The translations under genes were made by a program, and so were the position numbers. This document shows positions 1 to 64,000 of a DNA stretch of 64,000 bases, piece by piece (within the stretch, counting starts at the first letter, position 1; each line of letters begins with the position of its first letter). The stretch lies in the IMG/VR virus record IMGVR_UViG_3300023208_000399; one strand, given 5' to 3'. The DNA comes from an uncultured virus (IMG/VR IMGVR_UViG_3300023208_000399) (lineage: Duplodnaviria; Heunggongvirae; Uroviricota; Caudoviricetes). The notes beneath the pieces are model-generated. The model was not told the DNA's origin, did not search any database, and was given only the letters and a program-made list of their open reading frames with translations.

Positions 1-1197
1 GTGGCGCGGACCACGAGCAGATTGACCAGCAAGGGCGCTCTCGCCCTCAAGGAGCCAGGCCTCTACGCCGATGGCGACGGCCTCTATCTGCGCATCGACC
101 AGACCGGCGCCCGCCGATGGGTCTGGATCTTCCATCTGCACAAGAAGCGGCGGGAGATGGGTTTGGGGAGCCTGGACCGCGTCGGCCTCGCTGATGCCCG
201 AAAGGCGGCTGAGGCCGCGCGGCGGATGCTGGCGGACGGGCTGGATCCGATTGAGCAACGGCGGCTGTCGCTCATTCCACCTGCCTCTCGCACTTTCTCT
301 GCGGTCGCCAACGACCTGATGGATTCGCTCGAGCCCAGCTGGCGATCCCCCAAGCAGAGAGGCCAGTGGGAGGCGTCCCTGACCCAGCACGCGCCCAGGA
401 TTTGGAAAGCGGACGTGTCGTCGGTCGACACGGAAATGGTTCTCGAGGCGCTGAAGCCGATCTGGTCATCCAAGGCTGAGACGGCGACGAGGGTCCGGTC
501 TCGGATAGAGCGGGTGCTTGACGCGGCCAAGGTCCGCGGATTGCGCGAAGGTGAGAACCCGGCCCGATGGAAAGGGCATCTGTCTGCTCTTCTGCCCCGC
601 GCCGAGCGGAACAAGGATCACTTCGCGGCCATGCACTATACCGACGTGCCGGCCCTCGTCTCTTTGCTGGCCACCCGGTCGAGCGGGTCGGCCCGGGCCC
701 TGCGTTTTCTGATCCTGACAGCCAAGCGATCCGGCGAGGTGAGGGGGGCGGATTGGAGCGAGATCAGGGGTGATCTCTGGGTTATCCCCGCAGAGCGCAT
801 GAAGGGGGGCAGGGACCATTACGAACCGCTCTCTGGCGCCGCGCTCGCGCTGCTGAACGAGACCCCAGCGAGCGTGCGGTCTGGACTGATCTTTCCTGGC
901 TGGAACGGGCCCATGAGCGACATGACCCTGTCGAAGGTGCTGAAAGCCAACAAGATCGAGGGTGCCACAGTTCACGGGTTCCGGTCCTCCTTCCGAGATT
1001 GGGCGGGCGACTGCACGAGTTTCGCGCGGGAGACGATGGAAGAGGCGCTCGCCCATCTCGTCGGCGACAAGGCGGAGCAGGCCTATCGACGGAGCAGTGC
1101 CCTAGCCAAGCGTCGGATGCTCATGGAAGCATGGGCCGATCATTGCACCGGCGTCACGCCAGCCACGAACGTTCACCCCCTCAGAGCCCGCTCATGA
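1..1197 (+). CDS. int: Tyrosine integrase, P4-like (N-terminal arm-binding domain)
   Basis: N-terminal DGDGLYLR...GLG motif; catalytic R (KRSGE), HGFRSSFRDW, LAH, AYRR. Confidence 0.95.
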   Translation: MARTTSRLTSKGALALKEPGLYADGDGLYLRIDQTGARRWVWIFHLHKKRREMGLGSLDRVGLADARKAAEAARRMLADGLDPIEQRRLSLIPPASRTFSAVANDLMDSLEPSWRSPKQRGQWEASLTQHAPRIWKADVSSVDTEMVLEALKPIWSSKAETATRVRSRIERVLDAAKVRGLREGENPARWKGHLSALLPRAERNKDHFAAMHYTDVPALVSLLATRSSGSARALRFLILTAKRSGEVRGADWSEIRGDLWVIPAERMKGGRDHYEPLSGAALALLNETPASVRSGLIFPGWNGPMSDMTLSKVLKANKIEGATVHGFRSSFRDWAGDCTSFARETMEEALAHLVGDKAEQAYRRSSALAKRRMLMEAWADHCTGVTPATNVHPLRARS

Positions 1198-1391
1198 CCG
1201 ATCCCCTGCCGCTCTCTGAGCGCCTTCGGCTGATCGCCGAACTGGACACGCGCACCGGCTGCCCGCCGCCGCATCCGGATTTGCCGCCGACGCCGGCGCC
1301 GGGATCGAACGTGGTCTATCTGCACCCGGCCGAGAACGCCCGCCTGATCGCCGACGCCGCCAGGCTGGGTCTGCTGTCGCCGGCGACGTGA
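1194..1391 (+). CDS. Hypothetical protein (65 aa)
   Basis: ATGA overlap with the integrase stop; GTGA overlap with the next ORF. Confidence 0.55.
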   Translation: MTDPLPLSERLRLIAELDTRTGCPPPHPDLPPTPAPGSNVVYLHPAENARLIADAARLGLLSPAT

Positions 1392-1726
1392 TCCCGCGAT
1401 GCACCGTCGGCGAGCTGATCGATGAGGGAATCCGGACCACGCGCCACTGTGAGTGCTGCGGCGACTTCGCCGACGTCGATCTGCAGCGCATCGCCGCCGT
1501 CAAAGGCCGCGACTTCTCCCTGGTCGATCGCCTGCCGTTCTGCACCAACGGCGACTGTCTGGGCATGATCCGGTTTCAGATCCACCGGGGCCTTCGCGCC
1601 CAATGGCTGCTGACCCCGGCCGGGGTCGCGCGGTTTCAGGCGCACAGCGACTGGCTGTTCACCTATCGACAGGTCCAAAGCCGCCGCGCGGCCCAGAGAG
1701 CGGCGCGACGGACTCCACAAACCTGA
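1388..1726 (+). CDS. Hypothetical protein, putative Zn-binding (CxxC...CxxxxC)
   Basis: Coupled ORF; HCECC and FCTNGDC motifs. Confidence 0.65.
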   Translation: MIPRCTVGELIDEGIRTTRHCECCGDFADVDLQRIAAVKGRDFSLVDRLPFCTNGDCLGMIRFQIHRGLRAQWLLTPAGVARFQAHSDWLFTYRQVQSRRAAQRAARRTPQT

Positions 1727-1748
1727 CGCGCCGTGTCAGCGTTCGCCC

Positions 1749-1943
1749 ATGTGCAACCTCTATCGCCAGCGCACCGGCCCCCAGGCCATCATGGACATGG
1801 CGAAAGCCATGACGTCCTCGGTCGGCAACCTGGCGCGGGACGCCAAGGCCGATCCCGACTTTCCGGACGGGACGCAGGGCGACTGCCTCGACTATCTTTC
1901 CCAGCCCCGCTTCAGCGCGGGGCGCCTGGGCAAGCGATGGTAG
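1749..1943 (+). pseudogene. Truncated SRAP (SOS response-associated peptidase) fused to an unrelated fragment
   Basis: MCNLY N-terminus typical of alphaproteobacterial SRAP, but only 64 aa. Confidence 0.6.
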
Positions 1944-2249
1944 CCTGTATGGCCTAGCTACTAGGCTCCACTTCAGTTGCGAGGCCGGGCGCTACTCCGG
2001 CTGGCTGAGAGGGCAATGGAGCCTCAGCCTACCCCTCCCGCCCGGTTGCATGCCCACAGAGCCGGAAAATGGGAGCGCAATGTAGCGTGTCTGCTCTCCA
2101 CGCCGCTCGCAGACGAATCATGAGTCAGTGACCGGCGATCCGCAAGGCTGAAACGTCGGCGCCGAAAATGCAGGATTCTCCCGCAATTACGTCTCAAGGC
2201 CCCGCCTTTGTTGGTTTCTGGGTCGGCGCCGAACATGATAGATTCCTGT

Positions 2250-2552
2250 ATGGCTGAGATCATCCCGTTCCCCGCATCGAAACCTATTGAGGCTGCCATT
2301 CAGTACGTCAGCCTGGAGGAGATGTTCTCCGTGCTGACGAAGCGGAAAACGCTCGCTCAAATCGGCGCAGAGCGCATTCACGCCGCAGTGCTTGATTGCC
2401 TCCGCCAGTTCGACGTTCCGAAGCTACGGCACTTCTGGGACAACGTGAGCGACATCGATAGTTACTACAATGGCCCCGAAGGTAGCTTCGACTGCGCTGA
2501 CATCCACCGCATTCTCAATGAGAAGGGTGACGGCCACTACTGCGCCGTCTAA
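2250..2552 (+). CDS. Hypothetical protein (moron-like, ~100 aa)
   Basis: ORF opposite to the late operon, lower GC, ends at a terminator hairpin. Confidence 0.6.
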   Translation: MAEIIPFPASKPIEAAIQYVSLEEMFSVLTKRKTLAQIGAERIHAAVLDCLRQFDVPKLRHFWDNVSDIDSYYNGPEGSFDCADIHRILNEKGDGHYCAV

Positions 2553-2555
2553 ACG

Positions 2556-2589
2556 CAAGAAAGGCCGCCCCGGTCTCCCGGAGCGGCCT
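2556..2589 (-). terminator. Intrinsic terminator at the end of the late operon
   Basis: AGGCCGCTCCGG-GAGA-CCGGGGCGGCCT followed by TTCTTG on the minus strand. Confidence 0.65.
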
Positions 2590-2663
2590 CGATAGCGGAG
2601 CCGAAGCTCGACGCGCGGTCCGAAGGTTTGAACTCTAAACCCCCGGAGTAGGTCCGAAGGTTT

Positions 2664-2981
2664 CTAGCCCGGCTTCGGCGGAATCTGCGGTGGCGGCTCA
2701 CAGCCTTCCGCCGCGACAGCCGCCCGCGCCCAGCCCTCACGCCCCCAGGCCCGCGCCTCGGCGTCGCTGGTCAGGTGATCGCGGGTGGCGTCCGCCTCGG
2801 CGGCCGTCACCGGCTGGACGATCGAACCTTCCACCGGCGGCTCCGCCTTCAGGGGGGCGCACAGGCGCGGGTCCATCGCCTTCGCCGCCGGCGGAACGAT
2901 CGGCTCAGTCGGCAGGCTGGAGCGCCCGCCGCAGCTCGCCAGGATCAACGAGGCTGCGCACAGGACAACGGGTCTCATCAT
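2664..2981 (-). CDS. o-spanin (Rz1-like lipoprotein)
   Basis: Signal peptide with lipobox LASC, Pro-rich; overlaps the 3' end of the i-spanin. Confidence 0.75.
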   Translation of the reverse strand: MMRPVVLCAASLILASCGGRSSLPTEPIVPPAAKAMDPRLCAPLKAEPPVEGSIVQPVTAAEADATRDHLTSDAEARAWGREGWARAAVAAEGCEPPPQIPPKPG

Positions 2982-3315
2982 AGGTCGGCTCCTTGGTGAC
3001 GATGCGTTCGATGACGCGGGCGGATCGGCGGGCCTGGGCCACGCGGGCGTCGCATTGCGCGACCAGCTGTTCGGTCGCCATGCGGCTGTCGGCCCGCTCA
3101 TCCCGGCGGATGGCCTCGGCGGCGTGGAAGCTGGCCATCCAGCCGCGCGCGTGGGCCTCCCACGCCTTGGCGGCGGCGGCCTTGGCGTCGCGGTCGGCCT
3201 CCAGGCGGGCGTAGCGGGCGGCCGGGCCGATGAGCGGCGTCCAGGTCCACAGCAGGGCGCCCACCACGGCGGCGAGCGCCCAGGGGGCGACGGCGGTGAG
3301 AGCCGCGCGGATCAT
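2905..3315 (-). CDS. i-spanin (Rz-like)
   Basis: N-terminal TM segment, Ala-rich coiled coil, C-terminal Cys; follows the endolysin. Confidence 0.75.
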   Translation of the reverse strand: MIRAALTAVAPWALAAVVGALLWTWTPLIGPAARYARLEADRDAKAAAAKAWEAHARGWMASFHAAEAIRRDERADSRMATEQLVAQCDARVAQARRSARVIERIVTKEPTYDETRCPVRSLVDPGELRRALQPAD

Positions 3316-3791
3316 CGGACCAACTCGAAGTGCGGACCATCGGTCTCGCCCTTCTCTCCGATCACGCCGTCCTCATCCCAATCGCGGCCCCAGCGGACGC
3401 GGACCTTCTCGATCCGAGCGGCCTCCATGAAGGCGTCGTACATCAGCCGCCATCCCGGCCCCTCTTTCCAGTCATAGGGAGCGATCAGACAGTCCACGGC
3501 ATGGCCGTAACCGTCCTTCTGGACGGCATGTTTGGAGCTGAACGGGTCGGCCAGCCACGTCACCTTTGCGACCGACGGCCGGGCGTACTTGGCCGGGATG
3601 CCCTTCGCCGCCAGCTGGGCGGCCGTGCGGCCCTTGCCGTAGTTCTCCATCATCCGCTCTCGAGATCGGACGCCCTCGATCACCTTGAAGTCGATCTTCG
3701 AGATCGAGATGGCGCGCTCCACGACCCGCACCAGGTCGGGGTGGACCCCCTTCAGATTGGCGCGCGAGGCCGCGCCCAGCACATACGGCAT
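3312..3791 (-). CDS. Endolysin, M15-family (L-Ala-D-Glu type) peptidase
   Basis: LKGVHPDLV, SKH...GHAVD, WGRDW, DGPHFEL motifs. Confidence 0.9.
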   Translation of the reverse strand: MPYVLGAASRANLKGVHPDLVRVVERAISISKIDFKVIEGVRSRERMMENYGKGRTAAQLAAKGIPAKYARPSVAKVTWLADPFSSKHAVQKDGYGHAVDCLIAPYDWKEGPGWRLMYDAFMEAARIEKVRVRWGRDWDEDGVIGEKGETDGPHFELVR

Positions 3792-3850
3792 GGTCAGTCT
3801 CCAGATTGTAGGGATTGATGCGAACGGCGTTCGCGTGTCAGCCTGTCGGC

Positions 3851-3946
3851 ATGAACCGGCGCGACAGGACGGATTGGGTGCTTTGCATCGGCTTGGTGGT
3901 CGTTCTTCTGACCGGCGCCGCCTTGACCGTTGCGAGCTGGTTCTAG
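3851..3946 (+). CDS. Small single-TM peptide (31 aa), antisense to the lysis cassette
   Basis: MNRRDRTDWVLCIGLVVVLLTGAALTVASWF; fills the intergenic gap and is flanked by a 10-bp inverted repeat. Confidence 0.55.
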   Translation: MNRRDRTDWVLCIGLVVVLLTGAALTVASWF

Positions 3947-3968
3947 CGCCGTTCGCGAACCGGGTTCG

Positions 3969-4346
3969 TCAGTCGCCCGTCTCGACCGTCAGCCCGGCCG
4001 GACCGGCCTTGGCCTCGACCCGCTTCAGCCCGCCGGACGCCAAGCGAAACACCACCACGCCCAGGATGGCGACCAGAGCCCCGGCGATCCAGGCCAGGGC
4101 CTGAACCCGGACGGCGGCGACCTCATCGGGCCATTCGGGCAGGCCCAGCCAACGCCAGGCCGGGGCCGACGCCAGGGCCGCCACGATCGACATGATCATG
4201 ACCGACAGGGCCGGCCCGGCCCAGGCCAGCATCTTGACCGCCGCTTCCAGCGGCCGGGCGACGACCGAGGCGGCCTCGGGCGTGTCGGCCCCCTTGGTCG
4301 CGGCGGCGACGGCCTCCATGGCCTTGGCGGCTTCCGGGTCGGTCAT
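3969..4346 (-). CDS. Putative holin (2 TM)
   Basis: Two hydrophobic segments; upstream of the endolysin. Confidence 0.55.
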   Translation of the reverse strand: MTDPEAAKAMEAVAAATKGADTPEAASVVARPLEAAVKMLAWAGPALSVMIMSIVAALASAPAWRWLGLPEWPDEVAAVRVQALAWIAGALVAILGVVVFRLASGGLKRVEAKAGPAGLTVETGD

Positions 4347-4732
4347 GGCTTTCTCCTGCGGCGGGGCGGGACGACGGAGGCGGTCCCGGCGGCTGGGTCT
4401 ATGGCGGTGAAGGCGCCCGGCTGCGTCGCGTCCGACAGGTCGTAGCCGTTCTTGCGGAGAATGCTCTCCAGGCTCAGGGACCGTTGCTGCTCCTGGCGCA
4501 GTTCGCCCTCCAGCCGCTGGATCTCCTGGCGCAGGCCGTCCACCTCTTCGCGCAGGCCCGCGACGGTGTTCTCCGCCGCCTTGTTCAGCGCCTCCTGAAG
4601 CTGGGCCGCCGCGCCCAGGATGGCGGCCTGGCCCGGCCGGCGACCGTTCAGCCAGGCCCAGAAGCCGGTGATCCCGGCGCCGCCGCCGGCCGCGACCAAC
4701 AGTTCCACGATATCGCGGGCGCGTTCGGGCAT
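4343..4732 (-). CDS. Membrane-anchored coiled-coil protein (holin/antiholin-like)
   Basis: N-terminal hydrophobic/Gly segment plus coiled coil; lysis region. Confidence 0.55.
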   Translation of the reverse strand: MPERARDIVELLVAAGGGAGITGFWAWLNGRRPGQAAILGAAAQLQEALNKAAENTVAGLREEVDGLRQEIQRLEGELRQEQQRSLSLESILRKNGYDLSDATQPGAFTAIDPAAGTASVVPPRRRRKP

Positions 4733-4746
4733 CTTGCCTCCAGGGT

Positions 4747-5136
4747 TCAATATCGGCTGAAGTTCAGGGCCACGGCGAAGAGGCAGATCAGCCGCCAGCC
4801 CAGTGGGACCCGATCGACGCCCAAGGCTTCGAAGAAGACGTAATCGCCCAGCAGTTTCGGCCATCGCCGGTCGGTCCGCATCCGATCATGGACGACGGCG
4901 GATCTGGCGATCTGATCCGACAGCCTCATCCCGGCCGCCGTGCGCGCGAACCAGACGGGCAGGCTGGCCAGGTCCGTACAGAACCCCTCCGGGGCGGTGA
5001 TCGTCCATCCCGATCCCAGGAAGCCGATTTCATAAGCCAGCGGCGAGGTGAGGAAGTAGACCGGGCGGGCGTTCTTGATCTCGCCGGTTCGCTCCCAGGT
5101 CGCCTCGGTGAAGCGGCTCACGACGGTTCTGGCCAT
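4747..5136 (-). CDS. DUF1353 family protein
   Basis: GFCTDLASLP and AVVHD motifs. Confidence 0.8.
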   Translation of the reverse strand: MARTVVSRFTEATWERTGEIKNARPVYFLTSPLAYEIGFLGSGWTITAPEGFCTDLASLPVWFARTAAGMRLSDQIARSAVVHDRMRTDRRWPKLLGDYVFFEALGVDRVPLGWRLICLFAVALNFSRY

Positions 5137-5741
5137 CCCGCCAGGATGTCGACTGATGCCGGGTCTTCCGCCGCTCGGATGGCGCTCTTCAGTGCGCCGC
5201 CGTGGAACAGCAACGCCGCGCCATATGCCGTCATGGTCGCCAATACCTGCAACACCTGCGCCGCATTCGTCTGGATATTCCAGTTGTCCTCAGCCCTAAT
5301 GGGCAGGATTGTTTCAGGCGCGCCGCCGACCACTGCCGTCAACGCCGCGCCTTGCAAGGTTTGCCAGTTTGAACGGTCCAGGGGGCTCATCTGGAGACGG
5401 CGCTCGCCGGCTTGGATCTCGCCTCCGCTGTCATCGACCGCTTGCGTCTCTCCGAAGTCATAGGTGAAGTCCAAGGCGAGACGGCGATCACGCTCGGCAT
5501 CAACGGCCGTGCACAGGCGCGCCACCACCTCTTCCGGCGCCTGGGGTTCCGGCGGCGTCAGAGTGGACGCCATGGTGCCGGAGAAGCGCAGCGCCCGGTC
5601 GATGTGCGACGGCAGGCCCTCGGGATAGAGCGCCGCGTTGGTCTTGGCGGAGCCCAGGATGGCGGCGATGTCGGCGAAACGGCTTCGCACGGCCGATTCA
5701 GTCGCTGCCCGCGTGGGGTAGGTCGTCGAGGTTTCGGTCAT
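5118..5741 (-). CDS. DUF4376-like tail-associated protein (fibre assembly chaperone-like)
   Basis: VDAERDRR...LKSAIRAA...GWP C-terminal pattern; follows the tail tip gene. Confidence 0.65.
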   Translation of the reverse strand: MTETSTTYPTRAATESAVRSRFADIAAILGSAKTNAALYPEGLPSHIDRALRFSGTMASTLTPPEPQAPEEVVARLCTAVDAERDRRLALDFTYDFGETQAVDDSGGEIQAGERRLQMSPLDRSNWQTLQGAALTAVVGGAPETILPIRAEDNWNIQTNAAQVLQVLATMTAYGAALLFHGGALKSAIRAAEDPASVDILAGWPEPS

Positions 5742-5761
5742 ATACCGCTCCTTTGTCTGGA

Positions 5762-8700
5762 TCAGGAATAGTAGGTGGCCTTCAGCGTGCCCCTGACGGA
5801 GCCGACCTGCTCGGTGCTGGGGCCGTTGCCGTTCGCCTTCAGCACGAAGGACACCGGGCCGGCGAAGCCGTGAGCGACTTCGAGGTTCAAGGCGCTGAGA
5901 TCGCACGCCTGCTCACCGTCCGCGGCCGTGACCGAGACTGACCCAATCTGGGTCTCGGTCCCGTTCTTCGAGATGTAGAGCCTCAGCAAACCGCTTGCCT
6001 CGCCGGGGCTGGACGTGAACCCATTGGTGACCTCGACAATGAACTGCCCGGTCGAGGGGACCGTTATGGCCGCCGTGGCGCCCGCCGTATTGAGCGCAGT
6101 CGAGCGACCAATATTTCCCGAAAAACTGGTGATCTTGGATTGGTTGGGCGACGAACTCGCCAGGACATTGTCGAACACATATGGCGTGGTCGTCATGCGT
6201 CCGTTCAGGCCGTTCGCCGTGGTCATGGAGCCGATCGCGATGCTGGATGGTCCCCACCATTCCAGCAAGTTCTCGCTCGCGCCGAATGGAGCGCCGAAGG
6301 CGAGTACGCGGATGTTGGGACCAACAGTCGTCTGAAGCGTGTCGGTCGCGTCGTCGAAGACGGTGTTGTCGCCCCAGAAGATGAACGGCGCATCTAAGGC
6401 GACAAAGCTGCCCAACGAGGACGAAGTGAGGCCTATCCGCGCGGGCTTTCCGCCCGATGCATTGGCGACGACCTCCCAGCGGGCCAAGGCCTGCTGGGTC
6501 TCCAGATCAATGAAGGCGAGGGAGTGCTCTGTGACCGAGGCGGCAAGCGCGGTCTGCGCAGCTTCCGCCGAATAAGTGGTTGCTGGCAGGCTGCCGAACT
6601 CAAGCTTGCCTTGACGCACTGACCAATAGTTTATCGTGCTTACCGGGTCCGCAACCACGCCCTTGATGACAATACGGTCACAGTTTGAGGGTGTTTCGAA
6701 TGAGATCGCATACGCCTGCCGGCGTGCATCGCTTGCATCGAAATCATGCGTGCCGATCAGTTTGCCCTGCACGGTCAGAGCGATTGCGCCGAGCGGCGTG
6801 GCTCCATTGAAGCCGTCCACAGCGAAGAACGATTGAACCGGCTCTGCGCCATCCGCCATGAATAGCGCCATGTCGCCAGAGAAGGTGTAGGCTCTGCCCG
6901 GCAAGACAGATACCGAAGGCCACGCCATCACCTGCGTGCCAGGGCCTCCGGGAATGAACCGCACGCTGCGGCCCCAGACATCGTCTACGACGACCGAGGA
7001 GCCACCCCAACCGATGCCGGCAGTTCCGTTCTCAAATCCACCGTTGATCTGGATGTTGGGGCGCGCCGCCAACTTCGCCGTCACCTGCTGGATCGCCTGA
7101 GCCCGAGCGCCCGTCTCGGTCGCTAGGGCGTTCTCCAGATCAATGATGTCGGCTTCGGTGTTCTCCGTGCGCGCCGTGAGATTTGTTATCGACGTCCCAA
7201 GGGCAGTATCGCCGTCGATGCGGAGCTGGTTGAGTTGGGACAGACGTGCCGAGAGGTTGCCCTGATCACCACGCGCCGCCGCGATCTCGGCCCCTTGGGC
7301 GTCGATGTCCGTGCGCGCCTGACTGACGAGGGCGGACACGTCGAAAATGTCGCCGAAGGCCGCAGTGATGTCGGCGTTAATCGCTTGGATGGTCGGAGCG
7401 TTAGGTGACGGGTCCAGAAGCGGCGCCGTGTAGGGACCGTAGACGTAGCGCTCCGAGTAATTCTGGTTCCGCTGGTACTGGATGGCGACATAGTAGGTCG
7501 CGCCGGGCTGGAGCCCTTCGATCGGTATGTTCGTGACCGTGGGCGGGCCTTGATAGGCTTGAGTCCATGGGCCGGTCGCAGTGGAGCCATACTCGACGAT
7601 GATGGCCGTCGCGGTGTCGTTTGAGACAACGCCGGTAAGGTCGAAGCTGGGGAGGCCGCCACCGCCCGGCGCCGGCGGGCGCGGGGTGATGGTCCAGTCG
7701 CCGGCCTCAGGTGGGCTGACGTAGCGTGGATCGACCGGCGTCAAAACCTGCGGCGTCGGCGGCGTTGGATCCTGACCCAGGGCGAACGGATACTTCCCAT
7801 CCGTCTCGCTGACGAACGACACCCGCACCACGCCCGTCGCCGGATCATAGTCGGTATTCAGGCACAGGCATTTCAGCCCGTTCAGGACAAAGCCCGGTTC
7901 CGTGATGGTGAAGGCGTCGCCCGGCCGGATGCGTTGCAGGTGCGGCTTCAGCGGGATCACGCCCGCGATGCCCTCGCGCGTATTGGCGATCTGGAGCGCC
8001 GCCAGCTGGGCGGCCTGGACCGCGTTCGAGACATAGGGGTAGTCGATCCCCCGCGACCGAACCGCGCCGTCTTCCTCGCGATAGCTCTCTGCCGTGACCT
8101 CGCCGTCCAGCGCGGTCATCTGCCAACGGTGCGCCGGGCTCCAGAAGCGGGGCCGCAGGGTGTTGATGCGGTCGATCCGGCTGGCGGCGGCGTCGATCTC
8201 CAGAGGCCCGGCCGTGTCGGCGGCCGAGATGGTGACGATGCTGGTCCGTGGCGCGGCGCGGCTGATGCAACTGATCTTGCCCGCGCGCTGCGAATAGATC
8301 GCTCCCCCGGCTTGGAGGAAGGACTGGAGCACCTGGTGCTTGTCGTCGTCCGTGTTCGGATAGGCCGATACGGTCCAGCCGTTGGCCTTAGCGACGTTCG
8401 ACGCGGCGACGAAGGCCGGAACGTCGATGCCCGACAGCTTCGCCCCAATGCCGCCGACCTGATAGTCCGTCGTGCTGCCGTGCGCCGGCGCCCCCTTCAG
8501 CGTCGGGCCTTCCCACAGGCCCAGCGCCCACTTCAGCGCCCACAGGATGGGGCAGGTCAGCGTGACCCAGGTGCTGGAGTCGTGCAGGCGACAAGGGCCG
8601 GACCCGCCCGGATAGGTGCTGTCCAGGGTCGGGTCCCAGCCCTTCAGCCCCATCATCTGGACCAGCGGCTTGATCTCGCCGGTCGGAAACGCCGAACCCT

Positions 8701-9274
8701 TCGAGTTCTCCGCCATGAAGATGACGCCGGCCGCCTTGCCGGACAGCTTGTGCGCCGAGGTCCAGCCCGGCAGGGTCGCGCCGTTCTTGAAGCCGGAGGG
8801 CGTCGTCAGGGCGACCGGCGCGGGCTGATGCCCCAGGACGTAACGGAAGAACAACTCCTGCCGATAGGGCTCGGTCGTCGCGCCGCCGTTGGCGTCGAAC
8901 GACATGAAGTAGTCATCGGCCTTGAACGACTCGATGGCCGTGATCGGCCCCGCGCCCGACAGGACAAACACGATGCCGTAATACATCAGGTCCGGCCCGA
9001 AGGTGTCCCGATGGATGACCGACCCGGACACGCCGACCCGCCCGGCCGCGAACGGGATCGGCCCATCGGGGTCGATCACGAACTCGAACGTCCGGCCCGA
9101 CTGCCCCACCTGGGGCTGAAACACGGACAGGGCCGAGCTGATCGCCAGATTGGTCAGGGCGTTGAAGGCGACGGACTTCAACGTCGTCATCAGCGTGGCC
9201 TTGGCGGCCGTGGCGGCGGCCGCCGGTGCGGCGGCAGCGACAGCGCTGGCGGCGGCTGGCAGGAGATGCGGCAC
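5762..9274 (-). CDS. Tail tip / host-specificity protein (J-like hub, FN3 domain, coiled coil, putative carbohydrate-binding region)
   Basis: 1170 aa after the Dit/minor tail genes; GLQPGATYYV FN3 motif; NGGFE motif. Confidence 0.85.
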   Translation of the reverse strand: MPHLLPAAASAVAAAAPAAAATAAKATLMTTLKSVAFNALTNLAISSALSVFQPQVGQSGRTFEFVIDPDGPIPFAAGRVGVSGSVIHRDTFGPDLMYYGIVFVLSGAGPITAIESFKADDYFMSFDANGGATTEPYRQELFFRYVLGHQPAPVALTTPSGFKNGATLPGWTSAHKLSGKAAGVIFMAENSKGSAFPTGEIKPLVQMMGLKGWDPTLDSTYPGGSGPCRLHDSSTWVTLTCPILWALKWALGLWEGPTLKGAPAHGSTTDYQVGGIGAKLSGIDVPAFVAASNVAKANGWTVSAYPNTDDDKHQVLQSFLQAGGAIYSQRAGKISCISRAAPRTSIVTISAADTAGPLEIDAAASRIDRINTLRPRFWSPAHRWQMTALDGEVTAESYREEDGAVRSRGIDYPYVSNAVQAAQLAALQIANTREGIAGVIPLKPHLQRIRPGDAFTITEPGFVLNGLKCLCLNTDYDPATGVVRVSFVSETDGKYPFALGQDPTPPTPQVLTPVDPRYVSPPEAGDWTITPRPPAPGGGGLPSFDLTGVVSNDTATAIIVEYGSTATGPWTQAYQGPPTVTNIPIEGLQPGATYYVAIQYQRNQNYSERYVYGPYTAPLLDPSPNAPTIQAINADITAAFGDIFDVSALVSQARTDIDAQGAEIAAARGDQGNLSARLSQLNQLRIDGDTALGTSITNLTARTENTEADIIDLENALATETGARAQAIQQVTAKLAARPNIQINGGFENGTAGIGWGGSSVVVDDVWGRSVRFIPGGPGTQVMAWPSVSVLPGRAYTFSGDMALFMADGAEPVQSFFAVDGFNGATPLGAIALTVQGKLIGTHDFDASDARRQAYAISFETPSNCDRIVIKGVVADPVSTINYWSVRQGKLEFGSLPATTYSAEAAQTALAASVTEHSLAFIDLETQQALARWEVVANASGGKPARIGLTSSSLGSFVALDAPFIFWGDNTVFDDATDTLQTTVGPNIRVLAFGAPFGASENLLEWWGPSSIAIGSMTTANGLNGRMTTTPYVFDNVLASSSPNQSKITSFSGNIGRSTALNTAGATAAITVPSTGQFIVEVTNGFTSSPGEASGLLRLYISKNGTETQIGSVSVTAADGEQACDLSALNLEVAHGFAGPVSFVLKANGNGPSTEQVGSVRGTLKATYYS

Positions 9275-9700
9275 TCAGACCCTCCAGGCGCAGATGAAGA
9301 GGTGGGGGATCATCGGCTCGATCTGGTTGGTCGCTGGGTTCAGACCGAGTACACGGCCGTTATCCAGCGCGACTGTCAGAGAGCAGCCGAAACCGTTGGC
9401 GTCATCGGTCGGCATGGCGATGATGTCGCCGGGCAGGGCGGCTGCGGGCGGAATCCGCTCCAGACCCATCATGTCCATCAGTGTGACCAGATCGCCGGCG
9501 CCCATCTTCCTCAGGTAGCGCAGCGCGGCGGCCCAGCTTTTGTGGCGGGAGGCGGTCAGCAGCTTGGCGGATCGACCTTGTTTGTGCAGCGCGTGCGCCG
9601 CCAATTTTCCGCAGTCGCGCACGCCCGGCTCGACGGGCTTATAGGCGAACCGGTCCATACAAGCCTGCGTCGCCGCAGCCCGTTTCAGCATCGTGGTCAT
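9275..9700 (-). CDS. DUF6950 / NlpC-P60-like tail protein
   Basis: G.RDC motif, PGDI, C-terminal AWRV; position. Confidence 0.75.
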   Translation of the reverse strand: MTTMLKRAAATQACMDRFAYKPVEPGVRDCGKLAAHALHKQGRSAKLLTASRHKSWAAALRYLRKMGAGDLVTLMDMMGLERIPPAAALPGDIIAMPTDDANGFGCSLTVALDNGRVLGLNPATNQIEPMIPHLFICAWRV

Positions 9701-9710
9701 GGATCAGTCC

Positions 9711-10349
9711 CTAGTCGGGCAGGAAGAGCACGAAGGACTTCAGCAGGCGCTTGAACACGCCGGGGTTTTCCGGACGGCTCCGCCATTCCTTCTTGCGGGT
9801 CACACCGTCCACGAACGAGAGGCCCAACTCGCCGGGCCAGATCAGCTGATGGAAGGCGTTGTTCAGTCGCCAGTCCGCGTTCGGTTCCAGCTGGCGCTCC
9901 GCCTGGGTGCCGCACTCCAGCGTCAGGGCCCAACCCTCAGCGTCCACGGACAGGCGCGGCTTGTCGATCTCGCCGTCGAACTTCAGTTCAGGAGCACCGA
10001 TCAGCAGGCCCGTGACCGGATCGATCACGCCTTCCCACCACTGAAACCGACCGCCCTGCACATTGGGCGAGCCGAGAGCCGCCGCCGCCAGATCGGACGC
10101 AGGCAGGATTTCGACATCCACGCGCGGTGTGCCGCTGTCGGCCCCGTCCTTGGCGTTCCCGACCCGGCTCAACACGCCATAGGTCGGATGCCGCCCCAGA
10201 TAGGTTTCGACACCCTCGCCCTCGCCGGCGTCGAACAGGGCGAACCCGCCGTCCGTCAGGCACAGCGCCTCGCCCGGCAGTTCGAACCGAACCAGAGTGC
10301 ATTTGATCGGCGCGGGCTGCTGAAACGCCGCGACAAGAGCCGCGTCCAT
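9711..10349 (-). CDS. Minor tail protein (baseplate hub-like)
   Basis: Position between Dit and the NlpC-like gene; HQLIWPGELGL motif. Confidence 0.7.
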   Translation of the reverse strand: MDAALVAAFQQPAPIKCTLVRFELPGEALCLTDGGFALFDAGEGEGVETYLGRHPTYGVLSRVGNAKDGADSGTPRVDVEILPASDLAAAALGSPNVQGGRFQWWEGVIDPVTGLLIGAPELKFDGEIDKPRLSVDAEGWALTLECGTQAERQLEPNADWRLNNAFHQLIWPGELGLSFVDGVTRKKEWRSRPENPGVFKRLLKSFVLFLPD

Positions 10350-10350
10350 C

Positions 10351-10938
10351 TCAGTCCCGCTCCTCGATCGTGAACTTCAGGCCCAGCGCCGACAGGGTGG
10401 ACAGCGACGCCGATTGATTGGCGGGAACCAAACCCTCGACCATCGGCGTCGCTAGTTCGACCGTAGCGCCGTCGATCGTGGGCCTGCGGAGAAGCGTCGT
10501 GATCGGCACTTGGGCCTTGCCCGCGCCGTCCGCCACCACATCGGCCGCGACCAAATAGAGATAGCGCTGACCCGCCAGGACCAGCGACATCCACTTGCCC
10601 TTGGCGATCGGCACGGCCGGAGTCAGCCCCCGCACCGGAACCACAGATCCGGCCGCAACGCCGTCCATGACGGGCGAGCCGTAGGGGCGGCTGGGGATGC
10701 GGTCGGGCACGGGCATGACCACCGGCTCGCGCTTTCCACGGGTCAGGTCGGCGAAGAGGCCCATGCCGCAGGCGCGGGCGTCCAGGGCCGGGATAGTCAC
10801 GTCCCACGCCCAGTGATCGCCCTTCCGCGCTAGGGGTTGAAGCGGTCCCCCGAACGCGGGACGCAGCACATTTCCCGCAGCGACTTCCCGAAACTCGTAG
10901 GTGGTGGTCTCAGGCAGAGCCTGGAGCTGGATCGTCAT
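10351..10938 (-). CDS. Distal tail protein (Dit-like)
   Basis: Immediately follows the tape measure gene. Confidence 0.65.
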   Translation of the reverse strand: MTIQLQALPETTTYEFREVAAGNVLRPAFGGPLQPLARKGDHWAWDVTIPALDARACGMGLFADLTRGKREPVVMPVPDRIPSRPYGSPVMDGVAAGSVVPVRGLTPAVPIAKGKWMSLVLAGQRYLYLVAADVVADGAGKAQVPITTLLRRPTIDGATVELATPMVEGLVPANQSASLSTLSALGLKFTIEERD

Positions 10939-13448
10939 TTCAGGCGATACCTCCGGGCCGCGTTGGCCTGAGATTGGTCCAGGCGAGATTGAGCGACGGC
11001 CTGTTCAGCACCGCGCCGCGCCGCCGCCTCCGCAATGGCCGCCACGGCGGCGTCACCGTTGGCGCCGGACACATCCACCGTGATTGCGATCGCACCGCCG
11101 CCGCCTCGGCCGACGCCCGTCTGAAGGCCACGCATCTGACCATTGGTCAGGATCGAGCCGTTCATGCCGGGCACGAACCACTCGCTCTGAGGGTTGTTGT
11201 GGTTGACCTTGTAGGCGCGGCCGGCCGTGACAGGACCACCGGTCGCACGGGCGCCGCCGCTGAAGAAGGAGCCTATGCCGGAGGCGATGGTGTTGAGGAG
11301 GCCGCCCTTCTTGTCGCCGCCGACGTTCGATATCAGGTCAAAAAGATCATCTGCCAGATTGTCCAGCATCCGGTTCGTGAAGCGGTCCGCCAGGCCCTCG
11401 AAGAACCCGCCGACATCGCCATCAATGGCGGCCCGGATGCCGTCGCTGAACGCAGTGCGAAACTCGTCGCGCATCCGGCCGGAGCGGTCGGCGGCGTCGA
11501 GAGCGTCAAACTCCTGTCCCGCTTTGGCGCGCGCCTCCTGTTCGGTCATCGAGAGACGCAGGGCCATCAGCTCGTTCGTCCGCTGCTCGACGTACAGCCT
11601 GCGCTCGGCGTCGCGGATTGCGCCTTCCTCTCCTCGGAGTCCCGCCAATTGAGCCTCGATCTGAAGTGCATCCAGCAGTTGGTCGTTCAGAAGGCGTTGA
11701 TAGTCTGCCTCGCGCTCAAGCTGGCGCTGTCGCCCCTCAAGGATCTTATCGACATCCTCTTCGGCCTTTGCCCGCTCCTGAATCAACGCCTCGGCCTGAT
11801 TGAGCAGGGACAGATGCTCCAGCGCCCTGGCGTTGGCGTCCGCATAGCCGGCATCCAGATAATCGGCCGTCAGCTGAGCAAGCGTTTGGCGCTCCTCGGC
11901 GGCCTTGATGGACGCTTCGTCGCCCGCAGCACGGGCTTGGACGATTGCGAGTTCCTGCGCGAGTGCGGCCCGCCTTTCGGCCTGGCGCTCGGCAGCAGCG
12001 GCGCCGGATCTGCCCGAGCCGCCACCGGGCGCGCCGGGGCGGCGCTGGGCGTCGGAAAGTCCGAAGTCGCCAAGCTGACTAAGTGCCGCCCGCGACGCGG
12101 CGTCCGCCTCGCCAAGCGCCTTGTCCTGCTCGGCCTTCGCCGCCGCAGCATCGCGCGCCTGTATCTGCTGCTGGAGCGCTGCGACGCGCTGATTAGCGGC
12201 GGCAAGCCCTTGCCGCTGCTGCTGAACTACACGTGACGATTTCAGGAAGGTGTCGTTGGCGAGGGCCTGCGCCTGGTCACGATTTTTGACCGCTTGTTCA
12301 AGTTGCCTCTGAAGATCGTCGCCACGGTAGGGCGCAGGAGCAAAGCTTCCGGTCCCGACGAGAAGACCGGCGCCCAGGGCCGCCGTCCCGAGAACGCCGC
12401 GGCCGGCTATGCCGCCGACGCCACCACCGCCTCGGCCACCTCCGGCTCCAGGGGTCGAGCCCAAGGCAGCCAGCGCCGCGCGGGCCGCTACTGCAGCCGC
12501 GATCAAAGACCGAATGCCCGTGATCGCAGCCCCAACCGGGCCAGAGGCGGCCACGAAAGCCAACAGAGCTAAGCCCGCGGTCTGCGTACCTTCTGGCAAC
12601 TTGTTGAAAGCATCGAGAGCGTTCGACGCCCAAACCAGCACGTCCTTCGCAACGGGGAGAAACTTGCGGCCGAAATCCTCCGCCGCCTTCGTGAACTCGG
12701 CGCGCGTCCGCTTTTCCTGCTCGGCCAACTGGTCGCTTTCGCGTGCGACTTGCCCGTGCATGTCGGCGCTCTGCCGCATGATGATGTTGGCGCGGGCGAT
12801 AGCCTTGGCGCCTTCGGACGCCTGCTCTGCGTTGCCCTTGAACCCCAGCCGGAGCAGCTCGGCCTTCGTAGCAGTCTCGTTGACCACGATGCCGAAGCGC
12901 TTGAGGGGTTCAGTTTCGCCAGTAAGCCCCGAAATCACAGCGCGGAAGGCTTCGGCATCCTCCACGTTTGCGAACGCGCCGATATCCAGAGATCGGCGTT
13001 GCAGCTGATCGACAATCTTCAGAGACTGCTCGGCATCCACCCCCAACGCAGTTAGAACGCCCCTCATCCGAGTGAAGTTGTCCTTCACATCGGTTTCTAG
13101 GCGCCCAAACTCTTCGCTGATCTTCAACACCGCAGCCTGGGCTTCCTTCGGCATGTCGCGGAAGACCTGCTGGAATGCGCCGTCAACGGCCTCTGCGCGC
13201 TTCGCGGCGTTCAGAGAAAAGCCGACGATGGCGCCGAGCGCGACGGTCGATGCAAGCTGTATTGGACGATAGAAGTCGTTTGCGACGTCGCGGCCAGCGT
13301 CCTTCCAGTCCTTCTTGATCGCGTTAAGCGTCTTGCGCGTCTCGGCCTGCGAGCCGTACAGCGCCTTGTTCATCTTCTTGATCTGGCGCTCAAACTGTTC
13401 CGCGTTGGCTTCAACGCGGACCAGAAGTCTCTCGATCTCGTCGGCCAT
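10935..13448 (-). CDS. Tape measure protein
   Basis: 837 aa Ala-rich helical protein; LTGETEPLKRFGI; C-terminal RATGGPV. Confidence 0.9.
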   Translation of the reverse strand: MADEIERLLVRVEANAEQFERQIKKMNKALYGSQAETRKTLNAIKKDWKDAGRDVANDFYRPIQLASTVALGAIVGFSLNAAKRAEAVDGAFQQVFRDMPKEAQAAVLKISEEFGRLETDVKDNFTRMRGVLTALGVDAEQSLKIVDQLQRRSLDIGAFANVEDAEAFRAVISGLTGETEPLKRFGIVVNETATKAELLRLGFKGNAEQASEGAKAIARANIIMRQSADMHGQVARESDQLAEQEKRTRAEFTKAAEDFGRKFLPVAKDVLVWASNALDAFNKLPEGTQTAGLALLAFVAASGPVGAAITGIRSLIAAAVAARAALAALGSTPGAGGGRGGGGVGGIAGRGVLGTAALGAGLLVGTGSFAPAPYRGDDLQRQLEQAVKNRDQAQALANDTFLKSSRVVQQQRQGLAAANQRVAALQQQIQARDAAAAKAEQDKALGEADAASRAALSQLGDFGLSDAQRRPGAPGGGSGRSGAAAAERQAERRAALAQELAIVQARAAGDEASIKAAEERQTLAQLTADYLDAGYADANARALEHLSLLNQAEALIQERAKAEEDVDKILEGRQRQLEREADYQRLLNDQLLDALQIEAQLAGLRGEEGAIRDAERRLYVEQRTNELMALRLSMTEQEARAKAGQEFDALDAADRSGRMRDEFRTAFSDGIRAAIDGDVGGFFEGLADRFTNRMLDNLADDLFDLISNVGGDKKGGLLNTIASGIGSFFSGGARATGGPVTAGRAYKVNHNNPQSEWFVPGMNGSILTNGQMRGLQTGVGRGGGGAIAITVDVSGANGDAAVAAIAEAAARRGAEQAVAQSRLDQSQANAARRYRLK

Positions 13449-13476
13449 GAAGCCTCCTTGTGGAGGCTGTAGCCTC

Positions 13477-13818
13477 CTACGGTAGGTCGCGCCCCGCCCA
13501 GTTGTTGCCCAGTTTCTCCCGACACCATCCGTCCAACGCCGCGCTCATCACCGGTCGGCCGTCGTCAACGATCAGGGTCTTGCTGTCTTCGCGGTAGACA
13601 AGATCGGCGCCCGCTCGTCTGGCGCACACCGCTCGTTCGCGGATGCCTTCGACAATCACCGCGTCGGTTAGGGAGGAACCCGCTGCTGCGCGAGCCGCCG
13701 CAAAGAGGTCAGCGTCGTGGTCGAGGGGCGCCGATGAGCGGAAGTATTGATTGTAGGCGCAGGGAGCGACGACGAAGAGCAGAAGCGCAGCAAGCGCGAT
13801 ATTGCGAAGGGTCTTCAT
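13477..13818 (-). CDS. Hypothetical exported/membrane protein inserted before the TMP
   Basis: N-terminal signal/TM; RBS AGGAGG; classic moron slot. Confidence 0.6.
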   Translation of the reverse strand: MKTLRNIALAALLLFVVAPCAYNQYFRSSAPLDHDADLFAAARAAAGSSLTDAVIVEGIRERAVCARRAGADLVYREDSKTLIVDDGRPVMSAALDGWCREKLGNNWAGRDLP

Positions 13819-13835
13819 GGCTCGTCCTCCTGAGC

Positions 13836-14069
13836 CTAAGACCTAGCCGCTTTCACCGCTCGTTCAAATGCCTCTATGGACGGGGCGCCGGCCTTCTCCT
13901 CGACACCCTGCGCCTTGCGCCAGCCCCGATGCGCCTCGCTTAGCTGCCAGAGACTGCTTTCGCGGACCTCTTTCGGGGAGAGTCCGATTTGCGCACCAGC
14001 GGCGTAGAGTCCTGCGAAGCGGATTTTTCGGCGGGGGAGGGGTCTTTCGCCCCCGCTTGTTGCTCCCCC
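13836..14069 (-). CDS. Tail assembly chaperone -1 frameshift extension (gpT-like)
   Basis: -1 frame KIRFAGLYAAGAQIGLSPKEVRESSLWQL; candidate slip site GGGGGAG at 14069-14063. Confidence 0.6.
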   Translation of the reverse strand, partial: GGATSGGERPLPRRKIRFAGLYAAGAQIGLSPKEVRESSLWQLSEAHRGWRKAQGVEEKAGAPSIEAFERAVKAARS

Positions 14070-14395
14070 GACGGGGTGTCCTCGTCGGGAGCGCCGACCA
14101 GGGCCGCGGCGAGGATGCCGAGGACGAGCGGCTTCAGCGAAGCCAGATAGCCCTCCGCAGCATATCGGGCCTGCATAGCCAAAGCGCGCATCGGGTCCAT
14201 ACCGCCACGGATCAAGCCGATGCGAATGGGCTCCCTTAGGTCGGCGATGCGCCAGTTGCCGTTTGAGACCCGGTGATAAAGCTCTTCGGGTCCGGCGTCG
14301 GTCTTCTCCTGCAACTCCTCCAGACCGCCGATGTCGAGGACGAAATCGTAGACTCCGTCCCCGAACGGAGCCCGGTACTTGGCGCTGCGGCTCAT
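13940..14395 (-). CDS. Tail assembly chaperone (GTA-gp10-like, gpG)
   Basis: LEELQEKTDAGP and IRIGLIRGGM motifs; follows the tail tube gene. Confidence 0.8.
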   Translation of the reverse strand: MSRSAKYRAPFGDGVYDFVLDIGGLEELQEKTDAGPEELYHRVSNGNWRIADLREPIRIGLIRGGMDPMRALAMQARYAAEGYLASLKPLVLGILAAALVGAPDEDTPSGEQQAGAKDPSPAEKSASQDSTPLVRKSDSPRKRSAKAVSGS

Positions 14396-14829
14396 CAGGC
14401 GCCGGCCGTGATGGTCGGCTCGTCGGCCTGGACCAGAGTGACCGAGGCCGTGGCGTATTCACGGGCATTTCCGGTGATCGAGAACTCGGTCAGGATGTAG
14501 GGGCCGGCGATCTGGAAGGAGCCGGCCTTGCGGACGCGGCAGTTGATCGTTTGACCTACGCGGTTCAACCAGGCCAGCACCGACGCGGAATGCAGGAGGC
14601 CTTCGCCGCTGATCGTGCTGTCGGTCGAGTCCGTGCGCCGCATGGTCTTGGGCGGCTTGGACGGATCGGTGCAGTTGGGGATCTGCTGATCGGTCGTGGT
14701 CGCCGTGCGGTTGAACCCGCGCGAGCCGTTGATCATGCAGTCATGGGCGAAGACCTCGGGGTCCGCACCGTCGCCGAGCTGGACGAGGATTTCCTCGCCC
14801 GAGACGACGCTCACGAAAACGTCCGACAT
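14395..14829 (-). CDS. Major tail tube protein
   Basis: LGDGADPEVF, ISGEG motifs; position. Confidence 0.85.
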   Translation of the reverse strand: MSDVFVSVVSGEEILVQLGDGADPEVFAHDCMINGSRGFNRTATTTDQQIPNCTDPSKPPKTMRRTDSTDSTISGEGLLHSASVLAWLNRVGQTINCRVRKAGSFQIAGPYILTEFSITGNAREYATASVTLVQADEPTITAGA

Positions 14830-14889
14830 TCGGATGCCTTTCTCTGTCGAAGAAACCCCCGAGGGGGCGGGATGGCCCGCAGGGCGGGA

Positions 14890-15312
14890 TCAGGCGGCCT
14901 TCTTCAGGCCGTAGCGCAGGCGAAGGAGGGCGCGGCTGGTGAGGCCGTCCTGCTCGCGCTGATAGGACAGGCGCTCGACCCGGTGCGTCACCACCTCGAA
15001 GCCTGCGACGGCGAGTTTGGTGTTCAGCAGGGCCGCAGCGCGAGCGCCGATGCGCTTCACCTCCGGATAGCCGACCTCTCGGGACCACCCGTTCAGGTCG
15101 ATAAAGCAGTCAGAGGGGCCGACGCAGGCCGTACCTTCATCGGTCGTATCGGCTGAGCCGAAACTCAGGTACGGAAACGGCCCTTGCGGAATGCCGTCCA
15201 CATTGACCGGAACGCGGTCGAAGATGCGACCGGCGATCAGGGTGTCTAGCTCTGCGTCGGCCTTGACCGCCGCGACGATGGCGGCCTGAAGCGGAAGCTG
15301 CGGGTCGATCAT
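14890..15312 (-). CDS. DUF3168 tail terminator
   Basis: LQAAIVAA...RIFDRVP...FPYLSFG. Confidence 0.85.
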   Translation of the reverse strand: MIDPQLPLQAAIVAAVKADAELDTLIAGRIFDRVPVNVDGIPQGPFPYLSFGSADTTDEGTACVGPSDCFIDLNGWSREVGYPEVKRIGARAAALLNTKLAVAGFEVVTHRVERLSYQREQDGLTSRALLRLRYGLKKAA

Positions 15313-15728
15313 CGGGCGGCCTCCGCCTTGATGGCGCGGCGCATGGCGTTGGCGATCCGGCGCTTCACCTTGCGCTGATTTGCCCGAACCACTGGATAGA
15401 ACGAAGGGCTGGCCTCGACGTGTCGGCCGTTGGCGGCAAGGTGTCCAAGCTCGACACGCGGCGCCTTCGGGCGGCCCTTCGCATCCTTCGCGTCGCTGAT
15501 CACGACATAAGACACTTCGCCAAGGCGGCCCTCTTCGACGTGGATATGGTCGCGGACCTGTTCTCCGTTGTTCGGATCGTCATCCCGAGGTGCGATCCGG
15601 CGCATCTGGGCCGCCATCTCCTCTGCTTGAAGAAAGGCCTCCTGGCCCGCCGCCTTGCGGACGGCTGGGGTCATGGCCGACAGCTTGCGGGTCAGACGTT
15701 CGACGCCTTCAAGGCCGCCCTTAGCCAT
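15309..15728 (-). CDS. HK97-gp10-like tail component
   Basis: VELGH...PSFYP motif; position. Confidence 0.8.
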   Translation of the reverse strand: MAKGGLEGVERLTRKLSAMTPAVRKAAGQEAFLQAEEMAAQMRRIAPRDDDPNNGEQVRDHIHVEEGRLGEVSYVVISDAKDAKGRPKAPRVELGHLAANGRHVEASPSFYPVVRANQRKVKRRIANAMRRAIKAEAAR

Positions 15729-16080
15729 CGGCGCCTCCTGACACGGCCTGAATCAGCAACCACGTTCGGTCGCCGTCCATGTCGCCGATGAACCCGATAT
15801 TGAAGGTGCGCGAGGTGTCCCGCTGGTCCACCATTCGGTCGCCGGTCTGGAGCGAGCGGGTGCCGCTGTCTGACCTGACCCAGCAATCCCACTGCACACG
15901 CCCCGAGAGGCGGTCGGATTGCACCGCCTCGCTGCCCCGCGTGGGAAGCAGGCTCGCCGCGCGGCTGATCCCCAAGGGCTCCCAGCCCTGGACCGGGTTT
16001 CCGTAGGCATCCGACCCCTCGGCCCGACGCTCGAAATAGACCCGCTGGCGCAGATCGCCCGCACCCTTAGGCTTCGGCAT
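15721..16080 (-). CDS. Head-tail adaptor (head closure)
   Basis: AGDLRQRVYF...DAYGN motif. Confidence 0.8.
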   Translation of the reverse strand: MPKPKGAGDLRQRVYFERRAEGSDAYGNPVQGWEPLGISRAASLLPTRGSEAVQSDRLSGRVQWDCWVRSDSGTRSLQTGDRMVDQRDTSRTFNIGFIGDMDGDRTWLLIQAVSGGADG

Positions 16081-16312
16081 CGGTATGCTTCGCCTTCGGG
16101 AGTGAGCCGCCCTTTCGTCCGTCCTGGTCATGGTCCAGCGGGTCGGAGGCCACCTCCTCGCCAGCGCCAGCCTGGACCGCCGCCTCACCACACTCGCGCT
16201 TGACGGTGTAGATGCCGTCCTTGTTTGCGCCACCGGCAGCGCGATAGGCGATCAGCACGCGCGGCTCTTCGGACGGAATGTAGTCGAACGATTCAGTGAA
16301 GCGGACGCGCAT
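16067..16312 (-). CDS. Hypothetical phage protein
   Basis: Coupled ORF in the head-tail region. Confidence 0.6.
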   Translation of the reverse strand: MRVRFTESFDYIPSEEPRVLIAYRAAGGANKDGIYTVKRECGEAAVQAGAGEEVASDPLDHDQDGRKGGSLPKAKHTDAEA

Positions 16313-16322
16313 GGCGATCTCC

Positions 16323-16622
16323 TCAGACCCGAAGCCAGCGGTACGGGTCGATCAGGTTTCGGATCGGCGATCCATCAGACAGCACCGGCTCGCGATTCGC
16401 GTAGAGATCGCCGAGCGCCAGCAGCGCGGCGGCCTTGAAGGCCGCGACAGCGGCGCCGCCAGGCACAAGCGCGAGGTTGCAGTATTGCAGCACACGGCTG
16501 ACTGCGGCATCCGCGTAAGTGCTGATCAAGGCGTCGTCGTCACTATGATCGACGCGCAGATGTTCCTTGGCCTCTTCGAGGGTGAACAGCGGGCCGGTCT
16601 CGGTGACGACGACGTTGAGCAT
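16323..16622 (-). CDS. Head-tail connector (gp6-like)
   Basis: TLEEAKEHLRVD..DDALI; LYANRE; LIDPYR. Confidence 0.9.
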   Translation of the reverse strand: MLNVVVTETGPLFTLEEAKEHLRVDHSDDDALISTYADAAVSRVLQYCNLALVPGGAAVAAFKAAALLALGDLYANREPVLSDGSPIRNLIDPYRWLRV

Positions 16623-16625
16623 GGG

Positions 16626-16943
16626 TCAGTCCTTCGTGGCTTCGGTCTTGCCGTAGACCGACATATCCAGTCCCTGGCCGGCAAAGCCATCTTCCGAGGG
16701 ATGGCGGCGAACCGGATCATTGAAATCGCCGCCGTTCTGCACGGCCGAGGTGCCCGCGCGCGGGTTGTTCTCGACCGAAGGGTGTTCGACCGGTATCGCT
16801 GCCTTGATCTCCGGCTCGATGAACGCACCCGAGGCCGAGTCCATCTCGGTCGCCGGATCCGGGTTCTCGACCGCCATGGTCTCGGGCAAGCGGCCCTCGG
16901 ATTTGGCGGGTTCGGCCGCAGGGGCCTTCTCAATCTTGGCCAT
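16626..16943 (-). CDS. Hypothetical acidic protein after the capsid gene
   Basis: Strong RBS AAGGAGG; ORF fits the gap. Confidence 0.6.
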   Translation of the reverse strand: MAKIEKAPAAEPAKSEGRLPETMAVENPDPATEMDSASGAFIEPEIKAAIPVEHPSVENNPRAGTSAVQNGGDFNDPVRRHPSEDGFAGQGLDMSVYGKTEATKD

Positions 16944-17009
16944 AACGGCCTCCTTTTTCAGATGGATGGTCCCCGGCTTGCCAGGAAGGACGGCGCGCAT
17001 CCGCCCTGG

Positions 17010-17040
17010 AAAGCCGGGCCGGGATCTAACCCGGCCCGGT
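17010..17040 (-). terminator. Terminator hairpin after the major capsid gene
   Basis: CCGGGCCGGG-TTAGAT-CCCGGCCCGG then CTTT. Confidence 0.6.
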
Positions 17041-17056
17041 GACCTCAGATGGCCGC

Positions 17057-18274
17057 TTAGGAAGCGGCCATCTTCAGGGCCTTAATGGCCTCCGGGTTCT
17101 GTACGCCGCCGCCAACGCGCTTCGTGGTGTAAAACATCACGTAGGGCTTATTGGAGTACGGGTCGCGAAGGACGCGGACGCCAGTGCGATCGACGATCAG
17201 ATAGCCCCGGCGGAAATCGCCGAAAGCGATCGGTACGGCGCCGGCCGCCATGTTCGGCATCGCCGCCATTTCCGTCACCGGATAGCCCAGGAGTTGGGCC
17301 GGCTGGCCCGCCTGCAGCGAGGGCTGCCAGATGTAGTTGCCGTCGCCGTCCTTCAGCTTCCGAACCTTCGACAGGCTGTTGCGGTTGGTGACGAAACGCG
17401 CGTTCTGCGCGAGCACACCCGGCAGGCTGTAGACCAGGTCTATCAGCTCGTCGGTCGTAACCGCCGCAGCAGCGGCGGCCGTGGTGACCTGGATCGCGCC
17501 CAGGGGATTGTCGGCGGCGTTGGCGGCGCCGGTGACGTAGGTCAGGAAGCCCTTGGGCTTGTTTGTGCCGTTGCCGGACACGAAGGCCAGGCCCTCCTGG
17601 TAGGCGAACTCGGTCTCGACCTCGTTGGCCAGCCAGGCCTCCAGGTTGACCTCCGCGTCGTCCAGCAGTTGCTGGGTCGCTGCGGGGTTCGCGTACAACT
17701 CGCCCGGGACGAAGGTCTGCGCGCCGAACTCCGGAGTCGCAGTCTCCGGACGGGCGGCAGTTTCACCGACCCAGCCGGAACCGGTACCGTGCAGATTGTA
17801 CAGCTTCTTGAAGCCGGCGCTCGACACGGTCTGCACGGTCGCGATCTGGCGCATGGGCGAGACCTCGATCAGCTTGTCGGTGATCGTGCGGTCCCACTCG
17901 ATGGGGGCCAGATAGCCGCCCTCATCGTCGGCGCCCTTGTTCAGGGACGCCTCGACGGAGCCTTTGCGGAAGTGCGCCTGAAAGGCCGAGGTGTACTCGG
18001 CGTCACGCGGTGCGTCCTTGTTGGCGGCGCCGGCCGCGATCTTGGCGTTCAGATCGTCGATCGTCGCCTGGAAACCGTCGATAGCGGCGTCGAGGCGCTG
18101 GACCTTCTCGTCCAGGATCACGTCCGCCTTGGCCTTCAGCTTCTCGTCGTTCGTTTTCTTGAACTCTTCGAAGGCGGCCTGCAGTTGGCCGATCATAGTC
18201 TTAGGGTCGGTGACGTCGGCGCGCACGCCGCCGCACAGGGCGCGCGGAGCTGCGCCCAGCAGATGGGTCTTCAT
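17057..18274 (-). CDS. Major capsid protein, HK97 fold
   Basis: EGGYLAP, F..GNGTNKPKG, LKDGDGNYIWQP, FGDF, KRVGG. Confidence 0.95.
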   Translation of the reverse strand: MKTHLLGAAPRALCGGVRADVTDPKTMIGQLQAAFEEFKKTNDEKLKAKADVILDEKVQRLDAAIDGFQATIDDLNAKIAAGAANKDAPRDAEYTSAFQAHFRKGSVEASLNKGADDEGGYLAPIEWDRTITDKLIEVSPMRQIATVQTVSSAGFKKLYNLHGTGSGWVGETAARPETATPEFGAQTFVPGELYANPAATQQLLDDAEVNLEAWLANEVETEFAYQEGLAFVSGNGTNKPKGFLTYVTGAANAADNPLGAIQVTTAAAAAAVTTDELIDLVYSLPGVLAQNARFVTNRNSLSKVRKLKDGDGNYIWQPSLQAGQPAQLLGYPVTEMAAMPNMAAGAVPIAFGDFRRGYLIVDRTGVRVLRDPYSNKPYVMFYTTKRVGGGVQNPEAIKALKMAAS

Positions 18275-18295
18275 GATGATATCTCCTGACGCGCC

Positions 18296-19180
18296 TTAGG
18301 CGCGGATGGTGGCAAGCAAGTCGGCCATGGAAGCCGACAGTTCGTGGTCGCCAGCGCCCGGCGTGGCGTCGTCATCAGGGGCAGCGCCAGGCGTGCCCTT
18401 GATCTTGCTGATGCGGTCGCGCGCCTGGGTGCGCGTCATGCCCGCACGGACGAGGTCAAGCTCCGCGGCGCGGAGCTCGTTGACCCGGCGATCTTCCGCC
18501 TTGGCTTTCTCGTCGGTTGTGGTCTTGTCGGCTGGCAGCAGAGCGTCGGCGAACCCGCGCTCGATCGCCTGCGAGCCTGACATGAAGGTCTCGGCGTCCA
18601 TCCAGGCCGCGATCTGGTCCGCCTTCTGTCCCGAACGGGCGGCATAGACTTCGACCATGGCAGCGTCGAACGGGTCAAGGAACTCAGCGGTCTCGCGCAT
18701 GTCGTGCCGGTTCCCCATCGCGAGAACCCAGCAGTTGTGGATCATCAGGAAGGAAGCCGCCCCGATCTCGATCTTGTCGCCGGCCATGGCGATAATCGAG
18801 GCGGCGGAGGCGGCCATCCCCATGACCTTGACCGTGATCTCCTGCGGGTGCTCGCGCAGGACATTGTAGATCGCGATCCCCTCGAACATGTCGCCGCCCG
18901 GCGAGTTGATCTGGACCTCGACGGGCCGGTCTCCGATGGCGCGAAGCTGCTGCGAAACCTTCTTCGCCGTGATCCCGCCGCCGGACCAGAAGTCCTCGCC
19001 GATCACATCGAACATGGTGACGACGTTGTCGCCCCGCTCCAGGGCGCGCACGCCCGCCGCGTCTTCCGACCATTTGTCGAAGACCTGGGGCTTCGTGAAT
19101 GCCGCCACGTCACGGCGCGCGGGGAGGGGCATGGCCCCCGGACGCGCCTTGGCAAAAACCCGCAGATTACGCTGGCGCAT
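18296..19180 (-). CDS. Head maturation protease, ClpP-like (S14)
   Basis: INSPGGDMFEG, GMAASAAS, MIHN. Confidence 0.92.
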   Translation of the reverse strand: MRQRNLRVFAKARPGAMPLPARRDVAAFTKPQVFDKWSEDAAGVRALERGDNVVTMFDVIGEDFWSGGGITAKKVSQQLRAIGDRPVEVQINSPGGDMFEGIAIYNVLREHPQEITVKVMGMAASAASIIAMAGDKIEIGAASFLMIHNCWVLAMGNRHDMRETAEFLDPFDAAMVEVYAARSGQKADQIAAWMDAETFMSGSQAIERGFADALLPADKTTTDEKAKAEDRRVNELRAAELDLVRAGMTRTQARDRISKIKGTPGAAPDDDATPGAGDHELSASMADLLATIRA

Positions 19181-20453
19181 CGCCGCCTCCGTTTTCTTCG
19201 GGCGAGGGCGAGCCGCCCTGATTGCCCTTGCTGATCGCGTTGCTGGCCGGATCGGTGTCGTCCGGCATGTCGTTGAGGCGACGCACCTCGTTCGGGCTCA
19301 TCCATCCCGGCTGACCACCGGCACCCAAGGCCTTCGCGAAGAAGTCGCCCTGATCTTTCGTCGAGCCGCGAAGCAGAGCCCCAGGATTGAACTTGACAGC
19401 GTACCGATCCTTCTCCGCCCCGGTTAGGAGTGACCGCTCGGCGGCCTGCTGCCAGGCCTCAAACCAGGGGTTCAGGGCGTACTGGACGAAAAACTGGCCC
19501 AGCGCCTGGATGCCTGAGCCCCAGCTGGTCTCATCGACCATCAGGAGCGGGCGCGGCACACCGGTCACGCGGGCGATTTCCTCGACCTGCATCTTCCGCA
19601 GCTCGGTCAGCTGCGAATCCCGCGCGTTCTGCGACAGGGCGATGTAATCCATGCCCTCTTCGAGAATCAGGTTCTTGCCGGCGTTCTCCGCGCCCTCCTT
19701 GTCGGCGAGCGAGCTCTTCAGACGTTCGAAGGCTGGATCCGACAACTTGCCGGGATGCTTCAGGGCGCCGCCGACAAACGAGCCGTTCTTGAACAGTCTA
19801 CCGGCCGCCAGTTCGGCACTAAGCGCCAAACCGATCGCATCACGCGCCTGCTTGACCAGCGACATGCCACAGATGCCGTCGAGCGACAGGCCGCGCAGAT
19901 GGAAAACCTCCTCCGGCCGCAGTGTGCGTAGGGCGCCGTTCTTCGGCTGGTATCGGTAGCTGACGCTCCAGTCGTCGTTCTGGACCGGCGTCACCAGATC
20001 GGGGTCGAGAGGCACGAGCCGGATAATCTCGTCGCGACCGGTTCGGATCTGTCGCGACCGGATAATCAGCGCATAGGCATTGCCCTTCACCAGGGCCCGC
20101 AGCTGCATCAGCGATCGGAAGTCGAACGCCGTTTGCCAGTTGTTCGGCTCCCGATGCAGAATGCGGAACAGCGGGTGATCCGCCTTCTCCTTCGTCTCGT
20201 CGTCGATGACGTGAAGCGGCAGCATGCCAATCGCGTAGGAGATCAGGCTGACCGCCCGGAACATGGCCGGGTTGCGCAGCGCGGTCTGCGTGCTGACCCG
20301 GGCGCCCGAGGCGGCCTCGTAGCCGTCGCGCATGAACTCCAGCAAAAACGGGTCGTTCAGCGAGTAGGCCATGAAGGCGTCGCCGTGAGGCTGGCGCGCC
20401 GTCATGGCGGACTCTGGCTTTGCGCCAAAACCTAGCAGGCGGGCAAAGTTCAT
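19167..20453 (-). CDS. Portal protein, HK97 family
   Basis: LHREPNNWQT, GNAYA, EEIARVTGVP, NEVR. Confidence 0.95.
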   Translation of the reverse strand: MNFARLLGFGAKPESAMTARQPHGDAFMAYSLNDPFLLEFMRDGYEAASGARVSTQTALRNPAMFRAVSLISYAIGMLPLHVIDDETKEKADHPLFRILHREPNNWQTAFDFRSLMQLRALVKGNAYALIIRSRQIRTGRDEIIRLVPLDPDLVTPVQNDDWSVSYRYQPKNGALRTLRPEEVFHLRGLSLDGICGMSLVKQARDAIGLALSAELAAGRLFKNGSFVGGALKHPGKLSDPAFERLKSSLADKEGAENAGKNLILEEGMDYIALSQNARDSQLTELRKMQVEEIARVTGVPRPLLMVDETSWGSGIQALGQFFVQYALNPWFEAWQQAAERSLLTGAEKDRYAVKFNPGALLRGSTKDQGDFFAKALGAGGQPGWMSPNEVRRLNDMPDDTDPASNAISKGNQGGSPSPEENGGGDAPA

Positions 20454-20463
20454 TCCGCCTCCC

Positions 20464-22143
20464 TCAGACCATCAGAAGGCCCCGCGCCTCGTAGACGCTC
20501 GGCCCCGTCGCCATGGGCTTGCGCGCCATCAGCATCATCGCGTTGAACGCCGCCACGAGCGGGTCGATCTTTGCCCGGCCGGCCGACTGTTTGGTGATGA
20601 TCACCGCGCCGCCTCGGACCTCGACCTTCGCGTTGCCGACACACCAGGCCATCATCCGCTGACCGCCATGCTTCAGCGATCCGTTCTTCAGCTTGATCTC
20701 CGCGCCCCAGGAGGCCGGCGAGAGCGCAAATCCCTGTCGAATCGCGACCTGCTGTCCCGGCGCGATTCCGCGCGCCTCCAGCTCATCGACGAGCGCGGCG
20801 ACGCCGATTGGGTCGATCCCCACGCCCTCAGACTCGGGCAGCAGGGAAGCCTCCTTGACCCGTTCGATGTAGGCCGCAGCCTCCATGATTGGGGCCATCG
20901 GATCTTCGCTGATCGTCAGGTCGCCATCGCCTTCGAAGTCCTTCAGCCGGCTTGCGATGTCCGCGCGGCGCTTAAGCACGTCGTCGTGCGCCCAGGCATG
21001 GGTCCAGAGCAGCCACTTCTGCGTTTCCCTGCACCGGCCCAGCACCGCCAGACCGAACAAGTCGTCCAGGCCGCCGCCGTCGATGCCAATCGTGCAGACC
21101 TCCGAACGCGCCAGGACCTCTTCGAGGGTCAGGCTCTTGTCTGTCGCCGCTTCCCAATAGTCGGCGCCGGCCCAGCGGTTGTTCGCCAGCTTCAACCCGA
21201 TCTCGACGTTCAGGTGCTTGGCGAGGAAAACCTGCCTTTCGCCCCCGGTCGCGTTCTCGACCTTGCGAAGCTCAGCCTCCAGCCACTCCTGATCGACCGA
21301 CCGGCCCAGATTCGGGTTGGTGATGTAGAAGTTTTCCGGCCGCAGGAAGGCCTCGGCCTCCACCATCTGCTCTGGAAACTCATAGATGACGGGAAGGGAG
21401 CGCTGATCCGCGATCTTACCGTCCCGAACGTCGCGGAAATAGTCGAGCTTGGTCTTGAAAACCCCCGCCGGCTCTTCGTCCGACTGCGTGCTGGCCCAGA
21501 TGATGAAGCCCTCGGGCCTAGAGACCGTGCCGCCCGTGGCCTCTCGAAGCATCGCGTCAGCCTTGGCGCGTTTTCCGAAGACCCACAGCTCGTCGATGAA
21601 GATGTGGCCGGCCTTCTTGCCGGACACCGTGTCCGTGTCGGCCGCCACGACCTTCAGCATGGCGCCGTTGTCGCGGTGCGTGATCGTCCTGATATGATCC
21701 TGGACGTGGAAGAGGTCTTCCAACTCCTCGTCCGCCTTCACCATGTCCCGCGCGGGCTTGTAGGCGTTCTGGGCGACCTCGATTGTCGGCGCTAGGATCA
21801 GCAGCTCCGCCGAATGGCGCCAGTTCCGGATGAGCGCCGTGAGCATGATGCCCGCCGCAATGGTGGACTTCGAGTTCTTCTTGCTGATGAGCAGGAAGAA
21901 CTCCTTGATCAGACGCCGGCCGCTTACTGCGTCATAGGCGCCGAAGATGGCCGATACGAAATCGAACACCCACTGCTCACAGGCCTCGCCGAAAGTCGGT
22001 TGACGCGGCGCATCCACGATGCGGAGCGACTTGAAGACCTCCAGCGCCTCTCGCGCTTCGTCCCTGAACAGCGGCGACGGGATAAGGGACCGCTTGGCGA
22101 CGATCCGGTCTCTCCAGTCGACGCAGGCTGTCGACCACTCCAC
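20464..22143 (-). CDS. terL: Terminase large subunit
   Basis: SKKNSKST Walker A, IFIDE Walker [14 protein letters not shown]. Confidence 0.95.
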
Positions 22144-22146
22144 CGG

Positions 22147-22719
22147 TTACTGCACCAGCCGAATAGGCGGCGGGGGCGAAGCGAAGCGGCTGCTGCTTTT
22201 TGCGACCCGCTGTCCGGCCTCCTGGCGCTGTTTCTTGACGCCCTGGGGGGCTCCCGCTTCCGCCAACGTCTTTGCCGCCGTCGCCAGCGCCTTAAGAACA
22301 TCGGATCTGGTCTTCAGCGACACCGCCTGCATCAGGGCGGCGCGCTGCCCGCTGGCGTCGGCCTCGTCGGTTGACGAAACGATCAGTGACTCTAGCTCGC
22401 CTTGTCGGCTCGTGGTGGCGTCCAGCTCGTCCATCATCCGCATGACGAGGTTCCGACCTCGACCGACGATTGCCTCGGGCGTCGTGTTCTCAGGGGTCAG
22501 GACAGTGCCGATGTAAACTTTCTCGGGCTCCGGGTGCGCGGCCTCAGCCTGCGCACCATCCTGCGAACTCGGGCGCTCCCATCCGTCCTTCTTGGCGCGC
22601 TTTCGGATCGCCGCTTCTGTGATCCCGTACCAGCGGGCAATCTCGCGCACAGACATCTTGCTCGTGCGGTAGTCGCGCTCGATCTCAGCCCAATCGACGG
22701 GCTTTTTTTCATCCGCCAT
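22147..22719 (-). CDS. terS: Terminase small subunit
   Basis: N-terminal HTH (DWAEIERDYR...IRKRAKKDGW); upstream of terL. Confidence 0.8.
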   Translation of the reverse strand: MADEKKPVDWAEIERDYRTSKMSVREIARWYGITEAAIRKRAKKDGWERPSSQDGAQAEAAHPEPEKVYIGTVLTPENTTPEAIVGRGRNLVMRMMDELDATTSRQGELESLIVSSTDEADASGQRAALMQAVSLKTRSDVLKALATAAKTLAEAGAPQGVKKQRQEAGQRVAKSSSRFASPPPPIRLVQ

Positions 22720-22842
22720 GAGGGCTCCTGCCGGCCCGGTTCGCACCCGCGAACTTCCCAGCCGGGATTTAATCTGTCCGTGAGTAGGCGGCCGGTCTGT
22801 GAGCGACGGACCTTCGGAAGTTTCGATGCCCCCCTGGGGCTG
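22720..22842. other. Probable cos/packaging site region
   Basis: Non-coding gap between HNH and terS, where HK97-like phages carry cos; exact site not determined. Confidence 0.45.
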
Positions 22843-23223
22843 TCAGCTCCAGTCGCCCCGTTGGTGGAGGCTGGACTGCTCTTCGGCCTGGATAGCGCTG
22901 TCGTGGACGGCCTTGCTGACCGTCTCGACGTTGGCTGGGTCCCAGAAAAGGGCGGGGTCGCCACGGTGCGGACGCTTATGGTTGGCTACCGGGCTGTCAG
23001 GCGCGGGATATGTCCCGCCACAGAGTTGGCCCGTCCGCTGGCAGGTGTAGTTGTCCCGGATGTGGACCTCAGCCTTGAGGTCACGCCATCGTTTCGTCTT
23101 GTACCAGGCCTTCCATGGCTGGCTATGCTGTGCAGGCGCGGGGCCTCTGGATGCATCCGAAGCAAAGGCCCGGCGATCGCACGCGTAGTTGACGCGACTG
23201 GACAGGTGCGACAGTCGGGCCAT
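22843..23223 (-). CDS. HNH endonuclease (terminase-associated, HK97 gp74-like)
   Basis: WYKT.RW, RDNYTCQ, H..PHRGD..LFWDP.N. Confidence 0.85.
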   Translation of the reverse strand: MARLSHLSSRVNYACDRRAFASDASRGPAPAQHSQPWKAWYKTKRWRDLKAEVHIRDNYTCQRTGQLCGGTYPAPDSPVANHKRPHRGDPALFWDPANVETVSKAVHDSAIQAEEQSSLHQRGDWS

Positions 23224-23239
23224 CGCGAGCTCCTGATCT

Positions 23240-23545
23240 ATCCGGGAATGACCGCCATGCCAGCAATGGGAACGGCTATGCCGTGCCGCGCCGCTGGGTT
23301 GACGCTATGGACGCCTGGCTATCCCGAGCCATCGTCAGCGCTGGTCGGTCGAGATGAACGTCCCTTGTCCCGGTGCTGGACGACGTGGAACTGGCGCGGG
23401 GTATCTTGTCGGACTGCTCAGGGCGAGTTTCGCCTTACCGACGATGCAGTCCCCTATCGAGGTCGCTGATCGTCCGGACCGAGGCCTGCCCGCTGGGCTG
23501 TTTTACCAAGGGGCTGCATTGCCCGTGAGCTGTGTCCGCACCATC
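23240..23545 (-). ncRNA. Candidate structured late-leader RNA
   Basis: Multiple nested stems in a non-coding gap downstream of the NusG-family gene. Confidence 0.45.
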
Positions 23546-23595
23546 TGCCTGCCATGATTTGCGCCGAGGTGCAAGCCCCGGCGCAACATCTTGTG

Positions 23596-24090
23596 TCAGG
23601 CAGCCGCCTCCCACTCTTCATCCTCGCCGTCCAGCTCTCCAGACAGCACCAGATCCAGGCGCCCGTTGGGATCGGTCTTCAACAGCTTGCCGAGGGCGGT
23701 CAGTCCGTTCCCGACCAGCCGATTCATCGAACCGACCATGGGCTTCGGCGGCAAATATCGGTGCGACGTGGTCTGGTCAAACTCGCCGGCGCACTGGCGG
23801 GCCATCAGCTGATAGACCAGAGACGCCAACCGTTCGCTGCTAAGCCGGGTCTCGACGATCCGCGTCAGCCCGTCGATGTCGTACAGCTGGTCATAGTCAT
23901 TCCAGGGGCCCAGGCCGACGAACAGATAGCCGGGGAACAGGGGCCGCTCCACCTCCTCGCGACCGCCCTTCGGAACAGACTTGTACGTCCGTTCGATCGG
24001 GCAATAGACCGTGAAGCGGTGCTCTCGCAGAGCGATCGCCGCCCGGCGGCCGGCTTGGGTCACTTGGGCGATGTGCCAGGTCAAGGTCAT
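23596..24090 (-). CDS. NusG-family (NGN) antiterminator in the lambda-Q position
   Basis: WHIAQV, VYCP, RPLFPGYLFV motif. Confidence 0.85.
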   Translation of the reverse strand: MTLTWHIAQVTQAGRRAAIALREHRFTVYCPIERTYKSVPKGGREEVERPLFPGYLFVGLGPWNDYDQLYDIDGLTRIVETRLSSERLASLVYQLMARQCAGEFDQTTSHRYLPPKPMVGSMNRLVGNGLTALGKLLKTDPNGRLDLVLSGELDGEDEEWEAAA

Positions 24091-24851
24091 GCGGCGGCTC
24101 CGTCGTGGTCTTGCGGTTTGGGGGCGATGGTTCCGGCGCGCTCGAGCATGGCGCGCATTTCGGCGCTCATGGCGCTGCCGGGCGGCAGGGGCGCGGCTGG
24201 CGTGGGCTTGCGGGCGGCCTGCCGGGCGGCGAGGGCCTTGGCGGTCGGCGTCTGAGACAAGGCCTCCAGGGTCTGGGCCAACATGGCCTTGACCTCTTCG
24301 GGCGAGTGCCGGACCACCGGCGCCTCAATCATGACTTCCGCCGCGCGGGCTTGAACCACCGCCGCGCGGGCGCGGTTATGAGCTCGGGTCCAGCGGCCGG
24401 GCGTCGTCGATTGCCGGGCCAGATCCGCCAGACGGCCGGGCTTGGGCAGAAACTCCGACTTCGGGTCGGCGACATGGGCCTTCATGCCCGCTTCGATCTG
24501 CGCCGGCGTCAGTCCGTCCAGGGCGTCGAAATAGTCGGCCCAGAACGCCGCCGTCTCGCCTGTGTCCCGTTCCGGCTGGGGATAGGTCGCGAACCGGCTC
24601 CCGATGATGTCGCGGACCTCCGATTCAGAGGCCGGACGCAGGGCCGCCGCGCGCAGGGCCGGCATCGCCATCGCCGCCTCAGACCGCAACATCTCGCTCT
24701 TGGCGATGACGTCGACGGCCTTGGCGTCAGTAGGCTCGTCGAGCAGCCACGAGGCCAGCGGCTTGCTCAGCACCGGCGTAGTGACGGTCGAGGTTTGCGC
24801 GTTTTGCGGACAGCTTAGCGCTCGGGCGGTGTTCATCGGCTGGGCTTGCAT
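24087..24851 (-). CDS. Replication-associated protein (helicase loader/inhibitor-like)
   Basis: Follows the initiator; W..Y...L and SEFLPKP motifs. Confidence 0.5.
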   Translation of the reverse strand: MQAQPMNTARALSCPQNAQTSTVTTPVLSKPLASWLLDEPTDAKAVDVIAKSEMLRSEAAMAMPALRAAALRPASESEVRDIIGSRFATYPQPERDTGETAAFWADYFDALDGLTPAQIEAGMKAHVADPKSEFLPKPGRLADLARQSTTPGRWTRAHNRARAAVVQARAAEVMIEAPVVRHSPEEVKAMLAQTLEALSQTPTAKALAARQAARKPTPAAPLPPGSAMSAEMRAMLERAGTIAPKPQDHDGAAA

Positions 24852-25647
24852 GGGGGCGGGCTTCCGGGATCGAGAGGGCGGCGCGGTTGTCGGCGATGGA
24901 TTGAGCGATGGCGGGTGCGAAGAACTTCCAGGTGGCGATTGGGCGGCGGGCCTTCTGGGCCAGGGCCGTGACCACCGGCACGACGTCGTATCGCCACGAC
25001 GCCCCGTCCCGCTTCCAGGCGACCAACTGGCCCAGCGTCGTCGCGAGGCCCGGCTGACGGGCGGGGTCCAGCATCACGGTCCCGGCCTCGCCGACCAGTT
25101 CCGCCGACCAGGCACGGGCGTCGCCCTCTGGCCAGTCGTCCTCGACCAGCGCCTCGGCTATCACCTGCACCATCGGCGCCGTCGCGATTTCCGCGCCTCG
25201 CGCGTCAACAACAGCAAGTGATGGTTCTAGTGACGGTTCGAACGTAGTGAGGCCTGCATCTGGTGCAGTCTGTACCGGCACCTCGTGCAGTCTGTCGGCG
25301 TCACAGGCGGCATCTGGTGCAGTCTGTTCATTCCGGCATTTCGTGCCGCCTGCACGTCGTGCAGTCTGGTTATGACCACCGTTGGGGAAAAGCGTGAACA
25401 GATCCGACGTCTGCGTCCCGTTCTTCCGCCGCCGCGTGGCCTTCTCGATGGCCCTGACGGCGATCAGAGACTGGATCGCGTTCCGCACGGCCCGGTCGCT
25501 CAGGCCCGTCTCCGCCACGATCTTCTTGACCGGCGGGAAACACTGCGCGTTCTCGTCCGCATAGTTGGCGAGGGCCAGCAGAACCAGCTTTGTCGTTGGG
25601 CTGGGGGCGTCGAACGCGAACGCCATGGCGATGCACTGAACGCTCAT
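24727..25647 (-). CDS. Replication initiator, N-terminal wHTH
   Basis: KLVLLALANYAD...CFP...ETGLSDRAV; internal iterons. Confidence 0.8.
   Translation of the reverse strand: MSVQCIAMAFAFDAPSPTTKLVLLALANYADENAQCFPPVKKIVAETGLSDRAVRNAIQSLIAVRAIEKATRRRKNGTQTSDLFTLFPNGGHNQTARRAGGTKCRNEQTAPDAACDADRLHEVPVQTAPDAGLTTFEPSLEPSLAVVDARGAEIATAPMVQVIAEALVEDDWPEGDARAWSAELVGEAGTVMLDPARQPGLATTLGQLVAWKRDGASWRYDVVPVVTALAQKARRPIATWKFFAPAIAQSIADNRAALSIPEARPHASPADEHRPSAKLSAKRANLDRHYAGAEQAAGLVAARRAY
25256..25369. repeat. Iteron array, probable origin of prophage 1
   Basis: GCAnnnnGTGCAGTCTG at 25256, 25278, 25310, 25352, plus a degenerate copy at 25336. Confidence 0.75.
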
Positions 25648-26129
25648 CGGACACCGCCTGCGGCGATCAGTAGTTCGCCCCACAGCACCCGCGCATGGTG
25701 GCGCTCAATGCCCTCCATCACGGTCGTATGGTGCATCCCGCCGAAGATCGCTCCTATCCTGGGAAGGCTGAGCCCAAACCGGGCCTGTACCTCGGCCATA
25801 GCCTGATGCCGGGCATAGGCCCGGTGACGCTTGTTGCACTTCTCGAGAACTTCGCGGGCAGACAGGCCGTATCGCCGCGCCACACTCTCCACCGTCGCAA
25901 TCACCGCATCATGCGGCGTCGTCGGGTGTCGCGTGGGCTCCCTGGGCGGAAGCGACTTCACTGGCTGACAGAAACGAGGCCCCGGCACATAGGACGGCCT
26001 GGATGGCCGAGAGACGGGCAGGGCGGCGACCGAGATCGAAGAAACGCCCGCCATTGCTGCGGCGGCCTGCACAGGCACGCCCGACCGCATCAGGTCCATA
26101 GCCATGCTGTAATGGGCTGAGGTCGTCAT
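25644..26129 (-). CDS. DnaA C-terminal (domain IV)-like HTH protein
   Basis: ARHQAM...SLPRIGAIFGGMHHTTVM. Confidence 0.8.
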   Translation of the reverse strand: MTTSAHYSMAMDLMRSGVPVQAAAAMAGVSSISVAALPVSRPSRPSYVPGPRFCQPVKSLPPREPTRHPTTPHDAVIATVESVARRYGLSAREVLEKCNKRHRAYARHQAMAEVQARFGLSLPRIGAIFGGMHHTTVMEGIERHHARVLWGELLIAAGGVR

Positions 26130-26587
26130 GCGGCTTCGCCCCTGTGCCGCCCTATCCAACGGCAAAGGCTCGCCTTGTCCCGCTGAAAGATCGCCTGTTG
26201 GTCGATCAGCGTCAGATCGGGAAAGGCTTCACGCACGGCCTTGATCGACGCGATCAAGGCGCGGGCCGCAGGGCTGGGATAGCGGATCTTCGTGGCGGCG
26301 CAGGCCTTCAGGTCGGCAACCTGTACGCCGTGCGCGGCGCAGACCTCGCGGATGACCGACTGGTGGGGCCCATCGCAGCCGCCCAAGGGCCAGGGCTCGC
26401 GGGCACGGGGCATTCCCTCCACGTCTCCGCCGCCTAGAATCGCCCGAACGTCGGCCTCGCACCGGCCCAGCACCTTTGCGATCTGGGCCGGCGTGGCGCG
26501 GGCGCCCAGCTTCTGCCGGGCGTCATTGACCTCGGACTGAAGAACACCGCCACGCCGCGCGGTCGCAAATGATCCCGCGCTGCTCAT
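26126..26587 (-). CDS. Hypothetical protein, divergent DnaA-IV-like HTH
   Basis: IREVCAAHGV..ADL and IFQRDKASL pattern. Confidence 0.5.
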   Translation of the reverse strand: MSSAGSFATARRGGVLQSEVNDARQKLGARATPAQIAKVLGRCEADVRAILGGGDVEGMPRAREPWPLGGCDGPHQSVIREVCAAHGVQVADLKACAATKIRYPSPAARALIASIKAVREAFPDLTLIDQQAIFQRDKASLCRWIGRHRGEAA

Positions 26588-26745
26588 CGGGCGCGCTCCG
26601 CCTTCTGGCCTACGATCACCACCGCGTCGCCCTCGTTCAAAGGTTCTTCGCAGAGAAGGGGGAGGGGGTGGTCTTTGACATAGACGCGGGTCTTGCCGTC
26701 CCGGCCGGTGTAGGCGGAGACCACCGTGTAGCTCTTGCGGGTCAT
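26584..26745 (-). CDS. Hypothetical protein (53 aa)
   Basis: Manually translated MTRKSYTVVS...KAERAR; ATGA-coupled at both ends. Confidence 0.6.
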   Translation of the reverse strand: MTRKSYTVVSAYTGRDGKTRVYVKDHPLPLLCEEPLNEGDAVVIVGQKAERAR

Positions 26746-27074
26746 GCGGCCTCCATGATCAAGCGATCGAGGACCACCGAACGGCCTGGCTCAGGCAGGG
26801 CATAGGACAGGCCCTCTTTCCGACCACCGCCGACGACCAGCCCGCCGAGGCCGACGTCCTCCAGGCTCTGGCGGAGGAGGCAGACGCGGGTTTTCACCAC
26901 TCCGGCGCTCGCCTCTTCAGCGTGCATTTTCCAGGGCCTGGCGCTGGCCAACTGACGCCAGTTCATCAGGGCGCCCTTGGCGTCTATCAGGGCGCACAGC
27001 GTGGCAGCCTGAGCGCGGGAGCCCAGCAGGGTGTAGGCGGATACCTCAAGGCCGAGGCGTTCAAGGCGGGTCAT
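26742..27074 (-). CDS. OmpR/PhoB-type winged-helix DNA-binding protein without a receiver domain
   Basis: VVKTRVCLLRQSL resembles the Trans_reg_C recognition helix. Confidence 0.55.
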   Translation of the reverse strand: MTRLERLGLEVSAYTLLGSRAQAATLCALIDAKGALMNWRQLASARPWKMHAEEASAGVVKTRVCLLRQSLEDVGLGGLVVGGGRKEGLSYALPEPGRSVVLDRLIMEAA

Positions 27075-27159
27075 CGCCCCACCTTCAGCGCTTCATGCGT
27101 CACCGGACAGGCGGGCATCCGCCCACCGTCGACGCTGGTGTTCGAATGCCCTCCCATGG

Positions 27160-27978
27160 TCAGCCCGCCGTCCCGAAGACCACCGGCCGCTCAGTGCGCT
27201 CGCCGGCTTCGATGACGATCTGCTTGAATACGGCCTGGCGGACGTGCTCGGCACGGTGAAGGGCGATGCCGAGCGACAGGTCGCCCTCCGTCAGCTTCCA
27301 GCGCAGGAAGGCGAAAAGGGCGACCGACTCGCCGCCGAAATAGACTGGCAGGCGCAGTTCGAACTTCGTCGGCACCTCGACGCCGCCGTTCTTCGTGCGC
27401 GCCTCGGTCTCGTCCGTGTATTCGAAGTTCTCGTTGTCGCTGCTGGTCCGAACCGCCTTGCGGAAGTCCACCTTGCGAACGGCCTGCAGATCGCGGCACG
27501 TCTCCAAGAGGTCGGCCCCTGTCGGCGCCACCACGTCCACGGCGTTCTCTTCCAGGAAGCGCGCGAACTCCAGCTGGCTCATCAGCCGGCCGTCGATCGC
27601 GGTCCAGGTCTTCCATTCTTGCGAGAACGGCAGGGACAGGTTGGCCTTGTGGTCGACGTGGGCCGGCGCGGTCGGACCATGATAGTCGATCAGAGCCGCG
27701 ATCCTTGAGCCGGCGATGTCGGCAAACAGGATCGTGTGTTCGGTCTTGAAGATATTCACGTAATCGACCAGCGAGTCGACCGTCTGCAGGGTTACCGCCT
27801 GACGGATGCGAATCGGATCGGCCTGGGTCAGACCGTGCGGATCGGTGACTTCCGCCGCGTGGACGCCGGTCTGGGTGACCAGCCATGTCCGGCCGGCCGA
27901 GGTGACGACTTCGGCGCGGGGTGCGGCCTTCTGGGCCAGGCCGGCGATAAAGCCGGCTTCGGTGCTGGGATTGTCCAT
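27160..27978 (-). CDS. DUF2303 (YfdQ) family protein
   Basis: A.IDYH, SQEWKTW, MSQLEFARFLEEN. Confidence 0.85.
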   Translation of the reverse strand: MDNPSTEAGFIAGLAQKAAPRAEVVTSAGRTWLVTQTGVHAAEVTDPHGLTQADPIRIRQAVTLQTVDSLVDYVNIFKTEHTILFADIAGSRIAALIDYHGPTAPAHVDHKANLSLPFSQEWKTWTAIDGRLMSQLEFARFLEENAVDVVAPTGADLLETCRDLQAVRKVDFRKAVRTSSDNENFEYTDETEARTKNGGVEVPTKFELRLPVYFGGESVALFAFLRWKLTEGDLSLGIALHRAEHVRQAVFKQIVIEAGERTERPVVFGTAG

Positions 27979-28313
27979 TAGGCGGGCCTCCGGGCGTCGA
28001 CGACCTTGTCGCCGAGGTTAGCGTCACGGAACATTTCCGGTTGACGCGGGTCGTTGCGGTGCAGATCGCCGTCCATGTCGGCGAAGAAGATGGCCTCGGG
28101 CATGTCGGCCGTCGGCGAGGATGCGGTGACCTTCGAACTGATCACGACCTGTTCGCTGTCGCCCTTCTGGGGCTTCACGGTCAGCTTGAGGGTCAGCGAA
28201 CCGGGCTTGCCGGTCGCGGTGACGGCGCGGACGACGTTGGCCAGCTCTTCGCCGGCCGCTTCCGCCACCATCCCCTTGCGGATATCCCGCAAGACGTCTG
28301 TAATAGGCTTCAT
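27978..28313 (-). CDS. Conserved phage protein partnering DUF2303
   Basis: TGKPGSLTLKL, FF....G.L.RNDPRQ. Confidence 0.75.
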   Translation of the reverse strand: MKPITDVLRDIRKGMVAEAAGEELANVVRAVTATGKPGSLTLKLTVKPQKGDSEQVVISSKVTASSPTADMPEAIFFADMDGDLHRNDPRQPEMFRDANLGDKVVDARRPA

Positions 28314-28324
28314 TGTTTGTGCTT

Positions 28325-28594
28325 TCAGTGGTTGTGCGGCTGGGTGGTGAGAGACCCGGCCGACGCCGCGTCCAGCGGCCGGGGAACAGGTTTCAGGGCC
28401 TCGGTCGCAAAGACCTTCATCGCCTCTTGGAGGTGATTGATTGCCCGCGTGTCGCGCCGCCGTTCGGCGCGGGCGATCAGGTCGCGCGCCAAGCTGCGAA
28501 CCGGATCCATGGGATCGGCGGCCTTGCGCTCACGGAGCGCCCGGGTCGCGGCCCGAAAGCCACGGCGCGCGGCGTCGAGGGCGTAACCGATCAT
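28325..28594 (-). CDS. Hypothetical protein
   Basis: ATGA-coupled ORF in the early-right operon. Confidence 0.55.
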   Translation of the reverse strand: MIGYALDAARRGFRAATRALRERKAADPMDPVRSLARDLIARAERRRDTRAINHLQEAMKVFATEALKPVPRPLDAASAGSLTTQPHNH

Positions 28595-29004
28595 CCGACC
28601 CTCCCCACGCTCTTCAGCACGTCGTGCATCTGGGCCTTGGCTTCCAGCGCGGCCTGACGGATGGGGCGAGCCTCGGCCTCTGTAATCTGTCCGTCGCGGG
28701 CGGCGAGGCGGACCATGCTCTGGACCCGTGCGGCAGCCTCGGTCGCCTCTGCCGCCTCGTCCAGAATGTCCTCGACGGCGCCTTCATCCGGCGACGCGAA
28801 GAGAGCGACCACCGCTCGGCGCTCGTCCGCCGTCAGGCTCATGTCGACCAGACGGCCCAGCGGAATCGTCGTCTCGGGCTTGTCGGCGTTCTCGTAGCCG
28901 CTCCAGACGCCAGGGCTGACGCCGGCGGCAGCGGCCGCAGCCTCGGTCGAGCCGTAGCGAAGCCGGATGCGTTTCGTGATGGCCTTGATGACGGGAATGC
29001 TCAT
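28591..29004 (-). CDS. CII-like regulator
   Basis: HTH plus EAAE...DGQITEAE motif; downstream of cro. Confidence 0.65.
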   Translation of the reverse strand: MSIPVIKAITKRIRLRYGSTEAAAAAAGVSPGVWSGYENADKPETTIPLGRLVDMSLTADERRAVVALFASPDEGAVEDILDEAAEATEAAARVQSMVRLAARDGQITEAEARPIRQAALEAKAQMHDVLKSVGRVG

Positions 29005-29213
29005 GCCTGTCGTTCCTCGAAGGTTCTGGTTTGTCGTTTTGCTGACGGCCTAGGGGAAACCCCGTACCGTCCAGCCTGTGAGTGGCGTTTGGGAGTAGGC
29101 GTATGGGTTACGAAGAGGGGGGGCTCCGGCGGGGGCGGAGGGGGAGGGCGACCCCCGCCGGAGCGTTCGCGAACGCCGTGAGGGCGGGCCGGCGGCGCGA
29201 AACGGACGAAGCC

Positions 29214-29510
29214 TCAGGCCACCTCCTTCGCAGGAAGGGGGTTCGGATCTTCGATGGTGTTCTTGGTCGCCAGCCAGGCCGTCAGGTCGCGGCGCTGGAC
29301 CTTGCGGAAGTGCTCCGCCGGAAGCCCGCACAGCGGGTCCACAGGCCAGTTGTCCAGCTCAATCCAGAAGCCGCCGCACACTGTTTCTCCAACAGCGGTA
29401 ACGATGCCGACGTGCCCGATCTCTGGATCAGGCGTTCTCGACAAGGGGTGCGGCCCAGCCGGGCCCATCCTGTAGCGCACCACCTCATCGCCCGGTTTCA
29501 AGTCGCACAT
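29214..29510 (-). CDS. Hypothetical protein
   Basis: Coupled to cro. Confidence 0.55.
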   Translation of the reverse strand: MCDLKPGDEVVRYRMGPAGPHPLSRTPDPEIGHVGIVTAVGETVCGGFWIELDNWPVDPLCGLPAEHFRKVQRRDLTAWLATKNTIEDPNPLPAKEVA

Positions 29511-29761
29511 CAGGCGGCCTCCCCTTGGGGGGCGGTGTTGGCGGCGCGACGGGCGACCACCGTCTCGGGTGCGGCAATGCGGCGATCGAGAGCATGAGCG
29601 ACCTCGCGCAAAGTGCTGAGGCGCGGCTCAACTCCGCCTTTACGCCACCTCCACCATGTGGACTGCGCTACGCCGACTTCCGCCAGGATAGACGCCATGG
29701 TCAGGCCCGCACCCTTCGCGCGCTGCTCAACTTCGATCACTTCGGGGGCGACGTTCTGCAT
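29510..29761 (-). CDS. cro: Cro-like repressor
   Basis: 83-aa HTH (GVAQSTWWRWRKG..EP) divergent from cI. Confidence 0.85.
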   Translation of the reverse strand: MQNVAPEVIEVEQRAKGAGLTMASILAEVGVAQSTWWRWRKGGVEPRLSTLREVAHALDRRIAAPETVVARRAANTAPQGEAA

Positions 29762-29768
29762 GACCTGC

Positions 29769-29845
29769 AGAATGTGCAGGAATGCACGCTAAGTCAATGC
29801 CGAAATGCACAGTGTCTTGACGTTGCACATGTGCACAATCGCGCA
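29769..29845. promoter_or_regulatory. OR-like region with three operators and the PR promoter
   Basis: GTGCAGGAATGCAC (29774), ATGCCGAAATGCAC (29797), TTGCACATGTGCAC (29823); minus-strand TTGACT-N17-CATTCT. Confidence 0.75.
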
Positions 29846-30529
29846 ATGGCAAACACCACCGAAGACGCTAGGGCTTTCCTCACCAAGGCGCTTGAGGCAT
29901 CCGGCCTAAAGCCCTTTGCGCTTGCCAAGAAGGCAGGAATCGCACCGACGACAATTACGCGGCCTCTAAACGACCCTGAGTTCAAATTTACACCGAAACC
30001 CGCAACCCTACGAAAGATCGCCGAGGCGGCCGGCTTGGAGCTGCCTGCAGGGCTGCTGGTAGCGCCGGCGGCGCCTGCCGCGGTGGATGAGCTGCCTCTT
30101 ATTGGCCCGATACAGGCGGGCAAGTGGGCCGAGATCGACGAGACCATTCAGGACGAGCCGCTGTTCTTCTCGGTTGTGGCTGATCGGCGCTACCCGCATG
30201 CCAGGCAGTGGCTTCGCGAGATCCGAGGCGATAGCATGAATGCGCGTGGAATTATGCCAGGCCAGCTCGCCCACATCGTCGATATCGCGGAAGCGGGCGT
30301 GAACCTAAACACTGGCATGATCGTTGAGGTCACGCGCTGCAGAGACGGCGGGGCGCTTCGCGAGATCACGCTGAAAGAGGTCGAGATCAGCGCAGACGGA
30401 ATGAAGCTTTGGCCGCGATCGACAAACCCACGATGGTCGGAGCCGATCAGCTTGGACGACGGGACGACCGGGGATATCGAGGTCCAAATCACGGGCTTGC
30501 TGCTGCAGGCGGTGCAGAGGTTCCTCTGA
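29846..30529 (+). CDS. cI: CI-like repressor (HTH + S24 peptidase)
   Basis: N-terminal HTH, IQAG cleavage site, GDSM, TLKE. Confidence 0.9.
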   Translation: MANTTEDARAFLTKALEASGLKPFALAKKAGIAPTTITRPLNDPEFKFTPKPATLRKIAEAAGLELPAGLLVAPAAPAAVDELPLIGPIQAGKWAEIDETIQDEPLFFSVVADRRYPHARQWLREIRGDSMNARGIMPGQLAHIVDIAEAGVNLNTGMIVEVTRCRDGGALREITLKEVEISADGMKLWPRSTNPRWSEPISLDDGTTGDIEVQITGLLLQAVQRFL

Positions 30530-30563
30530 AAAGACAGAGGGCGGCACGCGCGGCGCCGCCCTC
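30530..30563 (-). terminator. Terminator between the convergent cI and lipoprotein genes
   Basis: GAGGGCGGC/GCCGCCCTC stem; minus-strand TGTCTTTT. Confidence 0.6.
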
Positions 30564-30569
30564 GTTAGC

Positions 30570-30965
30570 TTAGTGCTGACCGGCGCCGACCACTTGGCCG
30601 ATCCACTGGCCCGCGCGATCCCAAAGGTTCGCCGTGGCTACAGGGCAGCTCTTCGCGCGCTGCGCCTCCTCGATTCCGGCAATCCGAGAGCGGATGGCGC
30701 GGTCGGCGTCAGACTTCGCCATGGCGTTGCCGATCCCATAGTCGCCTAGGAAACCTGCGACTGAGCGCCAGTCGAAATCGGCAGTTTCCGCGATCTGAGT
30801 CTGGATTTGCTTTGCGCGGACCATTTCCAGACGCAGCATGTCGCAGTTCATGGCATCCGCTTCAGCGGGCGACCACTGTGTTGCGATTGGGTAGCGCTTC
30901 GTCGCGCAGGCCGACACGGTGAACGCCACGGCGCACAGAGCCGCGACGGTTGCAATCTTCTTCAT
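30570..30965 (-). CDS. Lipoprotein in the immunity region
   Basis: MKK signal peptide, lipobox VSAC; GGAGG RBS. Confidence 0.75.
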   Translation of the reverse strand: MKKIATVAALCAVAFTVSACATKRYPIATQWSPAEADAMNCDMLRLEMVRAKQIQTQIAETADFDWRSVAGFLGDYGIGNAMAKSDADRAIRSRIAGIEEAQRAKSCPVATANLWDRAGQWIGQVVGAGQH

Positions 30966-31164
30966 TGATTTCCCTCCCAGGAATAAAACCACAACCCCCG
31001 TTGCGGCTTCTCTCCGCTCTAGCACAGCGTCAGCGCGAGTAAAGTTCTCCTGAAATCAAAGGTGGCGGCTCGGCTCCAGAAGGATTCAAGCGGGGAGCAC
31101 CGAGCCGCCTTGTTCCATTGGGGGAACGCGCTCAGAGGTAGCATAACCAGCAACCACATAAACT

Positions 31165-31206
31165 GTGCATTTATGCATTGACATGCAATGTGCAGGAATG
31201 CACAGT
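31165..31206 (+). promoter_or_regulatory. PL/OL with two operators
   Basis: TTGACA-N17-CACAGT overlapped by GTGCATTTATGCAT and GTGCAGGAATGCAC (the latter identical to the OR site). Confidence 0.8.
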
Positions 31207-31229
31207 CTCCGCATTAACGGAGACGCACC

Positions 31230-31475
31230 ATGCAGACCCAAGCCGCCACCGGCGTCGTGATCCCCTTCCGCCGCCCGGCCCATGCCCAGGGCCTTGTCAA
31301 ACACACCGCCCGCCTGTCCTGGCTGGATCGGGAAGGGCGCCAGCATGTCGAGCGGTTCGCCGCCTGGACCCTGTCTGAGGCGACGCGCCAGGGCTGGGTC
31401 CGGGCCCGATCACTGCGGCTGTCGGGCGAAGCCTCCACCTATCGCATCCAGCACACCGAACAGGTCTACGTCTGA
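31230..31475 (+). CDS. Hypothetical protein, first gene of the PL operon
   Basis: GGAG RBS directly after PL. Confidence 0.65.
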   Translation: MQTQAATGVVIPFRRPAHAQGLVKHTARLSWLDREGRQHVERFAAWTLSEATRQGWVRARSLRLSGEASTYRIQHTEQVYV

Positions 31476-32041
31476 TGGGCCTGTTCACCGTCACCACCGT
31501 CGCGACGCCGAAACGGGATGTGGACCTGTTCGGCACTACCACCGTCCGCATTGACCGGCGCCGCAGCGACGAAATCGCGGGCGTTCCCGTCCTCTACCTG
31601 TCCGCCTATGTCGCCGACGATCCCGACTTCGTTCAGAAGGTCGGCGCGGCTCTGGCTTGGGTCACAGACGGTTCCTTTTCTGCAGCCAGGGCCGGGGACG
31701 CGCCGAATAAGCCGTCCCCGGAAGCTGCCGTCGCCGCCGCCGTGCCCGCCGTCGACGAGACGCCGGAGCCCAGCCTCTATTTCATGCCCGACTTTGTCGA
31801 GGACGTGGACTATGGCGATCCGCTGTTCCTGCCTGACGACTTTCAGCAGGCGGACTGGAAGGCCTGGGCCGCCGCCATGCTTCGCCGGATCCAGCTGGCG
31901 AACACCGCGCGACAACTGGCCGAACTGACCACCGCCAACGCCGTCGGCATGAAGTGGTGTCCCTGGAAGCCCCGCGCCGAGATCGGCCGGGCCCTGACCG
32001 ACGCCTATCTCATCACGGCTGATCAGGCGGCTGCCGCATGA
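31475..32041 (+). CDS. Hypothetical protein
   Basis: Coupled ORF. Confidence 0.65.
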   Translation: MGLFTVTTVATPKRDVDLFGTTTVRIDRRRSDEIAGVPVLYLSAYVADDPDFVQKVGAALAWVTDGSFSAARAGDAPNKPSPEAAVAAAVPAVDETPEPSLYFMPDFVEDVDYGDPLFLPDDFQQADWKAWAAAMLRRIQLANTARQLAELTTANAVGMKWCPWKPRAEIGRALTDAYLITADQAAAA

Positions 32042-32469
32042 CCGGCGCTCTTCCTGCATTCTCCGATTTCGAGGCCGCTGAGAGACCGGCCTCGGAACAG
32101 CCCGCGTCCGATGGTTTCCCCCAGCCGCATACGGACGCGGGCGAGCCTTTCCAACGCCGCGACCTGACGCCCGAACAGGCCCAGGTTCTGGCGTCTCTGA
32201 ACCATAACCGATCGCTCCAGCGGATGGCCTTCGCCGGTCAGCCGTTCCGCGTCACCTTCGACAACCCCGAGCCCGGCAAGGACCGACCGGACTTCCCCGA
32301 GCATCTGATCCTCGAAATGATCGAGGCCGGCCTCCTCTACGCCACCAACGCCGCCGCCGCCTGGCCGGCCCGGAACGTCCCCGTCCGGCCTTGGTGCGTC
32401 CGCCTGACCAAGGACGGAGACGGCGAACGCCGGCGCCTGGGCAAGACCACCGTCACGAGGGCCGCCTGA
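32038..32469 (+). CDS. Hypothetical protein
   Basis: ATGA-coupled ORF. Confidence 0.65.
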   Translation: MTGALPAFSDFEAAERPASEQPASDGFPQPHTDAGEPFQRRDLTPEQAQVLASLNHNRSLQRMAFAGQPFRVTFDNPEPGKDRPDFPEHLILEMIEAGLLYATNAAAAWPARNVPVRPWCVRLTKDGDGERRRLGKTTVTRAA

Positions 32470-32900
32470 TGGTCACCGCCCAGGAACGCGCCATCCTCCG
32501 CAAGGCCGCAGAGATCAAACGGGCGAAGAACCGGGAGCGGCGGATGAAGATCGCCGCCGCGCGCAAGCCGGGCGGCAAGGCCAGCCGGGGCAGGGAGCGC
32601 GACACCGGTTATCTGGCCTTCCTCCGTCGTCTTCCCTGTGTCTGCGGTTGCGGACGGCCGGGGCCCAGCGACGCGGCGCACATCCGCATGGCCAGCTCGG
32701 AGCGCGGCAAGCGGTCAACCGGGATGCAGGTCAAGCCGTCCGATCGGTTCGCCGTCCCGCTGAACCGCCTCTGTCACGAACGCCAGCACGGCATGGCCGA
32801 ACACCGCTTCTGGTCCGAGCTCGGCCTCGACCCCTTCGAGATCGCCGACCGGCTCTACGCCGAATACCGCACCCCTCAATCAGAAGGCTCTGAGAAATGA
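32469..32900 (+). CDS. DUF968-like / HNH-like nuclease
   Basis: YLAFLRRLPC, AAHIR, KPSD.FAVPL...H..QH. Confidence 0.75.
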   Translation: MVTAQERAILRKAAEIKRAKNRERRMKIAAARKPGGKASRGRERDTGYLAFLRRLPCVCGCGRPGPSDAAHIRMASSERGKRSTGMQVKPSDRFAVPLNRLCHERQHGMAEHRFWSELGLDPFEIADRLYAEYRTPQSEGSEK

Positions 32901-33838
32901 CCGAAGTCACCATTCCGTTTGAAGTCAAAAACCGCTGGAGCGGTGAGATTCAGTTTACCGCGCAGATCACTTGCGCACCGGATGCGACCCCCGCCGTGAG
33001 GCTCGGGCTTGCCGTCCGATGGGCAGTGAAGGTCGGAGCCAATCTCGCCGACGCCAATCTCACCGACGCCAATCTCGCCGGAGCCAATCTCGCCAGGGCC
33101 TATCTCGCCGACGCCAATCTCGCCGGAGCCAATCTCGCCGGAGCCAATCTCACCAGGGCCAATCTCACCGACGCCAATCTCGCCGGAGCCAATCTCACCG
33201 ACGCCAATCTCACCGGAGCCAATCTCGCCAGGGCCTATCTCGCCGACGCCAATCTCACCGACGCCAATCTCACCGGAGCCAATCTCGCCAGGGCCTATCT
33301 CGCCGACGCCAATCTCACCGACGCCAATCTCACCGACGCCAATCTCACCAGGGCCAATCTCGCCAGGGCCTATCTCGCCGACGCCAATCTCGCCGGAGCC
33401 AATCTCGCCGGAGCCAATCTCGCCAGGGCCTATCTCGCCGGAGCCAATCTCACCGACGCCAATCTCGCCAGGGCCTATCTCGCCGACGCCAATCTCGCCG
33501 GAGCCAATCTCGCCGGAGCCAATCCCACCGACGCCAATCTCGCCGGAGCCAATCTCACCAGGGCCTATCTCTTAGGCATGGGCGACATGCGCCACCTGAA
33601 GACGCTCCAACTTGAGCGCTGGATGATCGGATATACGGCAGACACCCTGCAAATCGGCTGTCAGCGCCACCCGATTGAGGATTGGTGGTCGTTCAGCGAC
33701 GAGCGGATCGCGCAAATGGATAGCGCGGCGCTGGAATGGTGGGGCCGGTGGAAGCCTGTGCTTCAGCAGATCATCGCGGCAAGCCCTGCGGAGCCGACCG
33801 GTTGGGTTGATCCTGCCAAGTCGGAGCCCGCCCAATGA
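32897..33838 (+). CDS. Pentapeptide repeat protein
   Basis: ~35 A(N/Y)Lxx repeats. Confidence 0.9.
   Translation: MTEVTIPFEVKNRWSGEIQFTAQITCAPDATPAVRLGLAVRWAVKVGANLADANLTDANLAGANLARAYLADANLAGANLAGANLTRANLTDANLAGANLTDANLTGANLARAYLADANLTDANLTGANLARAYLADANLTDANLTDANLTRANLARAYLADANLAGANLAGANLARAYLAGANLTDANLARAYLADANLAGANLAGANPTDANLAGANLTRAYLLGMGDMRHLKTLQLERWMIGYTADTLQIGCQRHPIEDWWSFSDERIAQMDSAALEWWGRWKPVLQQIIAASPAEPTGWVDPAKSEPAQ
33038..33570 (+). repeat. 15-bp coding tandem repeat (GCCAATCTC-RCC-NNN type)
   Basis: Direct inspection. Confidence 0.9.
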
Positions 33839-34263
33839 CCGACCTAATCGCAAGACTTGAAGCGGCTGAGGCGGGGAGCAGGGAGTTTGATCGTGAGATT
33901 ATGGCCCTGCACTACACCTGGGAACGCCGCCACATCGGTGCGACGTGCTGGGATGACGATGGCGGTACCTGCTGCCCTGGCGCGCAGCACCTCGATGGGG
34001 TGTGGGTGGACCCGGCCGATGACCGCTGGAAGACCACTGCAAAAGATGGCTTCGAGTTCACCACCTCCATCGACGCCGCCCTGGCGCTGGCTTCTCGGGT
34101 GCTGCCGGGGTGGGAGGGGGAAATAGACTTTGGGCGCCGTGGCTTTGCCTGCCTTCACCCCGAGCAGCCGTACCCGGCGCATCTCGAATACAACGCCGAA
34201 GCCTCCACCCCCGCCCTAGCTCTATGCGCTGCAATCCTACGCGCGAAAGGCTCTGAGAAATGA
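33835..34263 (+). CDS. Phage ABA-sandwich-like protein, copy 1
   Basis: FTTSIDAA...TPALALCAAIL. Confidence 0.7.
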   Translation: MTDLIARLEAAEAGSREFDREIMALHYTWERRHIGATCWDDDGGTCCPGAQHLDGVWVDPADDRWKTTAKDGFEFTTSIDAALALASRVLPGWEGEIDFGRRGFACLHPEQPYPAHLEYNAEASTPALALCAAILRAKGSEK

Positions 34264-34538
34264 CCGAGAGCAATAGACCAGTGTCCATTCACAGCGGTAA
34301 CAGCACTAGGTTTGGGAACACGCCGCTGGCGTTTGAGATGACGCGGTTTCACACGGACGGCATGGAAAAGCGGTCCCTTTGGCGCTTTGCCGTGTCCCGG
34401 TACATCGGGCATCGCCTGATCGAGATCGACGCAGATGTCGAAGTTCTTGAGGAGATGCGCCGGTACATCGAAAGAGCAATCCGCACAGTCAAGACGGACG
34501 GTAACCGCGCCTCAAACACGACGGACACCGCCCAATGA
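34260..34538 (+). CDS. Hypothetical protein (92 aa) between linker repeats
   Basis: ATGA-coupled at both ends. Confidence 0.6.
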   Translation: MTESNRPVSIHSGNSTRFGNTPLAFEMTRFHTDGMEKRSLWRFAVSRYIGHRLIEIDADVEVLEEMRRYIERAIRTVKTDGNRASNTTDTAQ

Positions 34539-34900
34539 CCGACCTAATCGCAAGACTTGAAGCGGCTGAGGCGGGGGCGCGGGAACTAGATTGGCTCATT
34601 GCCGACGCGACCGACCACCCGTCATTTGCCCGGAAGATCGATGGCTTCTGGCCTCCGTTTGGTGAGCGGTCGCGCGCGGACAAGGATGTCCCAGCCTATT
34701 CGACATCCCTAGACGCCGCCCTGGCGCTGGCTTCTCGGGTGTTTCCGGGTTTTGGCTTGGGGATGGTTCAAGGCAGCGGCGAGCGCGCCAAGGCAAATGT
34801 GACACCTGCCAACGCCGATCATGGATTCACCGCGACCGCCTCCACCCCCGCCCTAGCTCTATGCGCTGCAATCCTACGCGCGAAAGGCTCTGACCAATGA
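34535..34900 (+). CDS. Phage ABA-sandwich-like protein, copy 2
   Basis: YSTSLDAA...TPALALCAAIL; three DNA blocks identical to copy 1. Confidence 0.7.
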   Translation: MTDLIARLEAAEAGARELDWLIADATDHPSFARKIDGFWPPFGERSRADKDVPAYSTSLDAALALASRVFPGFGLGMVQGSGERAKANVTPANADHGFTATASTPALALCAAILRAKGSDQ

Positions 34901-35268
34901 GCGGGGGACATACGCCGGGGCCTTGGTTCATCGACATGATCCCCAATAGCAAAACGTTCGGGGCCAGTGCTGGTCGAGCGTACGGGGTCAGCGCGCCGAA
35001 CCGCAGCGGATACCGGGTTCCCGTTGTCGTCTGGCGAGGGCTTGCAAAGCCAGCATCGGAAGAGGGTCAGGCCAACGCCCGCCTTATCGCGGCGGCTCCT
35101 GATTTGCTGGAGGCGCTGATTGAGGCGCGCCAGACGATACTTGACCTGAAAAACGCGCGCTGGAGCGAGTGTGAAGGGTCTGACGCTGATTGGGTCGGAG
35201 ATATCGACGCCGCCCTCGCCAAGGCCCGTCAATCCACCCCCGCAGACTGTGATGGAGAGGGAGGATGA
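34897..35268 (+). CDS. Phage protein of the HTPGPW...[10 protein letters not shown] family, copy 1
   Basis: Motifs. Confidence 0.7.
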   Translation: MSGGHTPGPWFIDMIPNSKTFGASAGRAYGVSAPNRSGYRVPVVVWRGLAKPASEEGQANARLIAAAPDLLEALIEARQTILDLKNARWSECEGSDADWVGDIDAALAKARQSTPADCDGEGG

Positions 35269-35441
35269 CCCCCGAACAATGGGAAACCATCCGCAAGAAC
35301 TATGACGCGATAAAGGCCAGAGAGGCCGAGCTGATGGATCTACTCAACCGCGCCCGGCTGTTCGTGACCAGTTCCGAGCTGGACGCTGAAATCCGCGTCG
35401 CCCTGGGCTTGGCGCCGAAATCCGAAAGGACAGCCGCATGA
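35265..35441 (+). CDS. Hypothetical protein (58 aa)
   Basis: Manually translated MTPEQWETIRK...; ATGA-coupled. Confidence 0.55.
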   Translation: MTPEQWETIRKNYDAIKAREAELMDLLNRARLFVTSSELDAEIRVALGLAPKSERTAA

Positions 35442-35442
35442 C

Positions 35443-35616
35443 TCAGTCCTTGGGCTTCTCGCGTCGCTGGAGTTCGGCCTCGACGGCTTCGCGGATGAAC
35501 TTGGAACGCGCGTGTTTCTTGCCGCCGACCTCCGCATCAACGCGCGCAAGCAGTTCCGGCGTCATCTGCACATTCACAGGCACGGCCCCATTCGGCCCAA
35601 GCGGCGGTCTTCCCAT
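35443..35616 (-). CDS. Ribbon-helix-helix (CopG/Arc-like) regulator
   Basis: MGRPPLG...VNVQM..ELLARVD...RSKFIREAV. Confidence 0.75.
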   Translation of the reverse strand: MGRPPLGPNGAVPVNVQMTPELLARVDAEVGGKKHARSKFIREAVEAELQRREKPKD

Positions 35617-35675
35617 GGCGCGGCCTGTAGCGGGGGCGTCGGTCGAGGGCAAGGACAAAACAGCACCGTTATCTG

Positions 35676-35718
35676 TTGACGGGGTAAATCGTGCGGTTTA
35701 TATAAATCACACTGTTTA
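35676..35718 (+). promoter_or_regulatory. Sigma70-type promoter with two tandem palindromic operators
   Basis: TTGACG-N17-TATATA; TAAATCgtgcgGTTTA and TAAATCacactGTTTA. Confidence 0.7.
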
Positions 35719-35731
35719 CGAGGACAAGCCC

Positions 35732-36112
35732 ATGACCCTCCAACTCGACACGACCGGGTACGTTCAGTGTCCGGCCCCCGACCAAAAGCCAAACGAAAGC
35801 ACCGGTTGCTGGTTTTGGTCCGACCTCTCGCCCTTCATGCAAGGCTATATCGAGGCGCTGTTTGCAGATGACGCGACGCAAGATGCGATTATGGACGAGC
35901 ATGGCCGCGTTCGTCATGGCTTCTCCGATCTCGCCCAGGAAACCCTGAAGCGGATCGTCGCGGATTGTGAGAGCGCGGCTAAGTCTTTCGGCAAGGGCGC
36001 GACCTCGGCGGACGGCCGCAGGTTCTATCACCTTCGGCAATCGGGCGTGAACGATCTGTGGCCGCCCCAAACCCTCCAGCTATGCGACGACGGCAAGGTG
36101 AGGTTCGCATGA
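35732..36112 (+). CDS. Hypothetical acidic phage protein
   Basis: GAGG RBS downstream of the promoter. Confidence 0.7.
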   Translation: MTLQLDTTGYVQCPAPDQKPNESTGCWFWSDLSPFMQGYIEALFADDATQDAIMDEHGRVRHGFSDLAQETLKRIVADCESAAKSFGKGATSADGRRFYHLRQSGVNDLWPPQTLQLCDDGKVRFA

Positions 36113-37185
36113 CCACCCAAGACAAGCCCGCAGTGGGTCCGCTGAGTGCGGGGGATTTAGTACAGCACGTCGTTGCGAAAAACATGTTCCGCGTCATTCG
36201 ACGGATTGACGGTGAGTGGCCTGACGTTTGGCTCAATATGGTGGGCGAGCCGCATCAGGCTCACATGGCGGACAGATGGGTTTTTGTTGCCCGCCCTGAT
36301 CCTGACGGCTGGATTCCGTGGTCGGGCGGCAAGAACCCGGTGCCGGGGCAGAGGGTGGAGGTCAAAATCCGCTGGCGCAACGGACGGCCGTCCGAGGGCG
36401 CGGTCGCTTCAGACCACATGCGCTGGTCTCATGGCACACGCGGATCGGGCGGTGGCGACATCATCGCCTTCCGCCTCGCCCCCACCGCTCCGGACGTGTC
36501 AACGAAACCGCTGGAAACGGACACGTCTGCCGGACGTGTAAAGGAAACGGCGAAAACCGAACACGTCACCGCTCCGGTAGAAGCGGGCGGGTCGGAGCGG
36601 GATGAGGCCGCCAAGCCCGATCCACCCAACAGAAGGACCGCTCTAATGGCGCAAGATGAGAAGATGCTGGCGGCTGATGTGCTGGACCGCCTCAACGAAA
36701 TGATGTGCGACTGCAAGGCTGACGGGCAGATGCTGCTCTCTGAAAGCGTCGCCAACGAACACGGAGAAGACTTGCAGGCTCTCCTAAACGCCTACCAAGC
36801 CCTCTCCGCAGCCCCTGCCCAACCCGCTGCTGTGGAAGGGGCGGGGGAGCCGGTGGCGTGGGCTATCTTCTGGCGGCACGGCGTGACGACGCACCCGACG
36901 CGCGAAGCCGCTTTGGCCGCCCCCGGTCGCACGGTTCAAGAGCCGGTCGCCCTCTACGCCCGCCCATCCCCGACCCCCGCCGCCGATGCCGATGCCGACG
37001 AAATGGCTAAGGCGGTCGAGCGCCTGAAAGCTGATGCCGACTATTTCGATCATCCTGAAGATGGCGCGGAGACCCATCGCCGCGCCCTTTGCTGGGTTGC
37101 GCGCGACATCCGAACCGTTCTGGGTCTCGCCGCCCTGAAATCGACCGCCGCTCCAAAAGACGGGGAGGCCGCCGACCATGGCTGA
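36109..37185 (+). CDS. Mosaic hypothetical protein
   Basis: ATGA-coupled; contains blocks repeated in the 40211-40843 genes. Confidence 0.65.
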   Translation: MTTQDKPAVGPLSAGDLVQHVVAKNMFRVIRRIDGEWPDVWLNMVGEPHQAHMADRWVFVARPDPDGWIPWSGGKNPVPGQRVEVKIRWRNGRPSEGAVASDHMRWSHGTRGSGGGDIIAFRLAPTAPDVSTKPLETDTSAGRVKETAKTEHVTAPVEAGGSERDEAAKPDPPNRRTALMAQDEKMLAADVLDRLNEMMCDCKADGQMLLSESVANEHGEDLQALLNAYQALSAAPAQPAAVEGAGEPVAWAIFWRHGVTTHPTREAALAAPGRTVQEPVALYARPSPTPAADADADEMAKAVERLKADADYFDHPEDGAETHRRALCWVARDIRTVLGLAALKSTAAPKDGEAADHG

Positions 37186-38296
37186 CCACACTCCCATCGA
37201 ATGGACCGACGCCACCTGGAACATCGTCACGGGCTGCAGCCTCGTCTCGCCGGGCTGCACGAACTGCTATGCGATGAAGCTGGCGGGCACACGGCTGCGC
37301 GACCACCCGTCCCGACAGGGCCTGACGGCCGACAGCAAGGCCGGGCCGGTCTGGAACGGCCAGGTGCGGTTCAACGCCCAATGGCTGGACCAGCCGCTGC
37401 GCTGGACCAAGCCGCGCAAGATCTTCGTCTGCGCCCACGGCGACCTGTTCCATGACGGCGTCGAGATGCACTGGCTGGATCAGATCTTCGCCGTCATGGC
37501 CCTGTGCCCCCAGCACGTCTTCCAGATCCTGACCAAGCGGCCCGAGCGGATGCGGGCCTATCTGACCCAGGCCTGTGGCCGCATCGCCGACCGCATCATC
37601 GCCATGCGCCGCGCGCGCGGCGATCGGGACATGGTCCTGGTCCCGCTCGCCCATGTGCCCCCCGGCTCGCCCTGGTGGCCCCTCCCCAACGTGTGGCTGG
37701 GCGTCAGCGTCGAGGACCAGGCCCGCGCCGACGAACGGATTCCGGTCCTCTTGGACACGCCCGCCGCCGTCCGCTGGATCTCGGCCGAGCCTCTGCTGGG
37801 GCCGGTCGATCTGCAGAACCTGGCCTTCCCGAAAACTTGCGACTGCGACGGCCATGCGCCCACCTTCAAAGCCTTGACGGCGACCGTCTATTGCGACGGC
37901 TGCTGCGAAGGGCCCGAACCGATGAGGGTTGGCCGCCTGGACTGGGTCGTCGTCGGCGGCGAAAGCGGCCCCGGCGCCCGCCCCATGCACCCCGACTGGG
38001 CGCGAGCCCTGCGTGACCAGTGCGCGGGCGCAGAGGTCCCCTTCCTGTTCAAACAGTGGGGCGACTGGATTGATTGGAAGCAGTTCGGCGCGACGGCATG
38101 GCGAAACACGACGCCCCAACGCCCCTCATATGACGGGCGGCTCACCGGAACATTTCACGGCGGAGAACAGCATTTCACCGGTCCATTCGAGACCCGGCAC
38201 GTCGATAAATGGATCCTCGCCAAAACGGGCAAGAAGGCCGCCGGACGCCGCCTCGACGGCGTCCTGCACGACGCCTATCCGGAGGTGCGGGCATGA
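37178..38296 (+). CDS. Phage Gp37/Gp68 (DUF5131) family protein
   Basis: IEWTDATWN...GC..VSPGC.NCYA; LTKRPER; GGESG; FKQWG. Confidence 0.92.
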   Translation: MADHTPIEWTDATWNIVTGCSLVSPGCTNCYAMKLAGTRLRDHPSRQGLTADSKAGPVWNGQVRFNAQWLDQPLRWTKPRKIFVCAHGDLFHDGVEMHWLDQIFAVMALCPQHVFQILTKRPERMRAYLTQACGRIADRIIAMRRARGDRDMVLVPLAHVPPGSPWWPLPNVWLGVSVEDQARADERIPVLLDTPAAVRWISAEPLLGPVDLQNLAFPKTCDCDGHAPTFKALTATVYCDGCCEGPEPMRVGRLDWVVVGGESGPGARPMHPDWARALRDQCAGAEVPFLFKQWGDWIDWKQFGATAWRNTTPQRPSYDGRLTGTFHGGEQHFTGPFETRHVDKWILAKTGKKAAGRRLDGVLHDAYPEVRA

Positions 38297-38505
38297 GGAT
38301 CCAGGAAGCCCGGCGCGGCTACTTCCGGGGCACGCACAAGGGCTGCACGATCGAGATCGAGCGTGACCGGACGATGCCGGATAGCGCCTACTACATCACC
38401 GTGACTGCGGCGGACGGCGGGCATCTCTACGACGGCTGGGCGCCGCCGGAAGTCCGGACAATGCCCGAGGCGAAACGCGAAGCCCTGCGGGAGGCATGCC
38501 TGTGA
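38293..38505 (+). CDS. Hypothetical protein
   Basis: ATGA-coupled ORF. Confidence 0.55.
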
Positions 38506-39104
38506 AAGAGCGCCCCATCCTCTTCAGCGGCCCCATGGTCCGCGCCCTGCTGGACGGTCGGAAGACGCAGACCCGGCGGACAGTGAAACTCCCCACCAAG
38601 GGCGAGTATATCCGCGGGCACTTCGAGAAGGGCCAAGCGCCGGCCAACAAGGGCAAACGCTGCCCCGAAGGCACCGGCGGGCGCCATCCGAACGCACGGC
38701 GGACGCAGTTCCGCAAGGGGCAGGAGCCGCACAATACGAAGCACCTGGGCCACGAGCGGATCAACGTCGACGGCTATATCGAGATCAGCGTCGCCGAGAC
38801 GAACCCGCACACCGGCTACGGGCACCGCTACGTCCACAAGCACGTCCACCTGTGGGAGGCGATTAACGGGCCGGTCCCCGAGGGCCACTGCCTGAAGTGC
38901 CTCGACGGCGACAAGACCAACACAGACCCAGCGAACTGGACGCTTATCCCGCGCGGCGTCCTTCCCCGGCTGAACGGCGGCAAATCCACCCGGATCATGG
39001 CCTACGACACGGCGCCGGATGAACTGAAGCCCGCGATCCTGACCATCGCCAAGATCGATCACCGCGCCCTTGAACTGCGGCGCCAGCGGAGGACCGCCGC
39101 ATGA
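38502..39104 (+). CDS. HNH endonuclease with an ASCH-like N-terminal peptide
   Basis: [25 protein letters not shown] followed by FEKGQ.P.NK, H..LWE..NGPVP, DGDKTN...N. Confidence 0.75.
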
Positions 39105-39451
39105 CCGACATCTCGCAGAAGCAAGGCGGTTGGACGCCGGGGCCTTGGAAGGCTCACCTGAACTTCCGTGGTGAGAATGGTTCGCCCGATGTCTGGCAGA
39201 TCGACGACGAGCACGATGCCGTTTGCACGACGCAGTTTTGCTACGCCCAGAACACGGAAGCCAACGCCCGCCTGATCGCCGCCGCGCCTGATCTGTATGA
39301 GGCGCTGAGGGAGGCGAAACGCGCGCTGTGGATCGGGGCGCGCGACCAATGGAACCTGTCTGACTTCAAGAACTGGGCTGTTGTCCAGCAGATCGACGGG
39401 GCGCTCGACAAGGCCCGCGCCAACCCCTCCACCGACCAGGGAGAAGGGTAA
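39101..39451 (+). CDS. TPGPW...[10 protein letters not shown] family protein, copy 2
   Basis: Motifs shared with 34897-35268. Confidence 0.7.
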
Positions 39452-39454
39452 GCC

Positions 39455-39898
39455 ATGTGCGGCTATACTGGACATGAGTTCGGGGCGCGCTACCCCGATA
39501 GCATCTGCATCGACGGGTTCCTTTGGGACGCTGACAGCGGCGATGACGACGGTCTGACCCATGGCGGTGATTGGGCTTGCCCGCGCTGTAACACGGCCCG
39601 CTTTATCGAAGACGCCGCCGAGGAATACTCGACCGGCTCCTGCGGCACGTCGATGGGCTATTCATGGGTCGAGGCCGAACAGTTTGAGCGCGTTGTTGCG
39701 AAGGCTCACGCCGAGAACCCTGACGAGACAGCGCGCGTCATCCCCACCATCGCGCCGTTTCAATCGTCCGACTGGCCCGACCGTCAGGCCGTCCGAGACC
39801 GACGAGCGCCATGGGACGACACCATTGAGGTGACGGTTGATCCGGTGGCGATCCTTGCCGCCCTCCGTTCCACCCACCCCACCGGAGCGGATCAATGA
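39455..39898 (+). CDS. Hypothetical Cys-containing protein
   Basis: YPDSICIDGFLWDADS, CPRCN. Confidence 0.65.
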   Translation: MCGYTGHEFGARYPDSICIDGFLWDADSGDDDGLTHGGDWACPRCNTARFIEDAAEEYSTGSCGTSMGYSWVEAEQFERVVAKAHAENPDETARVIPTIAPFQSSDWPDRQAVRDRRAPWDDTIEVTVDPVAILAALRSTHPTGADQ

Positions 39899-40221
39899 GC
39901 GGGCTCGTGGAGAAGCTGGAACGGGCGGCTGTGATTGTCGAGCGTGGCTGGACGCAAGGTACGTTCGCTCGAAACGAGGCCGGTGAACGGGTCGATATGT
40001 GGACCAAGGAAGCGACGTGCTTCTGCGTCTCGGCGGCTCTTCAGAAGGTCGATGGCCGCAACCGCTCCGACGCCTGGAACCGATTTGACGGATACGCCCG
40101 AAAGCGGGGCTTCCGACACATGGCCGATTTCAACGACGCGCCCGGCCGAACGCAAGCCGAGGTGGCCCAAGCCCTTCGACAGTGCGCCCTCAATCTCAAC
40201 GAGACCCGCCATGCAGAATGA
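39895..40221 (+). CDS. DUF6197-like protein
   Basis: GWTQG...FCV.AAL...FNDAPGRTQAEV. Confidence 0.7.
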   Translation: MSGLVEKLERAAVIVERGWTQGTFARNEAGERVDMWTKEATCFCVSAALQKVDGRNRSDAWNRFDGYARKRGFRHMADFNDAPGRTQAEVAQALRQCALNLNETRHAE

Positions 40222-40579
40222 ACAAACCCCCGCCGCTGGGCCGTTGCTTCTGCCTTGCCCGTTCTGTGGTGGCGAAGCTGAGATCATCCACTTGGATGAT
40301 GACGACAACGCGGGCGGTTCGTGCGTCTGCTGCACCAAGTGTCAGGCATCAGGAAACGTCGAGTTCGGACGCAAGGAGAACTTCGTCGAAAACTGGAACC
40401 GTCGCGCCCACCCATCCCCGACCCCCGCCGCCGATGCCGACAGGGTGCGGATCGCGGTCGAGGACATCCAAGCCAAAATCAACGCTCCACTGACGGGGCC
40501 AACGCACGGGGCATGGGACCGAGGCCGCATCGCAGGCCTCAAGGAAGCCCTCGCCGCCCTGAAATCGGAGGGGAAGTAG
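40211..40579 (+). CDS. Lar-family restriction alleviation protein
   Basis: LLPCPFCGGEA...C..C.A...WNRR. Confidence 0.75.
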   Translation: MQNEQTPAAGPLLLPCPFCGGEAEIIHLDDDDNAGGSCVCCTKCQASGNVEFGRKENFVENWNRRAHPSPTPAADADRVRIAVEDIQAKINAPLTGPTHGAWDRGRIAGLKEALAALKSEGK

Positions 40580-40843
40580 ATGGCTAGGACATGGACTGTC
40601 ACTGGCTACGAACGCACCACGATCATGATGCGCGTCGAGGCCGATACAGAGGAAGAAGCAATCGAACTGGCTAAGCGCGGGGGCTACAGCGACGTGGACA
40701 GCGAGCCGGGTCCTAGGCTCTTGCGACCCGCGTGGGACGCCCGCGAGGGCTGGGTAAACGGAACCAAAAGCCAGCACAGCGGCAACGCGAGGTTTGCTGC
40801 CGCCCTGAAATCGACCGCCGCGAAGGAAGGGGGAGAGCTGTGA
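40580..40843 (+). CDS. Hypothetical protein
   Basis: VEADTEEEAIELA motif; adjacent ORF. Confidence 0.6.
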   Translation: MARTWTVTGYERTTIMMRVEADTEEEAIELAKRGGYSDVDSEPGPRLLRPAWDAREGWVNGTKSQHSGNARFAAALKSTAAKEGGEL

Positions 40844-41118
40844 GCATCAAGCCTGAAGGCAAAGCCGATTACGCTATGGCTTCCGACTTGGGGCGCAAAG
40901 TCGGTGCCGACATTGGCGACACGATCACGCGGACATTTGTGCTCGGGCAGACGCCCTATCAGCGAGAGGTCATAGCCATCGCGGCGGCTGCTTCCGCAAT
41001 CATATTTGCCCGCAGCGTCATGCGCCTCAACACCCCCGACGTCACCGACCACGACATTTTGGAGGCCCTGACCGAGAGCCTGCTTGATGCTCGCCCTGCG
41101 CATGGAACAGCCCAATGA
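40840..41118 (+). CDS. Hypothetical protein
   Basis: GTGA-coupled ORF. Confidence 0.55.
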   Translation: MSIKPEGKADYAMASDLGRKVGADIGDTITRTFVLGQTPYQREVIAIAAAASAIIFARSVMRLNTPDVTDHDILEALTESLLDARPAHGTAQ

Positions 41119-41546
41119 ACGCCTCCTCTCCCACAAACACGGCAGGGCTGGAGAACGCAGGTCACATTGTTTGGCTCAAAGCCGGGGGCGTCAGGTATTG
41201 CCCCGAGGGCGAGCCGTTTACGATCTCGGAATCCTGCCGCGTCGAACCCCTCGTCACCGCCGCATCTGCACAAGCCAGGATCGCTGAGCTGGAGGCTAAG
41301 TTCGAAGCTGCTGACCTCGCGCTTGCCGTCACGAAAATGATGGTCGGCGACCAAGAACGCCGCGCCCAAGCAGAAGAGGCCCGAGCCGATAGGCTGGCGA
41401 CCCTATCCACGCGCCTGTCTACACGTCTCTGCGACGCGCTGGAGCGGCTCTATTCAACCGACCCTGAATGGGTCAAGACCGAGTACCCGAACGGCGTGTC
41501 AGAGAAACTGGTGATCGACGCCGCCCTACAGGACCAACCCAAATGA
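41115..41546 (+). CDS. Hypothetical coiled-coil protein
   Basis: ATGA-coupled; ARIAELEA. Confidence 0.6.
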   Translation: MNASSPTNTAGLENAGHIVWLKAGGVRYCPEGEPFTISESCRVEPLVTAASAQARIAELEAKFEAADLALAVTKMMVGDQERRAQAEEARADRLATLSTRLSTRLCDALERLYSTDPEWVKTEYPNGVSEKLVIDAALQDQPK

Positions 41547-41962
41547 GCGCCATCGCCCTGATCTGCCTGACCCTGGCGATGTCAGATGGCGACTCCGGCC
41601 GCTGCCTGACCGAAGACGGCGAGCGCCACCGCATCCGGCTGGCTGGCGCCGACGCGGGCGAGGTCGCGCCGTTTACCCGGTGTCGCCAGCGGCCCAACGT
41701 CTGGGCCTGTTCGCCGGTCGCCAGGACAACGGGGTCAGAGGCCGCGCGTCGGGCCCGGCAGATGGCCGGCGGCGGCGCCCGCTGCACTGTCACGGATACT
41801 GATCGCTACGGCCGGAACGTCGCCGTCTGCACGGTCAATGGACAGGATCTAGGCGGGCAACTGGTCCGCGAAGGCCTGGCCATCAGCGAGACCAACTACG
41901 GCGACCCCTACAGGCGCGAGGAAGACGCAGCCCGGCGGGAGAGGAAAGGGATCTGGCGATGA
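41543..41962 (+). CDS. Thermonuclease (SNase-like)
   Basis: DGDS, IRLAG.DA.E, DRYGR.VA.C, LVREGLA, AR..RKGIW. Confidence 0.88.
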   Translation: MSAIALICLTLAMSDGDSGRCLTEDGERHRIRLAGADAGEVAPFTRCRQRPNVWACSPVARTTGSEAARRARQMAGGGARCTVTDTDRYGRNVAVCTVNGQDLGGQLVREGLAISETNYGDPYRREEDAARRERKGIWR

Positions 41963-42150
41963 GCGCGGCGAACGACAACAAGCTGGCCTTCTCTGTAAAG
42001 GAGGCGAGCGAAGCCTTGGGCGTCGGCCGCTCGACCATCTTCGAATTGCTCGCCGATGGGCGCCTGACGCGGGTGAAGATCGGGTCGAAAACGGTTATCC
42101 CCAGATCTTCATTGCTCGCTCTTCTGGGCGAGACCGACGACGCGGCTTAG
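41959..42150 (+). CDS. xis: Excisionase (HTH_17-like)
   Basis: SVKEASEALGVGRSTIFELL...KIG; adjacent to att. Confidence 0.85.
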   Translation: MSAANDNKLAFSVKEASEALGVGRSTIFELLADGRLTRVKIGSKTVIPRSSLLALLGETDDAA

Positions 42151-42164
42151 GGCGCGGCTTAGGG
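42141..42164 (+). repeat. Tandem CGCGGCTTAGGG x2, probable integrase arm sites of prophage 1
   Basis: 12-bp direct repeat ~50 bp from the att core. Confidence 0.55.
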
Positions 42165-42214
42165 TGGATCGACAAATCGCCCCGCAAACCCAAGCACAGA
42201 GGGAAGGTAGCGCG

Positions 42215-42230
42215 CCCTCCGTCTCCGCCA
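42215..42230 (+). other. att core, duplicated 3' end of a tRNA (Ser-like)
   Basis: CCCTCCGTCTCCGCCA ending in the discriminator G + CCA, right after xis. Confidence 0.75.
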
Positions 42231-42278
42231 TTCTTTTCCTGATAATCCAATAACTTACGGCCATCTGGCCGGATCGTG

Positions 42279-42466
42279 CCGTGCCAAGCGCGCCAAATGG
42301 CTCGTTTTTGGCACGGGTGGCACGGTTTCAGCGGGGAAATCTGGCCCTTGGCACGGTTTCCCCGCTCTCCATTTTCGTAAACGAAATCAACATCGTGCCG
42401 CATGGTTTGGCACGGTTGGCACGATTTTCAGGCCCGCGCTGATGGGCTTGGCACGGTCTGGCACGG
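42279..42466. repeat. TGGCACGG repeat array, putative arm-type sites of element 2
   Basis: Direct copies at 42309, 42318, 42349, 42408, 42417 (TGGCACGA), 42449, 42459; inverted copy at 42279. Confidence 0.7.
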
Positions 42467-42486
42467 TTTCGCTGATAGGATTCGGT

Positions 42487-42915
42487 TCAGCGAGTCGCGA
42501 CTTGCTCGACCATCATGACCACTGGTGCATGGTGATGGCCCGTATGTGAGCCGAAGGCTTCGCCGGTCACAGTGACATCTCGACCGACTGCGGCCGACAG
42601 GATGCGAAGAAGGGCTGGCTCCATGGAGCTTAAGTGAACGCGGTCGAATGACTGGTCCTGCTCAAGAAACTGACCGCCGTCATTGGCGCATTGACGGGCT
42701 TGTAGCTCCAGAATGAACGCCCGCTCTTCTGCGTCCCCATCTGCGATGCTCTCGTAATTCGGCGGGCCAGCGAAAAGCTGCGTCGTCAACTTTCCGGTGA
42801 AAGTCACCTTGGAGTTAGCTTCCGAAATATCGAGGCACGCTTCGGCTCGCACCGTCGCCGGAAGGCACAGCAAACCAACGGCGGCCCCGAGTGCAATCAG
42901 CTTCATGTTGATCAT
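42487..42915 (-). CDS. DUF4431-like secreted protein
   Basis: Signal peptide; GPPNYES...GD; TGHHHAPV. Confidence 0.7.
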   Translation of the reverse strand: MINMKLIALGAAVGLLCLPATVRAEACLDISEANSKVTFTGKLTTQLFAGPPNYESIADGDAEERAFILELQARQCANDGGQFLEQDQSFDRVHLSSMEPALLRILSAAVGRDVTVTGEAFGSHTGHHHAPVVMMVEQVATR

Positions 42916-43754
42916 TCCTTTAGCTGCCGAGTGATGTCGGCGATGCTGCGAGCGAGGTCGGCTTCGGCCTTCTCTGCGGCGCGCTTTTGAAAATCCTGTT
43001 CAAGAATCTGGATGATCGCGGCGCGCACGATGGGAAAGAACCGCTTGCAGGTTTCCTCATCGAGTTCATGGAGGCCCTTGCTCAAGATGGCATAGGCCGC
43101 TCGATGTGTGACGAGCGCGGAGGGCAGAACGCTTTTCAGCGCGTTGATTTTCTCATCCATCCGCATCGTTCCAAACCCCTCGACAGGTTTGGGGAGTTCC
43201 TCATGGTGCTGGTAGATCAGCCGTTCGAAAATGCGCCGCAGATAAACGAACGAACCTATGCCGATGCCGTGGCTGGCCAGACCGGTCGCTGTTTTCAGTT
43301 CGCGGAAGTAGCCGCCCTTTAGCTGGTTCCGATACTTTTCAATGTCGGCTCCGGCGATGTCTTCCAAAGAGGGCCACTGGCCGATTTTCAGGAGCTTCCT
43401 GTCAGTGATCAGCAGTATGTAGCGATATTTGTGGAACGAGTTTCGAACGCAGGAAACGTCCACCATCCACTCGGAGTTTTTGAGCATCCATTCTGGGTCA
43501 GACGAACCCCCGCCACTCCCTGATCCACCGCCCACGCTACGCAGCGTCTTGAAAACGCTGTCTCGCTTGCAGTGCAAGCAATAGGCATCAATCGACAAAT
43601 TCCCTCGACGAAGAGCCTCAAGCTTCCTCCGGGTGTCATCGTCATCCTCAAACGGGAAGACGGTGTAGAGTGGAGTTTCGAGCAGCAAGCTGGTGATCGC
43701 GGGTAGGCTTGGCGCGGGAGGCGGGGTCGGCAGACTTTCGGTGTCATCGGTCAT
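42912..43754 (-). CDS. Hypothetical protein, possible HEPN/DUF4145-like
   Basis: GIGSFVYLRRIFE, MDEKI..L, YAILSKGLHEL. Confidence 0.6.
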   Translation of the reverse strand: MTDDTESLPTPPPAPSLPAITSLLLETPLYTVFPFEDDDDTRRKLEALRRGNLSIDAYCLHCKRDSVFKTLRSVGGGSGSGGGSSDPEWMLKNSEWMVDVSCVRNSFHKYRYILLITDRKLLKIGQWPSLEDIAGADIEKYRNQLKGGYFRELKTATGLASHGIGIGSFVYLRRIFERLIYQHHEELPKPVEGFGTMRMDEKINALKSVLPSALVTHRAAYAILSKGLHELDEETCKRFFPIVRAAIIQILEQDFQKRAAEKAEADLARSIADITRQLKE

Positions 43755-43798
43755 GGCGGCATTCTACGGCACAGGTAGAACGCCGCAACGCGAAGCTG

Positions 43799-44026
43799 TC
43801 AGTCCATCCGGCCGTGTCGCAGGAAGTAGGCTTCGGCGAAATCGGCCGCCTCGTCGATTTCGGCATCCAGCGTGACCAGCAGGTTCTCAAGCTCGTGCAG
43901 CCGGGTCCGGGTCTTGCTGATCTCGGATCGTGTGTTCTGGGCGTTCATGTCCGCCCGAGTGAACAGCACCAGCTTTTGGGCGAGCATCCGGGGCGTCAGT
44001 TCGTCGTCGGTGTAGAGGCGGCTCAT
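43799..44026 (-). CDS. Hypothetical coiled-coil protein
   Basis: ATGA-coupled. Confidence 0.55.
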   Translation of the reverse strand: MSRLYTDDELTPRMLAQKLVLFTRADMNAQNTRSEISKTRTRLHELENLLVTLDAEIDEAADFAEAYFLRHGRMD

Positions 44027-44289
44027 GGCGCAACCTTCCTCGGCTGCTCAACAAGGTCGTCACTAAACGCCATCCAGCACATGAAGGCGTCCATCTCGTT
44101 GTCGAAGTGAACCTCGACCTGCCGCGATACGCTGCGGGTGCCATTTTGAGGCGCGCTGTTCCTGACCATTTGGAAAATGCGGGTGTGGGGAGACACCCCA
44201 GCACAGCGCAGCCAGTCCATGATGTCTTCGGGCGGGTGGCCGTCCTTCCAAGGGGCGACGTATGCGCCGGGTCTGGGCGGTGCGATCAT
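44023..44289 (-). CDS. Hypothetical phage protein
   Basis: ATGA-coupled; VHFDNEMDAF motif. Confidence 0.6.
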   Translation of the reverse strand: MIAPPRPGAYVAPWKDGHPPEDIMDWLRCAGVSPHTRIFQMVRNSAPQNGTRSVSRQVEVHFDNEMDAFMCWMAFSDDLVEQPRKVAP

Positions 44290-44657
44290 TTTCCCACCTT
44301 GAAGCTCATCGGCTTCCGGGGGACCTGCACCTCGTCGAAGATGCTGTAAAACGTCGGCTTCGTCCCGATCATGACAGTGCCGGGCAGAGGCTTGAGGGGC
44401 GGGATGACCTGTTCTGCCCCGGCTTCGAACGCCTCCGACTGGAACATCTTGAAGTTCACCTCGTCGGTGTCGTTCTCGAACGAGACGGAGAATTCGAACC
44501 ACTGCGTGACGCGCTGCTCGCGACCGTGAACGTCCACGTCAAACTTCAGTTGGGCGGACGGAGCTTGGTCTGCGATCCAAGCGAGGATCGGCGCAGTTTC
44601 CTGAAGCTTTCCGTAGACCTCGTAGACGGTGCGGGACGTGCGGATGGTTGCGCTCAT
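44286..44657 (-). CDS. Hypothetical phage protein
   Basis: GGAGG RBS; VSFENDTDEVNFKMF motif. Confidence 0.65.
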   Translation of the reverse strand: MSATIRTSRTVYEVYGKLQETAPILAWIADQAPSAQLKFDVDVHGREQRVTQWFEFSVSFENDTDEVNFKMFQSEAFEAGAEQVIPPLKPLPGTVMIGTKPTFYSIFDEVQVPRKPMSFKVGK

Positions 44658-44738
44658 TGATCGTCCTCCGGCAGGGTCCAGACCGGGATTCGGAGTTCGG
44701 TCTGGTTGATGGTCGTGCGGATGGTGCGGGCGGTCATG

Positions 44739-44963
44739 TCATGCGCCCTTTCGTTTCAAAGGGTTTTGGTGCGTCCGAGGACGGCCGAGGTGCCAGTTGC
44801 CGCACTCCCGACATTTGAAGGATTGGAGAGGCCCGGCTTGGCGGGGCGGCCCGCCGTTGCGGCTCTTGCGAGACAAGCTGATCCCGACGCGAGAGGCGTT
44901 CGCTTCACGCTCGGAAGCGTAGGAGAGCTTGCCGGTATGGTGACAGGGCGGACGGTCAGACAT
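44739..44963 (-). CDS. Small Zn-finger-like phage protein
   Basis: C..TGK.SY...CRECGNWHL. Confidence 0.65.
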   Translation of the reverse strand: MSDRPPCHHTGKLSYASEREANASRVGISLSRKSRNGGPPRQAGPLQSFKCRECGNWHLGRPRTHQNPLKRKGA

Positions 44964-45165
44964 CGGCTTTCACCGGCGGCTTCCAGAACAGCAGCAACGC
45001 CAACATCATCGGTAGAACGAGAGGCCAGAGCGCGAACGACGCGAACGCGCAGGTCTTCCATCCCTCATCAGATACTGGCTCGCCGCCGCGCTCCTGACGA
45101 AGGGCTTGGATGGTCGAGAGGAACAGGGTCAGCATCCCGACCGCGACGTAGATGTAGAACTCCAT
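44956..45165 (-). CDS. Small membrane protein
   Basis: Two hydrophobic segments. Confidence 0.55.
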   Translation of the reverse strand: MEFYIYVAVGMLTLFLSTIQALRQERGGEPVSDEGWKTCAFASFALWPLVLPMMLALLLFWKPPVKADV

Positions 45166-45296
45166 CACGACCGCCCCCGGATCATCCGCCAAAGCTGACG
45201 CCAGTTGTCCGCGAGCCAGTTCGCTGTGAGGCTTCCGACCACGCCGCCAAGGGTGCCGGGCAGGACAACGTAGAGGGCGAAGTCCGACAGGCTCAT
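45165..45296 (-). CDS. Small membrane protein (43 aa)
   Basis: ATGA-coupled; C-terminus RQLWRMIRGRS duplicated in the neighbour. Confidence 0.5.
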   Translation of the reverse strand: MSLSDFALYVVLPGTLGGVVGSLTANWLADNWRQLWRMIRGRS

Positions 45297-45469
45297 GCGC
45301 GCCCCCGGATCATCGCCCAGAGTTGGCGGTGCAGGACGCCATCGCGGGCGTCGCGATCTCGTGCACGATCCAGCCGCTTGCGATGCCATTCCGCCCGGCG
45401 GTCGTTGATGATCGCGGCGGCCTCCGCTGCGGTGACGGGCTTGCCGTTGTATTCGAAGGCCGAGATCAT
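45293..45469 (-). CDS. Hypothetical protein (58 aa)
   Basis: ATGA-coupled; C-terminus RQLWAMIRGRA. Confidence 0.5.
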   Translation of the reverse strand: MISAFEYNGKPVTAAEAAAIINDRRAEWHRKRLDRARDRDARDGVLHRQLWAMIRGRA

Positions 45470-45612
45470 CGGTTGGCCTCCCCGATCAGTTCGTCGAGGT
45501 AGGGGCGCACCAAATCCCAGACCGGCGGACCTTTCTCGGCGTAGAGTTCGGCCATGCGCTGACGCACCAGAGCGACGATGCGCTCGTGCTGTTCGTCTTT
45601 GGTCACGTCCAT
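45466..45612 (-). CDS. Hypothetical protein (48 aa)
   Basis: Coupled to the HNH stop. Confidence 0.5.
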   Translation of the reverse strand: MDVTKDEQHERIVALVRQRMAELYAEKGPPVWDLVRPYLDELIGEANR

Positions 45613-46118
45613 CAAGCGACCCTCGTGACGGTCCAAGAACCGTCGTCGTTGGCGGCCTTGGCGAGGTTGAAGCTTCGCTCGCCACGTCGGCTCGCCGCCC
45701 AGACTTGCCGCTGAATGCTGGCGCGGATGAGTGGGCTGGATGTGAAAGTCTGGCCGACTTCCAGAATATCCCAAGGGTAGATGAAAGGGCGCCCGCCTCT
45801 GTTCACTCCCATCGCATGGCTATCGCGAAGGTTCTCTGATCGCGTGGCGTAGCGCAGGTTCGACGGTCGGTTGTCGGTCTTGATGCAGTTGCCGTGCGCG
45901 ATGTCCAAACCTTCCGGGCGCGGGCCGTGGAATGTCAGGGCGATCAGACTGTGGACCGTGCGGGTCTTGGTTTTTGGGTCATGGTCGAGCTTCACGCCGA
46001 CCAGATGATACCCGAGGGGGTGATTGAAGGGCTTGAGAATATTGCCCTTCGGGCCGCGAATGCGGCCGAGGCTGGACGCCTCATACTTTGAGTTCGGAAT
46101 CTGTTTCCATAGCTCCAT
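45612..46118 (-). CDS. NUMOD4-HNH endonuclease
   Basis: WKQIP...YEASSLGRIR; VH.L.A.TF.G; H.N....DNR..NL. Confidence 0.88.
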   Translation of the reverse strand: MELWKQIPNSKYEASSLGRIRGPKGNILKPFNHPLGYHLVGVKLDHDPKTKTRTVHSLIALTFHGPRPEGLDIAHGNCIKTDNRPSNLRYATRSENLRDSHAMGVNRGGRPFIYPWDILEVGQTFTSSPLIRASIQRQVWAASRRGERSFNLAKAANDDGSWTVTRVA

Positions 46119-46132
46119 TGTTGTCACCAAAC

Positions 46133-46271
46133 GAAAAAGGCCCCACCGATGAGCAAGATCGGCAGGGCCTCTTTCTGGAAACGAACAAGCTGTTCAGACT
46201 ATGCGCGCGTTTCAAACATCGGCCCGATCCGCGACTTGCTCTCGCCGGAACGGTTGTGATGTTATTTAGTC
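46133..46271 (-). promoter_or_regulatory. Structured leader/attenuator, copy 1 (GACTAAATA + kissing-loop hairpins)
   Basis: Loops GAGCAAG and CTTGCTC; last hairpin followed by TTTTT. Confidence 0.6.
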
Positions 46272-46392
46272 AGCGACGCGGGAAACGCTGTCGGGAGGTT
46301 AATCGCGCGCTGGCCTCATTTCGAACCACCGACGCAAGGAACTGACCCGCTTAGCTGTGCTTTTATGTGTCTCACCCAACGGAGATATGGTT

Positions 46393-46893
46393 ATGGCCGA
46401 GAAAACACTCGACACTCTGTTCCACGACACCCTGAAGGATATCTATTACGCTGAGCGGAAAATCCTGAAGTCGCTCCCCAAGATGGCTCGCGCCGCCCAG
46501 TCGCCCGAACTGAAGGCCGCGTTCGAGAAGCACAAGGATCAAACTGAGGGGCAGATCGAACGTCTGCAACAGGTGTTTGAGATCATCGGGAAGGCTCCGC
46601 GAGGAAAGACGTGCGACGCCATCGAAGGCATTCTCGCCGAGGGCGATGAGATCATGGAGGAATATAAGGATAATCCTGCCATGGATGCGGGTCTGCTGGC
46701 CGCCGCGCAAGCAGTCGAACACTACGAAATTACCCGATACGGCACTCTGCGACGCTGGGCGAACGTGCTGGGCCTAACTGACGCAGCCGCTTTGCTCGAA
46801 GAGACCTTGAATGAAGAGTCCCAAACCGATGAAGACCTCACGGCCATTGCAGACGCCGCCGTTAACGCTGAAGCGATGAAGAAGTCCGCCTGA
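46393..46893 (+). CDS. yciF: YciF/DUF892 ferritin-like stress protein
   Basis: LKDIYYAE, H..QTE.Q..RL, QAVEHYEI.RYGTL. Confidence 0.9.
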   Translation: MAEKTLDTLFHDTLKDIYYAERKILKSLPKMARAAQSPELKAAFEKHKDQTEGQIERLQQVFEIIGKAPRGKTCDAIEGILAEGDEIMEEYKDNPAMDAGLLAAAQAVEHYEITRYGTLRRWANVLGLTDAAALLEETLNEESQTDEDLTAIADAAVNAEAMKKSA

Positions 46894-46951
46894 TTCGTAA
46901 GGAACTCGCGTCATCAACCGGTGTTGAACGAAGGCGAAGCAAACTATCTGT

Positions 46952-46980
46952 AGCGGTGACCTCGGTCACCGCTCTTTTTT
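46952..46980 (+). terminator. Strong intrinsic terminator
   Basis: AGCGGTGAC-CTCG-GTCACCGCT + CTTTTTT. Confidence 0.85.
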
Positions 46981-47046
46981 GGGTCGCCATCCTTCACAGG
47001 GTGATGCACCGACCCGATCCGCCCTCGACTACCGCGCCGCAACCAC

Positions 47047-47249
47047 CGCTCCCTCTATTAGAGAAATGGTTTGGCGCCGACGAGGAACGAGGCGGGGGCA
47101 AGCCTATGTCCCTATTGTTGGGCGAACCGTCAGGTGATGCTCTCTATTAGAGGGAACCGACCAAAGCCGTATTCGCCGAGGGGTGCTCCCTCTATTAATA
47201 TATTAGTATTAGGGGGTATTAATAGAGGGAGCATCACTCCCGGCGAATA
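47047..47249. repeat. Region with CTCTATTA repeats and a perfect 17-bp inverted repeat around an AT-rich loop
   Basis: TGCTCCCTCTATTAATA 47184-47200 / 47217-47233; outer stem TATTCGCCG/CGGCGAATA. Confidence 0.75.
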
Positions 47250-47250
47250 G

Positions 47251-47910
47251 TTAAAGCGAAACCGGCTCGCCCGTGGACCAGTGATCCAGAGTGTCGGCCG
47301 ACGATGACCGCGAATGCAGGATGCCGTTGCTCTTGAGCGGCTTGCCCTTGGCGTCCAGCTTGTCGAACGGTGCCAGCCAGAAGTGGGCGTTCGGCGAATA
47401 GACCATGGCCGTGTTTGCTTCGATGTCGATCCAGACGACGTGCTGATCGTTGTAGGTGGACCCCATGCCCGCGCCGGTGTGCATGAAGACGCCAACAAAG
47501 CCGGAGCCTTGACCGGCCAAAGCCTCGACCACGGCGAGCGTCGCTTCGGAGAACTTCGCCTTCGATTTCTTCGCCGTCTTCACGGCGACATCGTGCGGCC
47601 AGAGCGTCGCCGTCCCTTTCCAGTTCGGACGCTTCCAGTTGGGATGGTCGCCCATGTAGGTTTGCAGTGTGATCTTGTGCCGGAACTTCGGTTCAGGCCC
47701 ATTGTCGAAGACCGTCGCCTCAAGGGCCAAGATCGTCTCCAACGCTGGCAGGGGCGTCACGACCGATGCGCGGACCTTGTGCTGACGGTCGGCGATCCGC
47801 TCGCACCACGCCACGAAGTCAGGGTTCTTGTAGAGAGCAGAGTTGAGAAGGGCATTGTCTTGCCCGAGAAAATCAAGTTCAGCCACGACGGCGGCAAAAG
47901 GGTTGTCCAT
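47251..47910 (-). CDS. Hypothetical protein (219 aa)
   Basis: Long ORF downstream of leader copy 2. Confidence 0.7.
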   Translation of the reverse strand: MDNPFAAVVAELDFLGQDNALLNSALYKNPDFVAWCERIADRQHKVRASVVTPLPALETILALEATVFDNGPEPKFRHKITLQTYMGDHPNWKRPNWKGTATLWPHDVAVKTAKKSKAKFSEATLAVVEALAGQGSGFVGVFMHTGAGMGSTYNDQHVVWIDIEANTAMVYSPNAHFWLAPFDKLDAKGKPLKSNGILHSRSSSADTLDHWSTGEPVSL

Positions 47911-47917
47911 AATAATC

Positions 47918-48078
47918 CAAAAACAAGAGGCCCCACGATGTGCAAGATCGCAGGGCCTTAAGTTTTCGGATTTGGTGATAGAATCGAGTATACGATACTA
48001 TCCATATTTATCCAATATCTAACGGCCCTGTTTGCACGTCTTGCACACGGCGAAACAGGTTATGAAACATATTTAGTC
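47918..48078 (-). promoter_or_regulatory. Structured leader/attenuator, copy 2
   Basis: Loops GTGCAAG and CTTGCAC; last hairpin followed by CTTGTTTTT. Confidence 0.6.
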
Positions 48079-48114
48079 GGATGTGCTGGATGGCCGCCAT
48101 ATATTTCGTAAGTC

Positions 48115-48561
48115 TCATGATGGAATGTCGGCTTGTCGTGCGTGACCCTCAACGGTGTAAGCTCTGAACTCCGACATCTCCTTGCAGAACAGCAGAAGGG
48201 TCTGTGCGAAGTTCATCCCGACCATCCCCTGACTAAATGTCACGCAATAGGTCAGGAAGTAGCCATCAGACATCGGAATAGCCGGGCCGATAAGCTTGAT
48301 TGAATTGTTCCAGTCGTTGGCCAGCCTTAACTGGCCCATTTGCCCGAGGTCGATCTCGCCCATGATGCGGACGTAGTGGCCGTCAGAGCCAATCACGATG
48401 TGAAAGGACACTTCGGATTCAAAGCCCGGATACAAAACGCTGCATCTAACTGCGTTTTGTTTCACCTTGGGGAGATATTCTATGACTGCTGTGATTGCCG
48501 ATCTTCTGGCGATGCTCACGATATAATCGAGCGTCGGTTTGTCTTGAATCTTATCAAGCAT
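48115..48561 (-). CDS. YbjN-like domain protein
   Basis: Size and LANDWN motif; paired with the upstream gene. Confidence 0.5.
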   Translation of the reverse strand: MLDKIQDKPTLDYIVSIARRSAITAVIEYLPKVKQNAVRCSVLYPGFESEVSFHIVIGSDGHYVRIMGEIDLGQMGQLRLANDWNNSIKLIGPAIPMSDGYFLTYCVTFSQGMVGMNFAQTLLLFCKEMSEFRAYTVEGHARQADIPS

Positions 48562-48985
48562 TGCGGGGCACCGCGATGTCAGACCGGTCTAAACCTACAT
48601 GCTGAACGAATAAACCGACGCGCTCTGGCCATCTTTTGGCGATGGCTTGAGCGTTTCGGGTTAACAGACCGCCGGAGGAAATCAGAGCATAGGTCAGCAT
48701 ATATTTGTCCTGACCCTCGATGTAGGACGCGCTACAGAACGCCTTATTGATGTTCCAAGATGCGATTTTGTCGAAATCGACGCCAAGCCTCGCACTCACC
48801 GTGGTCACAAAGGTGTAGGCTTCCGGCGAAACCCCGACGACAAACGTGAGGCCCGCTTCTTGGACCAACAGGTGCGGAGGTGTCGGCCCGCCTGTGCGGA
48901 GGTCGGCAGTCATTCCACCTTTCCGCAAAGCTTGCTGAAAATCGGCAGCGGTTTTGATGATCTTGTTCGGATTGAAAAAGGACAC
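48554..48985 (-). CDS. YbjN-like domain protein
   Basis: IASWN....F..A...L.Y.L...GG pattern. Confidence 0.55.
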   Translation of the reverse strand: MSFFNPNKIIKTAADFQQALRKGGMTADLRTGGPTPPHLLVQEAGLTFVVGVSPEAYTFVTTVSARLGVDFDKIASWNINKAFCSASYIEGQDKYMLTYALISSGGLLTRNAQAIAKRWPERVGLFVQHVGLDRSDIAVPRNA

Positions 48986-48996
48986 GCGCCTTCACC

Positions 48997-49353
48997 TCAC
49001 ATCGTTGCGCCGAGGATTTTCGCGTAGGTCTTGCTATCGACAGTGGCGAGGAACTTCTTGCCGTCTTTCAGGCGGGCCACGAAGGTCACTTCCTTCTTGT
49101 TCCCGCCGAGGATCACTCCGGCCAACAGGCCGACAGGTCCAAGAGCGAGCGCGCCTACTGCGCCCCAGCCAGCCGCTCCCCCGAACTTCTTAACCGAGTC
49201 CTCGGTCGCGACGGCCACCTCCTCGATAAAGCTGCACGGGATGGAGATTTGCCCCCCCCAATTACTGGCCGGATCGGGAAGCGACATTCCGCCAAAAGCA
49301 TAGACTCCATTGCCTTTGCCGAAGTCGCCGCCATGGACCTTCATCGTCGCCAT
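48997..49353 (-). CDS. Prophage glycine-zipper membrane protein
   Basis: GWGAVGALALGPVGLLAG; F.A.LKDG.KFLAT.D. Confidence 0.7.
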   Translation of the reverse strand: MATMKVHGGDFGKGNGVYAFGGMSLPDPASNWGGQISIPCSFIEEVAVATEDSVKKFGGAAGWGAVGALALGPVGLLAGVILGGNKKEVTFVARLKDGKKFLATVDSKTYAKILGATM

Positions 49354-49357
49354 CGCG

Positions 49358-49843
49358 CTACTCCACTTCGTAGGTGTCGTTCGTGACCGGCTCGCCGCCC
49401 ATGAACGTCTGGATGTTGATTGCGGAGCCATCGACCGTGAAGCGGATGGTGTCTTCGTTGCGCCAGCGGCCGGGCTGGCCGTCCTGAACCATGCGCCATT
49501 CCGCCGTGCCCGTGCCGACGCGGCATTCGTTAGTCCAGACCGTGCCGTCGTCGCGCGTGTAGCGGACGCGGTGGATGTCATCCTTGGTCGAGATCACGCG
49601 GATGATTGCCGGATCGCGACCGTTGAGGCTGGCGATGGCGGCGCGGCAGACGCGGCCCTTGTCGGCGTCGGATAGCGAAGCCTGTTCGACGACAGGAGCG
49701 GGCTGGCTGGCTGCGGTTGCTCCCGCCGCATCTGTTGCGGGTGCGTTTCCAGCTTCCTCGGCCGTCATGGCTGACGAAGTGTCGGTCGGATTCCCGCAAG
49801 CAGTCAAAGTCGCCAGCACGGCGAGAGCGATGATTCGTTTCAT
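49358..49843 (-). CDS. Lipoprotein
   Basis: MKR signal peptide, lipobox LTAC. Confidence 0.75.
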   Translation of the reverse strand: MKRIIALAVLATLTACGNPTDTSSAMTAEEAGNAPATDAAGATAASQPAPVVEQASLSDADKGRVCRAAIASLNGRDPAIIRVISTKDDIHRVRYTRDDGTVWTNECRVGTGTAEWRMVQDGQPGRWRNEDTIRFTVDGSAINIQTFMGGEPVTNDTYEVE

Positions 49844-49913
49844 GGTTTCCCCCTATGAGTTCGGATGATTCTAACGCGAGGGTTGCGGGCGGCAAGCCGT
49901 CCGCAATCCAAAG

Positions 49914-51332
49914 TCAGGCGAAGAACTCCGCATCATGGTCGCCCCAAACATGGGCGTAGTCGGCGCGTAGCTCACGCTCCAGAGCCGCCAGCAACATCGC
50001 TTCCGATACCGGGTGCATGTTGTCGCTGCTATCCCAAGCAGGAACCGCAACATCATCGAAATATCCGGCCTCCCAAGCCATCATCGCGGCCCGCTCCAGC
50101 GACACGCCATCGGCCCGGACAAGCTTGCGGCGGAAAGGCGCCTCGCGATGCCAGCGGTCGAGGTCACGGGCCTTTAGCTCCCCGCCATCGTCGCAGATGC
50201 CCCGGAGGCTCAAGAACTCGCAAAGCGACGGGTCGCGTCGGGGATGGAATGGGCGGGAGGCACTAATGCCTCCCCCTGCAAACGCCGTCAGCTTGGACAG
50301 GAACCCGGCGGCGACATCGGTCGAGACCGGCGGACGCTTGGGCGCGACAGGCGGCGTCGGGTCTGTGTCGTCATCGTCTCCATGGGACTCGATTTCCGCC
50401 GCGCTGGAGCCTCCCGACAGGTCAGGGAGATAGATGACGCCATCGGCCATCCAAGGCTGCTCTACGGCCTGTTTTGGGGCCTTATTGGCGAGGTCGAAAA
50501 GGTAGTCACACGCGGCTTGAGCCTTGCTCGCCGCCGTGAAGATCGCGCGCTTGTCCTGACGTAGAACCTTAAGCCATGACGCCAGATAGGACGCATGATC
50601 CTCGCGAGGCTCAACCGCGATCCCAAGGCGAGCCATCGCGAAGGCGGCGCCCATTTCGGCGACCAGTTCCTCAAACGCATACTCCTTATCGCCGAACCGC
50701 TTCCCAAACTGGCGATCAAGCCGGGCCTTGGCTCCGCTCCAGTGCGTCAGTTCATGGGCGAGCGTCGCGTAATAGGCTTCGTGTTCATAGAACGCCTCTA
50801 AAGGCGGCATTTGGACGTGATCGGACTTGGGCGAGAAGAAAGCCTTTGATCCGCCATGCCTGATTTCGGCGCCAGTTCCGACCGCCCATTGATCCGCGAG
50901 CTTGATGCGTTCAGCCGTCGCAGCGACAGGCGCGGCCTCATAGAAGCGTTCGGGCAAATGGTCGATTTGCTCGACGTTGAAAACCGCGTAGCCCTTGGCA
51001 AACAGCCGGGTTTCCTCCTCGCCGGTTTCATCCTCTTTCGAATACGATCCCCAATAGATTACCGGCGACGACTTCTCCCCTTTGCGGACGCATCCCCCAA
51101 CCTCTTTGGCCTGATTGAAGGTCATCCAAGTGTGGTGACGATAGCCCTTCATCTCGGCCGCGCCCCAAAGCAGGGCGACGTTGATCCCGCGATACGCCTC
51201 GCCGTTAGCGCGGGTCGGGATCGCCGGAAGGCCGCACGATCCGGCCTCCCATTGCGGCGCCCAAGGGCGGACCCCGTCTTCCAACATGGCGACGATTGAG
51301 TCCGTGACGGTTTGGTAGATGTCGGCTTTCAT
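49914..51332 (-). CDS. ardC: ArdC-family antirestriction protein (ssDNA-binding + zincin-like) with a C-terminal extension
   Basis: IYQ.VTD.I...LE.G..PW, YRGIN, W.TF.Q, VRKGEK, VFNVEQ, HELTHW, YAFEELVAE. Confidence 0.92.
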   Translation of the reverse strand: MKADIYQTVTDSIVAMLEDGVRPWAPQWEAGSCGLPAIPTRANGEAYRGINVALLWGAAEMKGYRHHTWMTFNQAKEVGGCVRKGEKSSPVIYWGSYSKEDETGEEETRLFAKGYAVFNVEQIDHLPERFYEAAPVAATAERIKLADQWAVGTGAEIRHGGSKAFFSPKSDHVQMPPLEAFYEHEAYYATLAHELTHWSGAKARLDRQFGKRFGDKEYAFEELVAEMGAAFAMARLGIAVEPREDHASYLASWLKVLRQDKRAIFTAASKAQAACDYLFDLANKAPKQAVEQPWMADGVIYLPDLSGGSSAAEIESHGDDDDTDPTPPVAPKRPPVSTDVAAGFLSKLTAFAGGGISASRPFHPRRDPSLCEFLSLRGICDDGGELKARDLDRWHREAPFRRKLVRADGVSLERAAMMAWEAGYFDDVAVPAWDSSDNMHPVSEAMLLAALERELRADYAHVWGDHDAEFFA

Positions 51333-51365
51333 TGTTCTGATCCGTTGATTGCGTTGACGCGGGTA

Positions 51366-51539
51366 TTAGGCTTCGCAGAACAGCCAGCCGTTGACCGACA
51401 GGCGGTCGCCGGTCACGTCGCAGATGGCTTCGAAGGTGGAGTCCAGATCGACATCGGCGCGGACCCAGACAGTCAGGTCATAGTGCCCGCCGGTCAGTTC
51501 GATCAGGCGGGTGAAGTCGCCGGGCAGTTCGGTAAGCAT
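51366..51539 (-). CDS. Small acidic protein (57 aa) upstream of ardC
   Basis: ORF directly behind a TTGACA promoter. Confidence 0.55.
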   Translation of the reverse strand: MLTELPGDFTRLIELTGGHYDLTVWVRADVDLDSTFEAICDVTGDRLSVNGWLFCEA

Positions 51540-51630
51540 TGAGGTCAACCTTTGCGTTGAGTCATTAGATGCCCCAAACGTGCATCGACGAATGGTTGTT
51601 GTCAACGCAAAAAATGTCGTCAACGAAAAA
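51540..51630 (-). promoter_or_regulatory. Promoter of the ardC operon with repeated GTTGA boxes
   Basis: Minus-strand TTGACA-N17-CACGTT; GTCAACG-(C)AAAAAA direct repeat. Confidence 0.55.
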
Positions 51631-52066
51631 AGCGCAGGGTCTAACCCGAATACGATCAGCCCCCATCGTGCGCGCGTTTAGATCACGCGCGAGGATCGTC
51701 GCTCGATGTGCTGGAGCATTGGGCCTGACGATCAGGCCCGGCCCTGTGTGCCCTGTCTTACGGGAACGAGGGCAAGCGATCTCAAGCGGTTAGCGAGAGA
51801 GTAGGGCAGACCGTGCCGGAAATCGTGCCAAGGCATCGCGTCGGAATCAGAAACGAGGCTCCCCGCGCATCGCCTATACCGTCCCGCGCTGGCCAGCGTT
51901 GGGCCTGACGGTCCCCGGACGATACCCACACGGGGGGGGCTGACAGTTGCGGACCACGCTTATTCCCCACTTCGGATGCGTGACCCAAATTTCAATCCGG
52001 GTCATAACTCTCATTGTCCTGTTAAGCTCTCGACAGGCACGACCCCCGAAACTTATAATCACGCCA

Positions 52067-52282
52067 ATGAAGAACCTTTTGGCAAACATTAAAAGCGGAT
52101 CGCCGATCTTCGATGTCGAGGTCTTCGGCGAGGGATTCGTTATTGTCCCAAAACGGGGGCAGGAAGCGGAGTTCGCCAAGATGATTGATGAACTGACGTT
52201 TCATCAAAGCGATGAATACGCCATCTTCCCCATCACTGACGGCAAGTTAGGCTACGAACGCGCTACGGTAATGCCACTCTGA
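52067..52282 (+). CDS. Small unknown-family protein, paralogue 1
   Basis: TCGACA-N18-TATAAT 7 nt upstream (leaderless); aligns with paralogues 2-4. Confidence 0.75.
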   Translation: MKNLLANIKSGSPIFDVEVFGEGFVIVPKRGQEAEFAKMIDELTFHQSDEYAIFPITDGKLGYERATVMPL

Positions 52283-52393
52283 CTGTGCCGGATCGAGCGG
52301 CTCGCATTGCGCGAGGGCCTTTCGCATTAGCTGAATCTTTAAGGATCGGCTGGTTATCCACGAGTATCGAGAGTGTCGCGTTGTTGGGTGCCG

Positions 52394-52627
52394 ATGATTA
52401 ACTTACTTGAATCCATTGGAAAAGGTTCGGTAATATTTGAAGCTCAGCCACTTGGAAAGTGCTGGGTAATCTCTCCGAAGGATGGTCAGGAGAGTGCCTT
52501 TGTAAAATTTGTAGACGAGCTTACTGTCGGTCACTGTGATAAGGTGGTTGCGCAGCCCGTCACTGATGCGCTCGGGAGGTATGTTCGTGCTGTGGTCGCT
52601 CCATTCGAAACTGAAGCGTCATCGTGA
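52394..52627 (+). CDS. Small unknown-family protein, paralogue 2
   Basis: Aligns with paralogue 1. Confidence 0.7.
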   Translation: MINLLESIGKGSVIFEAQPLGKCWVISPKDGQESAFVKFVDELTVGHCDKVVAQPVTDALGRYVRAVVAPFETEASS

Positions 52628-52658
52628 GCGAACCGAGCTAAATGGATAATCAGTTAAT

Positions 52659-52889
52659 CTACTCTGGTTTGATGTAGTCATCGGGTGGGATAGGCTTGCC
52701 CCTGACGACCATGACGTTAGGGTCAGCTTTCAAAGCCATCAAATTCCAGTAGACTGCCTTCCCAAGCAGCTTAGCCCGGCAAAATAAATTTTTTTCAAGA
52801 AGGGCTTCGCGGATAAAGCCATCTACTTTGCGTATATACTCGCGTTTAATCTTGTCGTCGTCGCTATTCACCGCGTTTCGCTCCACCAA
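52659..52889 (-). CDS. Hypothetical protein
   Basis: ORF downstream of the receiver gene; start uncertain. Confidence 0.45.
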   Translation of the reverse strand: MVERNAVNSDDDKIKREYIRKVDGFIREALLEKNLFCRAKLLGKAVYWNLMALKADPNVMVVRGKPIPPDDYIKPE

Positions 52890-52934
52890 TAGGTGCGAGC
52901 ATATGCGCTATAGTCGCGACAGAAGCGGGTCGGT

Positions 52935-53342
52935 TCAAGGCCGTTGAGGGAAGGTTTGGCTAAGCTGGCTTTGAGCATTTAGTAGGAACGCTACCGCGTT
53001 TGTGATTTGTGCAGAAACGAATGGCTTCTCGATGAGAATGCTATCGGGGACGCCCTGTGCCCGCCACTCATTAGCACTGTCGCCAGTCACATACACGACG
53101 GGCAAAGTGCCGTTCATTTCCCGCGCTGATCTGGCGACATCCCAACCTGTTGCCGCGCTTCCAAGGTTTACATCTGTAATCAGAGCGCGGCATTCGGCGC
53201 CGCAGGTGTCGAAAAGGGCTTTTGCTTCGATTGCCGAGCAAGCCGTCTTAAAAACAAAACCCCCGTCTTCGAGCGCATGTTCGAGTGTCATCATCACAAG
53301 TGGATCGTCGTCAACGACGAAAACACAAACAACTTCGGTCAT
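52935..53342 (-). CDS. Single-domain response regulator (receiver)
   Basis: VVDDD, ITDVNLG, YVTG, EKPF; all phospho-site residues present. Confidence 0.9.
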   Translation of the reverse strand: MTEVVCVFVVDDDPLVMMTLEHALEDGGFVFKTACSAIEAKALFDTCGAECRALITDVNLGSAATGWDVARSAREMNGTLPVVYVTGDSANEWRAQGVPDSILIEKPFVSAQITNAVAFLLNAQSQLSQTFPQRP

Positions 53343-53367
53343 GACAACTCCATTCGGAACCTGCCAT

Positions 53368-53392
53368 AACGCAAAAGTGCCTCGGCAGTTTC
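53368..53392 (-). promoter_or_regulatory. EcfG/sigmaT-like promoter
   Basis: GAAAC-N16-CGTT upstream of the receiver gene. Confidence 0.5.
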
Positions 53393-53478
53393 GCGATGTG
53401 TCTCGGAATACCGAGCGCGTCATTAACCTACGTTAAAACAACGCCTTGCAATCGAGGCCCGCGACGATCAGGCCAAGC

Positions 53479-53709
53479 CTATTCGTCGAAGGGGAGAATA
53501 TATGCGCGCTCATATAATCGTTCTGTGCCTTCCGTCATCCGGGTGGCAAAAACCGCGTAAGATGGGTCTGGATCGTTGATAGCGTCTCGAACGAGCATCG
53601 AGAAATCGGATAAGCGGTCAGGCTTGGCTATAATACCAAAACCGTCCCCGCCCGGCTCGACGGAGTGTATCTCTGACGGGTTGCGAAGGCGCGATAATAA
53701 GCCGATCAT
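53479..53709 (-). CDS. Small unknown-family protein, paralogue 3
   Basis: VEPGGDGF...F..LVRD...YERA.ILP. Confidence 0.7.
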   Translation of the reverse strand: MIGLLSRLRNPSEIHSVEPGGDGFGIIAKPDRLSDFSMLVRDAINDPDPSYAVFATRMTEGTERLYERAYILPFDE

Positions 53710-53852
53710 AGGTAGTTTCCTCTCAGAAAGACTACGACTATGGAGACTGAACCAAAGTGCGGCGATACTGTTAGCATATCGAGTGGTAGCTAACAAATGG
53801 TCTCACATCTTCATGCTTACGACCCCGCTCCTACGAGCCGGGAACAACATGT

Positions 53853-54191
53853 TTAGCGCGTCAGGAACTGTCGAAGCATAGCTGCGACAGCATCGCTCTG
53901 CTTCTGATTCAACTGCGACCACAGTTTCAAAATGGCTCGTTCCGAGGGTGATTGCCCTGTTAAGACGGGATCGCCGTAGAGGTCGGCTACGCTGCATCTC
54001 AAAGCACCTGCGACTTGCAACAGCGTTGAAGCAGCAACTCGATTTGCTCCGCGCTCATATTTCTGAACTTGCTGGAACGAGACGCCAATAGCCTCCCCAA
54101 GTTCTGACTGAGTAAGGCCCAGAGCTACGCGCCGGTCGCGTATTGTTTTGCCGATTTGAGTATCGACAGGCGAAAGGGTGATGCGAGACAT
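53853..54191 (-). CDS. XRE-family transcriptional regulator
   Basis: GLTQSELGEAIGVSFQQVQKYERGANRV. Confidence 0.9.
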   Translation of the reverse strand: MSRITLSPVDTQIGKTIRDRRVALGLTQSELGEAIGVSFQQVQKYERGANRVAASTLLQVAGALRCSVADLYGDPVLTGQSPSERAILKLWSQLNQKQSDAVAAMLRQFLTR

Positions 54192-54354
54192 GATCCGTAT
54201 GTATGCCGATTCCAGCACTAAAGTCGCTGCATTCGATACCTTGGCATATTGGTCGCAGCAACTTCGAAAGCTTTCGTCACAAGCGTAGTGGCGAATTGGC
54301 GATTGATATGGGACTGGAATTTTTGGCCAACCTGAAGCTTTAATGGCCGCCGTT

Positions 54355-54573
54355 ATGGGACGCTTGCTTGAACGCCTTAAGGCGGGTTCAACCGCCTACA
54401 ACGTGGAGCCGACCGGCGACGGCGGATTCATACTCGTTCGCGACAACGAACATGCGGAAGAGTTCACGAACCTTGTTCGCGATCTCATCAATCGGCCTAC
54501 CGACGAGTTCGTCATTCTGCCGACCAGTGACGGCCATATGGGCTATGAGCGAGCGGTGATCCTGCCTCTTTAG
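54355..54573 (+). CDS. Small unknown-family protein, paralogue 4
   Basis: VEPTGDGGF...F..LVRD...GYERAVILPL. Confidence 0.75.
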   Translation: MGRLLERLKAGSTAYNVEPTGDGGFILVRDNEHAEEFTNLVRDLINRPTDEFVILPTSDGHMGYERAVILPL

Positions 54574-54623
54574 GTGACGTTCTGGCCGGGCATTAGTCGG
54601 ATCGCCGCTGACTAAATATCAGC

Positions 54624-55142
54624 ATGATCCTTTCCATTCTGACAGGCGGCATCGACCTGCCGAAACTGAACACGCGCGTCCTGAATCTCGACACGCAACA
54701 CGCGACCACCATGAGCCTTCTGTCCAATACGGTCGCTGCGATTTACGGAGCGCGAGGCATCGTGGGGAAGGAGGATCGCCAGTTCGGCGACCCCTACGAG
54801 ACGCGGTATGAGTCCTTGAGCGACCGTCTGGACGCCATTGAAAACCTCATCGCCAGCCGCGCCCTCGCCGAAGATGTCGAGACGCTTCGTCTGAAGCTCA
54901 ATCGACTGGATGGTGAGATCGGGAACTGCACGTTCGGCGATATGCCGATGCGAGAGGATGGCTTCACGCCGTTCGGCCTCTCGGGTTTCGTGTCTGGCCT
55001 CGCGGCCGAAGTCGCCCAGCTTAAAGCGTCCAACGCGGTCTTGCATGTGAGCGTCGATGCCCTGTCCGCGAAGGTCGAGGCCCTGACGGCTGCGAAGCTG
55101 TCGGAAGTGAAGGCTCGCAAGGCTCCGAAGAAATCAGGCTGA
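54624..55142 (+). CDS. Hypothetical coiled-coil protein
   Basis: ORF 5 nt after GACTAAATA. Confidence 0.6.
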   Translation: MILSILTGGIDLPKLNTRVLNLDTQHATTMSLLSNTVAAIYGARGIVGKEDRQFGDPYETRYESLSDRLDAIENLIASRALAEDVETLRLKLNRLDGEIGNCTFGDMPMREDGFTPFGLSGFVSGLAAEVAQLKASNAVLHVSVDALSAKVEALTAAKLSEVKARKAPKKSG

Positions 55143-55625
55143 CCGGCTGGCGCGCTTCCGTTCAAGAAGCGAGACCGCTCTCTCGATCTCGTGCATTCCG
55201 GCGTTTCGATGCTCAACAAGATCGAGGCGCAGTCGTATGATGTCGTTGTCCAATTCCTGAAGCGTCTGGCCGGGAGTGTTTGATCGGGCGACTGCGGCCA
55301 GCGCATAGTCGCGGATCGCCTTGATGCGGCGCGGCTCTTTCTGGTCTTCCTCATCCATTTCGGCGCCAGCACGGGCGATGTCGGTCTCAAGGGCCTGACG
55401 GTAATGGCGCGCGCTGTCAGCGTCCCACGACCGTCCTTGGAAGGTCATCAGACCGAGTTCGTTCAGGTGCTTGGCGAAGGCCGCGTTGGACAGGTCGCGA
55501 CGAGGATTTCCGAGCTTTTCGAGAATGGCTTCGCGAAATAGAGCGTTGAGTTCCGGCGAGTTCGGAACAGGTTTTCGTTTGGCGCGGAGGCGGCGAGCCT
55601 CTCTCCAATGTTGTTCTAAATCCAT
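55134..55625 (-). CDS. Protein with a recombinase-type DNA-binding helix motif
   Basis: FAKHLNELGLMTFQGRSW motif; no catalytic domain seen. Confidence 0.55.
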   Translation of the reverse strand: MDLEQHWREARRLRAKRKPVPNSPELNALFREAILEKLGNPRRDLSNAAFAKHLNELGLMTFQGRSWDADSARHYRQALETDIARAGAEMDEEDQKEPRRIKAIRDYALAAVARSNTPGQTLQELDNDIIRLRLDLVEHRNAGMHEIERAVSLLERKRASRSA

Positions 55626-55668
55626 GACCGCTCGCCTGAAATACCAATCATAACATGAGTTTGCTTGC

Positions 55669-55684
55669 TTAATGCGACGTTAAC
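55669..55684. promoter_or_regulatory. CtrA-binding box
   Basis: TTAA-TGCGACG-TTAAC in a divergent intergenic region. Confidence 0.65.
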
Positions 55685-55748
55685 CCGGCCAATTTCGGGA
55701 GGGTGAGTTTTAATCTGGTCATACGTCCACTCGAACGGAGACCCGACT

Positions 55749-56261
55749 TTGACGACCTACTACGAACCCGTGCCCGAAAATCAGTTCGCTTCAGGCTTTA
55801 AGCCGAACAGCTACCACCAAGGCATCATCAACCAGATCATTTTCGAGCGTATGGCGGCCATCGCGGCGGTCGCGTTCGACTGGTCCGAAGAGGCCATGAT
55901 CTATCATCAAAGCTCCGGCTTCGGGATGGGTGATGTCCTCACGGTCTACCGCAATGCGTTCAAGGGCAAGCGCGGATACAGCGTGTCCAAATGGGAAGCC
56001 TACAAAGACCCTAACCCTGCCTGTGAGTTCAACACGCGCTTCACCGTGAAGGTTGAGGGTGACGGCTGGTGGACCCGACTTGTCGTCGTCTCGGTCGTCG
56101 AATTCGGTGAGAGCTATGACGACGACGAGGATGAAATTCGTCTGTCTGACCATCTTCAAGCGGTGGCGATCTTCTGCGGCATGAACGCCGACGACGCTGA
56201 CGCCTTCGGCAAGATGGCCCGGTGGTGGACGACCGTGAACCCTTCGAAAGCGGAGGGCTGA
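55749..56261 (+). CDS. Hypothetical protein
   Basis: GGAG RBS + TTG start. Confidence 0.65.
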   Translation: MTTYYEPVPENQFASGFKPNSYHQGIINQIIFERMAAIAAVAFDWSEEAMIYHQSSGFGMGDVLTVYRNAFKGKRGYSVSKWEAYKDPNPACEFNTRFTVKVEGDGWWTRLVVVSVVEFGESYDDDEDEIRLSDHLQAVAIFCGMNADDADAFGKMARWWTTVNPSKAEG

Positions 56262-56264
56262 AAC

Positions 56265-56729
56265 ATGGAAGCCTACCAGATCACCAGTCCGTTTCACCCG
56301 ACTCTCGCCACGACGCTTGATCTAATCAAGACGCTGCGGTCGCTCGACCCTTCCAATCCTGATCCCGCGATCTCGAAGCTGGCGAAAGCCGTCTACCCCG
56401 AGATTGGAGACGGCGTTTGGAAGACGGTCATCGTCAGCGACGACCGCTTCGACCTCGAAGAACCGTTTCGAGGCGTCACCCGTGCGAAGTTCAACAATGG
56501 CGTCGTCACCGTCCACCACGGCTACTTCACGGATTTCTTCTTCAAAGGTCCATGGTTCGAAGTTCGCGTGATCCAGCGGGACTACGAACGCTTTCGCGCA
56601 TTCACCGGACCCTACGGCGATGAAGACTGGTCCTTTGATATCGAGATCGTTAGGGGCAAGGACACCCGCCGCTATCTTGATTGGGCCAAGCGCACCGGAA
56701 CCATTCTCAAACTTTTTGGAGAACGATGA
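56265..56729 (+). CDS. Hypothetical protein
   Basis: GGAGG RBS; operonic. Confidence 0.65.
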   Translation: MEAYQITSPFHPTLATTLDLIKTLRSLDPSNPDPAISKLAKAVYPEIGDGVWKTVIVSDDRFDLEEPFRGVTRAKFNNGVVTVHHGYFTDFFFKGPWFEVRVIQRDYERFRAFTGPYGDEDWSFDIEIVRGKDTRRYLDWAKRTGTILKLFGER

Positions 56730-57136
56730 TGGAAGCCCAAGCCCTTGCGGCCAAGATCGCGGTGATCGCGACGCGGCATGACTGCCCGCACACCATCCAA
56801 GCCGAACTCCTGAAACTCGTGATCGAAGCGACCACGCGACAAGGCGCGGAGGAAGGTTCGGTTCGGTCGTCCGTCACTCTGGAAATCAAGAACGCCCGTG
56901 ACAAGGGAATGACGATCAGTGAGGTGGCCGAACTTCTGTCGCTGACGCCCCGTCAGGTCCGTCAGAACTGGCCGCATCGCGCAAGGATGACGGACGACAT
57001 CATCCTGAAAATCTTTATGCTCTCTGACGAGGGCCGGAAGAATAAGCATGTCGCCGCCGAACTCGGGTTGGCCGACACGACGGTCAGCAAAGTCCTGCAC
57101 GGCAACCACCCTCTTATTGAGCGGGGAGGAAAGTGA
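56726..57136 (+). CDS. Double-HTH DNA-binding protein
   Basis: MTISEVAELLSLTPRQV and KHVAAELGLADTTVSKVL. Confidence 0.7.
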   Translation: MMEAQALAAKIAVIATRHDCPHTIQAELLKLVIEATTRQGAEEGSVRSSVTLEIKNARDKGMTISEVAELLSLTPRQVRQNWPHRARMTDDIILKIFMLSDEGRKNKHVAAELGLADTTVSKVLHGNHPLIERGGK

Positions 57137-57519
57137 TGAAGGACGGCTTCTACGACACGCAGGGCTGGCTGGAGGCCCGCATCAATCTGGCATTTGCCGA
57201 TGCGACGACTTCCAGCGATCCGACCAGTCCAAACTATCCGTCTCTCATGATCGACAATATCGAGACCGCCCGCCAATGGATGGCCGAGATTGCGAAGGAC
57301 ACGTCGCCATCGACTTTGATCGAGTTCGTGACCGATGATGATGAACTGATCCAAGAGGCTTTTGACTGGCTGAACGCGAATGATCCGCCATCGACCATGC
57401 GGACCTTCAATCTCGCCTATCCCCACACGAACCTGCTTTATTTCGTGGTCCGCATCCGCAAGAAGGAGGCCGCTACGCTGTTCAAGATGTTTTTCTCCGA
57501 GCGCGTGATCGCTACCTAA
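57133..57519 (+). CDS. Hypothetical phage protein
   Basis: Coupled; C-terminal A.LFKMFF motif. Confidence 0.6.
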   Translation: MMKDGFYDTQGWLEARINLAFADATTSSDPTSPNYPSLMIDNIETARQWMAEIAKDTSPSTLIEFVTDDDELIQEAFDWLNANDPPSTMRTFNLAYPHTNLLYFVVRIRKKEAATLFKMFFSERVIAT

Positions 57520-59270
57520 ATCATCCGCCTTCCGGCGCCGCGCGCGCGTCCTTTGGTATTCAATAGCGGGCTGATGGTCGTGCCCGCAAAGAAGCGTTTC
57601 TCGAACTCGCGATCCAGCTTCTTGCGATGCTCGGCCTCGGCCTGTGCGGCGTCCACGGCCATGTGCTGCTTCCAGTAATCGACAGCCAAGGCCAGCACGT
57701 CGATCCGGTCGTCATGCTTCAAGGCTCCGCGCTGGGCGGTCATGTGGGTCATCTGGAATACGCCAGATTTAATCCGGTCTGCACCGGCGAGGTCCAGTTT
57801 CAGAACTTCTCTGTCGATGACGAGTCGGTGTTGCTTCATGACCGGCTCCAGTGCGCCGACGATCCGCTTCTCTTTCATGCCGTGGACTTTCACCCCCTCG
57901 ATGCCGCACCGCCATTTCGACGTGTGCTTGGCGATCAGGATCGGGGTCAGCAGACGGCGGAACATGCCGTCCGAGAAGTTGTCCTCGACGATGACGGCGC
58001 GGACTTCCTGTTCGGCCGCAATGCTCGCCAGCTTCCCGAGCGTTTCGGGCGAACCGCCGTCACCGGCGACGCCGCCCCATTTGGTGACGAAGACCTTGCC
58101 GTTGAGGAACTTGGTGACGACGAAGGCCGTCTCGTCCGCACCCGTGCCCGAGGGGTCGATGTGCATGACGGCGCCGGTGTAGTCGGCCCAATGTTCGGAG
58201 ACGTTGAAGGGTGAGAAGAACCTGTCGCCGGTGAAGCCGACGTTCGGGAGCATCACGTCTTTGATCTGCTTGTCGTCGGCGGACGTGTAGGAGAGTGCGA
58301 CCGGCGCCCGACTCTTATCTACGTTCATGACGATGAGGTCGGAGGTCTTGAGCGGGAACCGCTCGGCGTCGGACAGGCTCGTGTCCAACATCATCTGCAA
58401 CATGAACTCGGCCGCCGTGCCGTCCATCTCGCTTTCGAGCAGCTTGGCGTCGGTGAAGCGGTCGGGGTCGGTCGGGGCGCCGCCCAACAGCGAGAGGCCG
58501 GTCGGATCGCAGAGCGTCCCGCACTTTTCGATGTCCGCGCGCAGCAGCGGCGCGAGGGTGTCGCCGTAGTTCGGTAGCTTGGATTTCAGGGGGTAGCGAG
58601 CGGGCCAGACCCGGATGTCATAGCCGCGTTTCGGAAGGTCGTTGTAGATGGACTCTTCGGTCTGCGGCGTTCCGAGGTAGATGATCTCTGACGTGTCGAG
58701 CGGCTTGATGATCTTGCCGAACTCGGACGTGGCGTGGCGCAGCTTGTCGCGCTGGTCTTCGGTCGCGGAGTTGCGTTGGTTCTCAACGTCGTCGCCGATC
58801 AGGATGTCGGCGCGGTTGCCCGCAAGCTGGCCGGTGATGCCGAGGCATTTGACGGATGGCTGCTTGTTCGACTTGGCCGGGCCGACATCGAACGCGAGCG
58901 TCGAGGATCGCTGATCGCGGCCGGGGCGCAGTTCGGCCCATAGCTGATCGCCCGCCTCGTGGAAGATGATCGACTTGATGAGGTTGGCGTTGTCGGCGGC
59001 GCCGCTCTCGCCAGCCGAGACGATAAGAACGGTCTTCTGCGGGTCGCGCCACAGGCACCAGACGACATAGGCGCAGGTGATGAATGACTTGCCGATGCCG
59101 CGCAGGGCTTCGATGGCGCGGCGGGTCGGGCCGTTCTCAAGATAGCGGGCGATGTCTTCTTGGATGCGGGTCGGCTTCGGGAGGCCGAGGACGTATCGCC
59201 AGACGTAGCGGACGAAGTTGATGAAGGACCGCTGGAGCTTTTCGCGCGGCGTTTCGGAGCGTTGTTTCAA
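57516..59270 (-). CDS. terL: Terminase large subunit, T7 gp19-like
   Basis: ALRGIGKSFITCAYV.W, G.RAD..I.DDVE, YLGTPQ, IDPSG.G.DET, KE.RI...LEPV, HDDR.D. Confidence 0.93.
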   Translation of the reverse strand: MKQRSETPREKLQRSFINFVRYVWRYVLGLPKPTRIQEDIARYLENGPTRRAIEALRGIGKSFITCAYVVWCLWRDPQKTVLIVSAGESGAADNANLIKSIIFHEAGDQLWAELRPGRDQRSSTLAFDVGPAKSNKQPSVKCLGITGQLAGNRADILIGDDVENQRNSATEDQRDKLRHATSEFGKIIKPLDTSEIIYLGTPQTEESIYNDLPKRGYDIRVWPARYPLKSKLPNYGDTLAPLLRADIEKCGTLCDPTGLSLLGGAPTDPDRFTDAKLLESEMDGTAAEFMLQMMLDTSLSDAERFPLKTSDLIVMNVDKSRAPVALSYTSADDKQIKDVMLPNVGFTGDRFFSPFNVSEHWADYTGAVMHIDPSGTGADETAFVVTKFLNGKVFVTKWGGVAGDGGSPETLGKLASIAAEQEVRAVIVEDNFSDGMFRRLLTPILIAKHTSKWRCGIEGVKVHGMKEKRIVGALEPVMKQHRLVIDREVLKLDLAGADRIKSGVFQMTHMTAQRGALKHDDRIDVLALAVDYWKQHMAVDAAQAEAEHRKKLDREFEKRFFAGTTISPLLNTKGRARGAGRRMI

Positions 59271-59336
59271 TCAGTCATGGCATGACCCAGCCGTCCGCCG
59301 GTGAAGGCGAGCGGTCGGTCAGCGTGGGGCTTTGTG

Positions 59337-59615
59337 TTATTGGGGCGTCATCCCCGACAGAACCTCGTCGTCGAGGTCGAGGTCAGCGAGTTTGGCCGTG
59401 AGGTCGTCGAGACGCGGCGAGGTCGCCGAGGCGGCGACGCCGTTGTCCTTCAGGAACTTGATGGCTTGCGAGATCAGTTGAGGTGAGATCGCCTTGCCGG
59501 GGTCTCCGGGGTTCTCTTCGGCGCGGATACATGCGCGGGAGAGTTCGTTCGTTAGCAGCATGGCGACGGTGGCGTGAAGCTGATCCAACGCCTTGTCAGA
59601 AGCGCGCTCGCTCAT
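59337..59615 (-). CDS. terS: Terminase small subunit, T7 gp18-like
   Basis: LDQLH..VA...AIKFLKDNGV motif upstream of terL. Confidence 0.8.
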   Translation of the reverse strand: MSERASDKALDQLHATVAMLLTNELSRACIRAEENPGDPGKAISPQLISQAIKFLKDNGVAASATSPRLDDLTAKLADLDLDDEVLSGMTPQ

Positions 59616-59839
59616 GACTTGAACAGGTCCACGAGGAAGCCCGCCAGACCGCCGACTGTGGCGGCGGCGCCCATGATCCAGAACTTGGCGTTCTCAAGAG
59701 ATCGGGTCCGGGTTTCCAGACCGTCGTGCTTGCTCTGCAAGTTCTCCATGAACTTGATGTAGGTGGCCAACTGGCCTTTGATTTCGCCGAGGATCAGCAC
59801 CAAGGCTGGGTCGGAGTTCGGTGTTTGATGGGGGTCCAT
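59612..59839 (-). CDS. Holin-like protein (coiled coil + C-terminal TM)
   Basis: LGEIKG...RSLEN + hydrophobic tail; between the fibre and terS as in T7-like gene order. Confidence 0.55.
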   Translation of the reverse strand: MDPHQTPNSDPALVLILGEIKGQLATYIKFMENLQSKHDGLETRTRSLENAKFWIMGAAATVGGLAGFLVDLFKS

Positions 59840-59865
59840 TAGACCTTTCGATTGTGGGTGGGAGG

Positions 59866-60330
59866 TTAGATTTGATCGCCAGCGGTGTATTGGAAATCGA
59901 GGGTTAGATCGTAGGTCTGACCGCCGACGACGACCGAGCAGTAGGCTTGGCCGAAGGTCTGATAGGTGTAGCCGTTGGTGTTGTAGGTCGGGCCGTAGAA
60001 GATGGCTGTCGAACCAGTCCCCGAGACATCGCCGCCCCATGAGTATGAAGTCGGCGCGAGATACGGAGAGACCGAAATCCCGAATGTGATCTTGTCATAT
60101 TGCTGCTCGTTCCATTGGCCCCAGTTCGTTCGGACCTGTTCGGATGACTGGATGATGAGACGAACGGTTCGAGCCGATTTGCCCCAGAAGTCATTCGGCA
60201 AGGTGACATCGCCGGAGGATCGACCCGCCAAGGCGCGAACGCGGCTGTCGGTCAACGACAGTTCGCCGGTGATGCCGAGTTCGGTTTTGATCTGGTCGAT
60301 GGTGATCGAGCCGGAAGATGGGAGGGCCAT
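59866..60330 (-). CDS. Tail fibre-associated adhesin-like protein
   Basis: MALPSSGSI...DFWGKS N-terminus; directly follows the chaperone-bearing fibre. Confidence 0.6.
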   Translation of the reverse strand: MALPSSGSITIDQIKTELGITGELSLTDSRVRALAGRSSGDVTLPNDFWGKSARTVRLIIQSSEQVRTNWGQWNEQQYDKITFGISVSPYLAPTSYSWGGDVSGTGSTAIFYGPTYNTNGYTYQTFGQAYCSVVVGGQTYDLTLDFQYTAGDQI

Positions 60331-62897
60331 CAGACCCTCCCTTCCAAGAGCGCGACGCGAGCGTTCGTCTCCTTCAAAGCCTCGACGAGCAGCGCGACGA
60401 CAGGGCCGTATTCGACGCCCTTCATCCCCTCCACGTCCTCGGTCACGAGAGCCGGAAGCACCCGTTCGAACTCTTGGGCGATGAAACCCATGCCCGCCGA
60501 TCCGTCACGCTTCCAATCGAAGGTCACGCCCGACAGGGCCGCGACCTTCTCCGTAGCGTCGGTGATCGGAGCAATGTTCGTCTTGAGGCGCCTATCGGAT
60601 TCGCCGACGACCGTGTTCGCGCGGACCTGTGCCTGACAGTAGAGGTTCTTGCCGTTGTAGACGCGAACCCAATCGTTGTCGGACATGTGGAAGCCGCCGC
60701 CGTGGTTCTCCCAATAGATGCCGTTGCCGGAGCCTCTGACTCGGAACCATCCGTTGTTCGCGCTGTAGATTTGACCCCCGAAATAGGCGTCGTTGTTGTC
60801 GAGGTTGATTTCCAGCGGCCACCCGCTGCCGGTGCTTTCCCACCCTGTGGCATTCGTGCCCGAGCCTCGGAGGACGTAGAAGCGGTTGCTGTTGACGTGG
60901 ATCATCGCAGAGCGGTGATCGCTATCTTGAAACGTGATCGTCGGGGCGCCCGAACGGATAAAGACACCGCCGTCCACGTCGCAGTTGCCGAGGGCGTTGA
61001 TGCCGTTGTCGTGGATTTTCAGCTTCGTGACCTTGGCCTTTTGAAGCCAGAGTTCGTTGCCGTCCGACGAGATACGGTTGACCCCAAGGTTGCCGAAGTT
61101 CCCCTTATCGCCCTGCTGGCCGATGTAGAGCCAAGCGTCAGACCCCATGAAGAGTGACCGGGCCGCGACACCCTTCCAGTGGAAGGTGAGAGCCGGGGCG
61201 TAGGCATGGCCGCTCTGGGTGTTGGCGACGTTTTGAACCTCTTGGATTTCGATCCCGCCGTTCCAGACGTCCACCGTGGCGGTCTGTGAATAGGCGTGAA
61301 GTCGGCCGGTGAAGAACCCACCGCCGTCACCGTTGCGACGAACGACAGTGTAGGCCCCGCCATCCATGTTCGTGTCGGTCCAGCTAACCTTGCTGGATGG
61401 CGTGAAGTTGAACCCGGTCCAGACAGGCTGCGAAGCGGCCCCGTTCGACCAACCCCCGACCTTCAGTTGGTTGTCGGTATCGAGACCGAAGTAGGCTCCG
61501 AAACTACCGCTGCGGTGGAAGGCGATCATGGCCGCGCCGCCGCCGTCATTGAAGACTTCCAGAACCCGGTCGCCGAAGTTGGCGGCGTTATTTCCTGATC
61601 CTGATCGGAACTGCGTCAGGCCGGTCATGGTGTTGCCACCGGCTTTCCATGCGTAGTTGCCGGGATTGAGGTTTGCGGAATCCCACGGCGTCGCCCCGGC
61701 GAAGGACGGGCGACGGTTCATGAAGATGTCCTTGAAGCCGTCGATGGCGAGGGTCGAAGTGTTTGCGCCATCGACGCCATAGATCAGCGTGTGACCCGGC
61801 CTTGTGGCGTGATCCTTGCCATGCAGAACGATGACGGCGCCGGTGTCCGTCCAGCCCTGACCGCCCGTGAGAACCCAAGCCGCCGAGTTGCTGTCACGAC
61901 GCAGGTAGGGGTCCGAGCCGGTCATCGTCAGACTGTCTTTGACGTTGATCCCGCCGTTCATGGTCTGCTTGACCGTGAAGGTGTTGGTCGCCGTCAGACC
62001 GGCCTTGGCGTCCAACGCCGATTGCAGCCCGGAGACGTTGGCGATGTTGGTCGGGAAATAGGCCGGTTTGTCGGCGATGGCGGACCAAGGGGGCGTCGTG
62101 TCGGCCATGGCCCTATAGCTGGACTCCGAAGTCTTGGACCCGCCGAGGAATGACCAGAACACGCCGTCCGACGTGACGACGGTGGAGCCGATGCGGACTT
62201 CCGACTGCTGTGTCGATGTCAGCGACGCGATGGTCGATGACGCCACGATGGGGGCTTGGAAAACCGTCGAGGGCAGACGCGCCGGATCGAGCGTCCCGAC
62301 CAGACGGGTTGCCGCGAGCGTGTCGGATTTCTTGTCGTAAAGGGTCGGATCGAATGTCGCCGCCAGCGTGGCCGAGGCTGCGGCAGCGGTCGCCTTCTGC
62401 GACGCAAGGGCGGCGTTGTCCGCCACCTGTTCAGCGAGGTCTTCCACGACGGCGCGATCCGCCGAGGTGGACTGTCCCGAGCCTTGCGCGAGTTCGGCCC
62501 AATAGCGGGCATTCGCCTCGCTCGTGCCCGCGTGATTGCGATGTTGCTGTGCGAGATCGCGCGCTTCGACCGCCGCGCCGCGCGCCGCTTCCGAAAGGAT
62601 ACGCTGCGCGTCGGCACGGTTGGCGTGATCGTTTGCCAGATCGCGCGCGAGTTCAGTCGCGACCTTGGCGGCGGCGGATTGCGCCGCCGGGCCGGAGGTC
62701 ATGTCGTTGAACGATGCGGGCGACGGCACGAGGATTTCTTGGCCGCCCAAATCCACAAAGGGATAGCGACCGTCATTGTTGGGTCCGCCGGTCGCGGACC
62801 CACCCAGCCAAGCAGAGACGGCTTTCGTCTGCTGCTCCGATTTGACGATTAGGTCTTCAATCTGCTGGGCGAGAGTGGTGATCGTCAGCCCGCTCAT
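60330..62897 (-). CDS. Tail fibre with C-terminal intramolecular chaperone (peptidase S74)
   Basis: SDRRLKTNI...GFIAQE...LLVEALKE. Confidence 0.9.
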   Translation of the reverse strand: MSGLTITTLAQQIEDLIVKSEQQTKAVSAWLGGSATGGPNNDGRYPFVDLGGQEILVPSPASFNDMTSGPAAQSAAAKVATELARDLANDHANRADAQRILSEAARGAAVEARDLAQQHRNHAGTSEANARYWAELAQGSGQSTSADRAVVEDLAEQVADNAALASQKATAAAASATLAATFDPTLYDKKSDTLAATRLVGTLDPARLPSTVFQAPIVASSTIASLTSTQQSEVRIGSTVVTSDGVFWSFLGGSKTSESSYRAMADTTPPWSAIADKPAYFPTNIANVSGLQSALDAKAGLTATNTFTVKQTMNGGINVKDSLTMTGSDPYLRRDSNSAAWVLTGGQGWTDTGAVIVLHGKDHATRPGHTLIYGVDGANTSTLAIDGFKDIFMNRRPSFAGATPWDSANLNPGNYAWKAGGNTMTGLTQFRSGSGNNAANFGDRVLEVFNDGGGAAMIAFHRSGSFGAYFGLDTDNQLKVGGWSNGAASQPVWTGFNFTPSSKVSWTDTNMDGGAYTVVRRNGDGGGFFTGRLHAYSQTATVDVWNGGIEIQEVQNVANTQSGHAYAPALTFHWKGVAARSLFMGSDAWLYIGQQGDKGNFGNLGVNRISSDGNELWLQKAKVTKLKIHDNGINALGNCDVDGGVFIRSGAPTITFQDSDHRSAMIHVNSNRFYVLRGSGTNATGWESTGSGWPLEINLDNNDAYFGGQIYSANNGWFRVRGSGNGIYWENHGGGFHMSDNDWVRVYNGKNLYCQAQVRANTVVGESDRRLKTNIAPITDATEKVAALSGVTFDWKRDGSAGMGFIAQEFERVLPALVTEDVEGMKGVEYGPVVALLVEALKETNARVALLEGRV

Positions 62898-62903
62898 TCG
62901 ACC

Positions 62904-63125
62904 TTACTCCGTGTCGGGAGCCGGAGCGGTTTCGACCGGAGCCGCCGGTTCAGGCGTTGCGAGTTGGTAGCCGAGTTCGGCGCCTTGAAGGGCTGCGCGG
63001 ACATTCGACAGGGCGATCTTCGTGGTTTCGACCTGCGACATGAGGTGGCCGAGGGAAGCCAGAAGCGATTGCTCCTGCGCCGCGAGGGTCTGGTGCTGCT
63101 GTGCAGCGGAAGGCGTTTGGGACAT
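62904..63125 (-). CDS. Small coiled-coil protein
   Basis: AGGAG RBS; CTAAATA motif upstream. Confidence 0.6.
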   Translation of the reverse strand: MSQTPSAAQQHQTLAAQEQSLLASLGHLMSQVETTKIALSNVRAALQGAELGYQLATPEPAAPVETAPAPDTE

Positions 63126-63194
63126 GCGTCTCCTGTGATCGTTTGAGGGTCTTGTATTTAGATGTGGGACCGGCCGGTTAAGGCCGGTCACTCG

Positions 63195-64000
63195 TCAGGC
63201 CATGATGGGTTCGATGCCGCCACCGCCGCCGCCGCCGGGGTCAGGGTCGTAGCCCCCACCGCCGCCGCCACCGCCAGATGAACCGCCTCCTGATCCAACG
63301 CCGCCGCCGGAGCCGGAGCCGCCGCCGAGGGTCGAGGTGTTGTTCTTCATCTCCGTGACCTTGCCGTAGCGGGCGGTCACGATCTGGGTGGACATGCCGG
63401 AACTGAAGTAGATTTGGACGTAATAGTGCCAGTTGCCAGCCTCACCCGGACGGTCGAGGAACTTCATCGGCAGGGCGCCTTGCCATGTATCGTTCGCCAT
63501 GCCGGAGCCGTTCAGTTGGACGGACTGGATGACGGTTCCGCCATCGGTCCCGCGCGACCGGACAAGCTGCACGACGGCCACGAACGACCCGCTCGCATTG
63601 TGGGTGAATGTCCCATAGGCGTTGAAGTCGATGTCGATGGGGCTGTCGGCTTTTTCGACGCCGATCCAGACGCCGTGAATGCGCGTCGGCGTGGTGTTGT
63701 TGAGGGTGACGGTCCCGCCGTTGTAGGCCGCTTCGACGCCAGTGACAGTGTTGTTGACCAGACGGGAGTTGTTGATTGAGCCGGTGACGAGCAGGTCGCC
63801 GAAGATTTCGACGTTCGAGTTGAAGCGGACCTTGTTCGCGACGACGGACATGATCTTGACCGGCGAGCCGCCGTTCGGCGCGACGAAACCGACTTCATCT
63901 GCCACGAACGAGAGCGACCCGAAGGAGCCGTTGTTCTGGGCCGTAATCCCGGTGATGTGGCCGTTGGAGTTGAGGGCGACGCTCCATCGGAGATTCAGGC
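63195..64000 (-). CDS. Tail tip/fibre protein C-terminal part (DUF1983-like), 5'-truncated by the window
   Basis: Frame open to the window edge: WSVALNSNGHITGI...FVADEV. Confidence 0.75.
   Translation of the reverse strand, partial: LNLRWSVALNSNGHITGITAQNNGSFGSLSFVADEVGFVAPNGGSPVKIMSVVANKVRFNSNVEIFGDLLVTGSINNSRLVNNTVTGVEAAYNGGTVTLNNTTPTRIHGVWIGVEKADSPIDIDFNAYGTFTHNASGSFVAVVQLVRSRGTDGGTVIQSVQLNGSGMANDTWQGALPMKFLDRPGEAGNWHYYVQIYFSSGMSTQIVTARYGKVTEMKNNTSTLGGGSGSGGGVGSGGGSSGGGGGGGGYDPDPGGGGGGGIEPIMA

Follow-up and report, generated by a model that had tools for sequence, protein, structure and literature searches.

Two copies of an apparently undescribed phage leader RNA with complementary hairpin loops in a T7-like Brevundimonas prophage

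Two genes of a T7-like Brevundimonas prophage, a 47.5-kb element that encodes its own RNA polymerase, are each preceded by a copy of what its sequence suggests to be a leader RNA of an apparently undescribed phage family. Both copies lie on the minus strand of the window, i.e. the whole 64,000-nucleotide stretch of DNA analysed here (Table 1). Copy 1 (c1) and copy 2 (c2) have a common layout composed of a 5' box GACTAAATA and three hairpins (H1, a middle one, and T, terminator-like and of 12 bp), and the start codons of the genes that follow are found at 46118 (ATG) and 47910, respectively. This single architecture had been pointed out in an earlier note on the same DNA, whose coordinates and sequence strings all proved correct on the minus strand.

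Table 1. Positions of the two leader copies, their predicted parts and the neighbouring genes in the window.
Feature	Position	Strand	Remarks
Copy 1 (c1) leader	46271-46116	minus	precedes HNH gene
c1 5' box GACTAAATA	46263..46271	minus	candidate promoter element or RNA 5' end
c1 hairpin H1	46224..46253	minus	loop GAGCAAG 46241-46235; predicted folds
c1 segment X (H1 loop, H1 3' arm, GGGCC)	46221..46241	minus	candidate antiterminator strand
c1 middle hairpin (GAAACG...GAACAgcuUGUUCGUUUC)	46178..46213	minus	sequence unrelated to c2 middle region
c1 terminator-like hairpin T	46129..46169	minus	sequence and predicted fold
c1 T parts	5' arm 46169-46158; loop CTTGCTC 46157-46151; 3' arm 46150-46139; U-tract 46138-46129	minus	
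HNH/NUMOD4 endonuclease gene led by c1	45612..46118	minus	Pfam HNH_3 2.6e-14, NUMOD4 2.2e-05; PHROG HNH families
Copy 2 (c2) leader	48078-47908	minus	precedes 219-aa gene
c2 5' box GACTAAATA	48070..48078	minus	
c2 hairpin H1	48027..48059	minus	outer stem CCUGUUU/AAACAGG, inner stem CGU/ACG, loop GTGCAAG 48046-48040
c2 segment X	48046-48024	minus	
c2 second box GGATAAATA	48005..48013	minus	63-66 nt past box 1 in all c2-type leaders
c2 middle hairpin	47977..48002	minus	co-varying stem, 5/9 pairs altered on both sides
c2 terminator-like hairpin T	47914..47972	minus	called terminator-like by scan
c2 T parts	5' arm 47958-47947; loop CTTGCAC 47946-47940; 3' arm 47939-47928; U-tract 47927-47919	minus	
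c2 T extension stem	AAUCCGAAAAC (47972-47962) / GUUUUUGGAUU (47924-47914)	minus	covers Shine-Dalgarno GGA 47918-47916
219-aa gene, constant partner of c2-type leaders	47251..47910	minus	no Pfam/PHROG match
Palindrome array, CCCTCTA(A/T)TA / TA(A/T)TAGAGGG	47045..47247	minus	directly after 219-aa gene

In two Brevundimonas genomes a c1-type leader stands ahead of a different gene, so the HNH-led operon is not the fixed partner that the earlier note had taken it to be. The c2-type leader is always found ahead of the 219-aa family, siphovirus prophages included, and homologues of this protein sit behind c2-type leaders in loci L043, L064, L142 and L209. Its 29 clusters of homologues are all unnamed. 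The AlphaFold model has a pLDDT of 86; Foldseek gave no match to the fold in the PDB at E<=0.001, a VIA wide search returned generic beta-sheet matches only (best Z 5.8) and nothing usable was matched in the protein atlas. The palindrome array contains an inverted repeat (47247-47172) whose arms, each of about 33 nt, flank an AT-rich core, and its hairpin gave spurious miRNA-like matches in a low-threshold Rfam search. Its CCCTCTA(A/T)TA motif is restricted to this array in the window and follows the homologous gene at 11 of 15 further loci examined. The leader, the 219-aa protein and the palindrome array appear to form a module, unstudied so far and marked by the leader family.

A search of the whole window against Rfam 15 at the gathering score returned no match, in agreement with the earlier note, whose author recognised no family; at E<=10, region 45800-48400 gave only spurious miRNA/snoRNA-like matches far under gathering. 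Nor was this leader element described among the literature matches listed by a full-text search. A covariance model built from c2-type leaders alone detects the copy 1 of the window (60.5 bits, E 1e-10), and the two copies are thus homologous. They have the box, H1 and T alone in common, TAAATA being invariant across all aligned leaders. Because the regions between H1 and T differ entirely in c1 and c2, the members have no common ligand-binding aptamer of the riboswitch kind. Among c1 relatives, a stem of 6-7 bp that begins directly after TAAATA surrounds H1 (AACAUC/GAUGUU in the window), the outermost pair of this stem being C-G in L007, G-C in L009 and A-U in L010.

The covariance model found no third copy in the window or in the examined parts of the prophage, and matched 4 of 151 Brevundimonas genomes with no new variants. 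A terminator-type pattern matched 98 of 401 Caulobacteraceae genomes, nearly always by chance in G+C-rich DNA, and true leader sites were limited to G002, G234, G324 and G398. Among viral contigs, a terminator-based pattern occurred in at least 120 stretches, the family members among the matches listed being L043, L064 and L100, and protein-guided scans of genomes and metagenomes added two and three loci.

Each H1 loop is the exact complement of the corresponding T loop. Inverted repeats of 7 nt lying 40-140 nt apart are not rare in the window (878 of 63,850 positions), and the significance of the loop match therefore rests on the relatives. The terminator core pattern common to c1 and c2 occurs twice in the window and was absent from 100 shuffles. 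A census blind to complementarity recovered the full 7-nt loop match in all 17 distinct leaders, with the consensus G-NNN-AAG for H1 and CUU-NNN-C for T. Nine central triplets were observed (UGC, UGG, AGG, AGC, AGU, GUC, GGC, AUG and GAC), which confirms the loop complementarity and carries its co-variation far past the single A-U to U-A swap reported in the earlier note. In an alignment of 14 leaders the seven loop-loop pairs are 95.9% paired, the sole misses resulting from a one-column MAFFT shift in L009; three of them are altered on both sides, and the observed values were reached by none of 500 shuffles. Among 13 c2-type leaders this helix is 100% paired. In two scans of viral collections, run with search patterns holding no terminator information, all true family matches (8/8 and 6/6) had, further downstream, a hairpin loop containing the H1 loop's reverse complement, as against 0/8 and 0/3 chance matches.

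The stems are also maintained. Six pairs of the T stem are altered on both sides across 14 leaders, RNAalifold supports T as well, and T and its extension stem keep G-U pairs on the minus strand only; compensatory changes together with strand-specific G-U pairs indicate a constraint acting at the RNA level. From a mixed c1 and c2 alignment RNAalifold recovered T only, because MAFFT misaligns H1. In c2-type leaders the T helix is 98% paired and the extension stem 80%, and across 13 of them the outer and inner helices of H1 reach 88% and 85%.

By its G+C-rich stem, short loop and U-tract, T is predicted to be an intrinsic terminator, and the resemblance claimed in the earlier note is borne out by scan, fold and sequence. 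The terminator scan on c2 (47958-47928) gave 12 pairs, 7 of them G-C, a loop of 7 and the tail CTTGTTTTTG. The c1 hairpin is absent from the scan output, its 12-bp stem, 7-nt loop and tail UUUUUCGUUU being read from sequence and fold, and the tail of L064 is weak (UAUUACUUC). Pairing at the base of T is prolonged into the Shine-Dalgarno region: the flanks of c1 T pair on, over GGUGA (46128-46124), as far as the ATG at 46118, and the anti-Shine-Dalgarno strand of the extension stem (AAUCC, AAUCCUGU, UCCUUGCU) pairs with the Shine-Dalgarno sequence in c2, L043 and L064.

Complementarity to the T 5' arm continues past the loops into the H1 3' arm (ACG/UCG versus CGA) and the GGGCC block (GGGCC:GGCCC). 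The loop-loop pairing put forward in the earlier note is thus supported but reaches further, and can be read as part of an antiterminator helix incompatible with both H1 and T. In RNAs truncated before the T 3' arm, the helix between X and segment 3 (T 5' arm plus loop, also the partner of X in the nascent-RNA fold of c1) is the minimum-energy fold of all 16 leaders according to ViennaRNA, which is blind to pseudoknots, so that a non-switching fold of H1, T and kissing loops is compatible with the same results. The X duplex has energies of between -20.7 and -32.2 kcal/mol, the means of shuffles lying between -11.9 and -18.5 (-24.5 against -16.1 in c1), and the minima of mononucleotide shuffles occasionally reach the duplex values. 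Disallowing the loop pairing carries an energy penalty of 1.6-10.5 kcal/mol in each of 14 leaders.

Pairing across 13 leaders amounts to 96% in the extended helix and 92% in the second helix, the latter being maintained with different sequences in L043 and L064. Outside the loops the evidence is mainly conservation, with just two further pairs altered on both sides; the 3-bp extension is broken in two of 13 c2 leaders (L004 and L142), which take another register. The outer H1 stem AAACAGG overlaps the CAGGGCC of this long-range helix, and the two are therefore exclusive. H1, the helix between X and the T 5' arm, and T are predicted to exclude one another like the 1:2, 2:3 and 3:4 helices of a four-segment attenuator, all three being found in silico. 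In full-length c1 leaders the T state is preferred by 4.3-11.4 kcal/mol.

We read each copy, with moderate confidence, as the 5' leader of a phage gene acting as a four-segment RNA switch. Segment 1 would be the 5' arm of H1, segment 2 (X) the H1 loop, H1 3' arm and GGGCC block, segment 3 the T 5' arm with its 7-nt loop, and segment 4 the T 3' arm, followed by the U-tract. In the OFF state, H1 (1:2) and T (3:4) would both be formed and RNA polymerase would halt once some 125-150 nt had been made, and any transcript reading through would have its Shine-Dalgarno region hidden by the extended base of T. In the ON state X would pair with segment 3 (2:3) in vivo, which would remove T and loosen the Shine-Dalgarno trap. 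The two loops would be the portion of helix 2:3 left exposed in the OFF state, and would serve as a fast nucleation (kissing or toehold) site choosing the fold during RNA synthesis. The pairing potential on which such a switch depends, its conservation and its covariation are observed in the leaders themselves. Polymerase speed, a protein on the conserved 5' box, or a short terminated RNA in trans are candidates for the signal that would tip the balance.

For the box GACTAAATA, no convincing -35 partner was found by eye or by promoter scan; the scan gave no sigma-70 or Caulobacter-type promoter at box 1, where no consistent -35 is visible. A role as T7-type promoter for the phage RNA polymerase was considered and rejected: the box has three sites in the 47.5-kb prophage, none of them before structural genes, the base following it varies, and HK97-type siphovirus prophage fragments also carry both box and leader. 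These fragments, whose records are just 28-30% complete, gave no sign of a phage RNA polymerase. The 13-mer CCCTACCTCGACG, present three times in the prophage, was likewise discarded as a promoter, being coding sequence without common flanks.

Inside c2, the second box GGATAAATA overlaps the -35 of a sigma-70-like match (TGGATA, 16 nt spacer, TATACT; 48014-47987), and the conserved loop UAUACU of the middle hairpin is its -10. By eye, 11 of 14 distinct c2-type leaders show a TTGGAT-N17-TATAYT, TATAAT or TATGAT match; of the others, L138 has a weak -10 only (TGCATT) and L043 and L209 lack any match, and the promoter tool called the site in the window only. No promoter-like match faces either leader from the plus strand in 45500-48700. 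Contigs from four RNA runs lie mainly over the DUF892 gene (46382-47169), a single one of 151 nt spanning 46192-46342; those from a relative extend over part of c1 and 534 nt past T, as well as the 219-aa gene up to 47922, and 47923-48600 is covered by none. These contigs are unstranded, of depth 2.5-25 and possibly affected by DNA carry-over, and are uninformative on starts, ends and read-through.

Accumulated short leader, or a T-only RNA from the internal c2 site, might bind nascent or read-through transcripts bearing the same loop address, in the same phage or an incoming relative, and set their termination or translation. We regard such trans riboregulation as possible, if doubtful; it would amount to RNA-based feedback, immunity or incompatibility in the style of P4 CI, P1 c4 or Gifsy-1 IsrK, and would be compatible with a switch in cis. 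The short RNA would begin with a hairpin, continue through an A/U-rich stretch and finish in a terminator bearing a U tail, the read-through form would have a hidden Shine-Dalgarno sequence, the internal match is frequent among c2-type leaders, and the c1 and c2 triplets differ in all eight phages holding both copies. IsrK works in this manner (PMC4825925), and the loops of c4 hold the specificity of P1 versus P7 (PMC12197685). On the other hand, the triplets are not markedly hypervariable. They track leader relatedness, and their columns have minor-allele counts of 3-4 of 11, a count of >=4 being reached by 20 of 177 other leader columns; diversifying selection on the triplet finds no support past this moderate variability. 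The copy-specific identity envisaged by the earlier note is accordingly weakly supported as a selected feature. Furthermore, the two addresses of the window are one base apart, the computed cross-duplex energies scarcely differ (-24.4 and -24.5 versus -26.4 and -24.5), the cis partner is always nearer than any trans partner, and c1 has no internal promoter-like site.

It is unlikely, in our opinion, that H1 and T simply stay folded while their loops form a 7-bp pseudoknot helix with no antiterminator switching, an arrangement that would compact or stabilise the OFF fold or the short RNA, block nucleases, or make a protein or RNase III site. Covariation alone would not distinguish such static kissing from an alternative helix. 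The seven loop pairs are the sole strongly co-varying long-range pairs, full-length minimum-energy folds predict both hairpins, and fully complementary 7-nt loops have a precedent in the kissing of ColE1 RNA I and RNA II. However, a static contact leaves unexplained both the conserved complementarity into the H1 3' arm and GGGCC block and the overlap of the H1 stem with that block, and the wholly different middle regions of c1 and c2 reduce the common tertiary scaffold to H1 and T.

Pairing without function seems very improbable. H1 would then have originated as an incomplete inverted copy of the top of T, its inner stem and loop being approximately the reverse complement of that top (CGU-loop-ACG versus CGAU-loop-AUCG), and the match would be maintained by recent common descent or by quasi-palindrome correction, i.e. 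template switching, which can copy a change from arm to arm in one step. Yet the match is perfect while partner proteins are only 26-48% identical and across different phage types and hosts of differing GC content, all nine triplets are matched, and adjacent positions of the same imperfect repeat are uncorrected. Scarcely credible is a DNA-level feature in which the identity of two 7-bp cores, and not RNA pairing, is conserved, serving a site-specific inversion switch as crossover or spacer, or a DNA-binding protein as half-sites: identical spacers in partner recombination sites would give the same perfect complementarity and covariation, each core is flanked by inverted arms as in lox-type sites and every loop pair is Watson-Crick rather than G-U, but the arms of H1 and T are too unlike for one recombinase to bind both, the intervening segment is inverted in none of the 17 distinct leaders, T and its extension keep strand-specific G-U pairs, a U-tract and a Shine-Dalgarno sequence follow T, and a single protein could not read the different c1 and c2 cores of one phage.

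For the four-segment switch that we favour, P4 CI, P1 c4 and Gifsy-1 IsrK, families present in Rfam, are the closest analogues, none of them a homologue. In P4 immunity (CI RNA, seqA/seqC), an untranslated operon leader has internally complementary short sequences, and RNA-RNA pairing governs premature termination (PMC4825925). The leaders described here resemble it in their internally complementary short sequences; in P4 a processed RNA of 69 nt has two targets in trans and promotes termination, whereas here the loops of two hairpins in a single leader, the terminator among them, are the partners and their pairing is predicted to oppose termination. For c4, regulator and target are reported to share transcript and orientation, with complementary bases in loops and phage-specific specificity given by differences of few bases (PMC12197685). 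The control of ant by P1/P7 c4 is similar here in the placement of its partners and their loops. It differs in that c4 is processed from the transcript and blocks the ribosome-binding site of the downstream gene, while our target is a terminator loop and the gene controlled is not a recognised antirepressor; sequence or structure homology is also lacking, with no Rfam match. IsrK is a prophage leader that ends in a terminator, has a read-through form made translationally inactive through alternative helices, and offers one sequence able to act in cis and in trans (PMC4825925). The terminated short RNA and its own read-through mRNA with alternative helices are common points, but Gifsy-1 IsrK employs a linear helix exchange and not loop-loop complementarity with the terminator loop, and no Rfam match at gathering or at E<=10 in the region relates it to the leaders.

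In plasmids such as pT181, pIP501, ColE1 (RNA I/II) and IncI/IncB, pairing starts from the kissing of 6-7 nt loops, which determines whether a terminator or a non-terminator fold arises or allows a pseudoknot to form close to the ribosome-binding site, and single loop changes create new specificities. One of those loops comes from an opposite-strand countertranscript, whereas both loops here belong to the same strand of one leader, with no countertranscript evident. Attenuators of the trp type also have mutually exclusive 1:2, 2:3 and 3:4 helices ending in an intrinsic terminator, as found here in silico. Unlike them, the leaders hold no conserved leader peptide, the sole ORF being one of 20 codons in the window's copy 2 that is without its ATG in L003, L004 and L005, and helix 2:3 is proposed to take in the terminator loop and to be nucleated from an exposed hairpin loop.

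A bolder version of the proposal, which we hold to be improbable, is a self-addressed switch, in which a 3-nt address in the H1 and T loops would restrict each leader to responding to RNA that bears its own address, the effector being the short terminated leader or T-only RNA. With it, temperate phages would possess a determinant of feedback, immunity or incompatibility made of RNA alone for the portable module of leader, 219-aa protein and palindromes, which may be an origin/initiator or antirepressor-type unit. The strict regulation predicted for this module suggests that its product is important or harmful. If our reading is true, the leader would be a natural attenuator whose antiterminator uses a hairpin loop as its toehold and incorporates the loop of the terminator itself, with specificity set by three freely exchangeable bases. 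It would be a compact addition to known RNA-only gating of phage genes, its natural variants would be usable as orthogonal transcription regulators, and it would provide a new Rfam-type family for the annotation of temperate phages of Caulobacterales and other hosts.

Examination of the minus strand revealed two leaders with the same order of parts, namely a box (GACTAAATA), a first hairpin (H1), a middle hairpin, a terminator-like hairpin (T) and a start codon; the strings and coordinates given for them in the earlier note are all correct on that strand. In both copies T is a 12-bp hairpin followed by a U-rich tail, and its 7-nt loop (CTTGCTC in copy 1, CTTGCAC in copy 2) is, as that note had stated, the exact reverse complement of the H1 loop (GAGCAAG and GTGCAAG, respectively). 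Both leaders are more stable than their shuffles (z-scores of -3.0 and -5.8 for the two), and the T core common to them occurs twice in the window against no occurrence in 100 shuffles. An Rfam match, which the note had proposed to look for, is absent: nothing reached gathering thresholds across the window, and only spurious matches lay below threshold in the leader region.

Positions of the leaders and of neighbouring features in the window
Feature	Position	Strand	Context
Copy 1 leader	46271-46116	-	Upstream of HNH/NUMOD4 endonuclease gene
Copy 2 leader	48078-47908	-	Upstream of 219-aa gene
Direct repeat of H1 loop heptamer, GUGCAAG-AC-GUGCAAA	48046-48031		Repeat unit in H1 3' arm of copy 2
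20-codon ORF	48069-48007	-	ATG inside copy 2 box region, through H1; stop is TAA of second box
DUF892 (YciE/YciF-like) gene	46357-46893	+	Between the two copies, opposite strand
Palindrome array CCCTCTA(A/T)TA / TA(A/T)TAGAGGG	47045-47247	-	Directly after 219-aa gene
ArdC-N + zincin metallopeptidase (anti-restriction-like) gene	49914-51332	-	Upstream of leaders, same orientation
HTH regulator gene	53853-54218	-	Near third GCTGACTAAATA
Third GCTGACTAAATA	54602-54618	+	Regulatory region; within GCTGA...TCAGC palindrome, between 76-aa ORF and ATG at 54624
Short tandem repeats with TGGCACGG	42307-42430		Downstream of HNH-led genes; other strand: GAAACCGTGCCA three times
Second head-tail gene cluster	about 5000-22500	-	Outside prophage; called from ORF sizes only (559, 428, 405, 837, 1170 aa)

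Since 7-nt inverted repeats 40-140 nt apart are common (878 of 63,850 window positions), the window by itself is little proof of a loop-loop contact and the relatives decide. These were gathered by protein-guided and pattern-guided searches from IMG/VR prophage records, two Brevundimonas genomes, three metagenome contigs and Caulobacteraceae genomes. In the first alignment the loops were complementary in every homologue while differing in sequence. The proposed covariation was borne out in 14 leaders, where pairing across the seven loop-loop positions is 95.9% and three of the pairs have changed on both sides; the sole misses stem from a one-column misalignment of one leader (L009). None of 500 shuffles reached these values, and slid controls fell to 39-51% paired. 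Among 13 leaders of the copy 2 type the loop-loop helix is 100% paired. Two scans of the viral collection used patterns from the box and H1 side only, which left the T loop to be predicted independently: a matching loop lay 84-101 nt downstream in 8/8 family hits of the first scan (0/8 chance hits), and a match was present in 6/6 family hits of the second (0/3 chance hits). A census blind to complementarity gave the full 7-nt match in 17/17 distinct leaders; it missed L064, the L007-type copy 1 leader and one copy 1 variant, which were inspected by eye. The loops follow the consensus G-NNN-AAG in H1 and CUU-NNN-C in T, with nine central triplets (UGC, UGG, AGG, AGC, AGU, GUC, GGC, AUG and GAC). 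A covariance model built from copy 2-type leaders alone detects copy 1 of the window at 60.5 bits (E 1e-10) and other copy 1 leaders at 36-68 bits, and the two are thus diverged paralogues in one family. The direct heptamer repeat of copy 2 has equivalents in L005 and L008 (GAGGAAG-AC-GAGGAAC in the AGG lineage), so the triplet is present three times in both the window's lineage and the AGG lineage.

U-G and G-U pairs are retained in T, where six pairs also show compensatory changes; five of the nine pairs of the copy 2 middle-hairpin stem co-vary, and T is followed by a U-tract and a ribosome-binding site. The G-U pairs are strand-specific, which argues that the element acts as RNA, on the minus strand, rather than as DNA.

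Complementarity of the 7-nt loops stands as first described, but it is not limited to them and continues into the H1 and T stems. When each RNA was ended just ahead of the T 3' arm, the long-range helix was the minimum-energy fold in 16/16 leaders. In its first part the seven loop pairs are continued by 2-4 more, in which ACG or UCG at the beginning of the H1 3' arm meets CGA in the T 5' arm and one base bulges out. An internal loop separates this from a second part of 5-8 pairs, GGGCC:GGCCC, which lengthens to CAGGGCC:GGCCCUG in copy 2. The duplexes have energies of -20.7 to -32.2 kcal/mol, compared with means of -11.9 to -18.5 for shuffles, and forbidding the loop pairing cost 1.6-10.5 kcal/mol in 14/14 leaders tested. 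In the copy 2 alignment the two long-range helices are 96% and 92% paired, with just two pairs beyond the loops changed on both sides; L004 and L142 use another register in place of the 3-bp extension. H1, the long-range helix and T are mutually exclusive, since the T-pairing block overlaps the 3' side of the H1 stem, AAACAGG in copy 2.

The simplest and most likely reading is a four-segment attenuator, for which we infer transcription, termination and switching of the leaders from their sequence. Segment 1 is the H1 5' arm, segment 2 the H1 loop, H1 3' arm and GGGCC, segment 3 the T 5' arm and loop, and segment 4 the T 3' arm. Formation of H1 (1:2) and T (3:4) would yield a short terminated RNA, and read-through of this state a message whose ribosome-binding site is hidden; helix 2:3 would abolish T. 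Once H1 had formed, only the two loops of 2:3 would remain single-stranded, making them its natural nucleation site; a kissing contact would come first, and strand exchange would then proceed into the weak inner H1 stem. This reading would account jointly for the complementarity of both loops over their full length, its continuation into the stems and the overlap between the H1 stem and the GGGCC block. Neither a conserved leader peptide nor an aptamer common to the leaders was found that might select the fold. The 20-codon ORF of copy 2 is probably not a leader peptide, its start codon being missing in L003, L004 and L005.

In copy 2 the base of T is predicted to extend over the Shine-Dalgarno sequence by pairing AAUCCGAAAAC with GUUUUUGGAUU. 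L043 and L064 maintain this trap with other sequences (AAUCCUGU/ACAGGAUU and UCCUUGCU/AGCAAAGGA, respectively); by an alignment-based count the extension is 80% paired. In copy 1 leaders the T flank is predicted to pair with GGUGA and the bases as far as AUG. The strictly conserved 5' box, TAAATA with CAUAACC-like bases after it, could serve as a promoter element or be bound by a protein. In copy 2-type leaders TAAATA recurs as a second box 63-66 nt past the first. It overlaps a sigma-70-like match (TGGATA, 16-nt spacer, TATACT), the -10 of which coincides with the conserved middle-hairpin loop; by eye, 11 of 14 distinct leaders of this type have this match, L138 has a weak -10 only, and L043 and L209 have none. 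In copy 1 relatives the base directly after TAAATA opens a 7-bp stem whose first pair varies (C-G, G-C or A-U in three leaders), which suggests that transcription begins there or further upstream. The third GCTGACTAAATA shares 13/13 bases with copy 1, and neither H1 nor a terminator follows it.

A static kissing pseudoknot is possible: strong covariation is confined to the loops, and the ViennaRNA folds ignore pseudoknots. The architecture would also fit a short RNA acting in trans, as in P4 CI, P1 c4 or IsrK; in the last, a prophage leader RNA, the terminated RNA acts on the read-through transcript of the same leader (PMC4825925). Against this, variability in the triplet columns is only moderate (their minor alleles number 3-4 of 11, and 20/177 other columns reach at least 4), leaders more than 90% identical share triplets, and the two triplets of the window differ by one base that computed energies hardly discriminate. 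Given this moderate variability, this kinship and this one-base difference, we do not claim that copy-specific identity, as proposed in the earlier note, is under selection. A DNA inversion switch or protein half-sites are unlikely, as the arms at the two sites are unlike, the inverted orientation occurs in 0/17 distinct leaders and the strand-specific G-U pairs favour RNA. A functionless relic whose match is maintained by quasi-palindrome correction fits poorly with matches that stay perfect across very divergent modules and with neighbouring mismatches that remain uncorrected.

The nearest record, a 47.5-kb IMG/VR prophage (G001), covers window 38365-64000 with its right part and extends beyond. 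By its gene content it is a temperate T7-like podovirus prophage, encoding an integrase, a single-subunit T7-type RNA polymerase (phrog_414, E 2e-237), a large terminase and a T7-like structural set (portal, capsid, tail-tube and internal virion proteins); no DNA polymerase, primase or helicase family matched among its scanned ORFs. The phage polymerase is also present in three of three close relatives tested. Named hosts are Brevundimonas, where the element is rare (4/151 genomes by covariance-model search); a pattern search of 401 Caulobacteraceae genomes gave four true carriers, and none of the conclusions depends on an unpublished genome (G028) flagged there. The copy 2-type leader always lies upstream of a member of the 219-aa family, even at 26-48% protein identity, and the pair also occurs in two HK97-type siphovirus prophage fragments (G+C 49% and 58%) in which no phage polymerase was seen. 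The copy 1 type was found only in phages that also carry copy 2 (8/8), with the HNH gene or, in two genomes, a 208-aa cysteine-rich gene as partner. The 219-aa protein has no Pfam or PHROG match and a confident predicted model (pLDDT 86), for which structure and sequence comparison gave no informative relative.

The palindrome array contains two compact CTCTAATAGAG palindromes and, around an AT-rich core, an inverted repeat with arms of about 33 nt. Within the 64-kb window its CCCTCTA(A/T)TA motif is confined to this array; of 15 other loci checked, 11 have it downstream of the homologous gene, the AT-richer siphovirus record among them. The array resembles a set of protein-binding sites of the operator, iteron or origin kind, belonging to the same portable module as the leader and 219-aa gene. 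In low-depth, unstranded metatranscriptome contigs the DUF892 gene is the best covered part of the region, and these contigs extend to about 47140-47169, adjoining the large palindrome. The second head-tail cluster may be gene-transfer-agent-like, judging from ORF sizes only.

The likeness to P1 C4 and P4 CI suggested in the earlier note holds for mechanism and not for membership, as no Rfam model matches; with these and IsrK, all self-targeting phage leaders, the family is alike by mechanism only. Plasmid kissing-loop attenuators are likewise similar in mechanism, but no countertranscript is evident at the leaders here. No description of the element was found in a full-text search of openly accessible papers. 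We file the leaders as a new RNA family and a new variant of RNA attenuation, outside the P4 CI, P1 c4 and IsrK families.
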